Part shown: positions 1-50,231 of the stretch, one piece after another
Position numbering within the stretch: position 1 is the first letter of the stretch
Layout: each line of letters begins with the position of its first letter
Virus record (IMG/VR): IMGVR_UViG_3300030376_004672
Span: 1 to 50,231 of that record
Strand: one strand, 5' to 3'
Length of the DNA stretch: 50,231 bases
Source of the DNA: a virus
Taxonomy: Duplodnaviria > Caudoviricetes
Position numbers and translations under genes: made by a program
The notes under the pieces: model-generated
The model's input: only the letters and a program-made list of their open reading frames with translations
What the model was told of the DNA's origin: nothing
Database searches by the model: none

Positions 1-1527
1 GCTACAACATCCGCTGGATTTAGTGTAACTGGAAAACAAACCATAAGCACTATTGACCAAATAGGTAGTGATACTGACAAATTCTTAATGTCAGATAGTG
101 GTGAAATAAAGTATGTAACGGGAGCTAATTTAAGAAGTTATATCGGAGCAGGTACAGGTAGTGGTGATGTAGTCGCATCAGGCACACCTGTAGATAACCA
201 AGTTGCTATTTGGACGGATGCAACTACAGTTGAAGGAAATGCTAATATGACATTTAGTGGAACTGTTTTAACAGTTACCGGAGCAACATCAACAGAATGG
301 AATACTGCATACACAGATAGATTTAAATGGAATGGAGGGTCAACAGGGTTACTTGCAGCTGATGGAAGAACATCTTTGGGTGCAACTACGGTAGGTGCAG
401 CTTATTTTACACTTAGTAATCCTAGTGCGGTTACTTTTCCAAGAATGAATGCTGACAACTCAGTTAGCTCATTAAGTGCTTCAGATTTTAGAACAGCGAT
501 TGGTGCAGGTACTTCTTCAACTGCAGGTACTGTAACCTCGGTTGCATTTACTGAACAAACAGGAAATAAAGCAGGTATTACATTAGGAGGAAGTTCAAGT
601 TGGACTACAAGCGGAACATTAAATATAGGACTTGATATTCAAGGTCAAACCGCATTAGGAGCAACAGCTGCCGGTGGAGATTACTTATTAATTTATGACA
701 CAAGTGGCTTAGCCAATAAAAAAGTAAGTGTAACTAATTTAGTTGCCGCTGCTCCACAAGGGGATGTTACAGCTTCTTCAACAACTACTTTTACAAATAA
801 AAGTGGTAATATATCACAATGGACAAATGATTCAGGATATACTACTAATTCAGGAACGGTAACAGGTACAGGTGTAAATCAGAGAATAGCGTATTGGACA
901 GGCACTTCATCACTTAGTAGTGATAATGGATTAACATATAACAGTACAGATAATAAATTAATCTTTAATGGCGATTATGCTATTAGAGAAGACGGGAGTG
1001 GTACGTTTGAATTAAATTGTGATGGCTCAGATATAATTACTAAAATAAATGGCTTTGGTTCAAATGGGTCTATGACGTTTGATGAAAATTCAATTTATAC
1101 TACAGCAAGTGGATTCTATGTTCCTTCGGGATATGGTATATCTGCAGGTACAACTTCAACTGCAAGTGGTACAATCAGAGCAACAGGTAACATTATAGCA
1201 TACTATTCGGATGAAAGACTAAAAGATTTTAAAGGTAATATTCCTGATGCTTTAGATAAAGTGTGTAAACTAAATGGTTATTATTATACACAAAATGAAA
1301 AAGCAGCTGAACTTGGATATGAAAATTATGAAAGACAAGTAGGAGTTAGTGCACAAGAAGTTCAAAGAGTTATGCCTGAAGTTATTGAAACTGCACCTAT
1401 CTCTTACGATAATGATGAAGATTATTTAACAGTAGATTATGGTAGATTAGTACCATTACTAATTGAATCTATCAAAGAATTAAAAAATGAAATAGAAATT
1501 TTAAAAAATAAATCATGTGGAAATTAA
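1..1527 (+). CDS. Tail fibre/spike with C-terminal intramolecular chaperone (peptidase S74-like); 5'-truncated
   Basis: Frame 1 is open from base 1, so the ATG at 88 is probably internal. G/S/T-rich shaft; C-terminal YYSDERLK...GVSAQEVQRVMPEV...VDYGRLVPLLIESIKEL autocleavage-chaperone signature. Confidence 0.85.
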   Translation, partial: ATTSAGFSVTGKQTISTIDQIGSDTDKFLMSDSGEIKYVTGANLRSYIGAGTGSGDVVASGTPVDNQVAIWTDATTVEGNANMTFSGTVLTVTGATSTEWNTAYTDRFKWNGGSTGLLAADGRTSLGATTVGAAYFTLSNPSAVTFPRMNADNSVSSLSASDFRTAIGAGTSSTAGTVTSVAFTEQTGNKAGITLGGSSSWTTSGTLNIGLDIQGQTALGATAAGGDYLLIYDTSGLANKKVSVTNLVAAAPQGDVTASSTTTFTNKSGNISQWTNDSGYTTNSGTVTGTGVNQRIAYWTGTSSLSSDNGLTYNSTDNKLIFNGDYAIREDGSGTFELNCDGSDIITKINGFGSNGSMTFDENSIYTTASGFYVPSGYGISAGTTSTASGTIRATGNIIAYYSDERLKDFKGNIPDALDKVCKLNGYYYTQNEKAAELGYENYERQVGVSAQEVQRVMPEVIETAPISYDNDEDYLTVDYGRLVPLLIESIKELKNEIEILKNKSCGN

Positions 1528-1778
1528 CAAAACAATATTGGAAAGATATGTGGAATGCTTTATGGAATAAAACCTCCATCGATGAAAAAAGTATAGCTGC
1601 TTTAAAAGAAATTAAAAAAAGATATAAACTAACTTCTAAAGAATTAGCCGATGTGGGTAATGCTTTAAAGCAAGTAGGAAATCAACTAGATGATATTCCA
1701 AGAGCGTTAGCAGGTAAAAAAAGAAAAGGCAGAAAGTTGAATATGCCTAAGCCGACTAATATGGGAGGAAAAAAATAA
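1515..1778 (+). CDS. Hypothetical basic protein, Trp-rich amphipathic N-terminus
   Basis: 87-aa ORF overlapping the upstream stop, A-rich start context. Confidence 0.6.
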   Translation: MWKLTKQYWKDMWNALWNKTSIDEKSIAALKEIKKRYKLTSKELADVGNALKQVGNQLDDIPRALAGKKRKGRKLNMPKPTNMGGKK

Positions 1779-1784
1779 TATATT

Positions 1785-2258
1785 ATGGCTATACCCTCGT
1801 CAGGAGCATTAGACTTTTTAAATATGGCTAGAGAATGTGCGTATGGTACATGGGGGTCAGGAAGTATAACCGGAGCTATATCTATTAGAGATTTAGTTGC
1901 AGGAGGAAATACATATGGGTCAGGTCAATCCTATCCTTCAATTAATACTTCGAGTTCATCTTATCCTCCTAACACTACACCTGTACAAACTAATTCCTTT
2001 TATGGATATGACAAAGATGCGTCATCTATTACGGCATTTAGTGGAAGTTTTGGTGGAGGTAGTGGTAAGGCAGTTTGTGGCTCTGCAACTAATGTAACTT
2101 ATTATCACGATGGTTCAGGAACATATCCTTCTGTTGGTGACAATTGTTATACTAATTCAGCAGGTACTTCACCAATGGCTGACAATTATTATAAAATGGC
2201 AAATGGTGGATTATTGTATGTTGAAGATGAACAAGCTAGTAGTATAGCAACTTGTTAG
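1785..2258 (+). CDS. Small tail-associated structural protein
   Basis: MAIPSSGAL N-terminus typical of small proteins following S74 tail fibres; G/S/T-rich; C-terminal Cys-bounded domain. Confidence 0.6.
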   Translation: MAIPSSGALDFLNMARECAYGTWGSGSITGAISIRDLVAGGNTYGSGQSYPSINTSSSSYPPNTTPVQTNSFYGYDKDASSITAFSGSFGGGSGKAVCGSATNVTYYHDGSGTYPSVGDNCYTNSAGTSPMADNYYKMANGGLLYVEDEQASSIATC

Positions 2259-2279
2259 AGAGTTTAGATAATATTTTAT

Positions 2280-2287
2280 TATCTTTG
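2280..2287 (+). promoter_or_regulatory. Bacteroidota-type -7 element TATCTTTG (late class, no -33)
   Basis: Matches TAnnTTTG, intergenic, 40 nt upstream of ATG 2328. Confidence 0.6.
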
Positions 2288-2327
2288 TAAAAATAAAAAT
2301 AATTATAAACACTTAAAATTTAATGAA

Positions 2328-2606
2328 ATGAGTAAAAAATTAACAGACACAGAATTAGAATCAATTCAAAAATCACAGAACGACTTTACAAAAGCTAAAT
2401 TAAGAATAGCTGATGTTGAGATGCAAAAGGCGGGAATTTTACAAGAACTAGATAAAATTAAATCCGAGTTTGCTGTTTTTGAACAAGAGTTGATTAAGAA
2501 GTACGGAAAGGATAGCAGTATTAATATGCAAACCGGAGAAGTAAGAACGGTGGAGGAAATAAAAGCTGAAGCTGAAAAAGAAAAAGAATCAGAAAAAAAA
2601 GAGTAA
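2328..2606 (+). CDS. Hypothetical coiled-coil protein (possible fibre-assembly chaperone)
   Basis: 92 aa, charged helical, abuts the start of the long fibre gene. Confidence 0.6.
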   Translation: MSKKLTDTELESIQKSQNDFTKAKLRIADVEMQKAGILQELDKIKSEFAVFEQELIKKYGKDSSINMQTGEVRTVEEIKAEAEKEKESEKKE

Positions 2607-5600
2607 ATGGCAAAAATTAGCGACACTACGAGTTATCCCAATATAACCCCGACAAATGAAGATTATTTAATATTAACAGATAAAGATTCTTCTTTAGCCA
2701 CTAAGACGGTTACAGTCGAAGCACTTCAGACGTTTATATTTGGGAATATAGCTTCGTCGCTAATACCAACAATTGATGACCAATTTGATATTGGTTCGTC
2801 AACTAAAGAATGGAAAGATTTATACATTGATGGAGTAGCTTATATAGATGATTTAAGAGCTGACGTTGGTGAAATAATTACGCTAACTGTTCCGACTAAT
2901 TTAATCGCTAGTGGCGTATTAACCTTATCGGGAACAGTTGGTGGTTCTTCTTTAATTACATCAACTTCTTTAGCAGGAGCTGCAAATACTAATTTAGCAA
3001 GTACACTTGCTATTAAGAGTTATGTAGATACAGCTATAGGAACTGTTGATGATTTATCATGTTCTTATGATACAAGTACAACAGCCGTAAATATACCGAC
3101 TCAATCTTTAAGAATATTAGGTACAGCAAACCAAGTAACCACAACAGGTGATGGAGCACAAACAATGCAAATTGCTTTTACAAGTAATATGATAACACCC
3201 GGTGATGTATCAGTAGGTGGAACTTCTTTAGTTCCTGTAACTGATAGCAATACAAAACTAGGTAGTTCTACATTAAAATGGACTGTGCTTGGAACAGATT
3301 CAATTATTGATGCATCAAATGCTCAAGGTACAGCTAATCAAGTTTTATCGGCAGGACCTGCAGGTAGTTCATTAGCTTGGATAGATATACCAAATGAAGA
3401 TTTATCAGTAAGAATAGGAAGTTCAGGAGGAGCTACTTTTGTGGTAGATTTAGCTACTGAGATGATTTCATTTGTTGGAACAACAAACGAGGTAGAAGTT
3501 TTGTCTCCTGTATCTGAAACTGTTGCATTTAGATTACCTGCAACTGTAACGTTTAGAGGAGCTATTGAAACGCAAGACATAAAAGCTCAAGGCGATATGC
3601 TTTACGATATTGGTACAAGTGCCGATAAATTTAGAGACTTATATGTTAGGTCTATTGCAGATGGAGCAGATAGTTTGGGTGGAGCTAATATGGTTTTAGC
3701 AAAAAATGCAGCTAATACAGCATTAGAGTGGACTACACCTGATGATTCTTCATTAGAATTTTTAGGAGATTCAAACACAGGAACACCTTCAGTAGATTTA
3801 AATTCTCAATCTTTTTCTGTTCTTGGAACAACAAGTCAAATAGTAACTGCAGGTAACAACCAAACATTAACTTTATCATTGCCTTCAGTATTAATTGCTC
3901 CGGGTTCAGTAAAAGCTACTACAAATTTAATTGCTACAGGCGATGTGCTTCCTGTTTCGGATAGCACAAGTAATTTAGCTTCAGCTACAGAAAAGTTTTT
4001 AGCATTATATGCTGACTTAATTTATGATGCAGCTGATTCAGCAGGTACATCAGGTCAAGTATTATCATCTACAGGTTCAGGATTAGCATGGGTGGCAAAC
4101 ACAGGTACAGACGATTTACAAATTGCAGGTGATACAGGAACAGGAGTTGTTGACCTTCCAACACAAACATTAACTGTTGCCGGAACATCAAATGAAATTG
4201 TAACAGTTGGAGGTTCACAAACAATTACTGTTGCCTTTCCAACGGACATAACTACTAAAAACGATATTAATATAACAGGAGATGTTTTACCTGTTACTGA
4301 CAGCAATAGTAAATTAGGTAGTTCTTCATTAAAATGGGTATCTCTAGCTACTGATGATATTTTAGATGGTACGAATAGTACAGGTACAGAGTATCAAGTA
4401 TTAAGAAAAAATTTAGGTAATACTGCTTTAGAGTGGTATGTACCAACTGTATATTTTATAGGTGATTCCGGTACAAATTCATCTGTTAGTATTGGTGAAA
4501 GTTCTTCATCAGCTCCAATGAGATTTTTGGGAACTGCTAATGAAATAACAACAGTATCTGATGCTACAAGAACAATCACATATAGTATCCCATCAACATT
4601 TGTAGCTCCGGGCAGTATCGAATCAACAACCACTATTACCGTAGGTACTGATTTACTTCCTAAGAGTGACCTTACTACTAAAATAGGAAGTGGTAGTGAA
4701 AGAATGTTAAGAATGTATTTAAGTGAATTGTATGACCATGCAGGTTCAGGAGGAACAAATGGTCAAGTTCTATCTTCAAATGCTTCCGGGCAATTAGCAT
4801 GGGCTGCACAAAATAACAGTACATTAAATATATCTGATGGTACAACTGCAGGTAGTGTTGCTTTACCAACACAATCCTTAACTATTGCAGGTACTGCAAA
4901 TGAAATTACCTCAACAGTATCAGGTCAGTCAGCTACATTGTCACTACCTTCAAACGTAGTAGTACCGGATACAATGGAAATTACTACTTCATTATCCCCT
5001 AAAACAACTGCGGCAGTACCACTTGGTACAACATTATTAAGATGGTCAGAAATATGGGTAAACGATATTCAAGCAGTTAATGGCGGATTAGGAACTGCAG
5101 GACAGTATTTAGTTAAAAATGGTGCTAACCAATTATCATGGTCTTCAATAACTGCTAATTCTTTAGAGTTTTTAGGAGACTCAAACACAGGTACACCGGC
5201 GGTGGATTTAGCTACACAATCTTTAACTATTGCGGGTACAGCTAATGAAATAGAAACTGCAGGTAATGCACAAGCATTAACTATAGCTTTCCCAACGGAT
5301 ATAACTACAAAAGGTGAACTTAATAGTGTTGGTATTGTAAAACCAACTACTGACGTAGCTATTGACTTAGGTACATCCGCATTAAGATGGAAAGATATAT
5401 ATGTAAAAGAAATTAGAGATGCAGGTGACAACGTAGGTACATCAGGACAAATTTTGGCAAAAAACCCTGCGAACACCGGATTAATATGGGTTAATAGTGG
5501 AACAGCAAATGTTGTAGAAACAACAACTACTATATCAAATGCACAAATGATGGCTTTAGCTACAACACCAATAGAATTAGTTCCTGCTCCGGGTGCAGGT

Positions 5601-5918
5601 AAAATGATTAGTGTAGTAGAATGTTTATGGAAATTAAGCTATTCAGCTCCAAACTTTGATTATACAAATGATGTTGCTGTTAGATTTTCAAGTGGTGGTA
5701 CTAATATTCAGTTCCAACCATTTTTAAATTTTGATAATGGTATGTTAAATTCAGGAAGTGATTTTTATCAAACAATACCTCCTGCACAAAGTAATGGAAA
5801 TGCAAATGGTCAGATTAAAGTGAACGCTGCATTAGAAGTATTTGCTGATACTAATCCAACACAAGGTGGAGGGTCAGCAACATTTAAAATAAAATATAGA
5901 ATAGAAGACGCATTCTAG
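2607..5918 (+). CDS. Long repetitive tail fibre protein
   Basis: 1103 aa, T/S/G-rich; about seven ~118-aa repeats (P.TD....LG....W...GT.GQVL......L.W...VDL.TQ.L.I.GT.NEI); C-terminal knob-like domain. Confidence 0.75.
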   Translation: MAKISDTTSYPNITPTNEDYLILTDKDSSLATKTVTVEALQTFIFGNIASSLIPTIDDQFDIGSSTKEWKDLYIDGVAYIDDLRADVGEIITLTVPTNLIASGVLTLSGTVGGSSLITSTSLAGAANTNLASTLAIKSYVDTAIGTVDDLSCSYDTSTTAVNIPTQSLRILGTANQVTTTGDGAQTMQIAFTSNMITPGDVSVGGTSLVPVTDSNTKLGSSTLKWTVLGTDSIIDASNAQGTANQVLSAGPAGSSLAWIDIPNEDLSVRIGSSGGATFVVDLATEMISFVGTTNEVEVLSPVSETVAFRLPATVTFRGAIETQDIKAQGDMLYDIGTSADKFRDLYVRSIADGADSLGGANMVLAKNAANTALEWTTPDDSSLEFLGDSNTGTPSVDLNSQSFSVLGTTSQIVTAGNNQTLTLSLPSVLIAPGSVKATTNLIATGDVLPVSDSTSNLASATEKFLALYADLIYDAADSAGTSGQVLSSTGSGLAWVANTGTDDLQIAGDTGTGVVDLPTQTLTVAGTSNEIVTVGGSQTITVAFPTDITTKNDINITGDVLPVTDSNSKLGSSSLKWVSLATDDILDGTNSTGTEYQVLRKNLGNTALEWYVPTVYFIGDSGTNSSVSIGESSSSAPMRFLGTANEITTVSDATRTITYSIPSTFVAPGSIESTTTITVGTDLLPKSDLTTKIGSGSERMLRMYLSELYDHAGSGGTNGQVLSSNASGQLAWAAQNNSTLNISDGTTAGSVALPTQSLTIAGTANEITSTVSGQSATLSLPSNVVVPDTMEITTSLSPKTTAAVPLGTTLLRWSEIWVNDIQAVNGGLGTAGQYLVKNGANQLSWSSITANSLEFLGDSNTGTPAVDLATQSLTIAGTANEIETAGNAQALTIAFPTDITTKGELNSVGIVKPTTDVAIDLGTSALRWKDIYVKEIRDAGDNVGTSGQILAKNPANTGLIWVNSGTANVVETTTTISNAQMMALATTPIELVPAPGAGKMISVVECLWKLSYSAPNFDYTNDVAVRFSSGGTNIQFQPFLNFDNGMLNSGSDFYQTIPPAQSNGNANGQIKVNAALEVFADTNPTQGGGSATFKIKYRIEDAF

Positions 5919-5930
5919 AAATAAAATGTA

Positions 5931-6155
5931 ATGGATATAAGAAAAATTTCAGTAGGACCTGACTATAAATCAGGTGCTATGCATTATTTAGTTGGACAAG
6001 AAGTATTAGGAGGAAACTATATTATCCATTTAATAAAGTTTGAAACTTCATCAGGTAATTTTAATATATACATAATTCAAGGCAATGAAATCAAATTATG
6101 GAAATCGTTTAACAGAGTGATGCCGATTTCTATTGAATATAATATAAATTTTTAA
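5931..6155 (+). CDS. Hypothetical protein
   Basis: 74-aa ORF tightly packed in the operon (MDIRKISVGPDYK). Confidence 0.7.
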   Translation: MDIRKISVGPDYKSGAMHYLVGQEVLGGNYIIHLIKFETSSGNFNIYIIQGNEIKLWKSFNRVMPISIEYNINF

Positions 6156-6168
6156 ACAATGAATCAAA

Positions 6169-6732
6169 ATGCAATCACCTCACAGCTTCATCGTACAACC
6201 GGTAAAAGGAAAAAGATACGATAATACTAAAAATTTTGGTGAGGTAGAATTTATTGTTAGTTCTTCACAAGAAGACCATAAGTTTTCAAATCGTTATGGG
6301 ATAGTAGTTTCTTTACCATTAAATTATTGCGGACCTATTGAAGTAGGTGATATATTATTAGTTCATCATAATGTTTTTAAATATTATTATGACATGAAAG
6401 GTATACAGAAAAGCGGCAGAAGTTATTTTAAAGATGATTTATTTTTTATAGATAACGACCAATTTTTTTTGTATAATAAAAATGGAGAATGGTTTGCTCA
6501 CGACAAATATTGTTTTGTAGAACCAATTGCAGCTAAAGATTATTATTTAAATAAAGCGGTTAAATACGAGCCATTAATGGGTATTATGAAATATCCAAAT
6601 GATGAGTTAATAAAGCATGGAGTAAAAAAAGGTGATGAAGTAGCTTTTCAACCTGAAAGTGAATATGAATTTAGAATTGATGATGTATTAATGTATAGAG
6701 TTATGTCTCAATTTATAACAGTTAAATTATGA
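6169..6732 (+). CDS. GroES/Cpn10-like co-chaperonin, apparently two tandem domains
   Basis: G.VV..P......I.VGD.LL and G.MKY......GVKKGDEV.F....EY....D...Y patterns resemble Cpn10 beta-barrels; sits next to head genes. Confidence 0.55.
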   Translation: MQSPHSFIVQPVKGKRYDNTKNFGEVEFIVSSSQEDHKFSNRYGIVVSLPLNYCGPIEVGDILLVHHNVFKYYYDMKGIQKSGRSYFKDDLFFIDNDQFFLYNKNGEWFAHDKYCFVEPIAAKDYYLNKAVKYEPLMGIMKYPNDELIKHGVKKGDEVAFQPESEYEFRIDDVLMYRVMSQFITVKL

Positions 6733-7004
6733 GTAATACTGAAATTAAATTAAAAATAATTGAAGCAGGACAAAAGGCAGTCGATGAATTGATTAGTGTG
6801 GCTAAAGAAAAAATAGTTACCGGAAGCGAAGATGATTTGTCGGCTGATAGATTAAAAAATGCAGCAGCTACAAAAAAGTTAGCAATATTTGATGCATTTG
6901 AAATACTAAATAGAATCGAACAAGAAAGAGATGTTATTGAACTAGAAAGTAAAGGTATAAAACAAACAACAAATCAGGGTTTTGCAGAAAGACGTTCTAA
7001 ATAA
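6729..7004 (+). CDS. Putative terminase small subunit
   Basis: 91-aa helical ORF directly upstream of and overlapping TerL; ATGA coupling with the previous gene. Confidence 0.55.
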   Translation: MSNTEIKLKIIEAGQKAVDELISVAKEKIVTGSEDDLSADRLKNAAATKKLAIFDAFEILNRIEQERDVIELESKGIKQTTNQGFAERRSK

Positions 7005-9228
7005 ATTATATACCAAATTAGTTGGAGTCATTCCTAAAAATGTGCTTGTTAAAAAAAATAAAAGTGCAACTTGGAAATATGGATACAATGAAAAATATGA
7101 CATTGTTGTTATATCAAAAACAGGTGAAATTGGAGATATAATAAAAATGAATGGTATAAATATTGCATTACCACTCCAACCAAAAAAAATTACTAAAAGA
7201 CATAGTGCAACAAAGCATCAATATTGGGAAAGGCACGAATACCCTAAATCACTAAAAAGAATTTCTACCATATTTCAATGGAACGACCAACCCAATACAT
7301 TTAAAAACCAATGGATTGATTATATAGAACAAGAGTTTGATTATAGAGAATATGGGTATTGGTTTTACAATAACGGTATTCCGACATATATGACAGGTTC
7401 TCATTATATGTATTTACAATGGACAAAAATTGATGTAGGTTATCCTGATTTTAGAGAAGCAAACAGATTGTTTTTTATTTATTGGGAAGCGTGTAGGGCA
7501 GACCTGAGAAGTTTCGGTTTATGTTATTTAAAAATAAGACGTTCCGGATTTTCTTTTATGGGTTCTTCCGAATGTGTTAATACAGGAACATTAGCTAAAG
7601 ATTCAAGGGTAGGTATTCTTTCTAAAACAGGTTCGGATGCTAAAAAAATGTTTACAGACAAGGTTGTGCCTATTGGAAGTAATTTACCATTTTTCTTTAA
7701 ACCTATTCAAGATGGTATGGATAAGCCAAAAACTGAATTAGCTTTTAGAGTACCTGCTTCAAAAATTACAAAGAAAAATATGTATACCGTTGAAGAGGAA
7801 GAGCTAGATGGGTTAGATACTACTATAGATTGGAAGAATACTGATGATAACTCTTATGATGGTGAAAAATTATTATTATTAGTTCATGATGAAAGTGGTA
7901 AATGGCTAAAGCCAAATAACATATTAAATAATTGGCGTGTTACTAAAACTTGTTTAAGGTTAGGTAGTAAAGTTATTGGTAAATGTATGATGGGCTCTAC
8001 TTCCAATGCTTTAAGTAAGGGGGGTGATAATTTTAAAAGTTTGTATGAAGATTCGGATAGTTCTAAAAGAAATGCGAATGGTCAGACAAAAAGTGGATTA
8101 TATAATTTATTTATTCCTATGGAGTGGAATATGGAAGGGTTTATTGATAGATATGGAATGCCTGTTTTAGAAACCCCATCTACACCAATTTTAGGAATCG
8201 ATAATGAAATGATTAGAATAGGAGCAATTGAGTATTGGGAGAATGAGGTTGAATCATTAAAATCCGACCCTGATGCTTTAAATGAATATTACAGACAATT
8301 TCCTAGGTCTGAATCTCACGCATTTAGAGATGAAAGTAAACAGTCATTGTTTAATCTAACAAAAATATACCAACAAATAGATTATAATGATTCATTAATA
8401 ATTCAACATCATGTTACTCAAGGAGGGTTTTATTGGAAAAATGGAATAAAAGACAGCGAAGTAATGTTTAAACCTGATAAACGAGGAAGATTTTTGGTTG
8501 GATGGACTCCATCAAAACAACTTCAAAATAAATATTATATCCGCAATGGGAAAAAATATCCGGGCAATGAACATATTGGTTCTTTTGGATGTGACTCCTA
8601 TGATATTTCAGGTGTTGTTGGAGGTGGAGGTTCTAATGGTGCTTTACATGGGATGACTAAATTTAACATGGATGACGCACCAAGTAATGAGTTTTTTTTA
8701 GAATATGTAGCAAGACCTCAAACTGCTGAAATATTTTTTGAAGAAGTTTTAATGGCTTGTGTATTTTATGGTATGCCAATATTATGTGAAAACAATAAAC
8801 CTCGTCTTTTATATCATTTTAAAAACAGAGGGTATAGGGGTTATAGTTTAAATAGACCCGATAAAGTATATAATAAATTATCAAAAACAGAAAGAGAATT
8901 AGGTGGTATCCCTAACTCAAGTGAAGATGTAAAACAATCACATGCCGCAGCAATAGAATCATATATTGAAAAATATGTAGGTTTAGATTTTGAAGGAACA
9001 TTTAGAGATTCCGAAGATATGGGTACAATGTATTTTACAAAGACGCTTGAAGATTGGGCAAAGTTTGATATTTCAAATAGAACTCGTTTTGATGCAACTA
9101 TAAGTTCAGGATTGGCAATAATGGCTAATCAAAAACACTTATATTTACCGACCAAAAAAGAGTCAAAAATAAGCATTAACTTTGCAAGATACACGAATAC
9201 AGGAACATTAAGCAAAATATTACAATGA
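6982..9228 (+). CDS. terL: Terminase large subunit (start codon uncertain)
   Basis: Walker A-like LKIRRSGFS, Walker B LLLVHDESGKW, motif III GST, nuclease FGCDSYD and RFDATIS; precedes portal. Confidence 0.88.
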   Translation: MQKDVLNKLYTKLVGVIPKNVLVKKNKSATWKYGYNEKYDIVVISKTGEIGDIIKMNGINIALPLQPKKITKRHSATKHQYWERHEYPKSLKRISTIFQWNDQPNTFKNQWIDYIEQEFDYREYGYWFYNNGIPTYMTGSHYMYLQWTKIDVGYPDFREANRLFFIYWEACRADLRSFGLCYLKIRRSGFSFMGSSECVNTGTLAKDSRVGILSKTGSDAKKMFTDKVVPIGSNLPFFFKPIQDGMDKPKTELAFRVPASKITKKNMYTVEEEELDGLDTTIDWKNTDDNSYDGEKLLLLVHDESGKWLKPNNILNNWRVTKTCLRLGSKVIGKCMMGSTSNALSKGGDNFKSLYEDSDSSKRNANGQTKSGLYNLFIPMEWNMEGFIDRYGMPVLETPSTPILGIDNEMIRIGAIEYWENEVESLKSDPDALNEYYRQFPRSESHAFRDESKQSLFNLTKIYQQIDYNDSLIIQHHVTQGGFYWKNGIKDSEVMFKPDKRGRFLVGWTPSKQLQNKYYIRNGKKYPGNEHIGSFGCDSYDISGVVGGGGSNGALHGMTKFNMDDAPSNEFFLEYVARPQTAEIFFEEVLMACVFYGMPILCENNKPRLLYHFKNRGYRGYSLNRPDKVYNKLSKTERELGGIPNSSEDVKQSHAAAIESYIEKYVGLDFEGTFRDSEDMGTMYFTKTLEDWAKFDISNRTRFDATISSGLAIMANQKHLYLPTKKESKISINFARYTNTGTLSKILQ
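9177..9184 (+). promoter_or_regulatory. -7 element TAACTTTG in the terL 3' end, upstream of portal
   Basis: Matches TAnnTTTG 40 nt before ATG 9225. Confidence 0.45.
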
Positions 9229-11660
9229 AAGATATAAAAATAGATATAAGTGCAGCCGGTTTTCCAAGTCAATTTGTGTCTGATGCTAAAAAAGCAACAG
9301 TAGAGTTTGGTTTACAGATTGGTCAAGCAATACAATATGAGTGGTTTAGAAAGGATGGAGTAGGGTGTAGATACTATAATCAATGGGGTAATTTTAATAG
9401 ATTAAGATTATATGCTCGTGGTGAACAATCAGTAGGAAAATATAAAAACGAATTAGCTGTTGATGGAGACTTGTCTTACTTAAATTTAGATTGGTCTATA
9501 GTTCCTGTAATTCCTAAGTTTGTTGACATTGTTGTAAATGGAATGTCTGACAGATTGTTTAAAGTTGAAGCATATGCACAAGATGCAATGTCTCAAGCAA
9601 AGCGTTCAAAATATCAAGATATGGTTGAGGGTCAAATGTCTGCTAAACCTATTCTTCAAAACATTTCTAAAAATTTTGATGTTGACCCTTTTGTTGTACA
9701 ACCTGACAGTTTGCCTGAAACAGATGATGAGCTTCAGTTGTTTATGAATTTAAATTATAAACCTGCTATTGAGATAGCTGAAGAAGAAGCAATCAATACA
9801 TTATTTGATGATAATCATTATCAAGATATTAGAAAAAGATTAGATTATGATATTACTGTTTGTGGAATAGCGTGTGCTAAACATGAATTTTTAGAAGGTA
9901 GTGGTGTAACAATAACTTATGTTGACCCTGCAAATTTAGTATACAGTTACACAGAAGATAAACATTTTAAAGATTGTTTTTATTGGGGTGAAATCAAAAC
10001 CGTTCCTATAATAGAGCTGATGAAGATTGACCCATCATTAACAAATGAAGATTTAGAAAAGATAAGCAAATACAGTCAATCATGGTATGACTATTTTAAC
10101 ACAGCACAGTATTATCAGAATAGTATTTTTTATAGAGATACTGCTACCATTATGTATTTTAATTATAAAACCACAAAAGAATTTGTTTATAAAAAGAAAA
10201 AATTAGAGGGCGGAGGAGCTAGGGTTCTTGAAAAAGATGACCAATTTAATCCGCCTGATGAAGTACAGGAAGAGGGTAATTTTGAAAAAATTAGTAAACG
10301 TATAGATGTATGGTATGAAGGAGTAATGGTAATGGGTACTAACTTTATTTTAAAATGGGAATTATCTAAAAATATGGTTAGACCAAAATCAGCATCTCAA
10401 CATGCAATGCCTAATTATGTTGCTGTTGCACCTAGAATGTATAAGGGTAATATTGAGTCTTTAACAAGACGAATGATACCATTTGCTGATTTAATTCAAA
10501 TCACTCACTTAAAGCTACAGCAAGTAATTGCTAAAACTGTCCCTGACGGTGTTTATATTGACGCTGACGGGCTTAATGAGGTAGACCTAGGTACAGGTAA
10601 CGCTTATAACCCCGAAGACGCTCTACGGCTTTATTTTCAAACAGGTAGTGTTGTAGGTAGAAGTTATACTCAAGATGGTGAATTTAATAATGGTAGAGTC
10701 CCGATTCAACAGCTTACTTCTAATAGTGGAGCGAGTAAAACTCAAATGCTTTTAACTAATTATAACCATTATATGGATATGATTAGAACTGTTACAGGAC
10801 TAAATGAAGCTAGAGATGGTTCTACACCAAATCCTGACGCTTTAGTTGGTGTTCAAAAATTAGCAGCATTAAATTCCAATACCGCAACAAGACATATTTT
10901 GGATGCAAGTTTATATTTATATAGAACTCTTGCGGAAGCATTGTCGTATAGAGTGGCAGATGTGTTAGAGTATTCTGCTTTTAAAGAAGAGTTTATAAAT
11001 CAAATAGGTAAATACAATGTGTCTATATTAAAAGAAATAAATGATTTATATATATATGATTTTGGAATATTTATAGAAGTTTCTCCTGATGAAGAAGAAA
11101 AAGCTATGTTAGAACAAAATATTCAAATGGCTTTATCTAAGCAAGACATAAACTTGGAAGACGCAATTGATATCAGAGCTTTAAGAAATATTAAACTTGC
11201 AAATCAATTGTTGAAAATGAAGCGTAAAAGAAAGAAAGAAGAAGACGAAAAAAGAGAAATGACTAAACAAGCTGTACTTGCAAAACAACAGCAAATGTCT
11301 CAACAAATGGCTGCTCAAACAGCAATGCAAAAAATTCAAGCTGAAGGTCAAATGAAAATGCAATACAGACAAGCAGATGTTGCTTTTGAAATAGAAAAAC
11401 TTAAAGTGGAAGCTGAATTAAAACGTTCACTTATGGCTGAAGAGTTTCAATATAACATGCAGATAAAAGGACAAGAAGATGCTGCTTTATCAAAAAGAGA
11501 AAGTGATAGAGAAAAAGCAAAAGCTAATAGAATAAGTCAACAAAATACGGAACAATCTAATCTGATAAATCAAAAGAAAAATAATTTACCTCCTCAAAGT
11601 TTTGAATCTAATGAGGACAGTTTAGATGGTTTTAATCTATCGGAATTTGACCCAAGATAG
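9225..11660 (+). CDS. Portal protein
   Basis: 811 aa after TerL; IPKFVDIVVNGM, TGLNEARDG and YDFGIF motifs, Q-rich C-terminal coiled coil. Confidence 0.85.
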   Translation: MKDIKIDISAAGFPSQFVSDAKKATVEFGLQIGQAIQYEWFRKDGVGCRYYNQWGNFNRLRLYARGEQSVGKYKNELAVDGDLSYLNLDWSIVPVIPKFVDIVVNGMSDRLFKVEAYAQDAMSQAKRSKYQDMVEGQMSAKPILQNISKNFDVDPFVVQPDSLPETDDELQLFMNLNYKPAIEIAEEEAINTLFDDNHYQDIRKRLDYDITVCGIACAKHEFLEGSGVTITYVDPANLVYSYTEDKHFKDCFYWGEIKTVPIIELMKIDPSLTNEDLEKISKYSQSWYDYFNTAQYYQNSIFYRDTATIMYFNYKTTKEFVYKKKKLEGGGARVLEKDDQFNPPDEVQEEGNFEKISKRIDVWYEGVMVMGTNFILKWELSKNMVRPKSASQHAMPNYVAVAPRMYKGNIESLTRRMIPFADLIQITHLKLQQVIAKTVPDGVYIDADGLNEVDLGTGNAYNPEDALRLYFQTGSVVGRSYTQDGEFNNGRVPIQQLTSNSGASKTQMLLTNYNHYMDMIRTVTGLNEARDGSTPNPDALVGVQKLAALNSNTATRHILDASLYLYRTLAEALSYRVADVLEYSAFKEEFINQIGKYNVSILKEINDLYIYDFGIFIEVSPDEEEKAMLEQNIQMALSKQDINLEDAIDIRALRNIKLANQLLKMKRKRKKEEDEKREMTKQAVLAKQQQMSQQMAAQTAMQKIQAEGQMKMQYRQADVAFEIEKLKVEAELKRSLMAEEFQYNMQIKGQEDAALSKRESDREKAKANRISQQNTEQSNLINQKKNNLPPQSFESNEDSLDGFNLSEFDPR

Positions 11661-11688
11661 TAGCTTAAAATAATTATAACATATTGTT

Positions 11689-11696
11689 TAACTTTG
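11689..11696 (+). promoter_or_regulatory. -7 element TAACTTTG upstream of scaffold/capsid genes
   Basis: Intergenic TAnnTTTG 22 nt before ATG 11719. Confidence 0.6.
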
Positions 11697-11718
11697 TACA
11701 AAATTAAAATTAAATCCA

Positions 11719-12798
11719 ATGAATCTAGAAAATATTAAAGTAAGAGAAGTTAGTGCACCTGAAAAAGGGAAAGCTGAAGTCGAACAAGAGCTTTTAGATA
11801 AAGCTGAAGAAAAAAAAGTTGTTGACGAACAAGAAGTTGTTGAAGAGACAATAGTAGATACTCCTGCATTAGATGATAATACAGTTTTAGAGTATTTAGG
11901 AAAAAGATATAATAAGACCATCAATTCATTTGATGAGTTGATGCAAGAAAGAGAGGAACAAGAAGCATTGCCTGAAGATGTTTCATCTTTCTTAAAATAT
12001 AAAAAAGAAACAGGTAGAGGAATTGAAGACTATGTTCGTTTGAATAGAGACTTTGATGAATTACAACCTGATAATTTGTTAGCTGAGTATTATTTAGCAA
12101 CTGATGAAGCTATAGATACAGAAGATGTAGACGATTTGTTAGATGAGTTTAGATTTGATGAAGATGTAGATGATGCTAAAGTTGTTAAGAAAAAAAGGTT
12201 AGCAAAAAAACGAGCTGTTGTTCAAGCTAAGAAGTATTTTAATGAACAGAAAGAACAATACAAACAACCCCTTGAGTCAAGTGCGGGAGTTAGTTCTGAT
12301 GACAATAAAAAACTAGACGAGTATGAACAATATCTCAAGAGTGTGAGAAGTAATGAGGAAGCGGCTAGAAAAAAGCAAGATTGGTTTTCTAAAAAAACTG
12401 ACGAGGTTTTTTCAAGTGAGTTCAAAGGTTTTGAGTTTACCGTAGGCGATAAGAATGTTACCTATAGTCCGGGTGATGCATCTGAATTGAAATCTAAACA
12501 ATCTAATGTTTTGAATTTTATAAACAAGTTTGTAGATGGAGAAACAGGATTGATGAAAGATGCACAGGGATACCACAGAGCTTTATCACTAGCTATGAAT
12601 CCTGAGAAGTTTGCCAAATTCTTTTATGAATTAGGTCAAGCCGAAGGAGTTGAAGATGTTGTCCGTAAAACAAAAAATGTTAGTATGGATATTCGTAAAA
12701 CTCCCGAAACTGCAACTACTCAAGGAGGAATGAAAGTTAGAGCTTTAAACACCGACTCAGGTCGAGGTTTGAAGATTAAAAGTATGAAAAAGAAATAA
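11719..12798 (+). CDS. Capsid scaffolding protein (putative)
   Basis: Very acidic, helical, lies between portal and capsid genes. Confidence 0.7.
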   Translation: MNLENIKVREVSAPEKGKAEVEQELLDKAEEKKVVDEQEVVEETIVDTPALDDNTVLEYLGKRYNKTINSFDELMQEREEQEALPEDVSSFLKYKKETGRGIEDYVRLNRDFDELQPDNLLAEYYLATDEAIDTEDVDDLLDEFRFDEDVDDAKVVKKKRLAKKRAVVQAKKYFNEQKEQYKQPLESSAGVSSDDNKKLDEYEQYLKSVRSNEEAARKKQDWFSKKTDEVFSSEFKGFEFTVGDKNVTYSPGDASELKSKQSNVLNFINKFVDGETGLMKDAQGYHRALSLAMNPEKFAKFFYELGQAEGVEDVVRKTKNVSMDIRKTPETATTQGGMKVRALNTDSGRGLKIKSMKKK

Positions 12799-12821
12799 GT
12801 AACAATTAAAAATTATTAATT

Positions 12822-14276
12822 ATGGCAGTATTAGCAAGTCCAACGTTTCAGTTGCAGCCAAGTGCTCAACAGGTAGCGTTGTCGTCAAACTATATTACTA
12901 ATGCTCAATTTAACTTTTTGAATCAGTATCTTCCTGATACTTATGAAAAAGAGTTTGAGAGATATGGTAATAGAACTGTTTCATCATTCTTAAGAATGGT
13001 AGGAGCAGAAATGCCTTCTAACTCTGACCTTATCAAATGGGCAGAACAAGGAAGGTTACATATTAAATATGTAAACTGTGTCTTAGGTGGTGCAGGTGCA
13101 GGTGCAGCTTCAGAAACTTTTACAGTTCCTGCAGCACAAATTGACCCTGCAAGACAACCATCAGGTTCAGTAGCACCGGCAGGTGCAGCAGGGCAAATCG
13201 GTATCAGAAAAGGTCAAACAGTAATGATTTCTGATGATACAGCAGGTTCTGCATTAAACAACAAAGGTATTGTAACAGCGGTTACAGCTACTACATTTAC
13301 TGTTGCAATGTATGAAGCAGCAGGTTTAGCAGCTTACGCAGGTACAGCATCAGTTTTCATCTATGGTTCTGAATTTAAAAAAGGAACTGTTGGAATGGAA
13401 GGTGGATTAATATCTAACGACTTCATTTTTGAAAACTCTCCAATTATATTAAAAGATAAGTACCAAGTATCAGGTTCTGATATGGCACAAATCGGTTGGA
13501 TTGAAGTTCAAACAGAAGATGGAGCAAGTGGATATTTATGGTATCTTAAATCAGAACACGAAACTAGATTACGTTTCGATGATTACTTAGAAACAGCGAT
13601 GGTAGAAGCTGTACCGGCAGAAGCAGGTTCAGGTGTTGCTACTCAAGCAGTTTATGCAGATGCAGGTAACAAAGGTTCTGAAGGGGTATTCTACGTTGTA
13701 GAAGCAAGAGGTAACGTTTGGGGTGCAGGAAATCCGGCTGATTTAGCAGGATTTGATAGCATTATTCAAAGATTAGACAAGCAAGGTTCTATTGAAGAAA
13801 ATGTAATTTTCGTAAACAGAGCATTCTCGTTTGACATTGATGATATGTTAGCAGCTCAAAATTCTTATGGTGCAGGTGGTTCTTCATATGGACTATTTGA
13901 CAATGATGAGGAAATGGCTCTTAACTTAGGATTTACAGGATTTAGAAGAGGTTACGACTTCTATAAGTCTGAATGGAAATACCTAAATGACCCAACAATG
14001 AGAGGTGGATTAGTAGGTGGAGCAATTAATGGACTATTAGTTCCTGCAGGTTCTACTACAGTTTATGACCAAATTTTAGGTAAAAACGCTAAGAGACCTT
14101 ATTTGCATGTTAGATACAGAGCTTCAGAAGCTGAAGACAGACGTTATAAGTCTTGGATTACAGGTTCTGCAGGTGGAGCAACAAACAAAGATTTAGATGC
14201 AATGGAAGTTAACTTCCTTTCTGAAAGATGTGTTTGTACTCTAGGTGCTAACAATTTCTTCTTATTCAAGTCATAA
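12822..14276 (+). CDS. Major capsid protein
   Basis: 484 aa after scaffold, strongly biased codons, followed by a terminator; WAEQGRLH and GFTGFRRGYDFYK motifs as I recall from Bacteroidota podovirus MCPs. Confidence 0.85.
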   Translation: MAVLASPTFQLQPSAQQVALSSNYITNAQFNFLNQYLPDTYEKEFERYGNRTVSSFLRMVGAEMPSNSDLIKWAEQGRLHIKYVNCVLGGAGAGAASETFTVPAAQIDPARQPSGSVAPAGAAGQIGIRKGQTVMISDDTAGSALNNKGIVTAVTATTFTVAMYEAAGLAAYAGTASVFIYGSEFKKGTVGMEGGLISNDFIFENSPIILKDKYQVSGSDMAQIGWIEVQTEDGASGYLWYLKSEHETRLRFDDYLETAMVEAVPAEAGSGVATQAVYADAGNKGSEGVFYVVEARGNVWGAGNPADLAGFDSIIQRLDKQGSIEENVIFVNRAFSFDIDDMLAAQNSYGAGGSSYGLFDNDEEMALNLGFTGFRRGYDFYKSEWKYLNDPTMRGGLVGGAINGLLVPAGSTTVYDQILGKNAKRPYLHVRYRASEAEDRRYKSWITGSAGGATNKDLDAMEVNFLSERCVCTLGANNFFLFKS

Positions 14277-14293
14277 GAAGTGTATATATAATT

Positions 14294-14324
14294 AAGGGAG
14301 GATTAACCTCCTCCCTTTTTTTTT
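14294..14324 (+). terminator. Rho-independent terminator after MCP
   Basis: GGGAGGA-TTAACC-TCCTCCC hairpin followed by T9. Confidence 0.85.
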
Positions 14325-14346
14325 AATCTAATTAAATTTAAATAAA

Positions 14347-15096
14347 ATGAAAAAGACAAAAGAATTTGTAGATAAAGTCTACCGTTTAGTAGGCGATAAA
14401 TATCCCTTATCTTTTATGTTGGCTACACAACACAGTAGAAGATTCCCATTAATGCATTTTGATAAAGAGACAGGTGTTAACAAACCTATGCGTTATGCTA
14501 GAAACCAAAAGTCTCCATTTGTTGACGACCAAGACGGTAATGTTATTTTAGAACCAATTGTGTTTGAAGATGGTATGCTAGTAGTTGCCAAAGAAAATCA
14601 AGTGTTACAAGAATTTCTTTCTATACATCCACAAAACGGTGGCGTATTTGAAGAGGTTGATAAAGGCAAAGAAGCAGCTGAAGATGTAGAAACATTATAC
14701 GCTGAAGTAGATGCATTAATTCTTGCAAGAGAAATGACGTTAACACAGCTCGAAACTATTGGTAGAGTTTTGTTTGGAGATATTAACAAACTAACTACAG
14801 CTGAATTAAAAAGAGATATGCTAGTATTTGCTAGAAGACATCCTTCAGATTTAGTAAACATGGTTAATGACCCAATGTTAAAATTATATTCTAAGGTTCA
14901 ATTATTCTTTGACAATAAACTATTGGTTTATAGAAATGGAAAAAAAGATGTGCACTTTAACACTTCTTCTAACAAGAAGAGAATGGTTAGTGTTCCATAC
15001 GGAGAAGACCCTGTGTATATAGTATCATCATTTTTACAATCTGATGATGGAATAGAAGCATTAAAACTACTTGAAAAACGCTTGGAAGACAAGTAA
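14347..15096 (+). CDS. Hypothetical virion-module protein
   Basis: 249-aa ORF between two terminators in the head-tail module. Confidence 0.7.
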   Translation: MKKTKEFVDKVYRLVGDKYPLSFMLATQHSRRFPLMHFDKETGVNKPMRYARNQKSPFVDDQDGNVILEPIVFEDGMLVVAKENQVLQEFLSIHPQNGGVFEEVDKGKEAAEDVETLYAEVDALILAREMTLTQLETIGRVLFGDINKLTTAELKRDMLVFARRHPSDLVNMVNDPMLKLYSKVQLFFDNKLLVYRNGKKDVHFNTSSNKKRMVSVPYGEDPVYIVSSFLQSDDGIEALKLLEKRLEDK

Positions 15097-15102
15097 TTTG
15101 AG

Positions 15103-15135
15103 AAGGGGATGAAAAAATCATCCTCTTTTTTTTTT
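15103..15135 (+). terminator. Rho-independent terminator
   Basis: AGGGGATGA-AAAAA-TCATCCTCT hairpin followed by a long T tract. Confidence 0.85.
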
Positions 15136-15138
15136 GCT

Positions 15139-15146
15139 TATCTTTG
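15139..15146 (+). promoter_or_regulatory. -7 element TATCTTTG restarting transcription after the terminator
   Basis: TAnnTTTG immediately after the T tract, 15 nt before ATG 15162. Confidence 0.6.
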
Positions 15147-15161
15147 TAAAAAAGATAACAG

Positions 15162-15899
15162 ATGATACAACAGGTTTATGATGCTGTTCTTGCTATATTG
15201 AATAAGAATAACTACGGTTACTTATCACCTGCAGATTTTAATTTATATGCCCAACAAGCACAATTAGATTTGTTTGAAGATATATTTTATCAATATAACG
15301 CTCAAGTCACTAAAGAAAACTTAAGAGGGTCAGGTACAGGTTATGCAGATATTAAGAAAGGTATTGTTGAAGTAATTGATATGTTTTCAGTTACTGCAGC
15401 ATTGAATCATCTAGCTAACAATACTTACAGTATGCCATCTACTCCAACCACAGGTTCTGATTTTTATTTTATAAACAAAGTTTTATGCTATGATGCGGCA
15501 GGTGTTACTTTTACAGGTGAAGCAGAGAGAGTAAGTCAAGCTAAAATAACATTATTAAATAATTCTTTATATACAGCACCAACAACTACATACCCTGCTT
15601 ACACTACTGAAGGTAGTGTAATGACTGTGTATCCATCATCAATTATACTTGCGGGTCAAGTACAGGCACAATACATAAGATATCCGGCTACTCCACAATG
15701 GACATATGTTTCTTTGGGTGCAGCTCAACAACCACAATTTAGTGTAACAGCTAGTTATCAAGATTTTGAACTACCTCTAGATTATTTTCAAGATTTAGTA
15801 AATAAAATATTACAATTTGCAGGTATGGAAATTAGAGATGGAGAAATAGTCCAATTTGCTTTAGGACAAGAACAGATTGAAAACCAAGATGAACAATAA
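15162..15899 (+). CDS. Head-tail adaptor / tail ring protein (putative)
   Basis: Position after MCP; LAILNK.N.GY..P.DFN..A..AQ N-terminus and Y.R.P..P.W...DFELP motif. Confidence 0.6.
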   Translation: MIQQVYDAVLAILNKNNYGYLSPADFNLYAQQAQLDLFEDIFYQYNAQVTKENLRGSGTGYADIKKGIVEVIDMFSVTAALNHLANNTYSMPSTPTTGSDFYFINKVLCYDAAGVTFTGEAERVSQAKITLLNNSLYTAPTTTYPAYTTEGSVMTVYPSSIILAGQVQAQYIRYPATPQWTYVSLGAAQQPQFSVTASYQDFELPLDYFQDLVNKILQFAGMEIRDGEIVQFALGQEQIENQDEQ

Positions 15900-16822
15900 T
15901 GGCTTATATAACAGACTATCAATATTATACAAATAACAATACCACTCCGCAAGATGCTAATTGGGGGTCATATCAATATATAAGTTTAGAAGATGTAGTG
16001 ACAAACTTTCTGTTGATGTATAATGGAAACCATTCATTAGTGAACAATGAGGAAAGGTTTAAAATTTTGTTTCATGCAAAAAGAGCAATACAAGAATTAA
16101 ACTATGATGCATTTAAAGAAATCAAAGCATTAGAACTTCAAATAACAGATACTCTTAGATATGTTTTACCTCAAGATTATGTAAATTGGGTAAGGGTTTC
16201 TATGTATTATGATGGGTACTTACGTCCATTGGTAGAAAATGTTCAAATCAATTCTGCAAGTGCGTATCTTCAAGACCATCAAGGTAATATATTGTTTGAC
16301 CATTTAGGTAATATTTTAAAACCTGAGTATTCAGAATTGACTAGACAAAGATTAACAGGGGTTCAAAAAACACAATATTTAAATCAAGGTGCTCCATATG
16401 ACGGATATTGGGGTTATTGTTTAGATGGTTTTTGGTATTTTGACATGGCAATAGGAGCGGCATGGGGATTAAATACCGAAACTGCAAATGCAAATCCTAC
16501 ATTTACTATAGATAAAAAAGCGGGGGTTATAAACTTTAGCTCTGCTATGAATGATAAATTGGCTATTTTAGAATACATCTCAGATGGAATGGAAAATGGA
16601 GATGATTCTAAAGTAACAGTAAATAAAATGTTTGAAGAGTACATTTATGCTGCTATTGAATTTGGCATCTTAAATAGCAAACTTGGAGTTCAAGAATACA
16701 TTGTAAATAGAGTTAGAAAAAGAAAATTAGCTTTATTAAGAAATGCAAAATTAAGACTGAGCAATATACATCCGGGTCGTTTGTTACAAAATATGAGAGG
16801 TCAAGATAAATGGATAAAGTAA
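15899..16822 (+). CDS. Tail structural (ring/tube) protein (putative)
   Basis: TAATG coupling; LPQDYVNWVRVS motif; position in tail module. Confidence 0.6.
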   Translation: MAYITDYQYYTNNNTTPQDANWGSYQYISLEDVVTNFLLMYNGNHSLVNNEERFKILFHAKRAIQELNYDAFKEIKALELQITDTLRYVLPQDYVNWVRVSMYYDGYLRPLVENVQINSASAYLQDHQGNILFDHLGNILKPEYSELTRQRLTGVQKTQYLNQGAPYDGYWGYCLDGFWYFDMAIGAAWGLNTETANANPTFTIDKKAGVINFSSAMNDKLAILEYISDGMENGDDSKVTVNKMFEEYIYAAIEFGILNSKLGVQEYIVNRVRKRKLALLRNAKLRLSNIHPGRLLQNMRGQDKWIK

Positions 16823-16823
16823 G

Positions 16824-19800
16824 ATGGCAAAATTACAAAGAAATTTCGTACAGGGCAAAATGAATAAAAGCGTTGATGAACGCTTAGTTCCTAATGGACA
16901 ATACATAGATGCTTTAAATGTTAGACTTGGTTCTACTGAAGATTCTGAAATAGGTTCGGTAGAAAACTCTAAGGGAAACACGCAGCTTACTACATTAACT
17001 TTTAACGGGACGAATCTGAGCAATCAAGCAAGATGTATTGGTGCTTATGAGGATGGAGCTAATCAAACAATTTATTGGTTTGTACATGACCCTGCGTATA
17101 CCGTAGGTGCAGCAGGTAAAATAGATATGATTGTTTCATATGATGCACAAGTTGATACAGTAACTTATCATGTGATTACCATGGATGACGCAACCGGCAA
17201 CCAAACTACTATATTAAATTTCAACCCTACATATTTAATTCATAGTGTAAATAAAATAGAAGATTTACTTTTTTTTACAGATAATTATAATCCTCCGAGA
17301 TTTATAAATGTTAAAAGAAACTATCCTAACCCTTTTGGAAATATTGACCAAGTAAGTGCAGAATCATTATTGGTTTTAAAAAAACCCCCTATTACTAGTC
17401 CTTCTTTTAATATGTATACTGCTTCAGGTGAAAATACGTTTTTGGAAGACAAACTACTTTGTTTTGCTTATAGATATGAATATGGAGATAATGATTTTTC
17501 GGCTACTTCTCAATGGTCAAAAGCAGCTTTTATTCCAAAAGCATTTGGTATAAGTAGTGCTGCGTATACAAATGAAGGAATGGAAAATAGTAGAAATGGA
17601 GTTGAGATAACATTTAACACAGGAGGACCTTTAGTAAAAGGAGTAGAGGTTTTATTTAAAAACTCCGGTGATGACGTAATTAAAGTTATTGATAATTTTG
17701 ATAAAGCTGAATATGGATATACTGATAATCAAGATGTTACAATAACTTTTAACAGCAATCAAATATTTACTGTACTACCAACTGACCAAATAGGGAGATT
17801 ATTTGATAATGTTCCTTTAAAAGCTGTTACACAAACAATGATTGGTAATAGAATAATATATGGTAATTATTTTGAACAATACAATATGGTTGACTACGCA
17901 GGTAGTGAAGTTATTTTAGATTATTCGATAGCATTAGCAAGTGAAGTTGTAGGTCAATTTGCACTAACTGAAACTAAAATAAGTTCTGATTATACTTTTG
18001 ACCCCACTTCAGGAACACAATCTATAGCTGATTCTGCAGTTACAATAGATTTTACTGACATAAGTTTAGTTCAAGGTGGTTTATTAGAAATAGATATTAT
18101 TTTTAATCACGCACAATTTACAGGTTCAGGAGGACCTACAGCCCAAACTACATCAATAAATATAGGATTTGGATTTAATTTAGTTAATAATTATCCCAAT
18201 GCTTTAGCATTAGCTACCTCAACAGAGTTTATTAATGCTGTTGGAACATCTTCAACAGTATCAACTATAGCTAACGCTTGTACCGGCAACACATGGACAG
18301 ATACATGGAATTGTGATATGCCAAACAACTTAGATACTTATTTTGCTTACAACTCAGGAATTACTCCTGAAGCGTATCCTAATGTTGGACCTATTAACAT
18401 AATAACTGACCCTGCAAATGTTAATCAGTTTACTCTTCAATTTCCTGCTATGGCTTGGTCGGATTGTGATGCCGCATCCTGTACACCTGCAAATATTGTG
18501 TATGAGTATTTTAAAATTGGTAGTGTAGATGCACAATATAGAGAGCTTTCTGAAACTGAAAGTTTACATAGTGACTTTGATTATGCAGTCGGTATTGTAT
18601 ATATGGATGAATTTAATAGGTCTTCACCTGCATTACTTGCACCTGAAGCGAGTCTTCATGTACCTTGTAGTGCGTCATTGTTTAAAAATAGAATAGATGT
18701 TACTATACCTACCGAAATGAATCCTCCGGTTTGGGCACATCGATATAAGTTTGTTTTAAAACCAACTAACACCACATATAATACTATATATACTAATATA
18801 TTTTTTAATGACCCTGCAACCTCTGCTACATATTTATTATTAGAAGGGGAGAATAATGAAAAAGTTAGTGAGGGTCAAAGATTAAAAGTTAAGGCAGATA
18901 CCAATGGTGCTTTGGGTAGATGTGCTTATGCTACGATATTAGAAAAAAAATCTCAAGCTGCAGGGTTTGTAAAAGTTCCATCTGCTCTCAACCCTTCTAC
19001 GGATATTGATGCACCTGCAGGAACATATGCAAAAGTTATTGCCGATGATTTTACAGTTGTAACTTTAAATGAAGATGGGACAGAAGCATCGGAATTAGCG
19101 GTTATAGAAGAAAAAAATTCTACTTATACCGATAGTGCAGGTAATTCTGTATATAATGCTTTACTAGTAAATACATTTGATGCATCAAGCACAAATTATG
19201 TGGACTATGATGTACCTCAAGGTAGTAGAATTAATTTGTATATTAAGTTTGAAAGAAGAGGTCCGGGTAAAGGTAATGGAAATTGTGAAAGGAGAATATA
19301 TACTCTTGACTTAAAGTTAACTTCAAGTTCAACTTATTCTAATTTTGCTGAGTGGTTTAATGGAGATAATATACAAGAATATTTAGATGGTGGAGATTGG
19401 GTTGGTGGTGATACAGAAGCAGGAAATCCTCCTGAAAACATTTATGATTCAACCTTATTAACTACTGCTTTTGACAGAATGCCTACTAGCTCAGAAGCTC
19501 AAATGACGGCAAACTCGGTAACTAAAAATAAATATAAATTTGTAAGAAGTTCAACGGATAACGGTTTATGGTTTTGCACTACAGGAACAGAAAGTTGTAG
19601 CGGTGCATTTTCTAAGAAAAAAAGAAGGTCTTCAAGTGAAATGTCTGTTATTGTTTTTAGAGCTGAAAGCACACTTATATTTGAATCAGAACCACAAGAA
19701 GCATTGCCTGATGTATTTTTTGAAGGAGACCAAAGTTATCCAATCATTAATCCCGGTCTATCTAATGCAAGACATGGCGGAGGGACAGCTACTCAAATAA

Positions 19801-21395
19801 CTAATGGTAATGTAACTCAGACGGGTGTTACTGCAGGTTTTATAAAAAGTACATTATATAATTGTTACACCTTTGGAAATGGTGCAGAAAGCTATAAAAT
19901 ATTAGATAGGTTAGGAGGTGCTGAGTTAGCACCGGGCAATAGGGTTGTAACGGTTTCTCAACAAGATTACAGGGAAATGCATAGATTTGCTGATTTAACA
20001 TATAGTGGTAGATTTAGTAATGAGTCAAATATAAACCGACTTAATGAGTTCAACTTAAGTATCTCTAATTTTAAAATCCTTGAAGATTCTTTCGGTTCTA
20101 TTCAAAAATTATTTGGTAGAGAAACCGATGTATTAGTATTACAAGAGGATAAGATTTCATATGTACTTGCAGGTAAAAATTTATTATCGGATTCAGCAGG
20201 TGGAGGTCAAATAACTTCTGTGCCTGAAATATTAGGTACGCAAATAGCTAGAATTGAAGAGTTTGGTATTAGTCATAATCCGGAAAGTTTTGTTTGTTAT
20301 GGAAGTGAAAAATATTTTACTGACGCAAAAAGAGGTGCAGTAATTTTATTATCAGGAGTAACTGCACAATCTGAACAACTTGCAGTAATATCTGAATTAG
20401 GTATGCGTGGATGGTTTAGAGATTTATTTATAGAGAGTTTTTCAACTCAAAAACTTGGTGGATACGACCCTTATATGAATGAATATGTGTTGTCTAATAA
20501 CTGTATTGAGTTACCTCAAATTCCACAAGTTGAAAATTGCGGTATACAATTGACATACAATAAGTTAAAAGCAGCAAATACACCAAGAAGTTTTACAGTT
20601 GAGCTTGGACAACCTTTAGGTGAGGTGACACTAACATATACTGTACCGATTTTAGCTGCAGGTTTAACATTTAAAATAGATGTGCTATACGCAGGAGTTA
20701 CTACTTCCACAGGTGATGTAACTGTAGGAGGTACTTTAACATTTGATAAAAATGATTTATCAATCAACACTTGTCTAATTACTCTAACAGTTAGTGATGT
20801 CGGGTCTACGGGGGGTCAAATAGATGGTCTAAACCTTGGGGTTAGTTGTCCATCACCCAACACAATAACAGTAAAAGCTATAGTTATTACTACAGACGCA
20901 AACGCAGGTTTAACGATTAGAAGGGGTTATAATTACACCGACAATAGTGTTTCTTATCCATCCAATATTGAACAGGTAATAATGACATCAGGCACTTCAA
21001 CTCCATTAGTATCTAGCTTTTATAGCATTACAGGGTATCAAGGAATTAATTCTATTCCTGTTAATGGTTCAACAGTAGAAATATTTTCTTTAAAGAAACC
21101 TGACGACACTTATACTTTTGACGTAACAAGTGATAGATTTGGGTATTTAAGAAGTGCAACAAATTATAATAATAATAGTACCGATTTAAATAATTTATTA
21201 ACAGCTATAACAAGTGCTAGTAATTGGTTGACTACCAACACATCACTAGCTCCGGGTAAATATTATGGGGATTTTACTATGGATGCCACTAGCAATGATT
21301 ATTTATATTTGGTATATGATTTAAGAACAACTACAAATGTAAGTTTGTGTTACTCAAACACTTCATTTAACGACGCATGTTGTGGGTGTTCATAA
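16824..21395 (+). CDS. Tail nozzle / 'stabilization' protein, N-terminal part (P22 gp10/T7 gp12 analogue)
   Basis: 1523 aa; starts F..GKMNK..DERLVPNGQY.DALN; LFFTDN.NPPR, FGIS.NPESF and YFTDAKRG.V motifs. Confidence 0.7.
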   Translation: MAKLQRNFVQGKMNKSVDERLVPNGQYIDALNVRLGSTEDSEIGSVENSKGNTQLTTLTFNGTNLSNQARCIGAYEDGANQTIYWFVHDPAYTVGAAGKIDMIVSYDAQVDTVTYHVITMDDATGNQTTILNFNPTYLIHSVNKIEDLLFFTDNYNPPRFINVKRNYPNPFGNIDQVSAESLLVLKKPPITSPSFNMYTASGENTFLEDKLLCFAYRYEYGDNDFSATSQWSKAAFIPKAFGISSAAYTNEGMENSRNGVEITFNTGGPLVKGVEVLFKNSGDDVIKVIDNFDKAEYGYTDNQDVTITFNSNQIFTVLPTDQIGRLFDNVPLKAVTQTMIGNRIIYGNYFEQYNMVDYAGSEVILDYSIALASEVVGQFALTETKISSDYTFDPTSGTQSIADSAVTIDFTDISLVQGGLLEIDIIFNHAQFTGSGGPTAQTTSINIGFGFNLVNNYPNALALATSTEFINAVGTSSTVSTIANACTGNTWTDTWNCDMPNNLDTYFAYNSGITPEAYPNVGPINIITDPANVNQFTLQFPAMAWSDCDAASCTPANIVYEYFKIGSVDAQYRELSETESLHSDFDYAVGIVYMDEFNRSSPALLAPEASLHVPCSASLFKNRIDVTIPTEMNPPVWAHRYKFVLKPTNTTYNTIYTNIFFNDPATSATYLLLEGENNEKVSEGQRLKVKADTNGALGRCAYATILEKKSQAAGFVKVPSALNPSTDIDAPAGTYAKVIADDFTVVTLNEDGTEASELAVIEEKNSTYTDSAGNSVYNALLVNTFDASSTNYVDYDVPQGSRINLYIKFERRGPGKGNGNCERRIYTLDLKLTSSSTYSNFAEWFNGDNIQEYLDGGDWVGGDTEAGNPPENIYDSTLLTTAFDRMPTSSEAQMTANSVTKNKYKFVRSSTDNGLWFCTTGTESCSGAFSKKKRRSSSEMSVIVFRAESTLIFESEPQEALPDVFFEGDQSYPIINPGLSNARHGGGTATQITNGNVTQTGVTAGFIKSTLYNCYTFGNGAESYKILDRLGGAELAPGNRVVTVSQQDYREMHRFADLTYSGRFSNESNINRLNEFNLSISNFKILEDSFGSIQKLFGRETDVLVLQEDKISYVLAGKNLLSDSAGGGQITSVPEILGTQIARIEEFGISHNPESFVCYGSEKYFTDAKRGAVILLSGVTAQSEQLAVISELGMRGWFRDLFIESFSTQKLGGYDPYMNEYVLSNNCIELPQIPQVENCGIQLTYNKLKAANTPRSFTVELGQPLGEVTLTYTVPILAAGLTFKIDVLYAGVTTSTGDVTVGGTLTFDKNDLSINTCLITLTVSDVGSTGGQIDGLNLGVSCPSPNTITVKAIVITTDANAGLTIRRGYNYTDNSVSYPSNIEQVIMTSGTSTPLVSSFYSITGYQGINSIPVNGSTVEIFSLKKPDDTYTFDVTSDRFGYLRSATNYNNNSTDLNNLLTAITSASNWLTTNTSLAPGKYYGDFTMDATSNDYLYLVYDLRTTTNVSLCYSNTSFNDACCGCS

Positions 21396-21405
21396 AATAA
21401 AATAA

Positions 21406-22362
21406 ATGGGATTAACAGTATCAAAATATTTAGACGGACCAACTTTTGCAACAGCAACTGCTGTGTATGATGATGCAACTTTAACAACAAAAGCTGCTGA
21501 TGGTTGGTATATGGAAAACAATAAATACCGAAGACAAAGTGCCGGAGTGCTTCAAGGACTTGTAGTTTGTCCAAGTTGTAATGAAACTTGTAGAACAAAT
21601 GGTCAAGCACCATTATCAGCAGGTGAGGGAACAATTGCAATAGACCAAGGAGCAGGGGTTTATTATGTTACTTTTCAAACAGGAACAGGAATAGGTACAT
21701 TGAGAACTTTTATTGATGATTTATCAACCAAAGCGTATGGTATACAGATTAGTCATAATAGCACACTTTATAATAAATGGTCAGATGTAGATAACGGCTA
21801 TCAATCTCCTGCAAGTGGATTAAATGCTATATGGTTAGGAGATTCATCTATAGGACCTACTGCAGGAACAGCGTACACAAGCCAACCAACATTTACTTGG
21901 GATGGAGCTGCATGGGTTTCAGGTAGCACAGTAGGTTATAGTGTTAATAGTGCCGGAACTAATTATACAGCAAATCCGGGGATTACTATGGCGGCTGTGC
22001 CAAAAACATTTTCTAGCAACACTACATTAACTCTGACAATATTTAGACCTCCGATAGTAGGGATGGGAGATACTAATGTAGGGCTTATGTGTCCTGACTT
22101 ACTACCTGCTATACCATATAATACTACTATATTTGCAAATGCAGTTGATGCATGTAATGCAACAGGAACAACGGGGTCTTTTTATTCCGCAGGTTTTGGT
22201 TCATCAAATGCTTTAGCACAATTAAATGGATTTGCATTTACAAATTATTATGGAACTACAGCACTTAGTGCAGGTTATTATAAAATTAGTAGTGGAGGTA
22301 ATGGGTATATGCAAGTATCTAGTAACGGAACAATTATAGCTATAGGTAGTTGTCCTCCTTAA
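21406..22362 (+). CDS. Tail-associated beta-rich protein
   Basis: 318 aa, G/T/S-rich with Cys-bounded N- and C-terminal modules. Confidence 0.6.
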   Translation: MGLTVSKYLDGPTFATATAVYDDATLTTKAADGWYMENNKYRRQSAGVLQGLVVCPSCNETCRTNGQAPLSAGEGTIAIDQGAGVYYVTFQTGTGIGTLRTFIDDLSTKAYGIQISHNSTLYNKWSDVDNGYQSPASGLNAIWLGDSSIGPTAGTAYTSQPTFTWDGAAWVSGSTVGYSVNSAGTNYTANPGITMAAVPKTFSSNTTLTLTIFRPPIVGMGDTNVGLMCPDLLPAIPYNTTIFANAVDACNATGTTGSFYSAGFGSSNALAQLNGFAFTNYYGTTALSAGYYKISSGGNGYMQVSSNGTIIAIGSCPP

Positions 22363-22372
22363 AATTAAAAAT

Positions 22373-23206
22373 ATGAGTTGTCAAAATTACACATTAAGTT
22401 ATAGTAGTGGAGTTCAAGGATTTCCATCCTTCTACTCTTATCACCCTGATTATATGATTGGAATGAATAATTATTTTTATTCCTTTAATCAAGGAAATAT
22501 ATATAGGCATAATTCCAATACTGTGAGAAATCAGTATTATGGTACAAATTATAGCTCTACAATAACAAATGTTTTTAATGATAATCCATTAGAGAGTAAG
22601 CTGTTTAAAACTATATGTTTAGAATCAGATTCCCCTTGGGATGTAGATTTTATAAGTGATGTTCAAACCACAGGTTTTATTGCGGATGAATCTTTTGTGA
22701 AAAAAGAAGGTGCGTATTTTTCGTATTTAAGAACTGAAGGTGCTACAACAGGTTCAGGTACGCCGATAGATTCTAAACAATATCCTTTACGTTCTATTCA
22801 GGGAATTATGAATAGTGCAGCACGAGGAGGTACGGTAGGGAATCCAATAGTACAATTTGATATAGGAGTTAATGCTAATATGGCAACATATATTAATCCA
22901 CAAATTGTAGTAAATGACTATTTGTATTGGAGTGATGTAACTCAAGCAAATCCTGAACTTACTTACGCAGGGCAAATACAATCTATTTCATATTCAGCTA
23001 TAAATGGTATAGTTTCAATATTAATAGACGCTGCAGGAGCTGCGGTTATTCCTGCAGGAACTCTGTATTTTGCAGCTGTTAAAAACCAAATTGCAGAATC
23101 TTATGGTATCTTAGGACATTATGGCAGGTTTAAGTTAACTAACAATACAACACAAGCTACAGAACTATTTGCAGTTCAGTCAGATGTTATGAAAAGTTAT
23201 CCTTAA
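22373..23206 (+). CDS. Tail protein resembling the C-terminal part of the nozzle protein
   Basis: TLSYS..V.GFPSFYSY, RN.YYG, KLFKTI.LES and FVKKEG motifs. Confidence 0.55.
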   Translation: MSCQNYTLSYSSGVQGFPSFYSYHPDYMIGMNNYFYSFNQGNIYRHNSNTVRNQYYGTNYSSTITNVFNDNPLESKLFKTICLESDSPWDVDFISDVQTTGFIADESFVKKEGAYFSYLRTEGATTGSGTPIDSKQYPLRSIQGIMNSAARGGTVGNPIVQFDIGVNANMATYINPQIVVNDYLYWSDVTQANPELTYAGQIQSISYSAINGIVSILIDAAGAAVIPAGTLYFAAVKNQIAESYGILGHYGRFKLTNNTTQATELFAVQSDVMKSYP

Positions 23207-23212
23207 AATTAG

Positions 23213-23220
23213 TATCTTTG
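23213..23220 (+). promoter_or_regulatory. -7 element TATCTTTG upstream of the ejection-protein operon
   Basis: Intergenic TAnnTTTG 6 nt before ATG 23227 (near-leaderless if used). Confidence 0.5.
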
Positions 23221-23226
23221 TGCTAA

Positions 23227-23637
23227 ATGAAATTTAATATTAGGGTACTTAAAGAAAACGACTATAATGATATCCTAGTTCCTTGGTGGAAAGATTGGGG
23301 TTGGACACCTCCGGTAAAAGATTTTTTACCACTAAACGGGCTTGGTGGTATCATGATAGAATGGCAGGGAACTCCGGTTTGTGCGGGTTTTGTAATTCAA
23401 TCAGACACTAAGGTTGCTTGGGTCGATTGGATTGTATCTAGTAAAACATTTAGAGAAAAGCCACATAGAAGGGATGCACTCCATTTGTTGATACAAACAT
23501 TAACCGATGTAGCAAGAGAAAGAGGAAATAAATATGTTTATGCATTAATTAAAAACTCCCCTTTAGTTGATGTTTATCTTAACAACGGATATGTGAAGGG
23601 AGATAATTATAATTTTGAAATGATAAAAGCAATATAA
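23227..23637 (+). CDS. GNAT-fold acetyltransferase-like protein
   Basis: 136 aa; FNIR.L...DY, PVCAGF, W.DWIVS, L...Y...GY pattern; position analogous to podovirus gp13-like genes. Confidence 0.6.
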   Translation: MKFNIRVLKENDYNDILVPWWKDWGWTPPVKDFLPLNGLGGIMIEWQGTPVCAGFVIQSDTKVAWVDWIVSSKTFREKPHRRDALHLLIQTLTDVARERGNKYVYALIKNSPLVDVYLNNGYVKGDNYNFEMIKAI

Positions 23638-23638
23638 T

Positions 23639-24616
23639 ATGGCAGCATTTTCAGTAATAGCAGCGGCTGCGGCGTTAGCAATATCGGCAGGTACAACAGT
23701 AGCTTCAGGAGTACAAGCGGGTCGTGCAAGAAAAGACATGGCGGCAGCTGAAGACCGAGCTCAAATGTTTATGGATGAAGCAAGAGGAAAATTAGATATA
23801 AACTCATATGATGAACTATCGTTGCGTACCGAAGTATTTGATAAGCAAAGAGACCAATTAGCTGCTCTTGGCTCAAACATAGTATCAGCTGTTAGTCAAA
23901 GCGATAGACCAATGGCATCTATACAAAACGTTGTAAGTGCGGTAATGGATTCAGAATCCAAAATTACAGATAAAGAAGTAAAAGAATTACAAGATTTAGA
24001 TTTAGTACAGGCAGAAGAAGAATCAAGACTAAAGGATATTGGTGTTCAATTAGATTTAGGAGAAGTAGCAGGTGCACAAAAAGAAGCTGCAGACGCAAAA
24101 GCTGCTGCCGCACAATATAAAAAGGATTTTGCGAGTGGCTTGGCAAGTACAGTTATGCAAGGAGTACAATTAGGTGTTCCATTATTTCAGAAGTCGGCAC
24201 AGATGAAAGGAATTGAAAATTTTTCATTTAATGATATGACAGGTGCAGAAGCATTAAAAGGTAAACTAACAGATAGTGAATTTTTAAAAGGATTGGGTGA
24301 GGGTAAAGGTTTTGCAGGTTTGACTAGAGAGGATTTAACAAGTTTAGCAGGTAAATCAGGTGAAGAATTAACAGGGTTCTTAAGAAACAAACTGTCAGCC
24401 GGAAACATAAAATATTTATCAGACCCATCTAAAGGAAATGTAAATCCTTTTGTACCACAGACAATACATACAACTAACAAAACTTTGTCAGAACTTAGCA
24501 TGAATCCTTACACTATGGGAACAGGTGCAGGAACTCAAGATTTAAATGCTCTCGCTACTGCATTAGGAGTGCCGCTAGAAGCTCTTAAAGCATTAATCAC
24601 AAATCAAAAAGGATAA
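23639..24616 (+). CDS. Internal virion (ejection) protein 1
   Basis: Ala-rich hydrophobic N-terminus plus coiled coil; first of three genes of increasing size. Confidence 0.6.
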   Translation: MAAFSVIAAAAALAISAGTTVASGVQAGRARKDMAAAEDRAQMFMDEARGKLDINSYDELSLRTEVFDKQRDQLAALGSNIVSAVSQSDRPMASIQNVVSAVMDSESKITDKEVKELQDLDLVQAEEESRLKDIGVQLDLGEVAGAQKEAADAKAAAAQYKKDFASGLASTVMQGVQLGVPLFQKSAQMKGIENFSFNDMTGAEALKGKLTDSEFLKGLGEGKGFAGLTREDLTSLAGKSGEELTGFLRNKLSAGNIKYLSDPSKGNVNPFVPQTIHTTNKTLSELSMNPYTMGTGAGTQDLNALATALGVPLEALKALITNQKG

Positions 24617-24619
24617 TAT

Positions 24620-26536
24620 ATGGCAACGAGTTTTGGATATGTAAGAGAAGACAGGGAAGATAGAGTCAATTGGGCACAAATTGGGAAGGATGCAAGTCAA
24701 GCAATTTTAGATGAAAGACAACGTAGAATTGACGAGAAGGAAAGAATAAGAGTAGAGTCAAAGGAATTTAACGACGAGCTCTATGATGCTATTCCATCTG
24801 ACAATAATCTAATTAGAACTCAAGCGTTAGACATGGCTAATCTTATGTCTCAAGAAAGACTTCAACAAGATAGAGACTTACAAGATGGTATTCTTTCTGT
24901 AAGAGACTATACAATACAAAGACAAAACTTATACACTACGGCTGAAATGGCAGGAGATATAAATTCTAAAAAAGCCGAAGCATATAAAAGCTACATTACC
25001 GCAGTTAATAATGGAACTTTATCACCTGAAAGTTCTGCGGTAAAAGCATATTACGAACAATTTACTGCTTTAGATAAATACGGTTTACAATTAGACCCTT
25101 CAGGAAATGGTTATTTTACTCCTAAATTATTTGATGATAATGGTGTAGTGACAGGATTTTCTGATAACCCAAAAGATTTTGTAGGCATGAAAGGATACCA
25201 ATCTAATTTGTTTGCATTAAAACCTGCTGTTGATTTAGAATCAGATAAAGGTATAGTAAATACAGTAATAGGAGCTGCAGCTGAAACATGGAAGATTGCG
25301 GGGGGTGGTTTTAAAACTGTAGCGGATGCATTTCAGAACCCTGCTTTTCAAGAAGAATTAGAAAATATTATAAAAGCACAACTTGTAAATCCTGATGTAA
25401 CATCAGCTATTGCCGGTAAATATTTAAGTCAATACGAATACGAGTTTTTAAAAGGTGGCGAAACATCTAAAAAAGGAAACGTAATACCATTGCGTATAAA
25501 TCCTTCAAGTGGGATGTGGGAGTTTGATGCAGATAGTGAGCAAGGTAAAGTAGTTACAGGAGAGGTAGTTGAAATGATAAAAACTAGAGTAAGAGCAGGA
25601 ATGGGTAGAGATGAAACTCCATATACTGCATCTGAAATAAAAACATATAGAGGTAATCAAGATGTAAAAACAGATAGAGAAGAAACTGCTAAACAATTAT
25701 TTGCATTGCAACAAGGTACTGCCGATGAAGTAAAAGCAGCTGTTAGATTCTTTGAGGGCAATAATAAGATTACAAACTTCACTATTGCAGATAATGGTGC
25801 ATCGTTTACTTATGACGTTACTGATAGTGAAGGTAATACATTCCAAAGAGAAATTGATAGAAGTGTAAATCCTGATTTATTCTTTACACAAGTAGGAGAG
25901 AAGTTTAGTGAATTTAGCTTAGGTGATTTGAAAGGTACAAAGTTCTTTAAGAACAACCAAAACAATACAGTAGCTGATGCTTCTAATCCTGATAATCAAC
26001 TAAACTATAGTAACCTAAGTGATGAAATAGTGTTTGAAGCTCTAGATGTAACACCTCTTGATAGAAGTAAAGTCAAAAGTATACTAACAGATACTTACAA
26101 TAAGGATGGTGAAATTAAATCGGTGAAAGAAAGATTCAAAACAAACTTTAGTGATGTTGGTCTTGAAGAAGCATTAAATATAGAATTAACTTCCTCGAAT
26201 GTAAACAACGCACAAGTTGTAGGTGAAGATGGTGAGTATGCTGTAATAAATATACCAAATGTAACTGCAGGACCTGTATTAATAAAAAACAATGACGAAG
26301 AGAGTTTAATTAAAGCGATTGCTAAAATACAAAATGCAGCTAAACAAGGCGGCACAGTTAGCAACCAAGACATGATAAAACTATTTGGCATAAAACTTAA
26401 CACAGGAAAAGTATTTTACGAAACAATTACAGGAGCTGACACTCAAGCTGTAGAAGATGCCTTTAGTGCAAATGCAAATGCCGGTTCAGGGTCAGGTTCA
26501 AGCTCAGGTGTTAATGGCTCAGATTTTAATAAGTAA
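24620..26536 (+). CDS. Internal virion (ejection) protein 2
   Basis: 638 aa, helical; position in the ejection cluster. Confidence 0.55.
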   Translation: MATSFGYVREDREDRVNWAQIGKDASQAILDERQRRIDEKERIRVESKEFNDELYDAIPSDNNLIRTQALDMANLMSQERLQQDRDLQDGILSVRDYTIQRQNLYTTAEMAGDINSKKAEAYKSYITAVNNGTLSPESSAVKAYYEQFTALDKYGLQLDPSGNGYFTPKLFDDNGVVTGFSDNPKDFVGMKGYQSNLFALKPAVDLESDKGIVNTVIGAAAETWKIAGGGFKTVADAFQNPAFQEELENIIKAQLVNPDVTSAIAGKYLSQYEYEFLKGGETSKKGNVIPLRINPSSGMWEFDADSEQGKVVTGEVVEMIKTRVRAGMGRDETPYTASEIKTYRGNQDVKTDREETAKQLFALQQGTADEVKAAVRFFEGNNKITNFTIADNGASFTYDVTDSEGNTFQREIDRSVNPDLFFTQVGEKFSEFSLGDLKGTKFFKNNQNNTVADASNPDNQLNYSNLSDEIVFEALDVTPLDRSKVKSILTDTYNKDGEIKSVKERFKTNFSDVGLEEALNIELTSSNVNNAQVVGEDGEYAVINIPNVTAGPVLIKNNDEESLIKAIAKIQNAAKQGGTVSNQDMIKLFGIKLNTGKVFYETITGADTQAVEDAFSANANAGSGSGSSSGVNGSDFNK

Positions 26537-26538
26537 AT

Positions 26539-29500
26539 ATGAACGAAAAAGCATTTAAACAGTTATACGAGGAGTTTGTTAACACCGGATATAAAGGTGA
26601 TAGAACAGAGTTTATAGAACTTTTATCTACAAACACCGATGCTTTTATGCAAGGTTTTAATGCCTTCACATCAACCGGTTATAACGGTGATGAAGATGCA
26701 TTCGCTGAATTAATAGGGGTTACATCTCCTCTAAAAAAAAAAGACGAACCTCAAGAAAGTGGCGAATCAGTTGTGGAAGATGGTCAATTACTCTCCGATA
26801 CTCCTGATAAAAAAACTGCAATCACAGATAGAGATATTCCTCAAATGCTTGAGAGAATTGAAGCTACAGTTAATGGACAACCATTATGGGAAGTAGTAGG
26901 TGCTAGGTCTGCCGAAGAATTAAGAGAAGCTATAAACATAAATACAGACTACGAACAAAGAGTTGATGCTGACGCTATGCCGCCGGAGGTTCAAGATGAC
27001 CCTGCATTGATGGCAGAATATATAAAAAACTTCCCTGCACCAACCGAAAGACAAATGGAACTCTATGCAGAATTTTCAGGAGGTAACTATGATGAAATCT
27101 TATATAACTTTGATGAAGAAGAAGGAACAGGGGATGTAATTCCTGTAGACCTACCTGAAGTAGCTGTCGAAAAAGAAGCAAAGAAAAGAACGAAAGAAGA
27201 AGTTATAGAACAAAAGGATGAGCTACTACTAGATATGGTAGGGGAAAGTAATCAGACACCACAGGATGTAATAGATAAGGTTGATAATATAGATAAAGAA
27301 GCAAGAGCTAAAGTTACAGAACAAGTAGGTGTAGATTTAAGCAATGCTTCATATTATAATGAAGATGGCACAGTTAATTTAGATAAAGTAAATTTTGAAA
27401 GACAAGTTGAAATTGCTAAAGAAGAAATAGACCCTAACTTTGATGAGTTTGAAGAAGGGGTGACTGCAAGACAAAGACAATTACGAAACCAAAGAATAAA
27501 AGCTACTAAGAAACTTCAAGAAGAATTTGAAAAAGTAGAATCAAGAGATGATTTAAGTGTTGAGGATTTAACATTATTAAATAATATGTTAAATGAAGAC
27601 CTTCCATTGATTACAGGTGAACTGATAGCTAATGATGACAATGAACAAACCATAGATTTTTTAAATGAAAAGTTTGGAAAATATAATTTAGTTTTTACTC
27701 CAACATCCTTCGGTGGCATGAGAGTTACTAGAGCAGATGGTAAAGCTGATATAGATATTAATATAGACCCTAGTATAGGGTCTACCGAAAAAGAGAAACA
27801 AGCATTGGCTAATTTCATTACATTAAATGCTGATGTTCCTGATGTAGAGCTGATGGATGTAGAAGGTTACCAACAAAAAGCTAAAAGAGCTCAGGACATG
27901 AGAAGAGGAGCTAAAAACGGCATTGATGGATATGAAATGGTAGTGAGTGAAAAGGACGGAGAGTTCTTGGTACACCCTACATTGTTTCCAAAAAACTATG
28001 ATGACCAATCTAGCTTTCCAAGTTCATGGGAAAAACTTGACAATGACGATGCATATATTTTTGCACTACAACAAAACGAAGTGTTCAAGTTTAAATCTAA
28101 AAAAGATGCAGAAAAATTTATATTAGATTTCCAAGGTGTGTCTACTCTTGACGGTGAAGCTGATGCATTTTATAGAGAGAGAGGTTTAGATTATACCGCA
28201 GTCAAAGCTGCTATGGATGAGTATGAGCAAGTTCGTGATGAGATTATATTTATTGAAGAATTATATTTTAATACTGTACAAGAATATCAAGGTCCGGGAG
28301 TTGGACCTTTTGGAATGGTTTCACAGAATAGTAAACTTATACCTGAAAATTTAAGAGACCCAAGTACAGAAGATGTAGTTACACCACAAGTGAGAGAACT
28401 AAAAGATTTAACTCTTGCTGACCAAAAAAGATTTGGTCACCTTTTTATTAATGGTTTACCTGTAGCAGAGCTACAAGACCGTCTACCGGAATTATATAGA
28501 CGTAGAGATATTTTATTCGATGCCAACTTTAGTGATGACATTACAAAAGCTAGAGAAGATTTTGATGTTTACTTAAGAAAGCAATACGATGAAAGAAGTA
28601 AAAAAAGTTTAGACAATAACAACAAGGTTAAAGAAGCATATGAGAACCTTGAAAAAGAATCTTTGTTAGAGTTCCAAGTAAAACTCGAAGATTTACCTGA
28701 GTATGTTCGTGGAAATTTAGAGAAGCTAGAACCTTTTCAGGTTAACATGGCAAGTAAAATTTACGGAGATTATTTAATGTTGCAGAACGAACAACAAGTA
28801 TTGAGAGTTGAATATGATTTAGCTTCCAATTATTTCAATGCAATGGAAAATAAAAATGTAAAAGGCGAATATATTGATAATCTTGGTGGATGGAAGAATG
28901 AGTTCTTTAAAGGGTTAGAACAAGGAAATGCATTGAATGCTATTCTTCAATACTCAATGGGTGTTGATATGTTTGATTATTGGTCAGATACTGTTGACCC
29001 TGATGATACTATGTCAGTAGCATTAGCTATTGTATCAAGTGCACAAGCTAAAGCTGAAATGGGTGATAGCAGGACAATGTTAGCTTGGAATGATTCAAAA
29101 ACAGCTCAAGAATCTTGGGAAGTATTTTTAGATAATCCTTTTGAATGGGCAATGCAATTGTCAGCAAATAGTGTAGGGCAAATGTTGGAGTTTGGCTCAC
29201 AAATTATACCTGCTGCAGGAGCGACAGGATTGGGTGCAGGAGCAGTAGCAGGACCGGGAGGAGCTTGGGTTGGAGCAGGTTATGGTTTAAGAACAGGTTA
29301 TGCAGCTACAGGATATGCGGTTGAATATACTAATTCAATCTTTGAAGCAATAAGTGAAGCCGGATATGACGTAATGAATCCATATTCTGTAGAGTTAGCT
29401 CTTCAAGATGAAGCCATGTGGAAAGCTGCAGCAGCTAGAGGTAATCAAAGAGGTATACCAATTTCAGTTGTAAACTATTTTACTGCAGGTTTAGCAGGTA

Positions 29501-32500
29501 AAATAATAAACAAGACAGGACCTGTCATATCTTTAAAATCAGGTTTAGTAAAAGGTGGTGCTATTGCTGCAGAGGTAGGTATTCAAACTACAGGTGAAGC
29601 ATTTAGTGAAGTTGCGGGTCAAGGAACTGAGCTGATGTTAGGCGAAGACCTAGGTGGTGTTAATTTAGAAACTAATGAGCCATACATTATACGTTCACGA
29701 AAAAGTTTTGATGGAAAAGAAATTGCAGCTGAAGCCGGTGGCTCACTTGGTAGTGGTAGTGCAGTAACTAACTATATGGTTAATACATATATGATATCTA
29801 GAGATAATCAGTTTGATACTTTTATTCAAAACTTAACCAACCCTGAATTTTTATCTAATTATAATCATGCTACTGAAGAGCAGATTATAGATTATGTAAA
29901 TAAAGCTGTAAAAAATAAAAAGCTAACTGAAAACGAAGCACAAAATATAAGAAAGAATTTAGGATTAAAAAGAGATGCACAAAACGTAGCAGGTGAAGGT
30001 GCACCTAAAGATGTTGTTTCTAGATTGATGCAGCTAATAAATGCACAAGAAATATTATCAGCCGATAGAAATAGAAAACAAATATATAATCAAAAACTAA
30101 AGGAGATTGCTGATGAGATTACCACACTTGTTACCACACATAAATTGTCAGATAACCCAACTAATATTACTGATGGTTTAGTGGGATTAGATGTAGGAAA
30201 AATTAGAAGATTTAACAGACCTAGAAACCAATTTCAAATTGGAAGTTTTGTAACCACAGATTATGAGAAATTTAAAAAGAAATTAAACAACGTCACAGAC
30301 CCTGATGCATTATTTGCTATACAAGTCTATGACGATAACAACTTAAGTGAAGAAGCAAGTAACTTAGTAGCAAAAAAAATTAATGAGCTAAAGAAAAAAC
30401 ACGCAGCTCAAATGGGGATTGAGTTAGACCCCTCTGAACTTCTAACCGTAACTACAGATATACAAGAAAATGCCGGTACGCAGCAAACGACAGATGAGGT
30501 GGTTAGCAGCCAACAGGAAGGACCTGTTAAAAAAGTGGACGAGGGAGTATCCCGTAAACCTAAAAAACCTACCCGAAAAAGTCAAGAAGAAAAAAATGAG
30601 GTAACTAAACCTGAAGAGATAGTTGAGGGAGAAACTGTTATCCCTTTTACTAGAAAAAATAAAAAAGGAGATAAAACTCAAACTTATAAAGAAATAGTAG
30701 TAGATAAAACCAATCCTGAAAATGAACAAACTAAAGGGGTTAAGGTGGTAAGCTATGACGGGGAAAGAATGGGTAGAGACGGTAAGCCAAAAAGAATAAA
30801 ATCTGCATCAGTCCCTATAGAAGAAACAAGGTTTAAAAACTTTAATGTAAAAGAAAAATTAATAGAAGACGGGCTTATAGACGAAGATTTTAAGGGTGAT
30901 ATAGAAGTGCTAGAGGTAATGCTTGTTCCTGCCGAGACAAAATCGGAAGCCGCAGGTAATACAATATTTAAAGTAAAAGTAAAAGAAAAAGGAGAATCAG
31001 GGATGATGGCGGATATTTATGACGGCATCATAGCTGAAGAATCTATAGACGAGGTGACAGAACAAATAGATGAAGAAGCTATTCAAGATTTTGAAAAATC
31101 TTTAGATGAAGATAGTAAGGTAGATTTTAAAGCAGAAGAACAAGAAAGCGATAACTACTTTGAAAGACTATCTAAAGATGAAGAGGAAAATGTAAACAAG
31201 TTAGTAGATTTTGCTAATAAATCATTTCCGGGTACAATGATTAATGTAGATTCCGAAACATTTCAAAATGTTTTAAATGAACCCGGCACACAACAATATT
31301 TAAAAGGGAATGAAATAGTGTATGGTATTACTAAAGATGGTGATATATATATTAATCCTGACGTACATAAAAACCAAAGCTCATTATTTAACACAGCTAT
31401 TCATGAGATGGGTCATATTTGGGTGGATTATTTAAAAACCACTCCTCAAGGTGTAAAAATATATAATAGAGGTAAAGAACTTGTAAGTAAAACAGAAGAG
31501 TATAAAAAACAATTAAAAAGATTTAAGGGTGATAAGCAGAAAGCTATTGATGAAACAATGGCTGTTCTTATTGGAAACAAAGGTGAGTCTATTGTAAACA
31601 AAACTCTGCAGCAGAAATTTAAAGATTGGTTAAATAGTATGTGGGCTTACATAAAGAAATCGTTTAAGATGTCCAAAGATTTGACTGACCAAGAAATACA
31701 GGACTTAAATCTTGATGGTTTCTTAAACACAGCTATAGCTGATATATTTAGTGGAGAACCAATTGAGCTGACTGACGTACAAAAGAAAAAACTTAAGAAT
31801 CCTGATGTGTTATTCAAAAAAGATTTATCTATAGAAGAGATAATATACAGAGGAAGACAACAAGCCCTTCCTGAAGTAAATATTCAGGAGGTGTTAAGAA
31901 GAAGACATGGTCTTAGTAAGAAAGAAGCTGTAGCGGCGATGCAGGAAGAAAGAGCACCTGTGCCTAGAGCTTTCGGTAACATTGAAGGTGGTATCAACGT
32001 TGGTAGAAAAATCCTTGCCGAAGTACAAGCAACAGAAAATAAAAGAAAAAGAAAACAAAAACGAGAAGGTAAAATTGTAACCACTAAAGAAGAAAGAGCT
32101 CAACGTATAACTGAGTTAAAAAATAATCCTACATTTAAAAAACTTTCTGAGGTAGACCAACAAAGATTAATAGTTGCTTACGATAAAGAGTTTGGTAGTG
32201 TAGCGGGTGTTGAAACACAACGAGAAATTAAGTCTATAATTGATGAACTAAAAGGAAGAAAGAAAGAGCAAAAATTATCTCAAGGAATCAAAAACAGATT
32301 GACTAATATTATTAAAGGGTTAATTCCTAGGTCTGACAATATTACTAAGCAAACATTAACAAGTCTTAATAAAAGAGTAGCACAAGTAACTCAAGAAAAC
32401 TTTGATGCTATACTTGAAGAGGTGCAGGAGATAGCTAAAAAAGTAGAGGAAAAAGATAAAGCCCAACAACGTAAGAAAATTCAAGATTACGTTAATAAGA

Positions 32501-35349
32501 AAAAGAAAACGAGAAAAGGTACTACAAAAAAACCTGAAGCCGGTACAATTGAATATAGAGGTATTACATATTTTGCAGCTGTCGATAAAATAATTAACAT
32601 GACTCCTGACGAGTTAACGGCGAAGCAAGAAGAGCTTGATTCTAAAGAAGCTCAAATAGATGCAGCTTTAAAGAAAGAAGCTGAGGGTATAGATTTAACT
32701 TTAGAAGAAGCTATTCTTTTAGGTGAGGTTGAAGCGGTTGCTCGTTTCGGTAACATTGAGCAGATGACACTTTCAGAACTTCAAGAAGTGATGAGAGCAT
32801 TACGAGAGGATAGTAAAGAATCATCAGAGAGGTTATTTAAAAGAAGACAAAAGAGAAGAGAAGAAGCGGAAAAATTAAACGACCAAGCCGATTCAGATAT
32901 TCAAACTAACAATCCATCTTTATTTAATGAAGATGGTTCTGTAAAAACAAATCAAGAGTTTCAAAGTGAGCGTATGAACTTTCTAACTTCTTTGAAGAAA
33001 AGGGGTGCTATAAAAACCATAGCTAAAGGTTATGAAGCTATAATGAAAGGTTATGAAGACTTTTTTGGTGGTAAGAATTGGATTAAAGGAATTAGACAAA
33101 TGGTTGACGTTACGGTCAGTAACTCAAGAACTGTATTCAATATGCTTGATGGTGTGTATGGAACTAAATTTTTTGAAAAACAATTTCATCAGCGTTTAGC
33201 TAGAGCTAACTTCAATAGAGAGCAAGGTGAAAGAAGAGTTAAGACTATACTTGATAACATAGCAAAGAAAGCAGGGATTAAAAAAGGAAGAATAATAGGT
33301 ATTCCACAATTATTGCAATCTAAAGGACCTTTAGAAATTAAAAACACCAAAGGTAAACCTATTAGTTATAGTGCAGAAATGTTGATGTATCACTATGCAA
33401 TGAGTTTGAATGAGGATACAAGAAAGAGAATAGCTGAACAAGGAATTACTGATGAGGTGATAGAACAAATAAAAACCCATCTTGGTCCTGAAGCAATTGC
33501 ATATGTTGATGGGGTTGTTGAATATTTATCGGATACTTACTTTGATGAGGTAAATGAAGTTTACATTAGAAACAATGATGTGAGTTTAGGAAAGATAGAT
33601 AATTACTTTCCGGTAAGAATTGACACCACAGAGTCTATACGAAAAGAGGACATGGTAACTACTAAATCACCTTATATGGATGGGTTTAATGCTATATCAC
33701 CTAAATCTTTAAGAGCAAGAGGTAAGACAGGGGTTATTGACCTTACTACTTTGTTTGATAACACATTAAATACTCATATTGAAGCTAATGAAAGATACAA
33801 AGCATATGCAGATGAGGTTAAAACCTTCAACAAGATGTTGCAGTTTGACTCAGTAAAACTTTTATTAAGAGCTACAGGAACAGAAGGGATTGTAAATCAA
33901 ACTTTAAATTATTCTGTTAATGGAGCGGTTGCATTTAAAAACAGTACAAACAAATCTTGGTGGATTAATTGGATGCAAGGTAGTTTTGTTGCGTATATAT
34001 TAAATAATAAGTTATGGCAGATACCAAAACAGGCAAGTTCCTTGATTATGGGATTCACCAACATGGATGTAAAGGGTGGCAAATTAGGTGCACTAGGTAG
34101 ATTAAGAGCTAAAGGGGGAATTAAAGGTCTTCTCGCACAAGGTCCGGCTACAATGGTAGATGCAACGGTATTTGTAGGAAGATATTTACAATTACTTTTA
34201 GCTACTTTGTTAGGAAAAGAAGGAGGAATCAAAACAGCTCGAAGAATATCAGCAGGTTTTGAAAACAGACTACAAGATGCATTGTCAGGAAGAAACTTAA
34301 CACAATTATCTTCAGGTCAAGAATTAGGTGCTAATATTACGGTTGATATAGGAGAAGGTGTAATGAATTTTATTTTCAAACTACCCGGTATTAAAGGTAA
34401 TATAGAGATGACACCAAGACAAGTATCGGAAAAAATCTCAGCAATTATGGGTGCAGGTACAAGTATTGGAGATATATTGGGAGTGCTTGGTTATTTAGCT
34501 GTCTACAATCAAGACATAGCCAACGGTATGACGGAAACAGAAGCTGCATTAAGATTTGTTGAGTACAATTTAACTCAGCAGTCTCGTAGAGATATGGACA
34601 AAGGAGGTCTTCAAAGAGAAGCAGGTTTACTAAAATTATTTACTACGTTTGGAAGCACAATGTTACTTCAGTTAAATGACGTTGCATATAGAGGTAGAAA
34701 CATATCTAGAGCAGTACAAAGAGCAGCAGCTGAACTTAAAAAAGGTAATGTAAGAAAAGCAATTGATGAAGCTCCGAAAAAAGAAGATGTAAGAGGATTT
34801 ACTTTATCAGCTGCACTTGCTAACATGGCTTTCGTAGCTGTATCACAATTAATGGTTTTATTAAGAGGGACGGATAAAGAAAAAGAAAAAGCAGTTGAGG
34901 AGATTATGCTACAAAGATGGGGTGTTACAATGATGTCAGAACTACCTATCTTTGGAAATGCGTTTATAGATTTAGCATATCAATTAGAAACAGGTAAAGG
35001 TGTCCCTCCGTTTAAAAAAAGTACAGTAGTAGACCCTATTGAACGAATATCAAGAGAGATTCAAAAGGATTTGAGTGAAAAAAAATATGGCAAGGTTAGC
35101 GAAACATTACTAGAATTTTTCATCTTAAAAGCACAAGTCGACCCTGTAGCTTCTGCTTATGACCTTTTAATGGGAGAGGGTGATGTGGAAGAAAACATAT
35201 ACATTATGCTAGGTATACCTAAATCTCAAAGACCAAAAAGAGGGGGAGGTTTGAATAAAACAGAGATGTTAAAGTGGGCAAAAGAAAATAATCCTGATTT
35301 ATATAAACAACTTCTTGAAATAAGAAATGCAAAATCTAAAAGTAAATAG
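26539..35349 (+). CDS. Giant internal virion / large polyvalent protein with zincin metallopeptidase motif
   Basis: 2936 aa; duplicated N-terminal helix pair; Gly/Ala hydrophobic segment; HEMGH at 31402-31416 with a downstream Glu; long coiled coils. Confidence 0.7.
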   Translation: MNEKAFKQLYEEFVNTGYKGDRTEFIELLSTNTDAFMQGFNAFTSTGYNGDEDAFAELIGVTSPLKKKDEPQESGESVVEDGQLLSDTPDKKTAITDRDIPQMLERIEATVNGQPLWEVVGARSAEELREAININTDYEQRVDADAMPPEVQDDPALMAEYIKNFPAPTERQMELYAEFSGGNYDEILYNFDEEEGTGDVIPVDLPEVAVEKEAKKRTKEEVIEQKDELLLDMVGESNQTPQDVIDKVDNIDKEARAKVTEQVGVDLSNASYYNEDGTVNLDKVNFERQVEIAKEEIDPNFDEFEEGVTARQRQLRNQRIKATKKLQEEFEKVESRDDLSVEDLTLLNNMLNEDLPLITGELIANDDNEQTIDFLNEKFGKYNLVFTPTSFGGMRVTRADGKADIDINIDPSIGSTEKEKQALANFITLNADVPDVELMDVEGYQQKAKRAQDMRRGAKNGIDGYEMVVSEKDGEFLVHPTLFPKNYDDQSSFPSSWEKLDNDDAYIFALQQNEVFKFKSKKDAEKFILDFQGVSTLDGEADAFYRERGLDYTAVKAAMDEYEQVRDEIIFIEELYFNTVQEYQGPGVGPFGMVSQNSKLIPENLRDPSTEDVVTPQVRELKDLTLADQKRFGHLFINGLPVAELQDRLPELYRRRDILFDANFSDDITKAREDFDVYLRKQYDERSKKSLDNNNKVKEAYENLEKESLLEFQVKLEDLPEYVRGNLEKLEPFQVNMASKIYGDYLMLQNEQQVLRVEYDLASNYFNAMENKNVKGEYIDNLGGWKNEFFKGLEQGNALNAILQYSMGVDMFDYWSDTVDPDDTMSVALAIVSSAQAKAEMGDSRTMLAWNDSKTAQESWEVFLDNPFEWAMQLSANSVGQMLEFGSQIIPAAGATGLGAGAVAGPGGAWVGAGYGLRTGYAATGYAVEYTNSIFEAISEAGYDVMNPYSVELALQDEAMWKAAAARGNQRGIPISVVNYFTAGLAGKIINKTGPVISLKSGLVKGGAIAAEVGIQTTGEAFSEVAGQGTELMLGEDLGGVNLETNEPYIIRSRKSFDGKEIAAEAGGSLGSGSAVTNYMVNTYMISRDNQFDTFIQNLTNPEFLSNYNHATEEQIIDYVNKAVKNKKLTENEAQNIRKNLGLKRDAQNVAGEGAPKDVVSRLMQLINAQEILSADRNRKQIYNQKLKEIADEITTLVTTHKLSDNPTNITDGLVGLDVGKIRRFNRPRNQFQIGSFVTTDYEKFKKKLNNVTDPDALFAIQVYDDNNLSEEASNLVAKKINELKKKHAAQMGIELDPSELLTVTTDIQENAGTQQTTDEVVSSQQEGPVKKVDEGVSRKPKKPTRKSQEEKNEVTKPEEIVEGETVIPFTRKNKKGDKTQTYKEIVVDKTNPENEQTKGVKVVSYDGERMGRDGKPKRIKSASVPIEETRFKNFNVKEKLIEDGLIDEDFKGDIEVLEVMLVPAETKSEAAGNTIFKVKVKEKGESGMMADIYDGIIAEESIDEVTEQIDEEAIQDFEKSLDEDSKVDFKAEEQESDNYFERLSKDEEENVNKLVDFANKSFPGTMINVDSETFQNVLNEPGTQQYLKGNEIVYGITKDGDIYINPDVHKNQSSLFNTAIHEMGHIWVDYLKTTPQGVKIYNRGKELVSKTEEYKKQLKRFKGDKQKAIDETMAVLIGNKGESIVNKTLQQKFKDWLNSMWAYIKKSFKMSKDLTDQEIQDLNLDGFLNTAIADIFSGEPIELTDVQKKKLKNPDVLFKKDLSIEEIIYRGRQQALPEVNIQEVLRRRHGLSKKEAVAAMQEERAPVPRAFGNIEGGINVGRKILAEVQATENKRKRKQKREGKIVTTKEERAQRITELKNNPTFKKLSEVDQQRLIVAYDKEFGSVAGVETQREIKSIIDELKGRKKEQKLSQGIKNRLTNIIKGLIPRSDNITKQTLTSLNKRVAQVTQENFDAILEEVQEIAKKVEEKDKAQQRKKIQDYVNKKKKTRKGTTKKPEAGTIEYRGITYFAAVDKIINMTPDELTAKQEELDSKEAQIDAALKKEAEGIDLTLEEAILLGEVEAVARFGNIEQMTLSELQEVMRALREDSKESSERLFKRRQKRREEAEKLNDQADSDIQTNNPSLFNEDGSVKTNQEFQSERMNFLTSLKKRGAIKTIAKGYEAIMKGYEDFFGGKNWIKGIRQMVDVTVSNSRTVFNMLDGVYGTKFFEKQFHQRLARANFNREQGERRVKTILDNIAKKAGIKKGRIIGIPQLLQSKGPLEIKNTKGKPISYSAEMLMYHYAMSLNEDTRKRIAEQGITDEVIEQIKTHLGPEAIAYVDGVVEYLSDTYFDEVNEVYIRNNDVSLGKIDNYFPVRIDTTESIRKEDMVTTKSPYMDGFNAISPKSLRARGKTGVIDLTTLFDNTLNTHIEANERYKAYADEVKTFNKMLQFDSVKLLLRATGTEGIVNQTLNYSVNGAVAFKNSTNKSWWINWMQGSFVAYILNNKLWQIPKQASSLIMGFTNMDVKGGKLGALGRLRAKGGIKGLLAQGPATMVDATVFVGRYLQLLLATLLGKEGGIKTARRISAGFENRLQDALSGRNLTQLSSGQELGANITVDIGEGVMNFIFKLPGIKGNIEMTPRQVSEKISAIMGAGTSIGDILGVLGYLAVYNQDIANGMTETEAALRFVEYNLTQQSRRDMDKGGLQREAGLLKLFTTFGSTMLLQLNDVAYRGRNISRAVQRAAAELKKGNVRKAIDEAPKKEDVRGFTLSAALANMAFVAVSQLMVLLRGTDKEKEKAVEEIMLQRWGVTMMSELPIFGNAFIDLAYQLETGKGVPPFKKSTVVDPIERISREIQKDLSEKKYGKVSETLLEFFILKAQVDPVASAYDLLMGEGDVEENIYIMLGIPKSQRPKRGGGLNKTEMLKWAKENNPDLYKQLLEIRNAKSKSK
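30470..30604 (+). CDS. Nested +1-frame 44-aa basic protein MPVRSKRQMRWLAANRKDLLKKWTREYPVNLKNLPEKVKKKKMR
   Basis: ATG 30470 with A-rich upstream context and A at -3, TAA 30602-30604; resembles small phage proteins I recall as MPFKS.KQRRW..AN.P..AK.W...LPEKV. Confidence 0.65.
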   Translation: MPVRSKRQMRWLAANRKDLLKKWTREYPVNLKNLPEKVKKKKMR

Positions 35350-35749
35350 TTTTAAAAGGCGATTCATCTTTTTCAAAATAAACCATAAGTTCTAAATCGT
35401 TATAAGATTCAGGTCTAGGTTTTCTTCCTCCCCAACATAGATTGCCTTTTATATGTTTTACTTTACAGTAAATAATTCCGTCGAGACAAGCCCATATCAT
35501 TACAGGATTTAATCTTTTATCAGCTAACTTGACTATTTTTCGAGCAGCTACCGGTAGAGGAAATGCGTCTTTTATCATGCGTAATCTACCCTTTACTTCT
35601 GCATAAGCTATATGCTTTCCTTTAGAATCAAATACTTTGTAGTCAATATCTTCAGGGTCTAGCTTTTTAAAACTTCCATTAAATTTTTCTACGAATGTAT
35701 TGATTGCTTGTTTTTCTCTTTTTAAATCCTGTTGAGATTCAAACCACAT
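35336..35749 (-). CDS. PD-(D/E)XK-family nuclease
   Basis: IDY...AYAEVKGR catalytic-type motif. Confidence 0.65.
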   Translation of the reverse strand: MWFESQQDLKREKQAINTFVEKFNGSFKKLDPEDIDYKVFDSKGKHIAYAEVKGRLRMIKDAFPLPVAARKIVKLADKRLNPVMIWACLDGIIYCKVKHIKGNLCWGGRKPRPESYNDLELMVYFEKDESPFKTIYF

Positions 35750-35756
35750 ATTAAAT

Positions 35757-36515
35757 TTATAAATCCATTAAACAATTTATGGCAGTATGTCCGCCTAACA
35801 CTACGCCACACCCTATGGCTTGTTTCTTAAAATTTTTTGCGTATGCTGCCGCATATGTTTTTGCATCTATTCCGCAACCTACCTGCATTCCGAATACTCT
35901 AAACTTTTTTCCGACCAACCACTCTACATAAGCGGTAGTATGTGTGTGACCACAGACTGAAGACATCATATTATTTTTAGCTTTGGTCTTAGCTTGTCCT
36001 CCTTCGCCATGTTCATATAATACATCGTCATATGAAATATTTTCTACCCAATTCCATTTTGGAGTACCTAATACGTCGTTATAAGACCTTATCCATGCTG
36101 AAGGTATACCCCCTGTCATTGCCTTCCTAGAAGCCATTCTATCGTGGTTTCCAATACAAACATCAGCTACAGGGAATGCTTTGTACCATTTTCTTATTCT
36201 CTTAACAGCTAATGACAGCTCGTTTCCTGCTGAAAGACCATCAGGGTCTTGTTCATGATATGAGAATCCATGCGAATCCAATATGTCACCAATAAAAATT
36301 ACATGATTGCAATTATATGTGGCATAGATGTGCTGACAAAACTCTAAATAACCCTCTAAACAAAAAGGTTCATGAAGGTCTCCAATAATTAATATTCTTT
36401 TTTCTTTACGATTAATGCTTTCAAACGCAATACGTTTATTGCCGCTTAATCGGGGACGTATTTCATCGTAATGGTTTTTATCTCCACTCGGTAAGTCGTA
36501 GGAATTATATTTCAT
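35757..36515 (-). CDS. Calcineurin-like metallophosphoesterase
   Basis: GDLH, GDILD, GNHD, HG and GHTH motifs. Confidence 0.88.
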   Translation of the reverse strand: MKYNSYDLPSGDKNHYDEIRPRLSGNKRIAFESINRKEKRILIIGDLHEPFCLEGYLEFCQHIYATYNCNHVIFIGDILDSHGFSYHEQDPDGLSAGNELSLAVKRIRKWYKAFPVADVCIGNHDRMASRKAMTGGIPSAWIRSYNDVLGTPKWNWVENISYDDVLYEHGEGGQAKTKAKNNMMSSVCGHTHTTAYVEWLVGKKFRVFGMQVGCGIDAKTYAAAYAKNFKKQAIGCGVVLGGHTAINCLMDL

Positions 36516-36693
36516 CTTCTATGTTTTCTAGTATTGAACGAAGCATACGAATGTTGTTCACTACTTCAACACGAAGTTCCTTATATTGTTGGTCTATTAA
36601 AAGCTCGTAGATGTTGTTGTTAGAGTTGTGAATCTCATTCATCACAAAATTGATGTGTTTGATTCTTTCGTGTTCAACTCCTCTAATTGGCAT
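36505..36693 (-). CDS. Hypothetical protein
   Basis: 62 aa, tightly packed in the operon. Confidence 0.6.
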   Translation of the reverse strand: MPIRGVEHERIKHINFVMNEIHNSNNNIYELLIDQQYKELRVEVVNNIRMLRSILENIEDEI

Positions 36694-36701
36694 AATTTTA
36701 T

Positions 36702-37238
36702 TTAATCGTATACTCCATTAAAAATTGTATTTAATTTTTTTTCAATAACCCCCTCAGTTTCCGGCTTTGTTCGGCTTCTTATTAAATCAAAGAGTTTTTT
36801 AAATCTCTTATCTCTGAGTTGATTAGTGTGGATTGTCTCTTTGAGACTTTGTACTTCCAAAGATAACATTTTATTTCTATCTTCCAAAATTAAAATATGT
36901 CCTTTCAGCTCGTGAGGTTGCAACTCATCTATTCTTGGGTCTGCTATTTTGTAATATCTGACGCAGGTTTGATACTGAGAGTGGAGTTCTTTGTCGTAAT
37001 CTAAAATAAAATTTATGTTTTTTAAATAATGAAGCACAGACGCATGGCTTTCTAGATTAAGATGAGATGCAATAGCGTTTACAGTAGAACCTTCGTCTCG
37101 CATGAGCTTTGCAAAAATCATTCTTCCATTTACAAAGTTTCTTTTACGAGTTTTACTTGTCAGTTTTATGTTGAAAACTTGGTTAATAATTTTTTTAAAT
37201 AAATTGGCTCGTGTAGACTCTCTGTAATATGGCTTCAT
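36702..37238 (-). CDS. DnaA C-terminal-like HTH protein with coiled coil
   Basis: KTRKRNFVNGRMIF...IA..LN..SHASVLHY. ATG 37238 is preferred over 37268. Confidence 0.65.
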   Translation of the reverse strand: MKPYYRESTRANLFKKIINQVFNIKLTSKTRKRNFVNGRMIFAKLMRDEGSTVNAIASHLNLESHASVLHYLKNINFILDYDKELHSQYQTCVRYYKIADPRIDELQPHELKGHILILEDRNKMLSLEVQSLKETIHTNQLRDKRFKKLFDLIRSRTKPETEGVIEKKLNTIFNGVYD

Positions 37239-37557
37239 TTGATTTAAGTGTTTGATTTTTGGAAACATAGTCTAAATATGTATCGCAATCAATTTTATTT
37301 ACATTAATAAATATAGGAAAATCTTTTGGTTCATGGATATATTCTACCTCAAAAAAATAAGGGGTGCTATATTTCAACACTCCTCCTATCTTTTGGGTGT
37401 ATCCTTCTACCATTGGCAACATATAAGCATTGCATTCTATAAGAACCGCAATAGGAATGGACAGGTAGTCTGCCATATCTTGCATGTCTTGCATCAGACT
37501 ATCATCAAACTCATAATAGGTATCAATCCCCTCTATATATTTCTGTGATGCATCCAT
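37195..37557 (-). CDS. Hypothetical acidic protein
   Basis: 120-aa ORF overlapping both neighbours. Confidence 0.55.
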   Translation of the reverse strand: MDASQKYIEGIDTYYEFDDSLMQDMQDMADYLSIPIAVLIECNAYMLPMVEGYTQKIGGVLKYSTPYFFEVEYIHEPKDFPIFINVNKIDCDTYLDYVSKNQTLKSNEAILQRVYTSQFI

Positions 37558-37765
37558 GCTCTTCTAGTTCTTTTAATCTATATTTTTGTAAAGTAGATAG
37601 TCTACCTTTTTCAGTTTTAACTTCGCTAAACAGCACCTGTGTGTTTGGGGGAATAGCAAGTAAATCCGGTATACCGTTTTTATTTGTCTTTACAAGTTTA
37701 AGAACATAATAACCTTTTGACTCAAGCTCTTTTATTCTTTTGCTTTGTATCTGCTGTTCTGTCAT
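37523..37765 (-). CDS. VRR-NUC-family nuclease
   Basis: E.QIQ...GIPDLL......FSEVK...G.LS.LQ. Confidence 0.8.
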   Translation of the reverse strand: MTEQQIQSKRIKELESKGYYVLKLVKTNKNGIPDLLAIPPNTQVLFSEVKTEKGRLSTLQKYRLKELEEHGCITEIYRGD

Positions 37766-37937
37766 TTTTATAGTCTAAGTAAAATCCAATTCCCACAATC
37801 AAGTTCATTCCAATAGATGAAAATATTTCAACTAAATCGTGAAACGAGTGTATAGATAAATGAACATGACCTACCACCCAAAATGGAATTGCTAAGTTTT
37901 CGCTTATCCAAATCAAAGTAAACTTAACAAATCTCAT
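37722..37937 (-). CDS. Small membrane protein
   Basis: 71 aa with two hydrophobic segments and a basic tail. Confidence 0.55.
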   Translation of the reverse strand: MRFVKFTLIWISENLAIPFWVVGHVHLSIHSFHDLVEIFSSIGMNLIVGIGFYLDYKNDRTADTKQKNKRA

Positions 37938-37938
37938 A

Positions 37939-39177
37939 CTACAAATTTAAGAAATCTCTTTTGAAGTGTTTTAAAGTATAGTCCTTCTTACGAGTCACAG
38001 CTTTATAAATTTTATCTTCGATTCCTGCTGAGGTAAACACCCAATATATTTTATTGTGAAGTCTGTTTTTGGTTGTCATGCGGTCACGAGATTGCCAATA
38101 GGAGGTTGCAGAAAAATCTATATTATAGTAAATCAATGCATCGGCGTTGCGTAAACTAATACCTTCCCTCCCACTAACAATCTGCAGAGCTATACTTTTA
38201 TTTGTCTCATTGAAGACGCTTAGTTCCGTTGAAATGGTCTCCCCATAAACTTCCTTAATTGCATTTAGTTCTTCTTTAAACTTATAAAAGATAGCAATTT
38301 TTTTATCTGAAAATTTATTTTTAATAAACTCAGCTTTTGTTAAGTCTAACACCATAGAACTACCGCTTTCAAATTTAACAGTACCGGAAAAGATTTGGTG
38401 TAGCTTTGACATCAGCTTTACAGGTGTGTCGCCCATTATTACCTCATCTTTGCCTTCTACTACTAAATGTTTTTGTAGTTTTTTAGCAAGACTATAAGTC
38501 GCATCTTTCATGCGAACATACAAAATTTCTTCAGTAGTTTGCACTTCAAAACCTGCGTTTTTTTGACTAAAGTTTATGGTGAAGGGTCGCATCTTATCAA
38601 GGATACTCTCATAACCTGCAGAGTAATCTCTTATCTGCAGACCTCCGATTGGTTTTATTTTAACATTTACATAGTCATCAGAAAACCTATAAAAATTTTT
38701 GTAATGAGCAAAAGGATTAGTTGGTATACCATAAACTTGATGATACATTTGACTAAACGATTCAGGAGTTGGTGTGCCTGACAAAAGAATAACAAAAGGT
38801 TTTGTTTTACCAATCAGTTCCTTAACCTGCTTTGCTCTTTTGCTTGGCTTTGGAAACGCACCCATTGAATGAGCTTCGTCACATATAATAACATCCCATT
38901 GAGTATCAGGAATCTTGTGAATGCTTTCGTAATTAATGGTAGTTAAATTGAAAGAAGGATTGAGTAGTTGATAGTCATCTTCAATACTAGAGATAGCTTT
39001 TTTCTTTGTAACAAACAGAACGTTCACCGCTTTTACTCGGTCTGCTATCCCTAAGCTCGTAAGGGTCTTGCCTGTTCGTACCTCCATAGCAAGGTAGACA
39101 AACCCTCTACTCAATAAGGTTTGACTACCTATGTCTATGATGGTATTTTGATATGGTCTTAACTCTATGACTTCCAA
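37939..39177 (-). CDS. SF2 (SNF2-like) helicase
   Basis: EVRTGKT, DEAH, LSGTP, REGISL and QSRDR motifs. Confidence 0.88.
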   Translation of the reverse strand: MEVIELRPYQNTIIDIGSQTLLSRGFVYLAMEVRTGKTLTSLGIADRVKAVNVLFVTKKKAISSIEDDYQLLNPSFNLTTINYESIHKIPDTQWDVIICDEAHSMGAFPKPSKRAKQVKELIGKTKPFVILLSGTPTPESFSQMYHQVYGIPTNPFAHYKNFYRFSDDYVNVKIKPIGGLQIRDYSAGYESILDKMRPFTINFSQKNAGFEVQTTEEILYVRMKDATYSLAKKLQKHLVVEGKDEVIMGDTPVKLMSKLHQIFSGTVKFESGSSMVLDLTKAEFIKNKFSDKKIAIFYKFKEELNAIKEVYGETISTELSVFNETNKSIALQIVSGREGISLRNADALIYYNIDFSATSYWQSRDRMTTKNRLHNKIYWVFTSAGIEDKIYKAVTRKKDYTLKHFKRDFLNL

Positions 39178-39434
39178 GTTTTTTCAAAGACTCCCTTTGA
39201 GTTCATGACCATAGTTAAACGAAAACATTCAGGATACTTTTCTTTTGCTTGTTTCCATGTTACCTCTTGTTCTTTTAGAACTTCAAAGTTTCGGACAAGA
39301 CCGAGGTCATCCCAATAATGTTTTTTGGTTTGATTGCAATAAATGACATCCTTTTTTTCAACGCCACCTCTTGCTTCTTCGTCTAATTGCGTTTTGTGAA
39401 ACGCATCGTTTAGAAAATTTTCTAAGTTTTTCAT
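39165..39434 (-). CDS. Hypothetical protein
   Basis: 89 aa directly downstream of a consensus promoter. Confidence 0.6.
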   Translation of the reverse strand: MKNLENFLNDAFHKTQLDEEARGGVEKKDVIYCNQTKKHYWDDLGLVRNFEVLKEQEVTWKQAKEKYPECFRLTMVMNSKGVFEKTWKS

Positions 39435-39478
39435 AATGTATTTGATTTAATTAACACAACCATTATTGATTGATTCTA

Positions 39479-39510
39479 CAAATATACGAAAATTAGACGA
39501 GAAATCCAAA
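39479..39510 (-). promoter_or_regulatory. Full Bacteroidota sigma-A promoter
   Basis: Minus strand TTTG-N20-TATATTTG, intergenic. Confidence 0.8.
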
Positions 39511-39524
39511 TCCCTTCGTACAGC

Positions 39525-39785
39525 TTAAATTTTTCTATACTTATTTTCTGTCCAAGAATCTAATATTGCTGTGATTTTTGCACATTTCTCATAGTGTTCA
39601 ACTTCAGTAAAATATTCTAACATATTTTCTAAAACTTCTTTGTCTACCGGCTGAAGAACATCGTGTACAAATACACCATCGTCAGTCCCCATTAAAGAAT
39701 TATCAAATCGGTCTTCCACTATAACATTGTATGAGTTTATCATAGCATTATATACCATTAGCTCATTGTCTTGCTCTTCTTTCAT
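39525..39785 (-). CDS. Hypothetical protein with UVR-like C-terminal helix
   Basis: YF...E.YEKCAKI motif. Confidence 0.6.
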   Translation of the reverse strand: MKEEQDNELMVYNAMINSYNVIVEDRFDNSLMGTDDGVFVHDVLQPVDKEVLENMLEYFTEVEHYEKCAKITAILDSWTENKYRKI

Positions 39786-42202
39786 ATATCTAATTTACTA
39801 TTATATTCCAACTCATGTTTGCTTCTAAACCTAATCCACTTTCCTGATGCATCTCTTCCTTCTTCCGGCGGCACACCTTGTTTAAATACTCCATATGCTG
39901 TAAGCCATTTATAAAATCTTGTTCTTGATATAGTCATTTTAGCTTTCGGTCCATAGTCAGGATTCTCTTCGATAAAATTAAAATATAAATCTTGTTTACG
40001 CAAATGCATATTTGGTTTTAATAAATCATTTGGTTCGTGACCTGTTACTAATCCACACCATTCAATAAAGTCATGGGATGTTTCTGCTGACAGCTGTCTC
40101 ACTTTTAAATTTACAAATACTGATTGAATTAATCCCTTTTCTAAATATAGTTGTAAACAAGATATCATGTAGTTATCAAACTCACACCACATATCTTCAT
40201 CCCAATCTCCAAACATAAGTTTACCAAATTCATCAAAAGGTGTAAAGGTTTTATTATAATATTGATGTAACTCTAACTCCCATTTTCTTCTTGCAAAAGA
40301 ATTACCTGCACCCTTAATAGCATAATTAGTTGTTATAGCTATTTTAGGAGACTTGCTAAAAGGAATTTTGATTGCATCTTTGTTTTTCTTTTCAAGTGTT
40401 AAACCCTCCGTAATAAGACTAAATAATCTCTCAAAATCGAAATACTTTTTTACATCATCAAAACATAATATCTGTGTATCAGCAGAAACTAGCTGATATG
40501 CAAACGACCTTTCAAATGCAAAACTTTTACCATCAATGGTAACTAATTTTTTCATATGAGATAAAGCATTCATAAACAAGCCCTTACCTGTACCACCTTC
40601 AGGGTTGTCGCTTATAACCTCATCATTCAAGATTACAGCCGGACAAAAAGAAAGGTTTTTATATCCATGCATCATAAACCCTATTGTTGACTCCATTGAC
40701 TTTATTCTGCTTTCGTTTTTTGCACAAATATTTGTTATGAAAGTTTTATAATCACAATTATCCATTCCACATTTTTTAAAGTCTCTATCAATTACATGGT
40801 CTTTCCAAACAAAACCTCCCAAGTCTATATAATCAATAGTAGTTACATTATCCTTTGTGATTTTAACAGCACAATTTTTATAATATAAGTAGGATGTATT
40901 TTTATTATCAGCAATAAAATATATATTGACTGATGAAAGTAAAGTTAAAAATTCGTCTTTAAAAAACCTTGTATTGTCAGCAAAGTAGTTGTAAATAGAA
41001 AGGTCGTCAAGCTCTATCAATCCACTTAATATAAAATCTTTTATTTCTTTTTCAGTAGTATGGTCAATGAGATTGTTTTGAACTCTTACAAACACATAAT
41101 TCTTACTACCTTCAGGACAAAATTTATAGAACCCATTGTCTTCCAAGTATTCTTTAAATAAAACATGAACTATCTTTATAGTACCCTTATCGTTTTTTAC
41201 CCAAAAAGTTTGGTTATTGTTAGACTCTTCTGCTTTATTTAAGACTGAATCTATTATCGCTTTATCAAGTTTTGACTCCTCTAATTGAGTTCTAACTTCT
41301 TTTTTTGAAACCCCTCTCCTTAACTTTCCTTTTACTTGATTTACTTTTTCTTCATCCTCATAAAATTTAGTACCAAAGTTTTGGGATTGAGAATATGCTG
41401 AATCTATTGTTCTTTCTATTTCTCTTGTTGTAAAATCTTTAGTGCTAAACTGCCCAAGCACATAGGATGCGAGACTCTTGTTGACTCCAAAATCATTTAG
41501 AGCTGATGCAAGAACATAAGCATTCTGATTTCTTTGTCCTTCCGTCATTGGATATTTTTTACTCCACCATTTAAGTAAAATATCTACAATTTTATTCTCA
41601 TCAGTAATAGGAATTGTTAATGGGTCTTTATTTATATTAACTTCTGTATATTCTTCTTCCTCTATCTTGTCCCAAATTTTAGAGTTTTTATTTATATGAA
41701 TGATAGGGTCATAAGACTCATAACAAACTCTTGATAAGTTCTTTGAGGTTACATCAAAGTAGGAGGAGTTAAAATGTTTTTCTAAAGAATTAAAATACTT
41801 TGTATGATTCTCTGCGTCTGCCGGTATCTTTACCAATACTTTTAATCCGTTTCCGGAAGGTGATACAAAGACAGCATACACAAACTTGTTAGAGCTTAAC
41901 GTCTCCTTGTCAAGCATTAATGATTTAAAATCAGGATATCCATCAAAGTCTAGACATATAATTCCACTATGTAAGATGAGTGAGTTGTCAGCTCTTTTAT
42001 TAAATGTACCTGAAAAACAGATAGCCGGTAATTGTTTTTTTAATTCATTCCGGTCTGCCTTTTTCTTTTCCTTTCTTATCTTTTGAACCAACTCCTTTGA
42101 ATCTGAACCTTCTTTGATTCTTTCTAGTATTGTATCTATACCTACATGGTATGGAGTGATGGTTTCTTTAATATTTTTGAATATAGTTACTTGTTGTGTC
42201 AT
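39782..42202 (-). CDS. Primase(-polymerase)-helicase: VirE-N/AEP domain, PriCT, P-loop helicase
   Basis: K.QLPAICFSG.F, ICLDFD, SPSGNGLK, SRVCYESYDP; GQRN PriCT motif; EGGTGKG and CFDD. Confidence 0.85.
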   Translation of the reverse strand: MTQQVTIFKNIKETITPYHVGIDTILERIKEGSDSKELVQKIRKEKKKADRNELKKQLPAICFSGTFNKRADNSLILHSGIICLDFDGYPDFKSLMLDKETLSSNKFVYAVFVSPSGNGLKVLVKIPADAENHTKYFNSLEKHFNSSYFDVTSKNLSRVCYESYDPIIHINKNSKIWDKIEEEEYTEVNINKDPLTIPITDENKIVDILLKWWSKKYPMTEGQRNQNAYVLASALNDFGVNKSLASYVLGQFSTKDFTTREIERTIDSAYSQSQNFGTKFYEDEEKVNQVKGKLRRGVSKKEVRTQLEESKLDKAIIDSVLNKAEESNNNQTFWVKNDKGTIKIVHVLFKEYLEDNGFYKFCPEGSKNYVFVRVQNNLIDHTTEKEIKDFILSGLIELDDLSIYNYFADNTRFFKDEFLTLLSSVNIYFIADNKNTSYLYYKNCAVKITKDNVTTIDYIDLGGFVWKDHVIDRDFKKCGMDNCDYKTFITNICAKNESRIKSMESTIGFMMHGYKNLSFCPAVILNDEVISDNPEGGTGKGLFMNALSHMKKLVTIDGKSFAFERSFAYQLVSADTQILCFDDVKKYFDFERLFSLITEGLTLEKKNKDAIKIPFSKSPKIAITTNYAIKGAGNSFARRKWELELHQYYNKTFTPFDEFGKLMFGDWDEDMWCEFDNYMISCLQLYLEKGLIQSVFVNLKVRQLSAETSHDFIEWCGLVTGHEPNDLLKPNMHLRKQDLYFNFIEENPDYGPKAKMTISRTRFYKWLTAYGVFKQGVPPEEGRDASGKWIRFRSKHELEYNSKLDI

Positions 42203-42367
42203 TTTAATGTTGATTTTATGTTGATTTTTTATTTATAACTCGTTGATTATCAGTATCTGTGTTGAAAATGTTATATATATTATTACTTAAGGATAAAAAA
42301 AAGAAAAAAAATATATATAAAAACTATATAGCTCTATATAGAGCTCGAAAATTAACATTTCGACACA
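42203..42367. other. Candidate replication origin / regulatory region
   Basis: ATGTTGATTTT direct repeats, IHF-consensus site 42236-42248, imperfect IR 42258-42273/42353-42367 around an AT-rich core, 16-bp palindrome 42330-42345. Confidence 0.45.
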
Positions 42368-42402
42368 AAAAAAAGCAGAAAAAAGGAGGAAAAATCCTCC
42401 TT
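42367..42402 (-). terminator. Rho-independent terminator after SSB
   Basis: AAGGAGGA-N4-TCCTCCTT hairpin with minus-strand U tracts. Confidence 0.7.
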
Positions 42403-42423
42403 AAATCTACAAGAATAGCATAG

Positions 42424-42690
42424 TTAGAATGGTAAATCAGTATCAACAGCTTTTGGCTGAGGTGCTGATTTTTCTTCTTCGGCTTTCACATATGGTGTCT
42501 CTACTTTAATACTAATATACTTTTCACCTGATTGAGTAGTTGATACCCAACCGGCTAAAGAATACTGAACTCCGTTAGGGTCAGCACATCCACCTTTGTA
42601 ATCAGGATGTGTTTCCTTTTCTTTGTATTGATTTTTAAATAGACTCCCACTCGATGCTTTGTGTACATACTTCTTTTCTTGGTCTGCCAT
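42424..42690 (-). CDS. Single-stranded DNA-binding protein (putative)
   Basis: G.LFKN......HPDYKG......LAGW core and acidic C-terminal DTDLPF tail. Confidence 0.75.
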   Translation of the reverse strand: MADQEKKYVHKASSGSLFKNQYKEKETHPDYKGGCADPNGVQYSLAGWVSTTQSGEKYISIKVETPYVKAEEEKSAPQPKAVDTDLPF

Positions 42691-42859
42691 GATTATTGAT
42701 TTTAATATTACGTTCCAAATGATTAATTGTTGAGATGATTATATTTGTTTTATCATCAATACTATCAGCAGTCATCGGAACTTGAACCCACATAATAGTA
42801 TTAGGAGGAGTTCTCTTTGGAAGATAACTCCACATTTTTTTAAATGCTTTTTTTAACAT
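42635..42859 (-). CDS. Hypothetical protein (start uncertain)
   Basis: Fills the gap between exonuclease and SSB, overlapping both. Confidence 0.45.
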   Translation of the reverse strand: MLKKAFKKMWSYLPKRTPPNTIMWVQVPMTADSIDDKTNIIISTINHLERNIKINNHGRPRKEVCTQSIEWESI

Positions 42860-43580
42860 AATAATTATTTATTTCCTCTGCCGAAACATTATCATTGGCA
42901 AAGAATTGATTATATACTTCTACTGCCTGTTTGACTTTCTCTTCACCTTTAGCTAATGCTAACTCACTTGTTTTAAAAACACCACATATCCCAAATCTTT
43001 CAGGACTCTTGTCTATTGCTATAAAGATAACAGGTTTTCCAAACAAATGTTGATAGATAAATGCTTGGCTATCATAATTATAATAATAACTATTGATATG
43101 AAATTTAGAAATATCACTTGTGCTTTTTAAATCAATTACATATTCGTCAGAAATAATATCAGCTTTACCTTTCCATTCTACACCAAACAATTCTTTTATT
43201 TGAGGTTGTTCATATATATTATTAGGATTTTTAATCATGCTAAAAAGCTCAATGTTTTCAAACAATATATCCACTAGCATCTCACACTCATCAGCTTCCT
43301 TTTGTAATAATCGTATATTACCATCATTACACGCTTCCTTATAAACTTTCGTGTTACGGCTAGACGCTTCTACTATCTCAAAGTTTTTTGCCTTCTCCGG
43401 CTCTAAAATTAATTGATGAAAGTATCTGCCATATAAAAAATTTTTATTGTCAGGTTGCTCTTGCCTAAATAATTTAGGGTGTGTGAGGAGCTGATTAATA
43501 TTTGAGTTAGATAAATAGTTACGACCAATCCCATTATAATATTCGTGGTCGTCTTTTAACTTTTCTATTATATCCATCAT
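42840..43580 (-). CDS. RecE/ExoVIII-like PD-(D/E)XK exonuclease
   Basis: LSNS, G..FH..ILEP, KGKAD, IDLKST, Y..QA..Y motifs. Confidence 0.8.
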   Translation of the reverse strand: MMDIIEKLKDDHEYYNGIGRNYLSNSNINQLLTHPKLFRQEQPDNKNFLYGRYFHQLILEPEKAKNFEIVEASSRNTKVYKEACNDGNIRLLQKEADECEMLVDILFENIELFSMIKNPNNIYEQPQIKELFGVEWKGKADIISDEYVIDLKSTSDISKFHINSYYYNYDSQAFIYQHLFGKPVIFIAIDKSPERFGICGVFKTSELALAKGEEKVKQAVEVYNQFFANDNVSAEEINNYYVKKSI

Positions 43581-44131
43581 ACTAGTTCTTTAAAGTTTTT
43601 TGCAATAGCAGTAGCATACTCATCGTCAATATGATACATTTTTCTTAACTCTGTACCACACCACTTTAACCCTTTAGATTTATTTTTAGCTATAAACTCT
43701 AATGCAACAGCATAATTATCTCCAACATTTATAGAGGGTAGTTTGGTTATTTGATTAAAATGAACAGCTTCTTTTTTTGGAGAGCTATTCAATTTCGCAT
43801 TTGCTACCTCATCATAGGACGCTACTGAACTATCAAGACCTATGCCTAAATTAGCTAAAGCACGACCCCATGCACTTGTTTCGCAGTTCTCTACATAGGA
43901 GGTTTTATTAATAAAGCTACTTCCTTTTACTTCTTCGGCTAAACCGGTAGCGATTACCTTCCCTTCACTATTAGTAATAACAGCTTTTATAAGAATAGAA
44001 CTATTAGTCTTTTCCACCACTTCTGATAGTAAAGAATACTCTTTGTAGTTGGCTCTGAAATACTTTAGTCTTTCATGAACCTCAACGTAAGGTTTCCCTT
44101 TAACGTCAATAGTTTTTAATTTTTTAGTCAT
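43577..44131 (-). CDS. Putative single-strand annealing protein (Rad52/Sak-like)
   Basis: KGK.YVEV.ER...F and ENCETSAWGRAL..LGIG; adjacent to exonuclease and SSB. Confidence 0.6.
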   Translation of the reverse strand: MTKKLKTIDVKGKPYVEVHERLKYFRANYKEYSLLSEVVEKTNSSILIKAVITNSEGKVIATGLAEEVKGSSFINKTSYVENCETSAWGRALANLGIGLDSSVASYDEVANAKLNSSPKKEAVHFNQITKLPSINVGDNYAVALEFIAKNKSKGLKWCGTELRKMYHIDDEYATAIAKNFKELV

Positions 44132-44136
44132 AATAT

Positions 44137-44541
44137 TTATTTAATTTGATTTAATTTTTGTGAAACTTTGGCAAACCTCTGCATTATTCGTTCTCGATTT
44201 GCTTTGAGACTTTGAATATGCTTTGCGTTTTTACGGGAGTTCACTTCATCCCTTATTTTACTTTCAATTATATCTAGCTTTGACCTATAATTAGATAATG
44301 CTAGATTAAATACACCATACCTCCAACCTCCATCGAAAAAAAATTCTAAATCTTTTTCCGGTACAAGAGAATAAAAGTCTCCACCTTTCGTGGTGTTGTG
44401 TATATTTATTTCTCCGGTGTGAGTAATTTTTTCAATACGGATTCCATACAATATATTAGCTTCCATACCATCACCATTTAAAGATGCTGTGTAGCTATCT
44501 TCTTGTGCTTGTTTAAGTATGTCTGTTAGATTGTAACGCAT
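44137..44541 (-). CDS. Hypothetical protein (start uncertain)
   Basis: 134 aa with C-terminal coiled coil. Confidence 0.6.
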   Translation of the reverse strand: MRYNLTDILKQAQEDSYTASLNGDGMEANILYGIRIEKITHTGEINIHNTTKGGDFYSLVPEKDLEFFFDGGWRYGVFNLALSNYRSKLDIIESKIRDEVNSRKNAKHIQSLKANRERIMQRFAKVSQKLNQIK

Positions 44542-44834
44542 TCATCTATACTTTTACAAACAGCTATAAAATCTTTATCTCTTACCTTATCATCCTCTAC
44601 TGCATTAATCCCATGAATAATGGATGAATGTCCAATATGGTATCCACTCTCTTTCATAAATTGCTCGATATAAGTTAACTTCATAGGTCTTTTTATACAC
44701 AAAAAATATAACATATGCCTAGCATCAACTACGGCTCTAGTTTTATCTTTTGAAAATAATTTATCTGTTGTAATATTGTGAACTTCTGCTACCTTTTGAG
44801 CATACTTATTGAATATTTCTTTTTTATAATTCAT
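44526..44834 (-). CDS. DnaA C-terminal-like HTH protein
   Basis: LFSK.K.R.VVDARHML.FL...HSSIIHG. Confidence 0.7.
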   Translation of the reverse strand: MNYKKEIFNKYAQKVAEVHNITTDKLFSKDKTRAVVDARHMLYFLCIKRPMKLTYIEQFMKESGYHIGHSSIIHGINAVEDDKVRDKDFIAVCKSIDECVTI

Positions 44835-44858
44835 CTATAATTTAATTTGATTTAAAAA

Positions 44859-44960
44859 TTTAAAGGGGGAGAAACAAAAACATTTAATATTATGGAACGC
44901 TCTTATACATCCCTCTAGATTAATAATAACAAACTCCCCCTTTAAACCAACATTATGAAC
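44859..44960 (-). ncRNA. Candidate small RNA / structured leader
   Basis: Directly downstream of a consensus promoter; perfect 13-bp closing stem (44859-44871/44934-44946), large AU bubble, apical stem. Confidence 0.5.
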
Positions 44961-44962
44961 TG

Positions 44963-44994
44963 CAAATATATTCATTGTTTATTTCTTGTGCAAA
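44963..44994 (-). promoter_or_regulatory. Full Bacteroidota sigma-A promoter
   Basis: TTTG-N20-TATATTTG on the minus strand. Confidence 0.8.
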
Positions 44995-45302
44995 TTTTCA
45001 CGAGCAATAATTAATAAAATTATGTACCCACACAAGTCAAACAATGTGTCTTCTGTTTCATCCGACAAACCTTTATTACTAATCCTAGCCAACTTATCGT
45101 CTATCCTTGCAGATAGTCCGTCAATAGCATTAGCTTTGGAAAAAATATTTAGAGGAGTGAGTGCAGAGTTTCCGTATGCTGTGTTTTTATCTATAAGCAT
45201 CTTATAAACTTTTGCAGTAACCTCTTTTATTTTGTCGGTGTTTGGATTTACTTTTTCTTTTGTCTTGAGGATTTCTTTACCCTCGTTTAAATAGTGGTTC
45301 AT
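44979..45302 (-). CDS. DUF1599 / nucleotide-modification-associated (MazG-like helical) protein
   Basis: KN.AYGNS, RIDDKLARI and EDT..DL.GY motifs. Confidence 0.75.
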   Translation of the reverse strand: MNHYLNEGKEILKTKEKVNPNTDKIKEVTAKVYKMLIDKNTAYGNSALTPLNIFSKANAIDGLSARIDDKLARISNKGLSDETEDTLFDLCGYIILLIIARENLHKK

Positions 45303-45697
45303 TGATTTGTTGCGTCTTTAATATAGGGAGCAGTAATGTGTCCGGCTATAATGTTATACAAAATTTTCTCACCCTCTGCTTTAGACAGGCAAGTGTGATA
45401 GTTATTATAATACCTGATATAATATTTTTTACCCATTTGTTGCAACAGCATAGAACCTACATACCGATATATATATTCGGCATCTTTTTCAACCATCAAC
45501 CCCATATCAATTAATGAGATGTCTCGTTTATAATAATTTGCCATGTAGTTTTTATACTTCATTTTTCTGCCTGTCGCCTTAAACTTTGTAAGACTCATTG
45601 GTTTTTTACCCTCATATTGTTGTATCTTTTGGATATAACTTTTGTTAGGTTTTTTTTGGAGCTTTTCTGTAAGCACCTCGTGATTTAATATATTCAT
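45299..45697 (-). CDS. Hypothetical basic Tyr-rich protein
   Basis: 132 aa, AACT-ATG start, ATGA coupling to the next gene. Confidence 0.6.
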   Translation of the reverse strand: MNILNHEVLTEKLQKKPNKSYIQKIQQYEGKKPMSLTKFKATGRKMKYKNYMANYYKRDISLIDMGLMVEKDAEYIYRYVGSMLLQQMGKKYYIRYYNNYHTCLSKAEGEKILYNIIAGHITAPYIKDATNQ

Positions 45698-45703
45698 AGT
45701 TAT

Positions 45704-45886
45704 TTATTTTAATGCATCCGTACTTTTTACCCACCAATGTCCGTTGATGAGTTTCTTTTCAACATCTCCCCAATGATTCTTTACCTTGTCAGACAGGTGT
45801 CTGTTAAGATGAGTTCGGAGCTGTCGATTCTGCTCCTTTTCATTTAGATATAGTTGAAATATCTTTTGGTCTTTTTTTATCGCCAT
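45704..45886 (-). CDS. Hypothetical protein
   Basis: 60 aa in the early gene string. Confidence 0.55.
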   Translation of the reverse strand: MAIKKDQKIFQLYLNEKEQNRQLRTHLNRHLSDKVKNHWGDVEKKLINGHWWVKSTDALK

Positions 45887-46037
45887 TTTTATTTAATTTT
45901 TTATGGTCAACAAAACGCTTTCTGTGATTCACCTTTCCACTATATTTAAAGTAATGGTTTAGGTCAATCACATTGCGTTGTTGCACCTTGTTTGTCTCCT
46001 GTTGTAAACGGAGAAATTTAATTATATGTTTGGTCAT
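45840..46037 (-). CDS. Hypothetical basic protein
   Basis: 65 aa; ATGA-coupled to the upstream small ORF. Confidence 0.5.
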   Translation of the reverse strand: MTKHIIKFLRLQQETNKVQQRNVIDLNHYFKYSGKVNHRKRFVDHKKLNKNGDKKRPKDISTISK

Positions 46038-46132
46038 AGGTTACTACGAATCCAAAGGTATATCAAACACAATATTGCACCGATGAATGATACAAAGGTA
46101 GCAATATATTTGTCTCTCATTTTATTACTCAT
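46034..46132 (-). CDS. 32-aa membrane microprotein MSNKMRDKYIATFVSFIGAILCLIYLWIRSNL (not in ORF track)
   Basis: Overlaps both neighbours; single hydrophobic helix. Confidence 0.6.
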   Translation of the reverse strand: MSNKMRDKYIATFVSFIGAILCLIYLWIRSNL

Positions 46133-46337
46133 AATTTATTTTTATTTTAAATCGGTCAATCAGCATCAGCTCTATCTCATCATACTTTTCGTTAAAAAAA
46201 TCTTGTGCATGTTCTGTATAGCTAAAGCAATCAGACTCTTTATCATGCACCCAAGTTGCTTCACCAAATCTTTCAGTAGTAATTAGACAAGCAACCTCGC
46301 ATACCACTTCCTTAAATACTTCGTTAGATATTCCCAT
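46125..46337 (-). CDS. Hypothetical acidic protein
   Basis: 70 aa, TAACT-ATG start. Confidence 0.6.
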   Translation of the reverse strand: MGISNEVFKEVVCEVACLITTERFGEATWVHDKESDCFSYTEHAQDFFNEKYDEIELMLIDRFKIKINYE

Positions 46338-46339
46338 AG

Positions 46340-46462
46340 TTATTTATTTAATTGTTTTTGTTTTAACTTATAAAGCTGTTCGTTACAATACATTGCATAC
46401 ATTGTATCGTTGCTTTTTAATGCTAGTCTTAAGCATTCCTTCCAAAATGTTATTTTATCCAT
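46340..46462 (-). CDS. 40-aa microprotein MDKITFWKECLRLALKSNDTMYAMYCNEQLYKLKQKQLNK (not in ORF track)
   Basis: ATAACT-ATG start; stop 2 nt before the next ATG. Confidence 0.6.
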   Translation of the reverse strand: MDKITFWKECLRLALKSNDTMYAMYCNEQLYKLKQKQLNK

Positions 46463-46482
46463 AGTTATTTATTTAGTTTAAA

Positions 46483-46695
46483 TTAATATTCTATTTGTGT
46501 TATTGAGGTTCGCCCTGTTCCATTCTCATAGTGTTTTAATTTTCTCCATTCTATATTAAAGGTAGATAATGATTCATAATCCTCTTTCTCCCTCGTGGAA
46601 TTGTTATCTACTAACCACTTGTCAATATCATTTGTGATATCAACTATATACTCTCGACCATTGCCTTCAGTATATTTTATTATTGCTATATCCAT
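46483..46695 (-). CDS. Hypothetical protein
   Basis: 70 aa in the early gene string. Confidence 0.6.
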   Translation of the reverse strand: MDIAIIKYTEGNGREYIVDITNDIDKWLVDNNSTREKEDYESLSTFNIEWRKLKHYENGTGRTSITQIEY

Positions 46696-46698
46696 AGT

Positions 46699-46860
46699 CT
46701 ATTTTATTAAGTTATTAATTAGTTTTGTTGCTTCTTCACAACCCTCTATCATTTTATTATCTGCATAATCAAATAGTATGTTGTTATGTTCTTCTAACAA
46801 TGCTACTTTTTTTTGCAACGCTCTTACTTGTTCGTGTAAAAAATCTATTGTTTCTTGCAT
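46699..46860 (-). CDS. 53-aa coiled-coil microprotein MQETIDFLHEQVRALQKKV...LINNLIK (not in ORF track)
   Basis: A-rich start context; stop 3 nt before the next ATG. Confidence 0.65.
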   Translation of the reverse strand: MQETIDFLHEQVRALQKKVALLEEHNNILFDYADNKMIEGCEEATKLINNLIK

Positions 46861-46887
46861 TTATATTTAATTTTAAATTAATAATAA

Positions 46888-46998
46888 TAGGCAGAGAGTA
46901 GGGCTACGTTAAACAACTGCGTGGGTTAGCTCTCTTTTAAAAGTTCCACTCCTTTACTTACCTAATTTTATTTGTAACCCTGTGTTACAGGTGTTACA
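46888..46998 (-). ncRNA. Candidate structured intergenic RNA
   Basis: Post-stop hairpin 46973-46998 plus a multi-stem element 46888-46964 that is GC-richer than its flanks. Confidence 0.35.
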
Positions 46999-47355
46999 TT
47001 AATCAATCAGTTCTATATCAGAGATATCAATCTCATCTTCCTCGCTATCCTCATCTACTAGCCAAGCCGGAAGAGTATCTCTCTCTTCAAAGATATTGTC
47101 TAATGTGTAGCTGATTTCATTGTGGTCAATGAGTTCTTGAACAAATACATTCCCCCAATACTTAAGGTCATCATAATCGGAGAACATCCACTCTGCAAAC
47201 CTTTTGCGAGTAATTGTGTATCTCTTTTTTGAATGTGATTTTGTTACATGCTCTTCTACTTTCTTTAAGTAGTCGTTCCAAGTATAAGGGATGTCTCCCA
47301 ATAATTCTCTGTGTCTCTTTTTTTGCTCTAGACCGAGCCACCTTTTTTCTCTCAT
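46999..47355 (-). CDS. Hypothetical protein with acidic C-terminus
   Basis: 118 aa, ATGA-coupled. Confidence 0.65.
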   Translation of the reverse strand: MREKRWLGLEQKKRHRELLGDIPYTWNDYLKKVEEHVTKSHSKKRYTITRKRFAEWMFSDYDDLKYWGNVFVQELIDHNEISYTLDNIFEERDTLPAWLVDEDSEEDEIDISDIELID

Positions 47356-47609
47356 AATTTTCTTGATTTTAGTTTATAATTATCTTCAGCTACGTCTTTA
47401 AGAACTCCCCATATATGTTCTATTGTACAGGGATGTTCCATTACCTCAACAAGTAACTCCATAGCTGTATCTGAATCCGTATCATACAATTCTTGTACGT
47501 CAAATACATTCCATAAGTTAGCTGTTTGGTAGCCGTTTCTTTCAAGGATTACTTTAGCATCGTGTATCCTCTCGTAGCTAGATTCATACTTTTTAAAAGT
47601 GTGTTCCAT
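47352..47609 (-). CDS. Hypothetical protein
   Basis: 85 aa, AAACT-ATG start. Confidence 0.65.
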   Translation of the reverse strand: MEHTFKKYESSYERIHDAKVILERNGYQTANLWNVFDVQELYDTDSDTAMELLVEVMEHPCTIEHIWGVLKDVAEDNYKLKSRKL

Positions 47610-47619
47610 AGTTTTTGAT

Positions 47620-48171
47620 TTAGTTATTAATTACTCTTACTCTTTTCGCATTCCCCTCGCCTTGTTCAATAGAAAAGATATCGCCATATACTTCTAACGT
47701 CTTATCCAAGACATCAAAAGCTCGATATACTTTTATTATTGTCGACTTCTCTTCAATCCATTCTTTTTCTTCACCATTACGCACCCTAATCGTTTGGAGG
47801 TGTGCAGTTATGACTCCGGCATCTTCAACATCCTCACCACTAAATCTTATCTTACCTTTAAGATAAATTCCTTTAGGTTGGAGAAAGTCAGAGACTATAA
47901 ACTTAAGCCAATTAACATATTGATAAAACTTTTGACCTCCGTTCCAAGCTAAACAATGAATGTCGGTTATGCCGTGTTCAACATCGTCAATGATTTCCCA
48001 TTTATTATATATTGATGGAGCTTTCTCTAGACCTCCTCGATAGTCGCCGGAGTATTCACCTGTGGTGTCGTGCCTGTCGTTTAGCCAAACTTGATTATAC
48101 TCATCAAGTTCGTCTTGTGTTAACCTTCTTGATAATGCCATCAGTCCGGTAAAATTGGTTGTGTAACCCAT
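47620..48171 (-). CDS. Hypothetical phage protein (MGY.T.F.G type)
   Basis: 183 aa; WNGG.KFY.YV.WL..I...L...G..L.G.I...GED..D.G pattern. Confidence 0.7.
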   Translation of the reverse strand: MGYTTNFTGLMALSRRLTQDELDEYNQVWLNDRHDTTGEYSGDYRGGLEKAPSIYNKWEIIDDVEHGITDIHCLAWNGGQKFYQYVNWLKFIVSDFLQPKGIYLKGKIRFSGEDVEDAGVITAHLQTIRVRNGEEKEWIEEKSTIIKVYRAFDVLDKTLEVYGDIFSIEQGEGNAKRVRVINN

Positions 48172-48232
48172 AATGTTTAATATTTAATTACAATTTAATT
48201 TAGTGAACACTTTGAAATCTTGTTCAGGATTT

Positions 48233-48354
48233 TAGAACGCAGACGAGGAATCGAACCTCTATATTAATAACCTAACGTCTTGTGTCAAATGGATAAGGGA
48301 GTTATGAGTCTCCTTATCTAAAACCACTTCCGAGCACCATGCTATCATCTGCGT
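48233..48354 (-). ncRNA. tRNA-like RNA A (non-canonical, ~120 nt)
   Basis: 7-bp acceptor ACGCAGA/TCTGCGT, T-arm GAGG-TTCGATT-CCTC, U8, D-like GG, central stem with CTCATAA in the loop, ends T-CTA. Confidence 0.65.
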
Positions 48355-48374
48355 TGCCACTTACAATTACGTTG

Positions 48375-48406
48375 CAATAATACGAATTAATAAATTAATA
48401 AACAAA
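48375..48406 (-). promoter_or_regulatory. Early promoter
   Basis: TTTG-N20-TATTATTG (one mismatch to TAnnTTTG). Confidence 0.7.
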
Positions 48407-48424
48407 TTTTAGACGAACTTTTTT

Positions 48425-49138
48425 TTATTGCTCCGGTTTATAATCCGGATTTGGAGCGTTGTCAGTCGTCAAAACTTGTAGCATAATGGCATCCACAAAT
48501 TGCTGTAAGATGTGTCCATACTTCTCATCAAAGCTATGGTCTTCTCTCCAATTATTTAGCCACCTTTTAAATTCTCGTAGCATAATTGTATTGGTCATAA
48601 ATCTATCCATCCAATTAAGCATATCTTGATAGTAACGAGTTACTATATACTCCTCGTGAATGGTGCAGTTGCCACCACAATAGGAGCAGTCTTCAGCTAT
48701 CTCCTCCATCTCGCCATCGTCATCTTCCTCTTCGTAATACTCCCAACCACTACCACCACACTCACAACAATCCTGAAATACTTCCTCGATGACATTGCAA
48801 TTGCCATTATTATAATAGTCGTAGTAGAATCTACTAGCAATACGAATCAGCTCTCCATTAATGGTTTCAGCTTCAGCAGATTGTGGTACTAGTTTTTTAT
48901 AAAGCTCATCATACTCTTTTTGATAAGCACCCTCATTGTTCCAATAGGTTTTTCCTAAAGGTGTTGATTTGCCGTGATGTTCAGCTGTCTTTTCCATCCA
49001 TTTGCACCAATCGGCTAAAGTTTGTCGAGCATCAATTTTGCTCATACCGAATCTTTTGATTAGGTAGGGTGTCGCACCGAACATATTCGTCTCGCCGGAC
49101 ATCTGCAATTCGCAGAGATAATTAAAATGTGTGTTCAT
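48425..49138 (-). CDS. Multi-domain early protein with DnaJ-like Zn finger and acidic loop
   Basis: SGETNMFGA N-domain; LVPQS..AET..GELIR...R.YYD.YNNG domain; CECGGSG...CSYCGG. Confidence 0.75.
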   Translation of the reverse strand: MNTHFNYLCELQMSGETNMFGATPYLIKRFGMSKIDARQTLADWCKWMEKTAEHHGKSTPLGKTYWNNEGAYQKEYDELYKKLVPQSAEAETINGELIRIASRFYYDYYNNGNCNVIEEVFQDCCECGGSGWEYYEEEDDDGEMEEIAEDCSYCGGNCTIHEEYIVTRYYQDMLNWMDRFMTNTIMLREFKRWLNNWREDHSFDEKYGHILQQFVDAIMLQVLTTDNAPNPDYKPEQ

Positions 49139-49163
49139 AATGTTTACATTTTTATTTAATAAA

Positions 49164-49214
49164 TCCGTTTCATCCTTTCGGAATCATCAGGTGTGATACA
49201 CATCACACTACGGA
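49164..49214 (-). ncRNA. Type III hammerhead ribozyme
   Basis: Minus strand TCCGTA|GTGTGAT-GTGT-ATCACAC-CTGATGA-TTCC-GAAA-GGAT-GAAAC-GGA. Complete CUGAUGA/GAAA core, stems I-III, GUA cleavage triplet (cut between 49209 and 49208). Confidence 0.9.
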
Positions 49215-49234
49215 GGGAATGAACCCCCCTTGTA

Positions 49235-49483
49235 TTAACTCACTCTCTCATATTCGTCTAGCCAATCATTAATGTCGTCTTCGTCTAACCAATAGTTAGT
49301 AAATTCGTTACCTTCTAAAATCAATTCTTTGGCTATGTCCATCATCCCATATTTATCATAGAATAATTCTGAATCAGGGTCTTCAATTTCTGTCTGACCT
49401 ATTTCGTGTAGCCACCCTACTTCGTAACCATCATTGGTTGGTAGGTAGTCAAACACATAGTGTTTTAGTTTTTTATTTGCCAT
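49235..49483 (-). CDS. Hypothetical highly acidic early protein
   Basis: 82 aa, ATAACT-ATG start, D/E-rich. Confidence 0.7.
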   Translation of the reverse strand: MANKKLKHYVFDYLPTNDGYEVGWLHEIGQTEIEDPDSELFYDKYGMMDIAKELILEGNEFTNYWLDEDDINDWLDEYERVS

Positions 49484-49500
49484 AGTTATATATATTTAAA

Positions 49501-49767
49501 TTATTTAACAAAACTCTTTTTCTCCCAAACAAATGAACTGCTCCACTCGTCTTCATCTTCTTGCTTTATCTCTTCAATCTCTTGCTCAATAAATGATTCA
49601 ATCCTATTGAATAGTTCAAGCGTTTGCTCTTCGTTGAGTAGCTCATTATGTTTTATATAGTTAGCTAACCTGTCGTAGTAGCTAAGCTCTTCACCTTCAG
49701 AGTTCCCCAAAAAATTGAAGGGGAAATCTCTGTAAGTGGTGTCGTTTATCCATCCTTTTCCTTTCAT
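49501..49767 (-). CDS. Hypothetical acidic early protein
   Basis: 88 aa, E-rich. Confidence 0.7.
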   Translation of the reverse strand: MKGKGWINDTTYRDFPFNFLGNSEGEELSYYDRLANYIKHNELLNEEQTLELFNRIESFIEQEIEEIKQEDEDEWSSSFVWEKKSFVK

Positions 49768-49776
49768 AGATATATA

Positions 49777-49908
49777 TTAAAATTGAATTGTTGAACCTCC
49801 TGTTGCAATAATGTGAATCACTACTGCTGACCAAGAGACAAGAACAAAGGTTAATACTGCGAATGTTATTACATTCTCTACTGAAATTGATTTGATTTTA
49901 TTTATCAT
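49777..49908 (-). CDS. 43-aa membrane microprotein MINKIKSISVENVITFAVLTFVLVSWSAVVIHIIATGGSTIQF (not in ORF track)
   Basis: ATAACT-ATG start, one hydrophobic helix; first ORF after the rightmost promoter. Confidence 0.65.
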   Translation of the reverse strand: MINKIKSISVENVITFAVLTFVLVSWSAVVIHIIATGGSTIQF

Positions 49909-49928
49909 AGTTATTAGTGGTTTAAAAT

Positions 49929-50017
49929 TAGTAACTAGAAGAGGAATCGAACCTCTTTACTCGTCAGTAGTTATTGGGATAATCAGCTTACGCCTTCTCC
50001 AATATCCAAACCTAGTT
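49929..50017 (-). ncRNA. tRNA-like RNA B (non-canonical, ~86 nt)
   Basis: Acceptor AACTAGG/TCTAGTT, perfect T-arm AGAGG-TTCGATT-CCTCT, stemless D-like TTTGGA, central stem TATTGG/CCAATA, variable hairpin TACT-GACG-AGTA, ends A-CTA. Confidence 0.7.
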
Positions 50018-50084
50018 AACATCTGTTGAAACCTTTTGTATTCGTGAATCCTATTCAACCTTGTTTCGTGTTCCAAAGATTCGA

Positions 50085-50116
50085 CAATAATACGACAAGA
50101 TTTCGACATATACAAG
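50085..50116 (-). promoter_or_regulatory. Early promoter
   Basis: CTTG-N20-TATTATTG; shares TCGTATTATTG with the 48375 promoter. Confidence 0.65.
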
Positions 50117-50231
50117 TTTTTCAGCACTTTTTTTTCGCCAACAGGTTAAACTTTTTTCGTCTCCCCTGTTGAGTTTTGTGTGGTTAAAATCTCATATAGT
50201 GTAATTAAATCTATCGAGTAGCTATCCTTAT

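Follow-up and report, generated by a model that had tools for sequence, protein, structure and literature searches.

The window analysed here, the whole 50,231-nt stretch of viral DNA, is from a marine relative of Elemovirus. GenBank has 85 records that match its capsid gene, of which 68 are Elemovirus and 15 Cellulophaga phages, the other two being Panino and MW202828. The window also codes for tail fibres; the features that concern us are collected in Table 1. The giant gene that closes the structural block had no Pfam or PHROG match, so the label "ejection protein" given to its product in the initial annotation comes from its position. We infer that the product is likely a cargo or ejection protein from this placement and by analogy with phi18:3, in which the giant at the equivalent position is annotated as a virion protein from MS/MS, and with crAss001, which packages large cargo proteins (PMC10172136). 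The giant genes of close capsid relatives (L327-L335) are mosaic, with differing N- and C-terminal modules that join near the nested gene described below.

TABLE 1. Features of the window, numbered from its first nucleotide.
Feature	Position	Strand	Remarks
Large terminase and portal genes	6982..11660	+	Context
Acidic gene between portal and capsid genes, 359 aa, scaffold by position	11719..12798	+	No nested copy here; hosts the nested gene in a sister clade
Major capsid protein gene	12822..14276	+	Used for the family tree
Crassvirus-type muzzle protein gene	16824..21395	+	Context
Giant host gene, 2936 aa, last of the structural block	26539..35349	+	HExxH at residue 1622; likely cargo/ejection protein, by position
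In-frame TAA, six codons 5' of the ATG	30449..30451	+	Closes the nested frame upstream (from the sequence); frame open from 30452
A-rich start region without SD (A at -3, -6 and -12)	30454..30469	+	Likely initiation site; start context as in PMC6847099
Overlapped host residues 1311-1355	30469..30603	+	Acidic, polar linker that shadows the peptide in the -1 frame; not under purifying selection
Nested gene, 44-aa basic peptide, family A, near phrog_1375	30470..30604	+	Predicted helical hairpin (residues 6-15 and 17-26) and K/R tail

The ORF that runs from the ATG at 30470 to the TAA at 30604 translates to exactly the 44-residue peptide quoted in the initial annotation, which had proposed it as a hidden gene, and it lies wholly inside ORF 26539-35349, on the same strand and in its +1 frame. 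The peptide has 16 K+R and only 3 D+E residues (pI 11.5), no Cys and no hydrophobic signal. The host frame at this place is an acidic, polar linker, in keeping with the low-complexity linker described earlier. The shift in local base composition reported with the ORF is real, but modest: its GC fraction is 0.444 against 0.345 for the gene as a whole, and 3.5% of 135-nt windows reach 0.444. When host residues were held fixed and codons redrawn (20,000 draws), an ATG followed by 44 open codons arose with P = 0.049, and the giant gene has seven ATG-started +1 ORFs of at least 30 aa, the nested ORF among them. The ORF on its own is thus not beyond chance, and it is conservation across relatives that decides whether it is real.

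Contigs from three DNA runs of three studies cover the ORF with no differing letter inside it, and the contig of a fourth run covers part of it with one change; the ORF is no assembly artefact. No RNA dataset was found to contain the sequence. The expectation that annotation had missed the gene was borne out, in that all 68 Elemovirus records match the nested ORF, the 24 rows listed name only a structural protein there, and the one Elemovirus record examined in full leaves the ORF without annotation. Three other features of these giant genes and their surroundings were seen. At 26457-26558 (+) of the window a 33-aa +1 ORF that starts MP overlies a Gly/Ser/Ala repeat at the end of a 638-aa gene; its profile E-value is 1.3 and it is probably a shadow. 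An Elemovirus giant gene has a second basic +1 ORF with an A-rich start, of 40 aa, at host codon 883 (L037:33442), for which no relative was found among the loci compared. Finally, one giant gene has a single in-frame TAG (L024:4402-4404) 24 codons after the nested ORF, beyond which the frame continues without an ATG, reflecting either a split gene or a sequence error.

Conservation was assessed in an unbiased set of 12 relatives of the giant gene, chosen by the host segment more than 500 nt downstream of the nested ORF; the 12 represent 10 distinct cassettes, and one is the same contig as L001. At that junction all 12 have a basic ORF that starts with ATG and is read in the same frame; in eight it is a member of the family of the window peptide (family A) and in four of a second family (family B). 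The initial annotation had tied its proposal to a conserved ATG and open +1 frame in related giant genes, and both were found at each of these loci. A search with the host region just upstream of the ORF gave one locus, which was already known. Across codons 2-27 in six pairs of host-picked loci (one pair being of family B and one from GenBank records picked by capsid), pN/pS was 0.22 in the peptide frame (codon bootstrap 0.15-0.31) and 1.71 in the host frame (1.1-3.05), as simple Nei-Gojobori counts and not overlap-aware models. There were 53 changes at the third position of peptide codons as opposed to 20 at the second, which is the host wobble position (p = 1.4e-4). The 35 pairs drawn from all 70 nested family-A copies, loci that were partly chosen by the peptide itself, gave 0.24 for the peptide and 1.57 for the host frame, and pN/pS of the host flanks was 0.33 in the 13 closer pairs. 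It is the peptide frame that is under purifying selection and not the overlapped host residues, which drift; therefore the motif that the initial annotation noted in giant virion proteins is, as suggested there, an out-of-frame shadow of the peptide, a view with which the existence of free homologues agrees. A set picked by the scaffold-position gene was unusable as an unbiased test of selection because none of the 75 whole N-termini near the clade of the window carry the nested ORF (five more N-termini were cut). We regard the nested 44-codon ORF as almost certainly a real gene.

The kinship of the peptide to free-standing small phage proteins (the MPFKS family), put forward in the initial annotation, is supported by both a profile search, in which 976 protein clusters of 21-91 aa among 8000 scored match family A, and phmmer with the peptide alone as query (22 matches). 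In the Atlas, clusters of 43-48 aa without a name score 0.94-0.95, and through Barnyard gp9 a further 471 records, from actinophages, can be linked to the family. Phrog_1375 (PHROGs v4) is matched by 79 of 96 aligned family members, and the window peptide itself had no match to it at E 0.01. Against a set of 15 proteins the family profile gave E-values of 2e-10 for Barnyard gp9 and 1e-5 for Patience gp10, which by sequence is a distant member of family A. A word search with the single peptide sequence found nothing and tblastn against GenBank phages gave chance matches only, so that profiles are needed to see the family. Two of its free genes, in S-CBS2 (L294:5001) and C75C1 (L295:4001), are without annotation in their GenBank records. 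Our literature search, mostly of open-access papers, yielded none on family A or its nesting; its free members may appear in catalogues of small genes.

When viral contigs were searched with the peptide, 22 loci emerged, of which six are free and 16 nested (one of these truncated where its contig ends), and 42 of the best 80 of 474 viral matches were nested. The best 80 genome loci comprised 44 of a soil-bacterial subfamily, 25 free copies of phage type and 11 nested copies. Throughout, L003, L175 and L195, which satisfied a loose nesting rule through short or GC-rich frames, were classed as free. The bacterial subfamily (L147-L205) is chromosomal in soil Acidobacteriota/Gemmatimonadota, has an extra helix and a long K/R/A tail, and has mixed neighbours, two members adjoining ATP-dependent ligases. 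No convincing Pfam family was found among the 96 aligned members; DUF3008 (PF11450) was matched by none of them at E 0.1, and its Atlas score of 0.85 is only a lead. Sequence searches of the PDB returned repeat artefacts or nothing, and the best results of fold searches were E 0.36 (BFVD) and Z 2.9 (VIA), which show neither a new nor a known fold.

Family A matches 28 of 34 genomes, with one copy each, and the six without it are five family-B genomes and Panino. The copies are found in three kinds of place: nested in the giant gene, nested in the scaffold-position gene (in one clade), and free right behind the giant gene (in two lineages). Of the nested copies, 47 lie in genes of the giant-gene cluster and 24 in the gene that separates portal from capsid, with a small remainder in other long ORFs. 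To this remainder belong L088, L090 and L155, which cluster with neither the giant nor the scaffold gene of the window and are possibly independent captures; the host ORF of L155, from a Sulfuritalea bin, has an LPD38 domain. In a capsid tree (48 rows analysed quickly and a 29-row subset with care) the scaffold-nested phages form one clade (100/100), and the phages with a free copy behind the giant gene fall at two places inside the giant-nested clade, a single clade for them being rejected (p-AU 4e-75). The direction of these moves depends on rooting with Panino and on the long Elemovirus branch, and since giant genes are mosaic the capsid tree may not trace their history. Five giant genes with a free copy behind them have no MP-started +1 ORF, and the three that were aligned lack the host motif.

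Family B corresponds to phrog_2423, which among 25 genomes matches all five of family B and no other; their completeness is rated at 54-85%, and two of them have terminal repeats. In related giant genes family B occupies the equivalent nested position, in the same frame (L031:4604, L032:3884, L034:3884, and position 4001 of each of L119, L123 and L124), and in MW202867 it is free, directly after the coat gene. Profile comparison gave a probability of 2% for kinship of the two families, which we reject; both are predicted to be basic helical hairpins, and in the set tested they never occur together in one genome. A candidate third occupant of the slot, as yet only suggestive, is found in the cultured Baltiviruses phi18:3 (L292:29317), phi13:2 (L340:516) and phi19:3 (L341:516), which have an unannotated K/R-rich +1 ORF of 29-31 aa in the giant gene that starts MP and has an A-rich start. 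The changes in this ORF by codon position are 3/3/10 in one pair as against 6/4/8 and 6/2/5 in the others. Neither family A nor family B was matched in the whole record of Panino or in the structural halves of phi38:1 and phi18:3; the two families are therefore not universal.

These distributions bear on how the overlap arose. The initial annotation called the peptide overprinted, which in the de novo sense is contradicted by its free homologues in 976 clusters, actinophages and bacteria: the family is far wider than the overlap. Because it spans distant phages and bacteria, with nesting concentrated in one group, the small gene is likely the older frame, and in all likelihood an old small gene was captured in a tolerant linker of the host, the host linker being the newer frame. 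Such a capture needs a rare variant, since the -1 frame is open in only four of 65 free phage copies and averages 3.9 stops per 40 codons. Shifted back by one base, Lys-rich codons encode Glu, Gln and Lys, so that where the -1 frame lacks stops its product is an acidic spacer, and the -1 product indeed has 28% D/E and 14% hydrophobic residues. The nested copies have been recoded, codon 3 being TTC in 63 of 70 of them compared with 25 of 65 free ones. At the scaffold position the nested ORF begins between codons 43 and 72 of the open host frame, and the frames that contain it are 385-428 aa long (one cut at 338) versus 359 aa in the window, a difference that fits insertion.

The charge of the peptide and its gene neighbourhood suggest a role inside the head, in binding or neutralising DNA, to which we give even odds; they likewise favour the DNA-condensing or co-ejected product suggested in the initial annotation. 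Nineteen of 51 free copies have a terminase, portal, protease or capsid gene among their neighbours, a raw count that includes near-copies and has no base-rate control; it derives from 143 of 205 neighbours, at 51 of 65 loci, 36 of which had any match. Barnyard gp9 precedes the head protease, Adjutor gp10 lies two genes after the terminase and Patience gp10 follows the portal gene. In the phage family of the window all three known gene positions fall within the structural block. Patience gp10 is part of a run of protamine-like genes after the portal gene (gp111, 10, 11, 12, 13 and 17; L339:1882-5471), most of which are abundant in particles by mass spectrometry (PMC4324244). Table S1 of that paper gives gp10 one stringent spectrum in particles, four at 30 min and two at 2.5 h, and its basic neighbours, which are clear virion proteins, 30-153 particle spectra. 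One particle spectrum against 30-153 means that the gp10 datum supports expression and is weak for presence in the particle; K/R-rich peptides digest badly, yet the count seems low for an abundant virion protein. The capsid staple of Patience and Adjutor is gp4, in a paper whose accessible part has no mention of gp10 (PMC11965321); gp10 is set apart from the staple by its gene number.

Another possibility is that the peptide is a module for head targeting or packaging, its hairpin docking on the procapsid, scaffold or portal, so that it would be an assembly factor alone and a cargo carrier when fused. The family-A motif is carried by 499 longer proteins; of the 120 that were listed, 108 have it beginning no later than residue 3 (P0141-P0260; L039, L055, L083, L087, L097 and L113); it is the fact that the motif opens so many longer proteins that keeps this role alive. 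Their partners are otherwise unrelated by precomputed Pfam assignments and, going by accession, include what we take to be SET, DarA_N, LigD N-terminal, lysozyme, SNF2 and InPase domains. The hydrophobic core is conserved in family A, and free copies often adjoin the portal or terminase gene, as a docking module might. However, many of the fusions are single-member and could be read-throughs, and a tag would explain neither the unrelated basic peptides in the same slot nor the long basic tails of the bacterial subfamily. We consider a targeting role unlikely.

The peptide could also be a non-structural nucleic-acid binder that acts in the infected cell, in host takeover or in the control of translation or packaging. 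The more numerous spectra of Patience gp10 in infected cells than in particles would fit such a protein, as would the chromosomal relatives in bacteria and the mycobacteriophage Phipps, in which the family-A gene is far from the head genes. We think it quite improbable given the consistent placement within the structural block in this phage family, the head-gene neighbours of the free copies, and the free family-B gene directly behind the coat gene in MW202867.

Turning to translation, the claim of an A-rich start of Bacteroidota type holds for the window, which has A at -3, -6 and -12 and G at -13; in F. johnsoniae A at -3, -6, -12 and -13 replaces the SD sequence (PMC6847099). With a matrix built from 41 gene starts of the window the nested ATG ranks 14th of the 210 ATGs in the giant gene, and it ranks 10th of 210 for weak local folding. 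In 76 distinct nested copies the frequency of A is 0.79-0.88 at -11 to -13 and 0.67 at -3, and their median start-context score is 1.4 against -4.7 for 4932 other +1 ATGs, with related loci counted as independent. Synonymous host positions upstream are enriched in A beyond the usage of each gene (z 2.2-5.4, from related loci that are not independent). All of this suggests that the nested peptide is, with high probability, made from its own start. A +1 ribosomal frameshift, in which case the giant protein would be truncated, ending in a basic tail, and the peptide would not exist in free form, could be imagined from the frame of the ORF and its place just behind the N-terminal module of the giant protein. 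This is very unlikely considering that every nested copy scored has the ATG, which corresponds to residue 1 of the free family, that an in-frame stop lies a median of five codons upstream, that the upstream host positions are enriched in A as noted, and that the same ORF occurs inside an unrelated host gene. Least probable of all is that no peptide is made and the ORF is the shadow of a conserved host motif or its DNA an anchor for recombination in module shuffling, for although an ORF of this length is not rare and the cassette DNA is far more conserved than its flanks and sits at a module junction, frame-specific selection largely refutes this reading, free homologues exist, the host motif is absent where the gene lies outside the giant gene, and one-sided flank identity, as expected of an anchor, was seen in only one of 217 pairs.

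Our preferred explanation, of a captured old gene that is translated on its own and acts inside the head as a DNA-neutralising polycation, we hold with a probability of roughly 0.55. The small gene would have been captured in a tolerant linker of the giant gene, where it reads as a harmless acidic spacer in the host frame. After recoding, the gene probably travelled to the scaffold-position gene as a dual-coding cassette, and on two occasions a free copy behind the giant gene probably took the place of the nested one. Translation of the peptide probably begins at its own A-rich start, on the message of the structural genes; the product would then enter the head, where this small polycation would bind the packaged DNA and neutralise it.

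There are partial counterparts to this arrangement in other viruses. De novo overprinted viral genes such as B and E of phiX174 are dual coding, and resemble the present case in that one frame is disordered and tolerant; here, however, the polarity is likely reversed, the nested frame being widespread and the segment of the long gene tolerant and newer. T4 IPI-III are basic internal head proteins. Both they and the basic virion proteins of Patience (gp111, 11, 12, 13 and 17) are small, basic and encoded among head genes, as is the nested peptide, but no sequence or fold link between them and family A was found, and both the head location and the DNA binding are putative here. Family B is alike in being a small, basic predicted helical hairpin that occupies the same slot and frame and is also free in the head module; it differs in being unrelated to family A by profile and in never sharing a genome with it in the set tested. 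The known members of the phrog_1375/MPFKS family (Barnyard gp9, Adjutor gp10 and Patience gp10), although profile kin of the window peptide, are free genes with no function assigned. In the embedded spanins Rz/Rz1 of lambda, too, one small gene is completely enclosed by another of the same strand, out of frame, and spanins as a whole occur in several architectures (PMC6139136). No spanin family mixes embedded with overlapped or separated members, according to the portion of that survey available to us, whereas family A is embedded in two unrelated hosts and also free. The family-A peptide has no lipoprotein or membrane character and no sign of partnering its host protein, and with neither a lipobox Cys nor a signal peptide it was rejected as a two-component spanin. 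Comparable in discovery are the internal genes in Patience genes 91 and 20, which are nested on the same strand, were missed by annotation and were revealed by mass spectrometry, but which are conserved narrowly, in Barnyard only or nowhere (PMC4324244), while family A is very large, also free, and changes its host gene.

Taken more broadly, we tentatively raise the possibility that Bacteroidota podoviruses keep a swappable gene slot in acidic linkers, in which at least three unrelated protamine-like microgenes, one per genome, would travel as portable dual-coding cassettes between host genes and out of them. They may represent a hidden general class of DNA-neutralising head proteins, and the commonest of them would double as an N-terminal module for the packaging of cargo enzymes. 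Most embedded genes known from phages are either fixed pairs or young frames that arose by overprinting; in this case an old, widespread gene is found in two unrelated hosts and also free, and a single phage family offers a natural series for overlap arising by capture, in which unrelated basic genes substitute for one another. A recurring "motif" of giant virion proteins is explained as a frame shadow. The cultured Elemoviruses (68 records), the Baltiviruses and many actinophages make direct tests possible, and one of the largest unannotated families of small proteins becomes a candidate for offsetting the charge of DNA in the heads of tailed phages.

Follow-up and report, generated by a model that had tools for sequence, protein, structure and literature searches.

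Hammerhead ribozymes and tRNA-like RNAs in the early region of a marine flavobacterial phage: candidate modular cassettes for transcript processing

The window analysed here, a stretch of 50,231 nt (IMG/VR record IMGVR_UViG_3300030376_004672), comes from a marine Flavobacteria-type phage whose early genes lie on the minus strand. Between positions 46861 and 50116, four gaps or leaders of 96-253 nt hold one candidate structure each, and all remaining gaps are shorter than 20 nt. Read along the minus strand, promoter P1 is followed by tRNA-like RNA B, ORFs of 43, 88 and 82 aa, a hairpin with a hammerhead ribozyme and an ORF of 237 aa; the second half comprises promoter P2, tRNA-like RNA A, ORFs of 183, 85 and 118 aa and a fourth element (Table 1). 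A preliminary description of this DNA had given place and order of the promoters, of B, of the hairpin with the hammerhead and of A, and all of these were located in the window accordingly. It had also stated that every large gap carries a structured RNA, which is correct as far as candidate structures in four gaps are concerned, but no relative of the fourth was found. No family was found for the 237-aa ORF, for which the Protein Atlas gave no useful lead. Searches for relatives returned one weak match with the 237-aa protein and none with the 183-aa protein; related loci were obtained through a 184-aa protein encoded at 43577-44131.

Table 1. Features of the early region, in minus-strand order
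Feature	Position	Strand	Remarks
Promoter P1	50085..50115	-	Bacteroidetes primary-sigma type, TTG-N20-TATTATTG
tRNA-like RNA B, 86 nt	49932..50017	-	MFE fold, homologues
ORF 43 aa	49777..49908	-	in relatives, different tRNA-like class ahead, at same promoter
ORF 88 aa	49501..49767	-	in locus L014, true tRNA-Met and tRNA-like RNA after
ORF 82 aa	49235..49483	-	in 5 relatives, element A directly after
Hairpin before hammerhead	49212..49229	-	overlaps 5' strand of stem III
Type III hammerhead ribozyme, U10.1-U11.1 variant	49164..49214	-	Rfam, identity, covariation
ORF 237 aa	48425..49138	-	two CxxC motifs
Promoter P2	48375..48405	-	same type as P1, TTG-N20-TATTATTG
tRNA-like RNA A, 119 nt	48236..48354	-	12-sequence alignment, pair counts
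Compact H-type pseudoknot	48205..48232	-	directly behind A; conserved
ORF 183 aa	47620..48171	-	PHROG 38666
ORF 85 aa	47352..47609	-	
ORF 118 aa	46999..47355	-	
Fourth element	46889..46998	.	bulged hairpin 46998-46973, second fold 46963-46889

P1 and P2 were assigned by the Bacteroidetes primary-sigma promoter consensus. CGTATTATTG occurs in the window at these two promoters only, and promoters near-identical to P1 are present in the related loci L014, L017, L019 and L037. Compared with shuffled sequences, folding energies gave z-scores of +0.40 for A, -1.23 for B, -1.90 for the hammerhead, -2.32 for the whole fourth gap and -0.36 for its right part. Since folding energy alone does not separate A and B from shuffles, the support for RNA structure in A, B and the hammerhead is comparative.

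Rfam model RF00008 matches the hammerhead with 28.7 bits (E 0.0036), below the gathering threshold of 48.5, and the element is 83% identical over 47 nt to copies of the Pseudomonas phage Clew-1 type. Judged by its sequence, it is the known PaP3-like variant. The core (CUGANGA and GAAA) is invariant in 22 aligned copies, the NUH cleavage triplet being GUA. Positions 10.1 and 11.1 form U-U, not the usual purine-pyrimidine pair, a tolerated natural variant according to the accessible text of PMC3088659, which places PaP3 among the active variants. In copies selected by a pairing pattern, the three stems of the family are 94.6% paired, with two-sided change in 11 of 16 pairs. Hairpin and hammerhead together span 49229-49164, and the cut is predicted between 49209 and 49208, the next start codon following 70 nt further on. 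In relatives the upstream hairpin is conserved in place and free in sequence, and a population allele has a longer hairpin, yet retains it. It is predicted to cap the upstream fragment at its 3' end and to compete with stem III. A third T-arm was ruled out for this hairpin, as loop and stem are free in sequence in relatives and in the allele. The related loci L029 and L027 share one upstream hairpin sequence after homologous genes; a hammerhead follows it in L029 and a tRNA-like RNA in L027. For the window, the simplest reading is not a swap: a block made up of hairpin, hammerhead, gene and promoter would have been inserted between the 82-aa gene and A.

A consists of a 7-bp acceptor, a T-arm, a D-like hairpin with a GG loop and a long central arm, and is followed by CTAA. 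Its T-stem has four pairs and a conserved purine-purine mismatch at the base; the central arm, which has internal loops and, in most copies, a tip, varies freely in length. Across 12 aligned sequences 96.8% of the cells are paired and 15 of 21 pairs show two-sided change (0 of 500 shuffles). Covariation is strong, being seen in all 8 acceptor-end pairs, and a compensatory allele exists among near-identical phages in the population. An acceptor that is free in sequence but stays paired fits a nuclease which reads shape rather than a synthetase. The tip is absent in 3 of the 12 copies, and several copies carry a Met-type anticodon loop there. No Rfam family matched A. A model of A, run against 61 sources, found no members beyond its building set and gave weaker matches to B and other tRNA-shaped RNAs; neither A nor B had a full-length match in cultured phage records. 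The pseudoknot directly behind A had been overlooked in the preliminary description. In relatives it stands directly before hammerheads; in 7 of 8 aligned copies it adjoins a predicted cut.

B has a 7-bp acceptor, a 5-bp T-stem with T-loop and a 4-bp variable arm, again followed by CTAA; its central arm is of variable length, with no D-stem and no anticodon loop. Six homologues were found in other phage contigs. Covariation is weaker than in A (3 of 20 pairs, in the variable arm), and the invariance of acceptor and T-arm results partly from the search pattern, which fixed them. The 3' part of B recurs in many marine-metagenome contigs with unrelated flanks. Its 3' end had no match in 185,579 prokaryote genomes, and on this and the covariation an attP remnant is rejected.

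Both RNAs share the 7-bp acceptor, the 5-bp T-stem (in A the four pairs plus mismatch) and the T-loop, and both have the layout of RNase P and RNase Z substrates, namely a 12-bp acceptor-T helix, a T-loop, a 5' leader and a 3' trailer. RNase P is described as cutting acceptor-plus-T-arm model substrates, C4 RNA and mRNAs (PMC11143913, as far as accessible). Neither A nor B is a canonical tRNA: a D-arm and a 5-bp anticodon arm with 7-nt loop in canonical spacing were not found, ARAGORN called 0 tRNAs, and the Rfam tRNA model matched neither. tmRNA was rejected, there being no G3-U70 in either acceptor and ARAGORN and Rfam being negative, as was a C4-type antisense RNA, for which unpaired, target-complementary, covarying segments were not found and Rfam gave no match at E up to 10. 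RNase III sites of the T7 type are irregular duplexes of about 20 bp or more. Such a long duplex is absent from three of the gaps; the fourth holds a hairpin that is long but imperfect.

No relative of this fourth element was found in related loci, pattern scans or phage BLAST. Scanning for its pattern returned 5 matches in exact and 7 in gapped form, all in unrelated coding DNA, and Rfam gave no match over 46861-47000 at E up to 10. The layouts of HDV-like, twister, pistol and hatchet ribozymes do not fit by eye. One related contig diverges into other sequence at position 46888. As a conserved RNA, the fourth element is unproven.

The survey covered 80 related loci; 541,517 nt upstream of an anchor gene were set against the opposite strand and 623,716 nt of downstream sequence. 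On the early coding strand 49 hammerheads and 28 elements with acceptor and T-arm were counted, while the corresponding numbers elsewhere were 0 and 2. These counts include near-duplicate contigs and, among the 28, about 4 true tRNA-Met; five shuffles produced one match. Of the 47 loci whose upstream part is 6 kb or longer, 16 had neither element and 18 had hammerheads only. Behind the ArdC-family gene a minimal tRNA-like RNA was seen six times and a hammerhead three times, behind a 346-aa family a hammerhead six times and a tRNA-like RNA three times, and ahead of the 43-aa gene one tRNA-like class four times in relatives, where the window has B. Some tRNA-like classes are reduced to acceptor, short linker and T-arm. 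CTAA follows 43 of 58 unfiltered matches, a number inflated by loci fetched with CTA patterns. Gene families with at least two upstream elements show mixed classes in only 2 of 15 cases and a mixture of hammerhead and tRNA-like RNA in only one. Elements thus mostly stay with the downstream gene, so that the alternation may largely be one of moving gene-plus-leader modules. Among cultured phages, Elemovirus elemoA_7-9A has a type III hammerhead ahead of its first early gene, and Cellulophaga phage phi38:1 carries tRNA-Glu genes standing alone as well as two tRNA-shaped elements that lie, unannotated, between coding genes.

Related phages place hammerheads and tRNA-shaped RNAs at like junctions, and both are therefore likely to cut the early message. 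We consider it rather probable that the gaps hold conserved RNA cassettes on the early coding strand, a hammerhead and two tRNA-shaped RNAs accompanied by a hairpin or pseudoknot, and that these divide the long transcripts of the host polymerase into mRNAs for single gene blocks whose ends are protected; the pattern most likely represents modular cut-and-protect cassettes, acting by self-cleavage or through host RNase P and RNase Z. Sequence, strand, conservation, covariation and alternation across relatives are observed; every cleavage, the enzymes and the benefit of processing are inferred. The hammerhead would cut itself after 49209, leaving an upstream piece that ends in a hairpin and a downstream piece with a 5'-OH, followed by two stem-loops. 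A and B keep the features read by RNase P (the 12-bp acceptor plus T-stem, the T-loop and a GG able to dock on it) and nothing that the ribosome needs, so RNase P would cut on their 5' side. A second cut of the RNase Z type past the discriminator would free A and B and leave a short AT-rich leader, behind A presumably capped by the pseudoknot. The early genes would thereby gain separate half-lives and translation rates. The proposal of processing elements in the preliminary description agrees with the comparison, in which such elements are conserved and not decayed, confined to the early coding strand and alternating after homologous genes, but instead of the single integrated control system envisaged there we find rather a kit of separately moving cassettes.

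Several findings count against this reading as processing cassettes. Stem III is predicted, in a calculation without tertiary contacts, to be pulled apart by upstream sequence in 23 of 31 type III hammerheads including that of the window. The central arm of A keeps conserved sequence motifs beyond the needs of RNase P, and B homologues have a near-invariant acceptor and lie within long non-coding clusters, alongside tRNA-Met and further RNAs. A, B and all 5 class C copies stand directly behind a promoter, where the local transcript contains no preceding gene that could be cut off. Alternatively, the tRNA-like RNAs may themselves be the product, excised as stable trans-acting small RNAs that act as decoys or inhibitors of host tRNA-binding proteins or tRNA-targeting defences, with cutting of the mRNA as a by-product. 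The fixed acceptor of the B family and its RNA-only clusters, which also hold tmRNA-like mini RNAs, the spread of the B 3' part among unrelated flanks, the motifs and Met-type loops of A and the position behind strong early promoters fit this idea. We nevertheless regard it as unlikely, because the acceptor of A is free in sequence, its tip is missing in 3 of the 12 copies, the minimal classes have almost no surface left and hammerheads occur alone in many relatives (18 of 47).

Still less probable are uncut cis leaders that stabilise the mRNA or, as in put-like antitermination, modify the elongating polymerase, the hammerhead alone cutting. The tRNA elbow is a stable fold, and A and B begin about 20 and 68 nt behind their promoters. 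Against this stand the promoter-proximal position of A in only 1 of 12 A-class copies, the retention of the complete 7+5 helix of RNase P type, of the T-loop and of a tRNA-gene-like C after the discriminator, and the alternation with ribozymes.

The preliminary description had combined processing with later silencing, in which RNA from P2 would pair with the start of the 237-aa gene. We find this combination very improbable, the match being weak to chance-level. By gapped alignment the trailer behind A does place this start third of 29 gene starts and within the top 4% (10 of 273 windows score as well), but by duplex energy the pairing is equalled in 274 of 381 control windows, BLAST of the P2 transcript on the antisense strand found no match to the gene start, and antisense from any other promoter gave nothing above chance. 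The matching bases lie in the AT-rich leader or are bound in the pseudoknot and in the acceptor stem of A, which changes in sequence in relatives and in the population allele. The matching heptamer is one strand of the pseudoknot, a conserved structure that accounts for most of the claimed match, and A-bearing relatives have neither the trailer nor the 237-aa gene. Hardly credible, finally, are neutral tRNA relics or attachment-site remnants on mosaic early modules: the Met-type loop in some A copies, the patchy distribution and the lack of significant folding z-scores would fit, but two-sided covariation, the compensatory allele, the strict strand bias and the unmatched 3' end of B speak against them and largely refute this reading for A and the hammerhead.

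In the T7 early region, RNase III sites are structured intergenic signals that split the host-polymerase early transcript; here, by contrast, there is no long duplex, cutting would fall to a ribozyme and RNase P/Z, and several internal promoters are present. Mitochondrial tRNA punctuation and mascRNA/MEN-beta use tRNA-shaped RNase P/Z cut marks in a long transcript, whereas the present case is a phage with several unrelated non-decoding classes and ribozymes mixed in. The stable RNAs C and D of T4 are, like C4 RNA, non-coding phage RNAs with tRNA-like ends; unlike these, the tRNA-like RNAs described here matched nothing in Rfam up to an E of 10 and have no supported antisense target. The C4 antisense RNA of P1/P7 is cited as an RNase P substrate (accessible part of PMC11143913). 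For tandem prophage hammerheads, Perreault et al. (2011, PMC3088659) reported activity both in vitro and in vivo and suggested a part in the processing of phage transcripts, so ribozyme punctuation was already proposed in 2011. Intergenic hammerheads of phages and prophages, in particular those of the PaP3/LUZ24 type (PMC3088659, RF00008), share the type III core with U10.1-U11.1, the intergenic position in the early region, the clustering around single genes including antirestriction genes and the proposed role. They differ in that the accessible text mentions neither a conserved upstream hairpin or pseudoknot overlapping or adjoining stem III nor alternation with tRNA-shaped RNAs. Theta ribozymes likewise join ribozymes and tRNA processing in Bacteroidota phages, but as described in the accessible part of Kienbeck et al. 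2024 (PMC10879173) they are HDV-like and lie directly 3' of true tRNAs, whereas our hammerhead occupies a separate gap and no decoding tRNA is involved. We found no tRNA mimics in the same punctuation job in print. Rfam has no model for the three RNA families A, B and the pseudoknot. They may already be included in PMC10690425, a virus-wide catalogue of candidate RNAs; none of six sample ids appeared in six of its supplement files.

What self-cleaving ribozymes do in bacteria and phages has been called largely elusive (PMC6765202). If tRNA mimics and hammerheads share slots, the job would be end formation and nothing ribozyme-specific, and slots with neither element would be the place to seek new cutters; the fourth element could be a further cutter of a new kind. 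We propose tentatively, as something short of an even case, that early transcripts in a large group of podoviruses of aquatic Flavobacteria are punctuated by an interchangeable RNA kit. Its cutter would be either a hammerhead or a tRNA mimic that recruits host RNase P/Z, with at least five uncatalogued mimics among the choices, and would be combined with an end-protecting hairpin or pseudoknot. The cultured relatives elemoA_7-9A and phi38:1 make this hypothesis testable. If true, such a kit would amount to tRNA punctuation in a phage and would give phage hammerheads a defined job.

On comparative sequence grounds, the cassettes of the early region are real, conserved RNAs. By terminase and portal, the window, an entire virus contig of 50,231 nt, groups with Elemovirus, Cellulophaga phages of the phi38:1/phi19:3 type and an uncultured spring podovirus; wherever the 87 records state a host, it belongs to the Flavobacteriia. 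Seven sequencing runs, all marine metagenomes, contain at least half of the early-region words. The relatives are about 58-60 kb long with an early region extending about 4 kb further upstream, so the window is incomplete at this end. A scan of 37 window proteins turned up no RNA polymerase. The order of genes and gaps is that of the preliminary description. Both promoters read TTG-N20-TATTATTG, which we take to be the Bacteroidetes primary-sigma form, and their common 10-mer is absent from the rest of the window. ARAGORN and Rfam at gathering level matched none of the early-region RNAs, and at E-value level in Rfam the hammerhead alone stands out. Folding z-scores of the elements are unremarkable, and the case therefore depends on comparison with relatives.

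The tRNA-like element A was aligned in 12 copies, of which L010, L093 and L095 are close to one another. Paired cells amount to 96.8%, and two-sided changes occur in all eight acceptor-end pairs, three of four D-like pairs and two of three central pairs; no shuffle scored as high, and slid controls fell to 36-52% paired. Contigs from three other runs carry one changed acceptor base; in two of them a one-base loss shifts the partner strand and restores the pair, and the leader is 12 nt shorter. Several copies have a Met-type anticodon loop as the tip of the central arm, and three lack the tip altogether. No Rfam family matches A.

The other tRNA-like element, B, has six homologues in other phage contigs, retrieved by a pattern in which the T-arm and the acceptor 3' strand were fixed; the alignment comprises five of them plus the window's copy. 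Two of the four variable-arm pairs covary, and the central arm differs widely in length. The 3' part of B is present in many metagenome contigs with unrelated flanks and had no match among 185,579 prokaryote genomes. Several homologues sit in RNA-only clusters beside tRNA-Met and tmRNA-like mini RNAs. The short tmRNA-like RNAs of L108, L112 and L110 gave Rfam tmRNA scores of 41.9 and 37.7 bits, below gathering, and the two shorter ones have no room for a tag frame.

The hammerhead has a complete core, a GUA site and U-U replacing pair 10.1-11.1. Copies sharing 83% identity with it over 47 nt occur in 51 Pseudomonas phage records; the one in Clew-1 immediately precedes an early gene. Perreault et al. 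2011 (PMC3088659) include the PaP3 hammerhead in their list of active core variants and describe U-U as the mismatch that is tolerated best. They also propose a role for clustered phage hammerheads, namely cleavage of long transcripts into mRNAs of operon or gene length. All three stems covary among 22 aligned copies, picked by a pairing pattern. Nearly all relatives have a hairpin or pseudoknot whose end falls at stem III or within it. For 25 of 32 type III copies, the 45 nt preceding the cut have a folding energy of -11 kcal/mol or below (background 5th percentile -10.1), and stem III probability is <0.3 in 23 of 31 type III copies with 50 nt of upstream sequence, versus 4 of 31 without. Such a structure would cap the upstream fragment, and may also block re-ligation or delay cutting.

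The pseudoknot pattern matched 11 times on both strands of 1.34 Mb, versus four times in three one-strand shuffles. Eight matches with one common motif were aligned and three excluded; six lie directly ahead of type III hammerheads and one ahead of a start region; the window's copy immediately follows A. Stem 1 varies freely in sequence with pairing maintained, which the pattern itself selects for; the independent evidence is position rather than pairing.

Across 80 loci retrieved via a protein, duplicates included, the upstream coding strand holds 49 hammerheads and 28 acceptor-plus-T-arm elements (about four being true tRNA-Met), against none and two elsewhere. Upstream sequence reaches 6 kb or more in 47 loci, of which 18 hold only hammerheads, four only tRNA-shaped elements, nine both and 16 neither. 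With duplicates dropped (42 loci), 96 elements mostly end 13-35 nt ahead of a start codon, separated from it by an AT-rich leader, a spacing that is not diagnostic because translation starts require it too. Classes alternate after the ArdC family (six minimal tRNA-like, three hammerheads) and a 346-aa family (six hammerheads, three tRNA-like), and one identical hairpin sequence precedes either kind, but when the elements are grouped by the gene downstream of them, mixed classes occur in just 2 of 15 families. The hammerhead of the window appears to belong to an inserted block. The main rival to transcript processing, that the tRNA mimics act in trans, we regard as rather unlikely.

It had also been suggested, without coordinates, that a later promoter silences an early gene by antisense; our tests covered the identifiable candidates. 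By duplex energy, the second-promoter transcript pairs with the start of the 237-aa gene no better than 274 of 381 windows do, 308 of 999 genome windows pair equally well with that start, and the more favourable gapped alignment (10 of 273 windows as good; third of 29 starts) passes through AT-rich leader and the pseudoknot strand. Such silencing is not supported and is highly improbable.

A bulged hairpin and, behind it, a second fold make up the fourth element, whose predicted layout fits the hairpin-plus-cutter arrangement. A related contig diverges from the window exactly at 46888, but the searches returned no relative. On the plus strand the right part of the element, which there ends in a T run, has a slightly better fold, and a strict Bacteroidetes-type promoter-like site lies about 900 nt before its hairpin. 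The element may be a terminator of an antisense transcript of the genes further downstream.

Coordinates of early-region elements and of further features observed in the window and related loci
Sequence	Feature	Position	Remark
Window	A	48354-48236 (-)	
Window	B	50017-49932 (-)	
Window	Hammerhead	49214-49164 (-)	predicted cut 49209/49208; hairpin 49229-49212
Window	Pseudoknot	48232-48205 (-)	
Window	237-aa ORF	49138-48425 (-)	
Window	Second promoter	48405-48375 (-)	
Window	Fourth element	46889-46998	
Window	Promoter-like site; hairpin	46002-46032 (+); 46890-46941 (+)	possible antisense unit across four small early genes
Window	Third promoter, same type	39509-39479 (-)	ahead of helicase block; no structured RNA seen behind
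Window	AT-rich gap, palindromic TATATAGAGC repeat	42200-42424	ahead of primase gene; candidate replication origin
L089	tRNA, long anticodon-arm insertion	2538-2677	just upstream of an A copy
L108	tmRNA-like RNA	2726-2811	G3-U70 acceptor
L112	tmRNA-like RNA	282-383 (-)	G3-U70 acceptor
L110	tmRNA-like RNA	1661-1794	G3-U70 acceptor
L110	Non-coding cluster, ~1.1 kb	1290-2380	B, tmRNA-like RNA, tRNA-Met; further unexplained conserved segments common to L111-L113
L114 (Elemovirus elemoA_7-9A, cultured)	Type III hammerhead, unannotated	19138 (-)	ahead of first early gene
L011	Six type I hammerheads within 3.3 kb	182-3440	one with long stem III insert
L123 (phi38:1)	Two unannotated tRNA-shaped elements, two identical lone tRNA-Glu	20817, 15751, 28676, 30646, all (-)	between coding genes
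L123 (phi38:1)	Main tRNA cluster		several further unannotated tRNAs
L055	Rfam DUF805b RNA, above gathering score	5111-5143	early intergenic gap

In the available text of the sources, ribozyme punctuation of transcripts is an old proposal (PMC3088659; PMC6765202), RNase P substrates include acceptor-plus-T-arm RNAs, C4 RNA and mRNAs (PMC11143913), and five tRNA-like viral candidates appear without hammerhead or early-gene context (PMC10690425); Theta ribozymes differ in that they trim true tRNAs (PMC10879173), and the accessible part of PMC5737381 holds nothing relevant. We found no paper pairing tRNA mimics with hammerheads in alternation in phage early regions; subscription papers or supplements could contain one. 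Systems for comparison are T7 RNase III sites, mitochondrial punctuation, mascRNA and the T4 RNAs C and D. The most likely reading is that the RNA cassettes process the early transcript, a predicted role that we consider probable.

Follow-up and report, generated by a model that had tools for sequence, protein, structure and literature searches.

A candidate hairpin and type III hammerhead cassette between two small genes of a tailed phage, with a predicted lineage-specific overlap at stem III

The window analyzed here, a single 50,231-nt contig comprising positions 1 to 50,231 of IMG/VR record IMGVR_UViG_3300030376_004672, carries genes of tailed-phage families, with PHROGs matches for terminase, portal, structural, helicase, primase, and exonuclease proteins and a Pfam crassvirus muzzle domain. 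Its terminase is 45% identical to terminases of Flavobacterium phages, and 86 of the 87 records matched by the terminase are phages of Flavobacterium, Cellulophaga, Tenacibaculum, or Maribacter; a Bacteroidota host is therefore likely. The element described below sits amid small minus-strand genes, a block that is probably an early region, between putative ORFs of 82 and 237 amino acids (Table 1), neither of which matched a family in Pfam or PHROGs. Homologs of the 82-aa ORF were found at eight loci (68–97% identity), and copies of the 237-aa ORF that are 97–99.6% identical occur in three orthologous loci (L282, L283, and L284); a search of viral contigs with the 237-aa protein returned one weak match and no useful relative.

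Several other elements were seen in this region. No tRNA was detected by ARAGORN in the window, and a tRNA-like structured element missed by both ARAGORN and Rfam lies at 48360-48230 on the minus strand (-33 kcal/mol), with a closing stem, a T-arm-like hairpin, a CAT anticodon-like loop, and long insertions; it is 97–100% conserved in L282–L284, and its 3' part matches L030 and L032. A second T-arm-like hairpin (49999-49926, minus strand), preceded by a CUGACGA heptamer that resembles half of a hammerhead core and has no matching GAAA, matches the T-arm part of the 48360-48230-type element in L282 and L283. Similar promoter-like words (CGTATTATTG) stand on the minus strand upstream of both small-gene blocks (50100-50080 and 48390-48370), and also upstream of the tRNA-like element in L282–L284. 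Behind homologs of the 82-aa gene at L031:2830-2890 and L032:2836-2890, a long near-perfect hairpin takes the place of the cassette.

Table 1. Coordinates of the cassette, its predicted folds, and the flanking reading frames in the window
Feature	Position	Strand	Basis or remark
Upstream 82-aa ORF, putative	49235..49483	-	Stop codon TAA at 49237-49235
Spacer of 5 nt from stop to hairpin	49230..49234	-	Pairing of its first three bases with GTA is confined to a minor form (probability about 0.2)
Hairpin in family-typical abutting register (A-U, three G-C, two G.U)	49214..49230	-	Ends at U-5; frees -4 to 0
Hairpin of 6 bp (G6/loop/CCCTCC) in register invading stem III	49212..49229	-	Folding
Stem III 5' strand and GUA cleavage triplet	49209..49214	-	Sequence, Rfam RF00008 alignment; predicted cut 49209/49208
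GUA triplet (NUH type)	49211-49209	-	Sequence
Stem I, 7 bp, 4-nt loop	49191..49208	-	RF00008 alignment; would form the 5'-terminal hairpin of the downstream product
Catalytic core CUGAUGA	49184..49190	-	Core scan and RF00008 alignment
Stem II: U10.1.U11.1 mismatch, 3 bp, GAAA loop	49172..49183	-	RF00008 alignment
Core GAAA and stem III 3' strand	49164..49171	-	Sequence, RF00008 alignment; GAAA is 49171-49168
Predicted inactive fold	49157..49189	-	MFE; 49189-49184 with 49162-49157, 49182-49179 with 49167-49164
Downstream 237-aa ORF, putative	48425..49138	-	Start codon 70 nt past predicted cut

By sequence, the minus strand at 49214-49164 holds a complete type III hammerhead: CUGANGA, GAAA, and an NUH triplet (here GUA) are all present, stems I and II are closed by loops, and stem III, with 4 bp plus A15.1-U16.1, forms the open end. 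The U-U pair U10.1-U11.1 is a known natural variant (PMC3088659). The Rfam model RF00008 matches the motif over the full model length at 28.7 bits (E 0.0023), short of the 48.5 set as its gathering score, and this is the sole Rfam hammerhead match within 47500-50231; at the gathering threshold Rfam gave no match in the window, and the 20 related loci scanned all stayed under every Rfam threshold as well. The motif is thus classed as a hammerhead on the strength of its core and topology and not through membership in the curated Rfam family. Its stems differ in sequence yet remain paired in relatives (which were selected for pairing), and its loops resemble those of many relatives; natural type III hammerheads use a tertiary contact between loops I and II (PMC6155905). 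Self-cleavage after GUA would be expected of such a motif. Three runs of presumed-RNA contigs gave one 38-nt partial match, lying off the cut site.

The initial annotation had placed a hairpin directly behind the upstream stop codon, closed by TAC/GTA pairs, with a 3' arm that includes TCCGTA and ends at the cut site. Its coordinates and letters are correct: TAA (49237-49235) is followed by the spacer (49234-49230), six Gs (49229-49224), the loop (49223-49218), CCCTCC (49217-49212), and GTA (49211-49209), with the cut between 49209 and 49208. With the A at the cut numbered 0 and upstream bases negative (-1, -2, and so on), U-5, C-4, and C-3 pair with the upstream arm at a probability of 0.98–1.0, and the 6-bp core is the minimum free energy (MFE) structure of 49237-49209 (-11.1 kcal/mol, z -2.83, 2 of 200 shuffles as good). 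Of the proposed hairpin, only this core is firm. The TAC/GTA extension, at -9.9 kcal/mol versus -11.1 for the core, was rejected as a main feature (probability about 0.2); G-2, U-1, and A0 pair with the upstream arm at only 0.16–0.26, and an arm that reaches through TCCGTA to the cut belongs to this minor form only. With six Gs opposite three Cs, the hairpin can also slip, to a register with one invading pair (-8.0 kcal/mol) or to one that ends at U-5 and leaves -4 to 0 free (-6.2 kcal/mol), and in the constrained active fold a hairpin ending at C-6 sits beside the four-pair stem III. The mutual exclusion of hairpin and ribozyme that had been proposed thus holds for the claimed register but was rejected in its strict form, since the U-5 register can coexist with the ribozyme. 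In that abutting register the window hairpin is weak (-5.5 to -6.2 kcal/mol; z 0.57 for the stretch from -45 to -5) and would miss the cut-off of -7 kcal/mol set below for strong hairpins.

Relatives were collected in three viral pattern scans (29, 123, and 123 loci, the third covering 32 of 64 parts), to which five upstream-gene loci were added; with the window these made 281 sequences, and filters on the stems and on upstream sequence (at least 75 nt) left 152 distinct type III hammerheads in 118 clusters at 85% identity. The scan patterns were seeded on the window motif, so this set represents its subfamily, not all hammerheads. A strong hairpin, defined as one of at most -7 kcal/mol within the 45 nt upstream of the cut, was found in 80 of the 118 clusters and was absent from 38, and 73 clusters fold better than shuffles at z ≤ -2. 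These strong hairpins mostly start 4–14 nt past a stop codon, and 55 of the 80 end at -5 (33) or -6 (22). Such a hairpin was present at 58 of 86 gene ends with a hammerhead behind them versus 20 of 117 other gene ends (long spacers). Across the 55 abutting clusters, positions -12 to -6 are paired in 48–55, with five or six pair types per position, a high level that is partly by construction given that the strong-hairpin set was defined with -4 to 0 kept unpaired. Pairing is seen in 54 of 55 clusters at -6 and 34 of 55 at -5; from -4 to 0, observed versus expected counts are 5/5.0, 23/26.2, 26/25.6, 31/31.0, and 13/12.5. The conserved helix ends where stem III starts. The abutting position, the mixed pair types, and the enrichment at gene ends with a hammerhead lend support from conservation to the earlier suggestion that the hairpin caps the new 3' end. 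A scan of GTDB gave 102 pattern matches, from which three clusters passed the stem filters and one has an abutting strong hairpin; in MW202828, which is closest among named phage genomes (terminase identity 74.6%), the filter used found no type III hammerhead.

Other arrangements were also recorded among the relatives. Nine of the 152 hammerheads (L013, L019, L026, L104, L124, L170, L207, L238, and L272) are preceded by a second upstream module that is not the G/C hairpin, namely a weak hairpin with conserved flanks CCTRAG...AAAACT, and L030, L039, L283, and L284 hold similar sequences; the module had no Rfam match in the loci scanned and may be a protein-binding or other RNA motif. Two or three cassettes within 1.2 kb lie between small genes in L283:1-3028, L030:640-990, and L416; the window has one, and its contig stops about 1 kb upstream. 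Hammerheads 87–89% identical to that of the window over 56 nt, stem I loop included, lie in two short records (L009:44-93 and L014:44-93; 366 and 377 nt), lengths like those of plant satellite RNAs.

The three orthologs recovered in the metagenome scan allow a closer comparison. L284, from a second assembly, is identical to the window across the whole element; L282 and L283 have letter-for-letter the same hammerhead, with runs of G7/C5 and G6/C4, respectively, and a longer 3' arm, that of the window being 2–3 bases shorter than in L283 and L282. The core, stems, and loops of the hammerhead are invariant in the four orthologous loci (upstream proteins 84–97% identical to that of the window), and the run lengths of the hairpin vary. 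Behind five more distant homologs of the upstream gene no hammerhead core was seen, and in L282 a different gene lies directly downstream of the cassette; on both counts the cassette is modular.

Competition between the hairpin and stem III is predicted for this copy. In naked-RNA models, which omit the loop I-loop II contact that favors the active fold, the active fold lies 5.1–5.7 kcal/mol above the ensemble with the upstream arm and 0.8 kcal/mol above it without; the probability of native stem III in the full precursor is about 0, and the penalty reaches 8.8–10.2 kcal/mol at 20–10 °C. The MFE structure of the whole precursor is inactive, with the freed stem III partner pairing with stem II letters and the core pairing with 49162-49157, letters that are the same in three orthologous loci. 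Two-state behavior, with the inactive fold favored by these 5.1–5.7 kcal/mol when no signal is present, is thus found in prediction only. The competition is predicted to come from two G-C pairs, not from the whole strand: the hairpin, being short and having three more bases in its G run than in its C run, would shift into stem III by two pairs and make the naked RNA cleave more slowly. Equally strong invasion arose in 30 of 400 shuffles of the 21 nt from the stop to base -4. L282 and L283 are predicted to invade by one pair (C-4 paired at 0.92–0.99, C-3 at 0.13–0.26), with invasion of -2.2 and -2.5 versus -4.3 kcal/mol in the window, and invasion by two pairs is limited to the window and one identical copy.

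The initial annotation had further proposed that a ribosome terminating at the upstream stop codon melts the 5' arm of the hairpin and thereby licenses cleavage. Relative to 5.73 kcal/mol for the free RNA at 37 °C, the penalty of the active fold is 5.64, 2.85, 1.14, and 0.83 kcal/mol when 5, 6, 7, and 9 nt past the stop, respectively, are held unpaired; predicted gating requires 6–7 nt to be covered, and 5 nt bring no gain. In bacterial ribosomes, the mRNA channel accommodates 11 nt on the 3' side of the +1 base of the P site (PMC7282821), which corresponds to 5–6 nt past an A-site stop, depending on counting. The mechanism is therefore possible in these models, with a borderline geometry that hangs on one base. 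The predicted gates of L282 and L283 amount to 2.4 and 1.1 kcal/mol at 6 nt and to 2.9 and 3.2 kcal/mol at 7 nt, so that the three distinct orthologous variants have at least one invading pair and gates of 1.1–2.9 (6 nt) and 2.9–4.6 (7 nt) kcal/mol; with more upstream context, the penalty of L282 changes from 3.65 to 1.99 kcal/mol and its gate falls to 1.3. This modeled overlap with stem III, shared by the clade, is the best evidence for a translation gate; with three variants from a single clade, selection and inheritance cannot be told apart.

Comparison across the family does not support a selected switch. When stem III tails were permuted among the 118 upstream regions, mean invasion was -1.06 (native) versus -1.04 (permuted) kcal/mol (P 0.36), with 14 strong invaders (≤ -3) versus 11.1 (P 0.09); upstream modules placed on other hammerheads gave a gate of at least 1.4 kcal/mol in 98 of 510 swapped versus 15 of 85 native combinations (P 0.88). 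Shuffling of the 12 nt before the hairpin left the native sequence the weaker invader in 37 and the stronger in 17 of 55 clusters (P 0.08). Among 35 non-orthologous copies in which no more than 36 nt separate the stop from the cut, the median 6-nt gate was 0.26 versus 0.72 kcal/mol with random flanks (P 0.03), and eight reach 1.4 and one reaches 2.8. Other short G-run hairpins were drawn from 40 loci, of which the 13 with a type III hammerhead were kept and the others dropped; all 13 abut stem III, with a median invasion of -0.36 and none at or below -4, and the 7-nt gate is at least 1.4 kcal/mol in 5 of the 10 copies having a stop. The window ranks fifth of 152 for invasion and first of 85 for the gate (4.6 kcal/mol), the latter rank being partly the result of reader selection because the locus was chosen for that feature. 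Its arm gates 62 of 84 foreign hammerheads, and the gating property therefore resides in the long G run. Taken together, the sequences show no sign of selection for invasion and a slight tendency against it across the family; a family-wide translation gate was rejected by four swap/shuffle controls. Covariation in relatives, named in the initial annotation as a check on its proposal, turned out unfavorable, with stem III positions pairing at chance in the 55 abutting clusters and swap/shuffle controls null or opposite: from -4 to 0 competing pairing is at chance, and an overlap of one pair occurs within one close clade only. Of that proposal, the predicted competition and a borderline ribosome geometry survive, and a selected switch finds no support in the comparison.

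The motif and its hairpin recur in related phages, and the hairpin has a conserved stop at the edge of stem III. We favor, with a probability of roughly 0.6, the reading that hairpin and type III hammerhead form a cassette that processes a long message and likely caps the new 3' end of the upstream mRNA. Lying between two small phage genes, the cassette would cut the long transcript after GUA. From hammerhead chemistry, the upstream piece would carry a 2',3'-cyclic phosphate behind the hairpin and a tail of 5–6 nt, whereas the downstream piece, with a leader of 70 nt, would start at stem I with a 5'-OH; from what is general in bacterial RNA decay, both new ends would thereby be protected against nucleases. 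After the cut, the window hairpin would adopt its stronger register, and the overlap may merely reinforce a short cap. A ribosome on the stop codon may relieve the predicted slip into stem III, a relief that on the comparative data is probably incidental to one lineage and not the purpose of the cassette. Such ribozymes have been proposed to process polycistronic phage RNA (PMC3088659; PMC6765202).

Other explanations have to be weighed against this one. In this lineage the cap hairpin could have been turned into a ribosome-operated latch, a selected gate in which the hairpin sequesters stem III, the freed strands go into the inactive fold, and a ribosome at the stop codon removes G1-G2, so that the message would be cut only after the 82-aa gene has been translated. 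The predicted penalty indeed falls from 5.7 (free) to 2.85 (6 nt covered) and 1.14 kcal/mol (7 nt covered), the invading Gs are the first Gs beyond the spacer, the window ranks 1 of 85 with L282 and L283 also invading (C-4 at 0.92–0.99), the orthologs share the inactive fold, a 6-nt gate of at least 1.4 is predicted for 8 of 35 other short-spacer copies, and splicing of the T4 td intron, which requires upstream translation, offers a precedent (PMC3073962; PMC3017892). We nevertheless consider such a latch unlikely: with 5 nt covered the penalty is 5.64 versus 5.73 kcal/mol, and the channel spans 5–6 nt past the stop (PMC7282821); the family-wide controls are null; the registers of the orthologs differ (one pair in L282 and L283, two in the window), and the L282 penalty depends on context (3.65 to 1.99); none of the five more distant upstream-gene homologs has a hammerhead core behind it; and loop I-loop II contacts, absent from the energy model, favor the active fold. 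If true, the latch would be a natural translation-gated small self-cleaving ribozyme.

A slightly more doubtful alternative is a leaky terminator or pause hairpin combined with a ribozyme, in which the hairpin, together with a stem III strand that contains some U, would stop or pause part of the polymerases, and ribozyme cleavage of the transcripts that read through would leave almost the same 3' end. G/C-rich hairpins that mostly begin 4–14 nt past a stop, and a U run behind the hairpin in some relatives (L018, L061, and L260), would fit this; the window tail, however, has only 2 U in 6 bases, and no terminator-like site occurs in 46000-50231, where 1.8 were expected. Canonical intrinsic terminators, scored as a G/C hairpin with 5 or more U among the next 8 bases, were accordingly rejected for 46000-50231. 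Most doubtful of the three is a misfolded, largely silent copy in which the G/C-run slip traps the ribozyme and cleavage is rare. It would account for a native stem III probability of about 0, a penalty of 8.8–10.2 kcal/mol at 20–10 °C, and a 3' arm 2–3 bases shorter than in L283 and L282, but it sits poorly with a core, stems, and loops invariant in four loci whose upstream proteins are 84–97% identical and with an identical cassette in a second assembly (L284).

The closest known systems are the intergenic hammerheads of phages and prophages described by Perreault et al. (2011; PMC3088659; RF00008), with which the window motif shares type III topology, the full core, GUA, U10.1-U11.1, and a position between small phage genes; it differs in scoring 28.7 bits, under the gathering score of 48.5, and in its stem III-abutting hairpin, of which the available excerpts of that paper make no mention. 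The motif matches 52 Pseudomonas phage records at 80–90% identity (83% over 47 nt in the 20 listed). One Pseudomonas Bruynoghevirus copy, L387:38-84 (JN254801.1), resembles the window motif as a type III hammerhead with a U.U pair and ends immediately ahead of a start codon; this one Pseudomonas phage copy examined has no strong abutting hairpin (-2.8 kcal/mol, ending at -11). Intergenic phage hammerheads and their proposed processing role (PMC3088659; PMC6765202), ribosome-assisted ribozyme folding (the td intron), and flank-controlled self-cleavage (hepatitis delta virus, HDV) are already known, and the biological role of bacterial and phage hammerheads is described as an open question (PMC6765202; PMC6155905). 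Our literature search found no report of a natural hammerhead gated by translation and none of a phage type III hammerhead with an abutting hairpin; hairpins of this kind may be present in the supplementary alignments of PMC3088659.

The T4 td group I intron is the working precedent for the translation-gate model: the ribosome prevents mispairing between upstream sequence and ribozyme, and an in-frame stop adjoins the ribozyme, as proposed here (PMC3073962; PMC3017892). That system is a splicing intron with an experimentally shown effect, whereas the window has a small self-cleaving ribozyme with a predicted one. In the HDV genomic ribozyme, as described in PMC4615214, the 5' flank Alt1 inhibits through alternative pairing, like the competition predicted for the window, and an upstream hairpin, P(-1), relieves the inhibition, with antisense oligos rescuing cleavage; HDV differs in ribozyme class and host and involves no ribosome, and in the window the hairpin itself is the predicted invader. 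Because it is the family's extreme of predicted self-inhibition, the window locus is the best single construct for the question of translation gating, with L282- and L283-type variants and ordinary abutting copies as natural controls. That dozens of unrelated copies have a hairpin halting right where stem III begins suggests a specific function, which would be to yield hairpin-capped single-gene messages without transcription termination. Engineered insulators of the RiboJ type combine self-cleavage and a hairpin to give messages defined, structured ends, the added hairpin lying downstream of the cut. The hairpin of the window, in contrast, lies upstream of the cut and would cap the 5' product.

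Follow-up and report, generated by a model that had tools for sequence, protein, structure and literature searches.

Among the small RNAs described so far, those that most closely resemble the element reported here are mascRNA and menRNA, which are about 58 nt long and form a shrunken cloverleaf with a 2–3-bp D stem, a short hairpin equivalent to the anticodon arm and an intact T arm; mascRNA is cut by RNase P and RNase Z, is CCA-tailed but not aminoacylated, and binds proteins (PMC10424219; PMC9976931; 10.64898/2026.01.19.700226). The t-elements of plant mitochondria are described as non-canonical cloverleaves with the T-arm motif GGTTCRANYCC, whose termini coincide with those of mRNAs processed by RNase P or RNase Z (Forner et al., 2007; PMC1920247). 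Mycobacteriophage DS6A encodes a TLD-only tmRNA, which is an anticodon-less tRNA mimic (Hudson et al., 2014; PMC4131195), and the YrlA Y RNAs, which also occur in phages, carry a tRNA-mimic domain with D, T and acceptor-like stems, the acceptor-like stem-loop separating the T arm from the D arm, with a Ro60 gene adjacent (Chen et al., 2014; PMC4201824). The RNAs RNAC and RNAD of phage T4 are small RNAs of unknown role from the phage tRNA region (PMC3014915), and 10,006 candidate viral RNAs have been reported from IMG/VR (Fremin et al., 2023; PMC10690425).

In the present work, we have analysed a stretch of viral DNA (Caudoviricetes; positions 1 to 50,231 of the IMG/VR record IMGVR_UViG_3300030376_004672), the whole of which, 50,231 nucleotides, is referred to as the window. 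It carries a tRNA-like RNA, termed B (Table 1), which folds as a compact, shrunken cloverleaf without an anticodon. Judged by sequence comparison, B is a genuine member of a phage RNA family that is apparently undescribed, and it represents a new form of tRNA mimicry. Like mascRNA, its insert-less relatives are 55–59 nt long, and two short members (L414 and L362) have the same four-way layout in their minimum free energy (MFE) folds; unlike mascRNA, which is the product of a eukaryotic lncRNA, B has a phage context, a 6-bp acceptor, a fixed GACG loop and a long exchangeable insert in its D loop, and we read the resemblance as convergence. With the t-elements B shares the T-arm motif, carried by a non-canonical cloverleaf that adjoins a message, whereas it differs from them in forming a multi-genome family with sequence-level constraint and modular inserts, which is clustered with RNA genes, is tied to no single message and is known from sequence alone. 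B resembles mascRNA or a t-element in shape and probably in processing, and it is a member of neither group. It is of similar size to the DS6A TLD-only tmRNA and is likewise phage-encoded and anticodon-less, but it has no G3.U70, possesses a D stem and gives no match to RF00023. Unlike YrlA, B keeps the arm order of tRNA, and a TROVE (Ro60) gene was found in none of 22 genomes in a search whose controls were positive, which rules out B as a Y RNA. To T4 RNAC and RNAD it can be likened by description alone, as small RNAs of a phage tRNA region. A literature search covering titles, the openings of abstracts and few subscription papers found no description of the family, and the B motifs matched nothing in four of the supplement files of PMC10690425; the family may already be present, unnamed, among the models of that study.

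The genes of the window for terminase, portal, virion and tail proteins are on the plus strand, while the replication genes and small early-type genes are on the minus strand. The completeness of the contig is rated at 83%, and no integrase is present among the 41 ORFs scanned. Because the nearest terminases of cultured phages (31–45% identity among the matches listed) come from phages of Flavobacterium, Maribacter, Cellulophaga and Tenacibaculum, the host would be a member of the Bacteroidota, likely a flavobacterium. The contig ends 214 nt from B, which is encoded on the minus strand; a promoter-like motif is situated 67 nt above it, and an ORF of 43 aa that matches neither a PHROG nor a Pfam family starts 20 nt below it. 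The preliminary description had placed it between the rightmost promoter and the first ORF; the ORF is where it was said to be, whereas the promoter amounts to a motif, compared here with the Bacteroidota −33/−7 promoter consensus, and a sigma-70 scan of the window listed no minus-strand site upstream of B. A similar motif precedes a further tRNA-like RNA, element A, at 48375–48406. Three TGTCG repeats with 11-nt spacing (50075–50105, minus strand) overlap the promoter-like motif of B. Two minus-strand ORFs of the window (44526–44834 and 36702–37268) are similar to the C-terminal helix-turn-helix of DnaA (PF08299; one above the cut-off). A type III hammerhead-like element with intact core letters (49162–49216, minus strand; 28.7 bits against a gathering score of 48.5, E 0.004) lies 0.7 kb further down the strand of B; a 47-nt match to PaP3-like Pseudomonas phages corresponds to this element, and hammerhead cores are also found in the related loci L003, L004, L006, L007 and L017.

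Table 1. Positions of element B, its parts and neighbouring features in the window.
Feature	Position	Strand	Remarks
Whole tRNA-like RNA B	49929..50017	(-)	89 nt including the ACTA end
Acceptor stem, 5' strand, 6 nt	50012..50017	(-)	Predicted RNase P site at 5' edge; pairs kept, double changes
D-like stem, 5' strand GTT	50009..50011	(-)	Directly after the acceptor
GG of D-like loop	50006..50007	(-)	Putative G18-G19 equivalents; predicted contact with T loop
Insert ("cargo") helix in D loop	49973..50003	(-)	Constrained fold
D-like stem, 3' strand AAC	49970..49972	(-)	Covariation; unpaired in the unconstrained fold of the window copy
4-bp hairpin with GACG loop, in anticodon-arm position	49958..49969	(-)	Kept in the family
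T arm, 5–6-bp stem and TTCGATT loop (49945–49951)	49939..49957	(-)	Fold and covariation
Acceptor 3' strand, discriminator A (49932), CTA replacing CCA	49929..49938	(-)	
Promoter-like motif TTGT-N19-TATTATTG	50085..50115	(-)	Resembles the Bacteroidota −33/−7 consensus; motif only
First ORF downstream of B	49777..49908	(-)	43 aa, hydrophobic; start 20 nt past the element
Element A	48233–48354	(-)	122-nt tRNA-like RNA with its own promoter-like motif

The letters that had been singled out earlier (viz. the acceptor strands, TTTGGA, the GGC-GTAA-GCT arm, the TACT-GACG-AGTA hairpin, the T arm and the ACTA end) are all present on the minus strand of B, and several of the structures built from them are revised by the fold common to the family, which consists of a 6-bp acceptor, a 3-bp D-like stem following without a linker, a loop with GG and an exchangeable insert, a GACG hairpin, a T arm and an A-C(U/A)A end. 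Both strands of the supposed 7-bp acceptor exist, but a seventh pair is no feature of the family (it is paired in 11 of 52 rows). The D loop, which had been called stemless, has a 3-bp stem supported by covariation; the GGC-GTAA-GCT letters form no separate central arm but part of the insert inside the D loop, after the GG; and the hairpin regarded as variable is actually the conserved part, in the position of the anticodon arm. The T arm is there with its perfect 5 bp, and in the window copy an extra U can lengthen the stem to 6 bp, as the MFE fold has it. Under the constrained fold the insert helix of the window copy comprises an outer stem, a conserved internal loop, an inner GGC/GCT stem and a variable cap. 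The D stem of this copy competes with one extra insert pair (−18.0 kcal/mol with the D stem versus −20.5 kcal/mol unconstrained); of the short members, L414 and L362 have the D stem in their MFE folds, L382 and L360 do not, and L321 and L406 fold differently.

The fold energy of B alone is unremarkable (z −0.8 to −1.1), and the evidence for the element is therefore comparative. A strict acceptor and T-arm descriptor matches the window once and 200 simulated sequences not at all, and with the family model R1, of which B is one of the training rows, B scores 76.1 bits. Neither ARAGORN nor Rfam at gathering level calls anything in the window, Rfam at E values up to 10 yields no mascRNA or menRNA match for B, and neither in the window nor in the 32 loci scanned is B covered by any Rfam family. 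As a canonical tRNA (RF00005) B has been rejected: it has the TTCRANY T-arm loop and the D-loop GG, but its acceptor is of 6 bp without a linker rather than of 7 bp with U8-N9, and a 4-bp stem with a GACG tetraloop replaces the 5-bp anticodon stem with a 7-nt loop. Nor is it a hammerhead, since CTGACGA resembles the hammerhead core but no GAAA follows a stem II; a core regex, which is insensitive and also misses the hammerhead-like element of the window, gave no match in 118 B-clade loci. A tRNA-Tyr origin of the GACG hairpin was likewise set aside, the resemblance in letters to tRNA-Tyr variable arms in two of five genome matches being treated as coincidence.

Homologues of B were found by several routes. 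The first, at locus L032, was fetched via its exonuclease without any RNA pattern, and it has the same ends as B with a middle 26 nt longer. A scan with the hairpin and T arm identified 36 viral loci, all alike in layout on inspection, with one cut by a contig end; a scan with the T arm and the acceptor 3' strand, which makes no use of the hairpin, gave 100 viral loci; and the hairpin and T-arm scan of metagenomes gave 119 loci out of an estimated 810. From the 100 viral and 119 metagenome loci 184 distinct elements were parsed, of which 11 were dropped as truncated or acceptor-less; 173 were kept and 162 of these contain the GACG hairpin. Because the members share ancestry and were retrieved with motif patterns, such counts do not represent independent events. 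A relative of the window's terminase is carried by 47 of 49 source records, a set that included four looser look-alikes, and in 40 of them it is found at E = 0 with 64–74% identity. The family occurs mostly within one clade of phages of about 50–70 kb, usually with one copy per genome, and its distribution is patchy (14 of the 15 other related phage contigs gave no match; one weak match of 44 nt). It is missing from the uncultured record MW202828.1 and from the cultured phages elemoA, Panino, phi13:2, phi38:1 and Gundel (best 25.4 bits), and blastn of B against annotated phages returned pieces of 20–32 nt only. Among 185,579 cellular genomes the pattern matched four genome-bin contigs, all with a B-type context on inspection, and when 151 genomes sampled from a single order were searched with the model (30 candidates scored per genome), one contained B, on a contig whose ORFs are small and phage-like. 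Looser look-alikes scoring 15–29 bits (L063, L067, L081, L114, L163 and L239) were left out of the family. A B-like element of 45.4 bits with a different acceptor and a GACA loop lies directly upstream of an apparent primase gene at L011:6109–6189 and L012:6760–6840; these elements may be distant members or a branch of the family.

Each helix was tested in a set of members whose search pattern had left that helix free. The six acceptor pairs are each kept in 90–91 of 91 rows with double changes included, viz. A-U to G-C at pair 2 in 26 rows, C-G to A-U at pair 3 in 12 and U-A to C-G at pair 4 in 8. Of the 82 members found without using the hairpin, 71 have GACG, with a closing pair that is U-A in 34, C-G in 34 and U-G in 3; in the remaining 11 the GACG hairpin is absent or different, one of them keeping the stem with another loop. 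The D-like stem, which joins the three bases after the acceptor to the three before the hairpin, is formed at its three positions in 159, 158 and 123 of 162 rows; its 20 distinct strand combinations are paired in 51 of 60 cells compared with 38.7 ± 2.4 when shuffled, although the shuffles ignore the relatedness of the homologues and the values are no probabilities. In an alignment of the window with 51 members, chosen by eye for variety from the 85 that are no longer than 92 nt, G7 is paired in all 52 rows with the C that immediately precedes the GACG hairpin, and five of these rows are double changes; 97.9% of the cells in this alignment pair, against 20–53% in slid controls. The claim of the preliminary description that B is a tRNA-like RNA without an anticodon loop, selected on structure, is strongly supported by these 52 homologues, in which 14 of 17 pairs show double-sided changes: homologues with compensatory pairing were sought and found, and all four helices covary.

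Other features are kept in the family at the level of letters or lengths. GG occurs at offset 4 or 5 past the acceptor in 156 of 162 rows. The acceptor and T stems stack to 11 bp (6+5) in 114 of 162 members, and of the 48 with an extra base, 31 can lengthen the T stem and 26 can pair it with base 7. In the 91 rows the 3' end has A73 in 88 and C74 in all, and an encoded CCA in none; C3-G70 is found in 76, U4-A69 in 83 and A5-U68 in 91, while G3.U70 is found in 0.

The D-loop insert is freely exchanged between members of the family. The D domain ranges from 10 to 118 nt, the minimal members lacking an insert altogether, and insert types recur as modules: one was counted 10 times in B, 4 times in tmRNA-type scaffolds and 12 times in free positions, another 48 times in B and 9 times in free positions, and two further modules are common to tmRNA-type scaffolds and free positions. 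The window's own module is found in seven B contexts and nowhere else, and two outer pairs are double-changed in six relatives of B that carry it; a pattern made from the window insert gave 70 viral matches, three of them copies of B. Compared with shuffles, the inserts fold modestly better (median z −1.08; 36 of 110 below −1.5 and 12 above 0). A host origin was not indicated for one insert motif, which had 21 matches in genome contigs against a rough chance estimate of about 50, with no fold in the five inspected, and antisense matches between the insert and the window reach at most 11 nt, in a test from which self-matches were incompletely excluded.

Across the clade B is found in the company of other tRNA-like RNAs. 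Of 115 loci, 37 have a second T loop on the same strand no more than 300 nt beyond B, against 0 of 136 in the opposite-strand control; 23 of the 115 have a tmRNA-type scaffold after B, separated from it by 1–2 nt in six cases, and in L140 B is directly succeeded by tRNA-Gln. The commonest true tRNA near B is tRNA-Met (17 of 23 ARAGORN calls), and the clade tRNA-Met genes listed all end in N-CTA, like B (14 of 14). Two further classes of RNA near B are not called by the tRNA mode of ARAGORN, viz. RNAs of the tmRNA-TLD type and minis of 43–60 nt. Those of the first class are 72–134 nt long and have G3.U70, no message and a variable middle with modules common to B (e.g., L119:3129–3209, L129:2903–2985, L131:3590–3665 and L322:404–525); the RF00023 cut-off is passed in 4 of 31 genomes, with matches of 80–82 nt. 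The minis consist of an acceptor and a T arm with a short GG linker (L124:243–285, L130:5146–5188, L131:5491–5534, L136:1012–1054 and L144:3684–3728), and they are good candidates for pure cutting signals. Paired minimal tRNA-like elements of acceptor, short GG linker and T arm, uncalled by ARAGORN or Rfam, are also found in another phage group, at L039:2487–2550 and 1170–1235 and in similar prophage-type loci. Two other unannotated tRNA-like RNAs were noticed, one of 117 nt with a GGGGGAG acceptor (L057:2470–2586) and one carrying G3.U70 (L114:1319–1400).

The genes next to B are less uniform. The next ORFs (n = 99) fall into 27 clusters, the commonest of which lies 7–440 nt from B; the median gap is 141.5 nt to the upstream and 98.5 nt to the downstream ORF, and in 44 of 94 loci a start codon is found no more than 60 nt from B. 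Structured upstream segments abut its 5' end in many loci. Several short motifs recur in these regions: a second GACGAG-containing motif about 115 nt upstream of B, frequently located at the stop codon that ends the preceding ORF (35 contexts; e.g., L119, L129 and L032); a GAATTGCTA-type motif just above the acceptor in 23 contexts; and AATAC(G/A)A-N7-9-GATAATAT, found before early ORFs 154 times in the direction of B and never against it, which is likely a phage promoter or operator on the strength of its position and direction. The window holds partial copies only of the last motif, at 48379 and 50089 on the plus strand, i.e., opposite to B.

Element A had been linked to B through a shared stretch of 16 nt. 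The match is exact (48245–48260 and 49941–49956; two matches against 0.25 expected), but it is weak evidence for kinship, as 11 of the 16 letters belong to the ordinary T-arm motif of tRNAs. With the B family model element A scores 22.7 bits, which is in the range of ordinary tRNAs, versus 76.1 for B. Its CTCATAA (CAU-type) loop is borne by a long stem, and its D arm resembles that of the clade's tRNA-Met, an intact copy of which lies 1.15 kb below B in L032. From these features element A is likely a separate, remodelled CAU tRNA-Met.

Enzymes of tRNA processing read the acceptor/T stack, the GG together with the T loop, and N73-C74. Processing of B by such enzymes is favoured because it conserves an 11–12-bp acceptor/T stack, the GG and T loop, and N73-C74, and because its 3' end takes the N-CTA form of the true tRNA-Met genes of the clade. 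We tentatively propose that B is a stand-alone small RNA which passes through the tRNA maturation path of the host (RNase P, a 3' nuclease, CCA addition) and which displays protein-binding modules in trans, a reading that is plausible while falling somewhat short of probable. RNase P of the host would cut B from the early transcript at the 5' edge of the acceptor, the 3' nuclease would cut after A73, and CCA would then be added; the matured RNA would take no part in decoding and would act in trans as a stable scaffold. More tentatively than the processing, the fixed GACG loop and the exchangeable insert may be offered to protein partners, which could be targets of host takeover or counter-defence. 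The fold, the family, the free exchange of inserts and the clustering with tRNA-like genes are shown by the comparisons above, and from them we infer that B is transcribed, processed, stable and bound by proteins. Three runs aligned to 47500–50231 left B uncovered, which counts neither for nor against its expression. A trans-acting RNA is favoured because B sits like a gene in a tRNA operon, as shown by the frequency of a following T loop; because the next ORF varies, so that B is tied to no single message; and because the constraint exceeds pairing, GACG staying the same while its stem covaries and A5-U68 being invariant. The modular nature of the inserts and the usual single copy per genome count for a scaffold. 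Against it count the stack of only 11 bp in 114 of 162 members, the existence of insert-less members, which makes the insert dispensable, the frequent position of B within 60 nt of a start codon, as expected of a cutting signal, and the modest folding of the inserts, with that of the window never found in another scaffold.

The same observations bear on other explanations. It is possible, if rather unlikely, that B is a cis cutting signal like the plant mitochondrial t-elements or tRNA punctuation, where cuts by RNase P and RNase Z would define where the next message starts and where an upstream structured RNA stops, the excised piece being a by-product. The closeness of B to the next ORF in the window and in nearly half of the loci compared, the structured segments abutting its 5' end and the precedent in Forner et al. 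(2007; PMC1920247) all agree with this, and the hammerhead-like element downstream on the same strand suggests a segmented early transcript. However, a cutting signal needs no invariant GACG loop, sequence-fixed acceptor or large exchangeable insert, the next gene and the distance to it vary, and the simpler minis of the same phages suit the role better. Cutting and display in trans are mutually compatible, by analogy with mascRNA, which is both. Less probable again is a decoy imitating the top half of a tRNA, with an incidental insert, which would soak up a tRNA-targeting defence or a host tRNA-handling enzyme, e.g., a synthetase or a CCA-end enzyme. The proximity of tRNA-Met and the insert-less members agree with such a role, and A73, C3-G70, U4-A69 and A5-U68 match the bacterial Met acceptor identity set in Table 1 of Giege and Eriani (PMC9976931); the same review names the CAU anticodon, which B lacks, as dominant for Met identity and lists A1-U72, which the acceptor of B also carries, as a MetRS antideterminant. 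Further, the CAU tRNAs inspected in the clade and in Bacteroidota genome bins do not have the acceptor sequence of B, and a 6-bp acceptor would be off-geometry for synthetases. The Met identity letters are hence a lead only.

A TLD-only tmRNA titrating SmpB or alanyl-tRNA synthetase would account for the short D region with GG, the lack of an anticodon and the real TLD-only RNAs that adjoin B in the clade, and phage DS6A offers a precedent (PMC4131195); the explanation is nevertheless very improbable, as G3.U70 is missing from every row, a D stem is present, RF00023 yields no candidate in the window, and B and TLD-type RNAs co-occur as separate genes. Hardly more weight can be given to a decayed tRNA gene, an att remnant or a chance resemblance. 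The ordinary fold energy and the lack of matches in nearly all of the other related contigs speak for it, but it is largely refuted by compensatory covariation in all four helices, and the 3' half of B matches only the four genome-bin contigs mentioned above, none of them at a host tRNA. A phage attP was rejected for the same lack of identity with a host tRNA 3' end and for the absence of an integrase among the ORFs scanned in the incomplete contig.

An excised, non-decoding RNA scaffold is thus the reading we prefer for B. A further suggestion, which we regard as doubtful, is that two host-matured chassis, the B cloverleaf and the tmRNA-derived RNAs, share a recombining library of hairpin modules that would serve as decoys or ligands for host proteins, i.e., a natural "tRNA-scaffold display". 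If true, this display would be the RNA counterpart of a variable island of early anti-defence genes. The family is abundant, with about 810 metagenome stretches estimated, and is missed by ARAGORN and Rfam; its members indicate that a mascRNA-like fold has been reached independently in bacterial viruses. If B acts as a scaffold, phages would be using the tRNA maturation of their hosts to make stable RNAs with swappable parts, a strategy that, to our knowledge, is otherwise found only in laboratory tRNA-scaffold expression.
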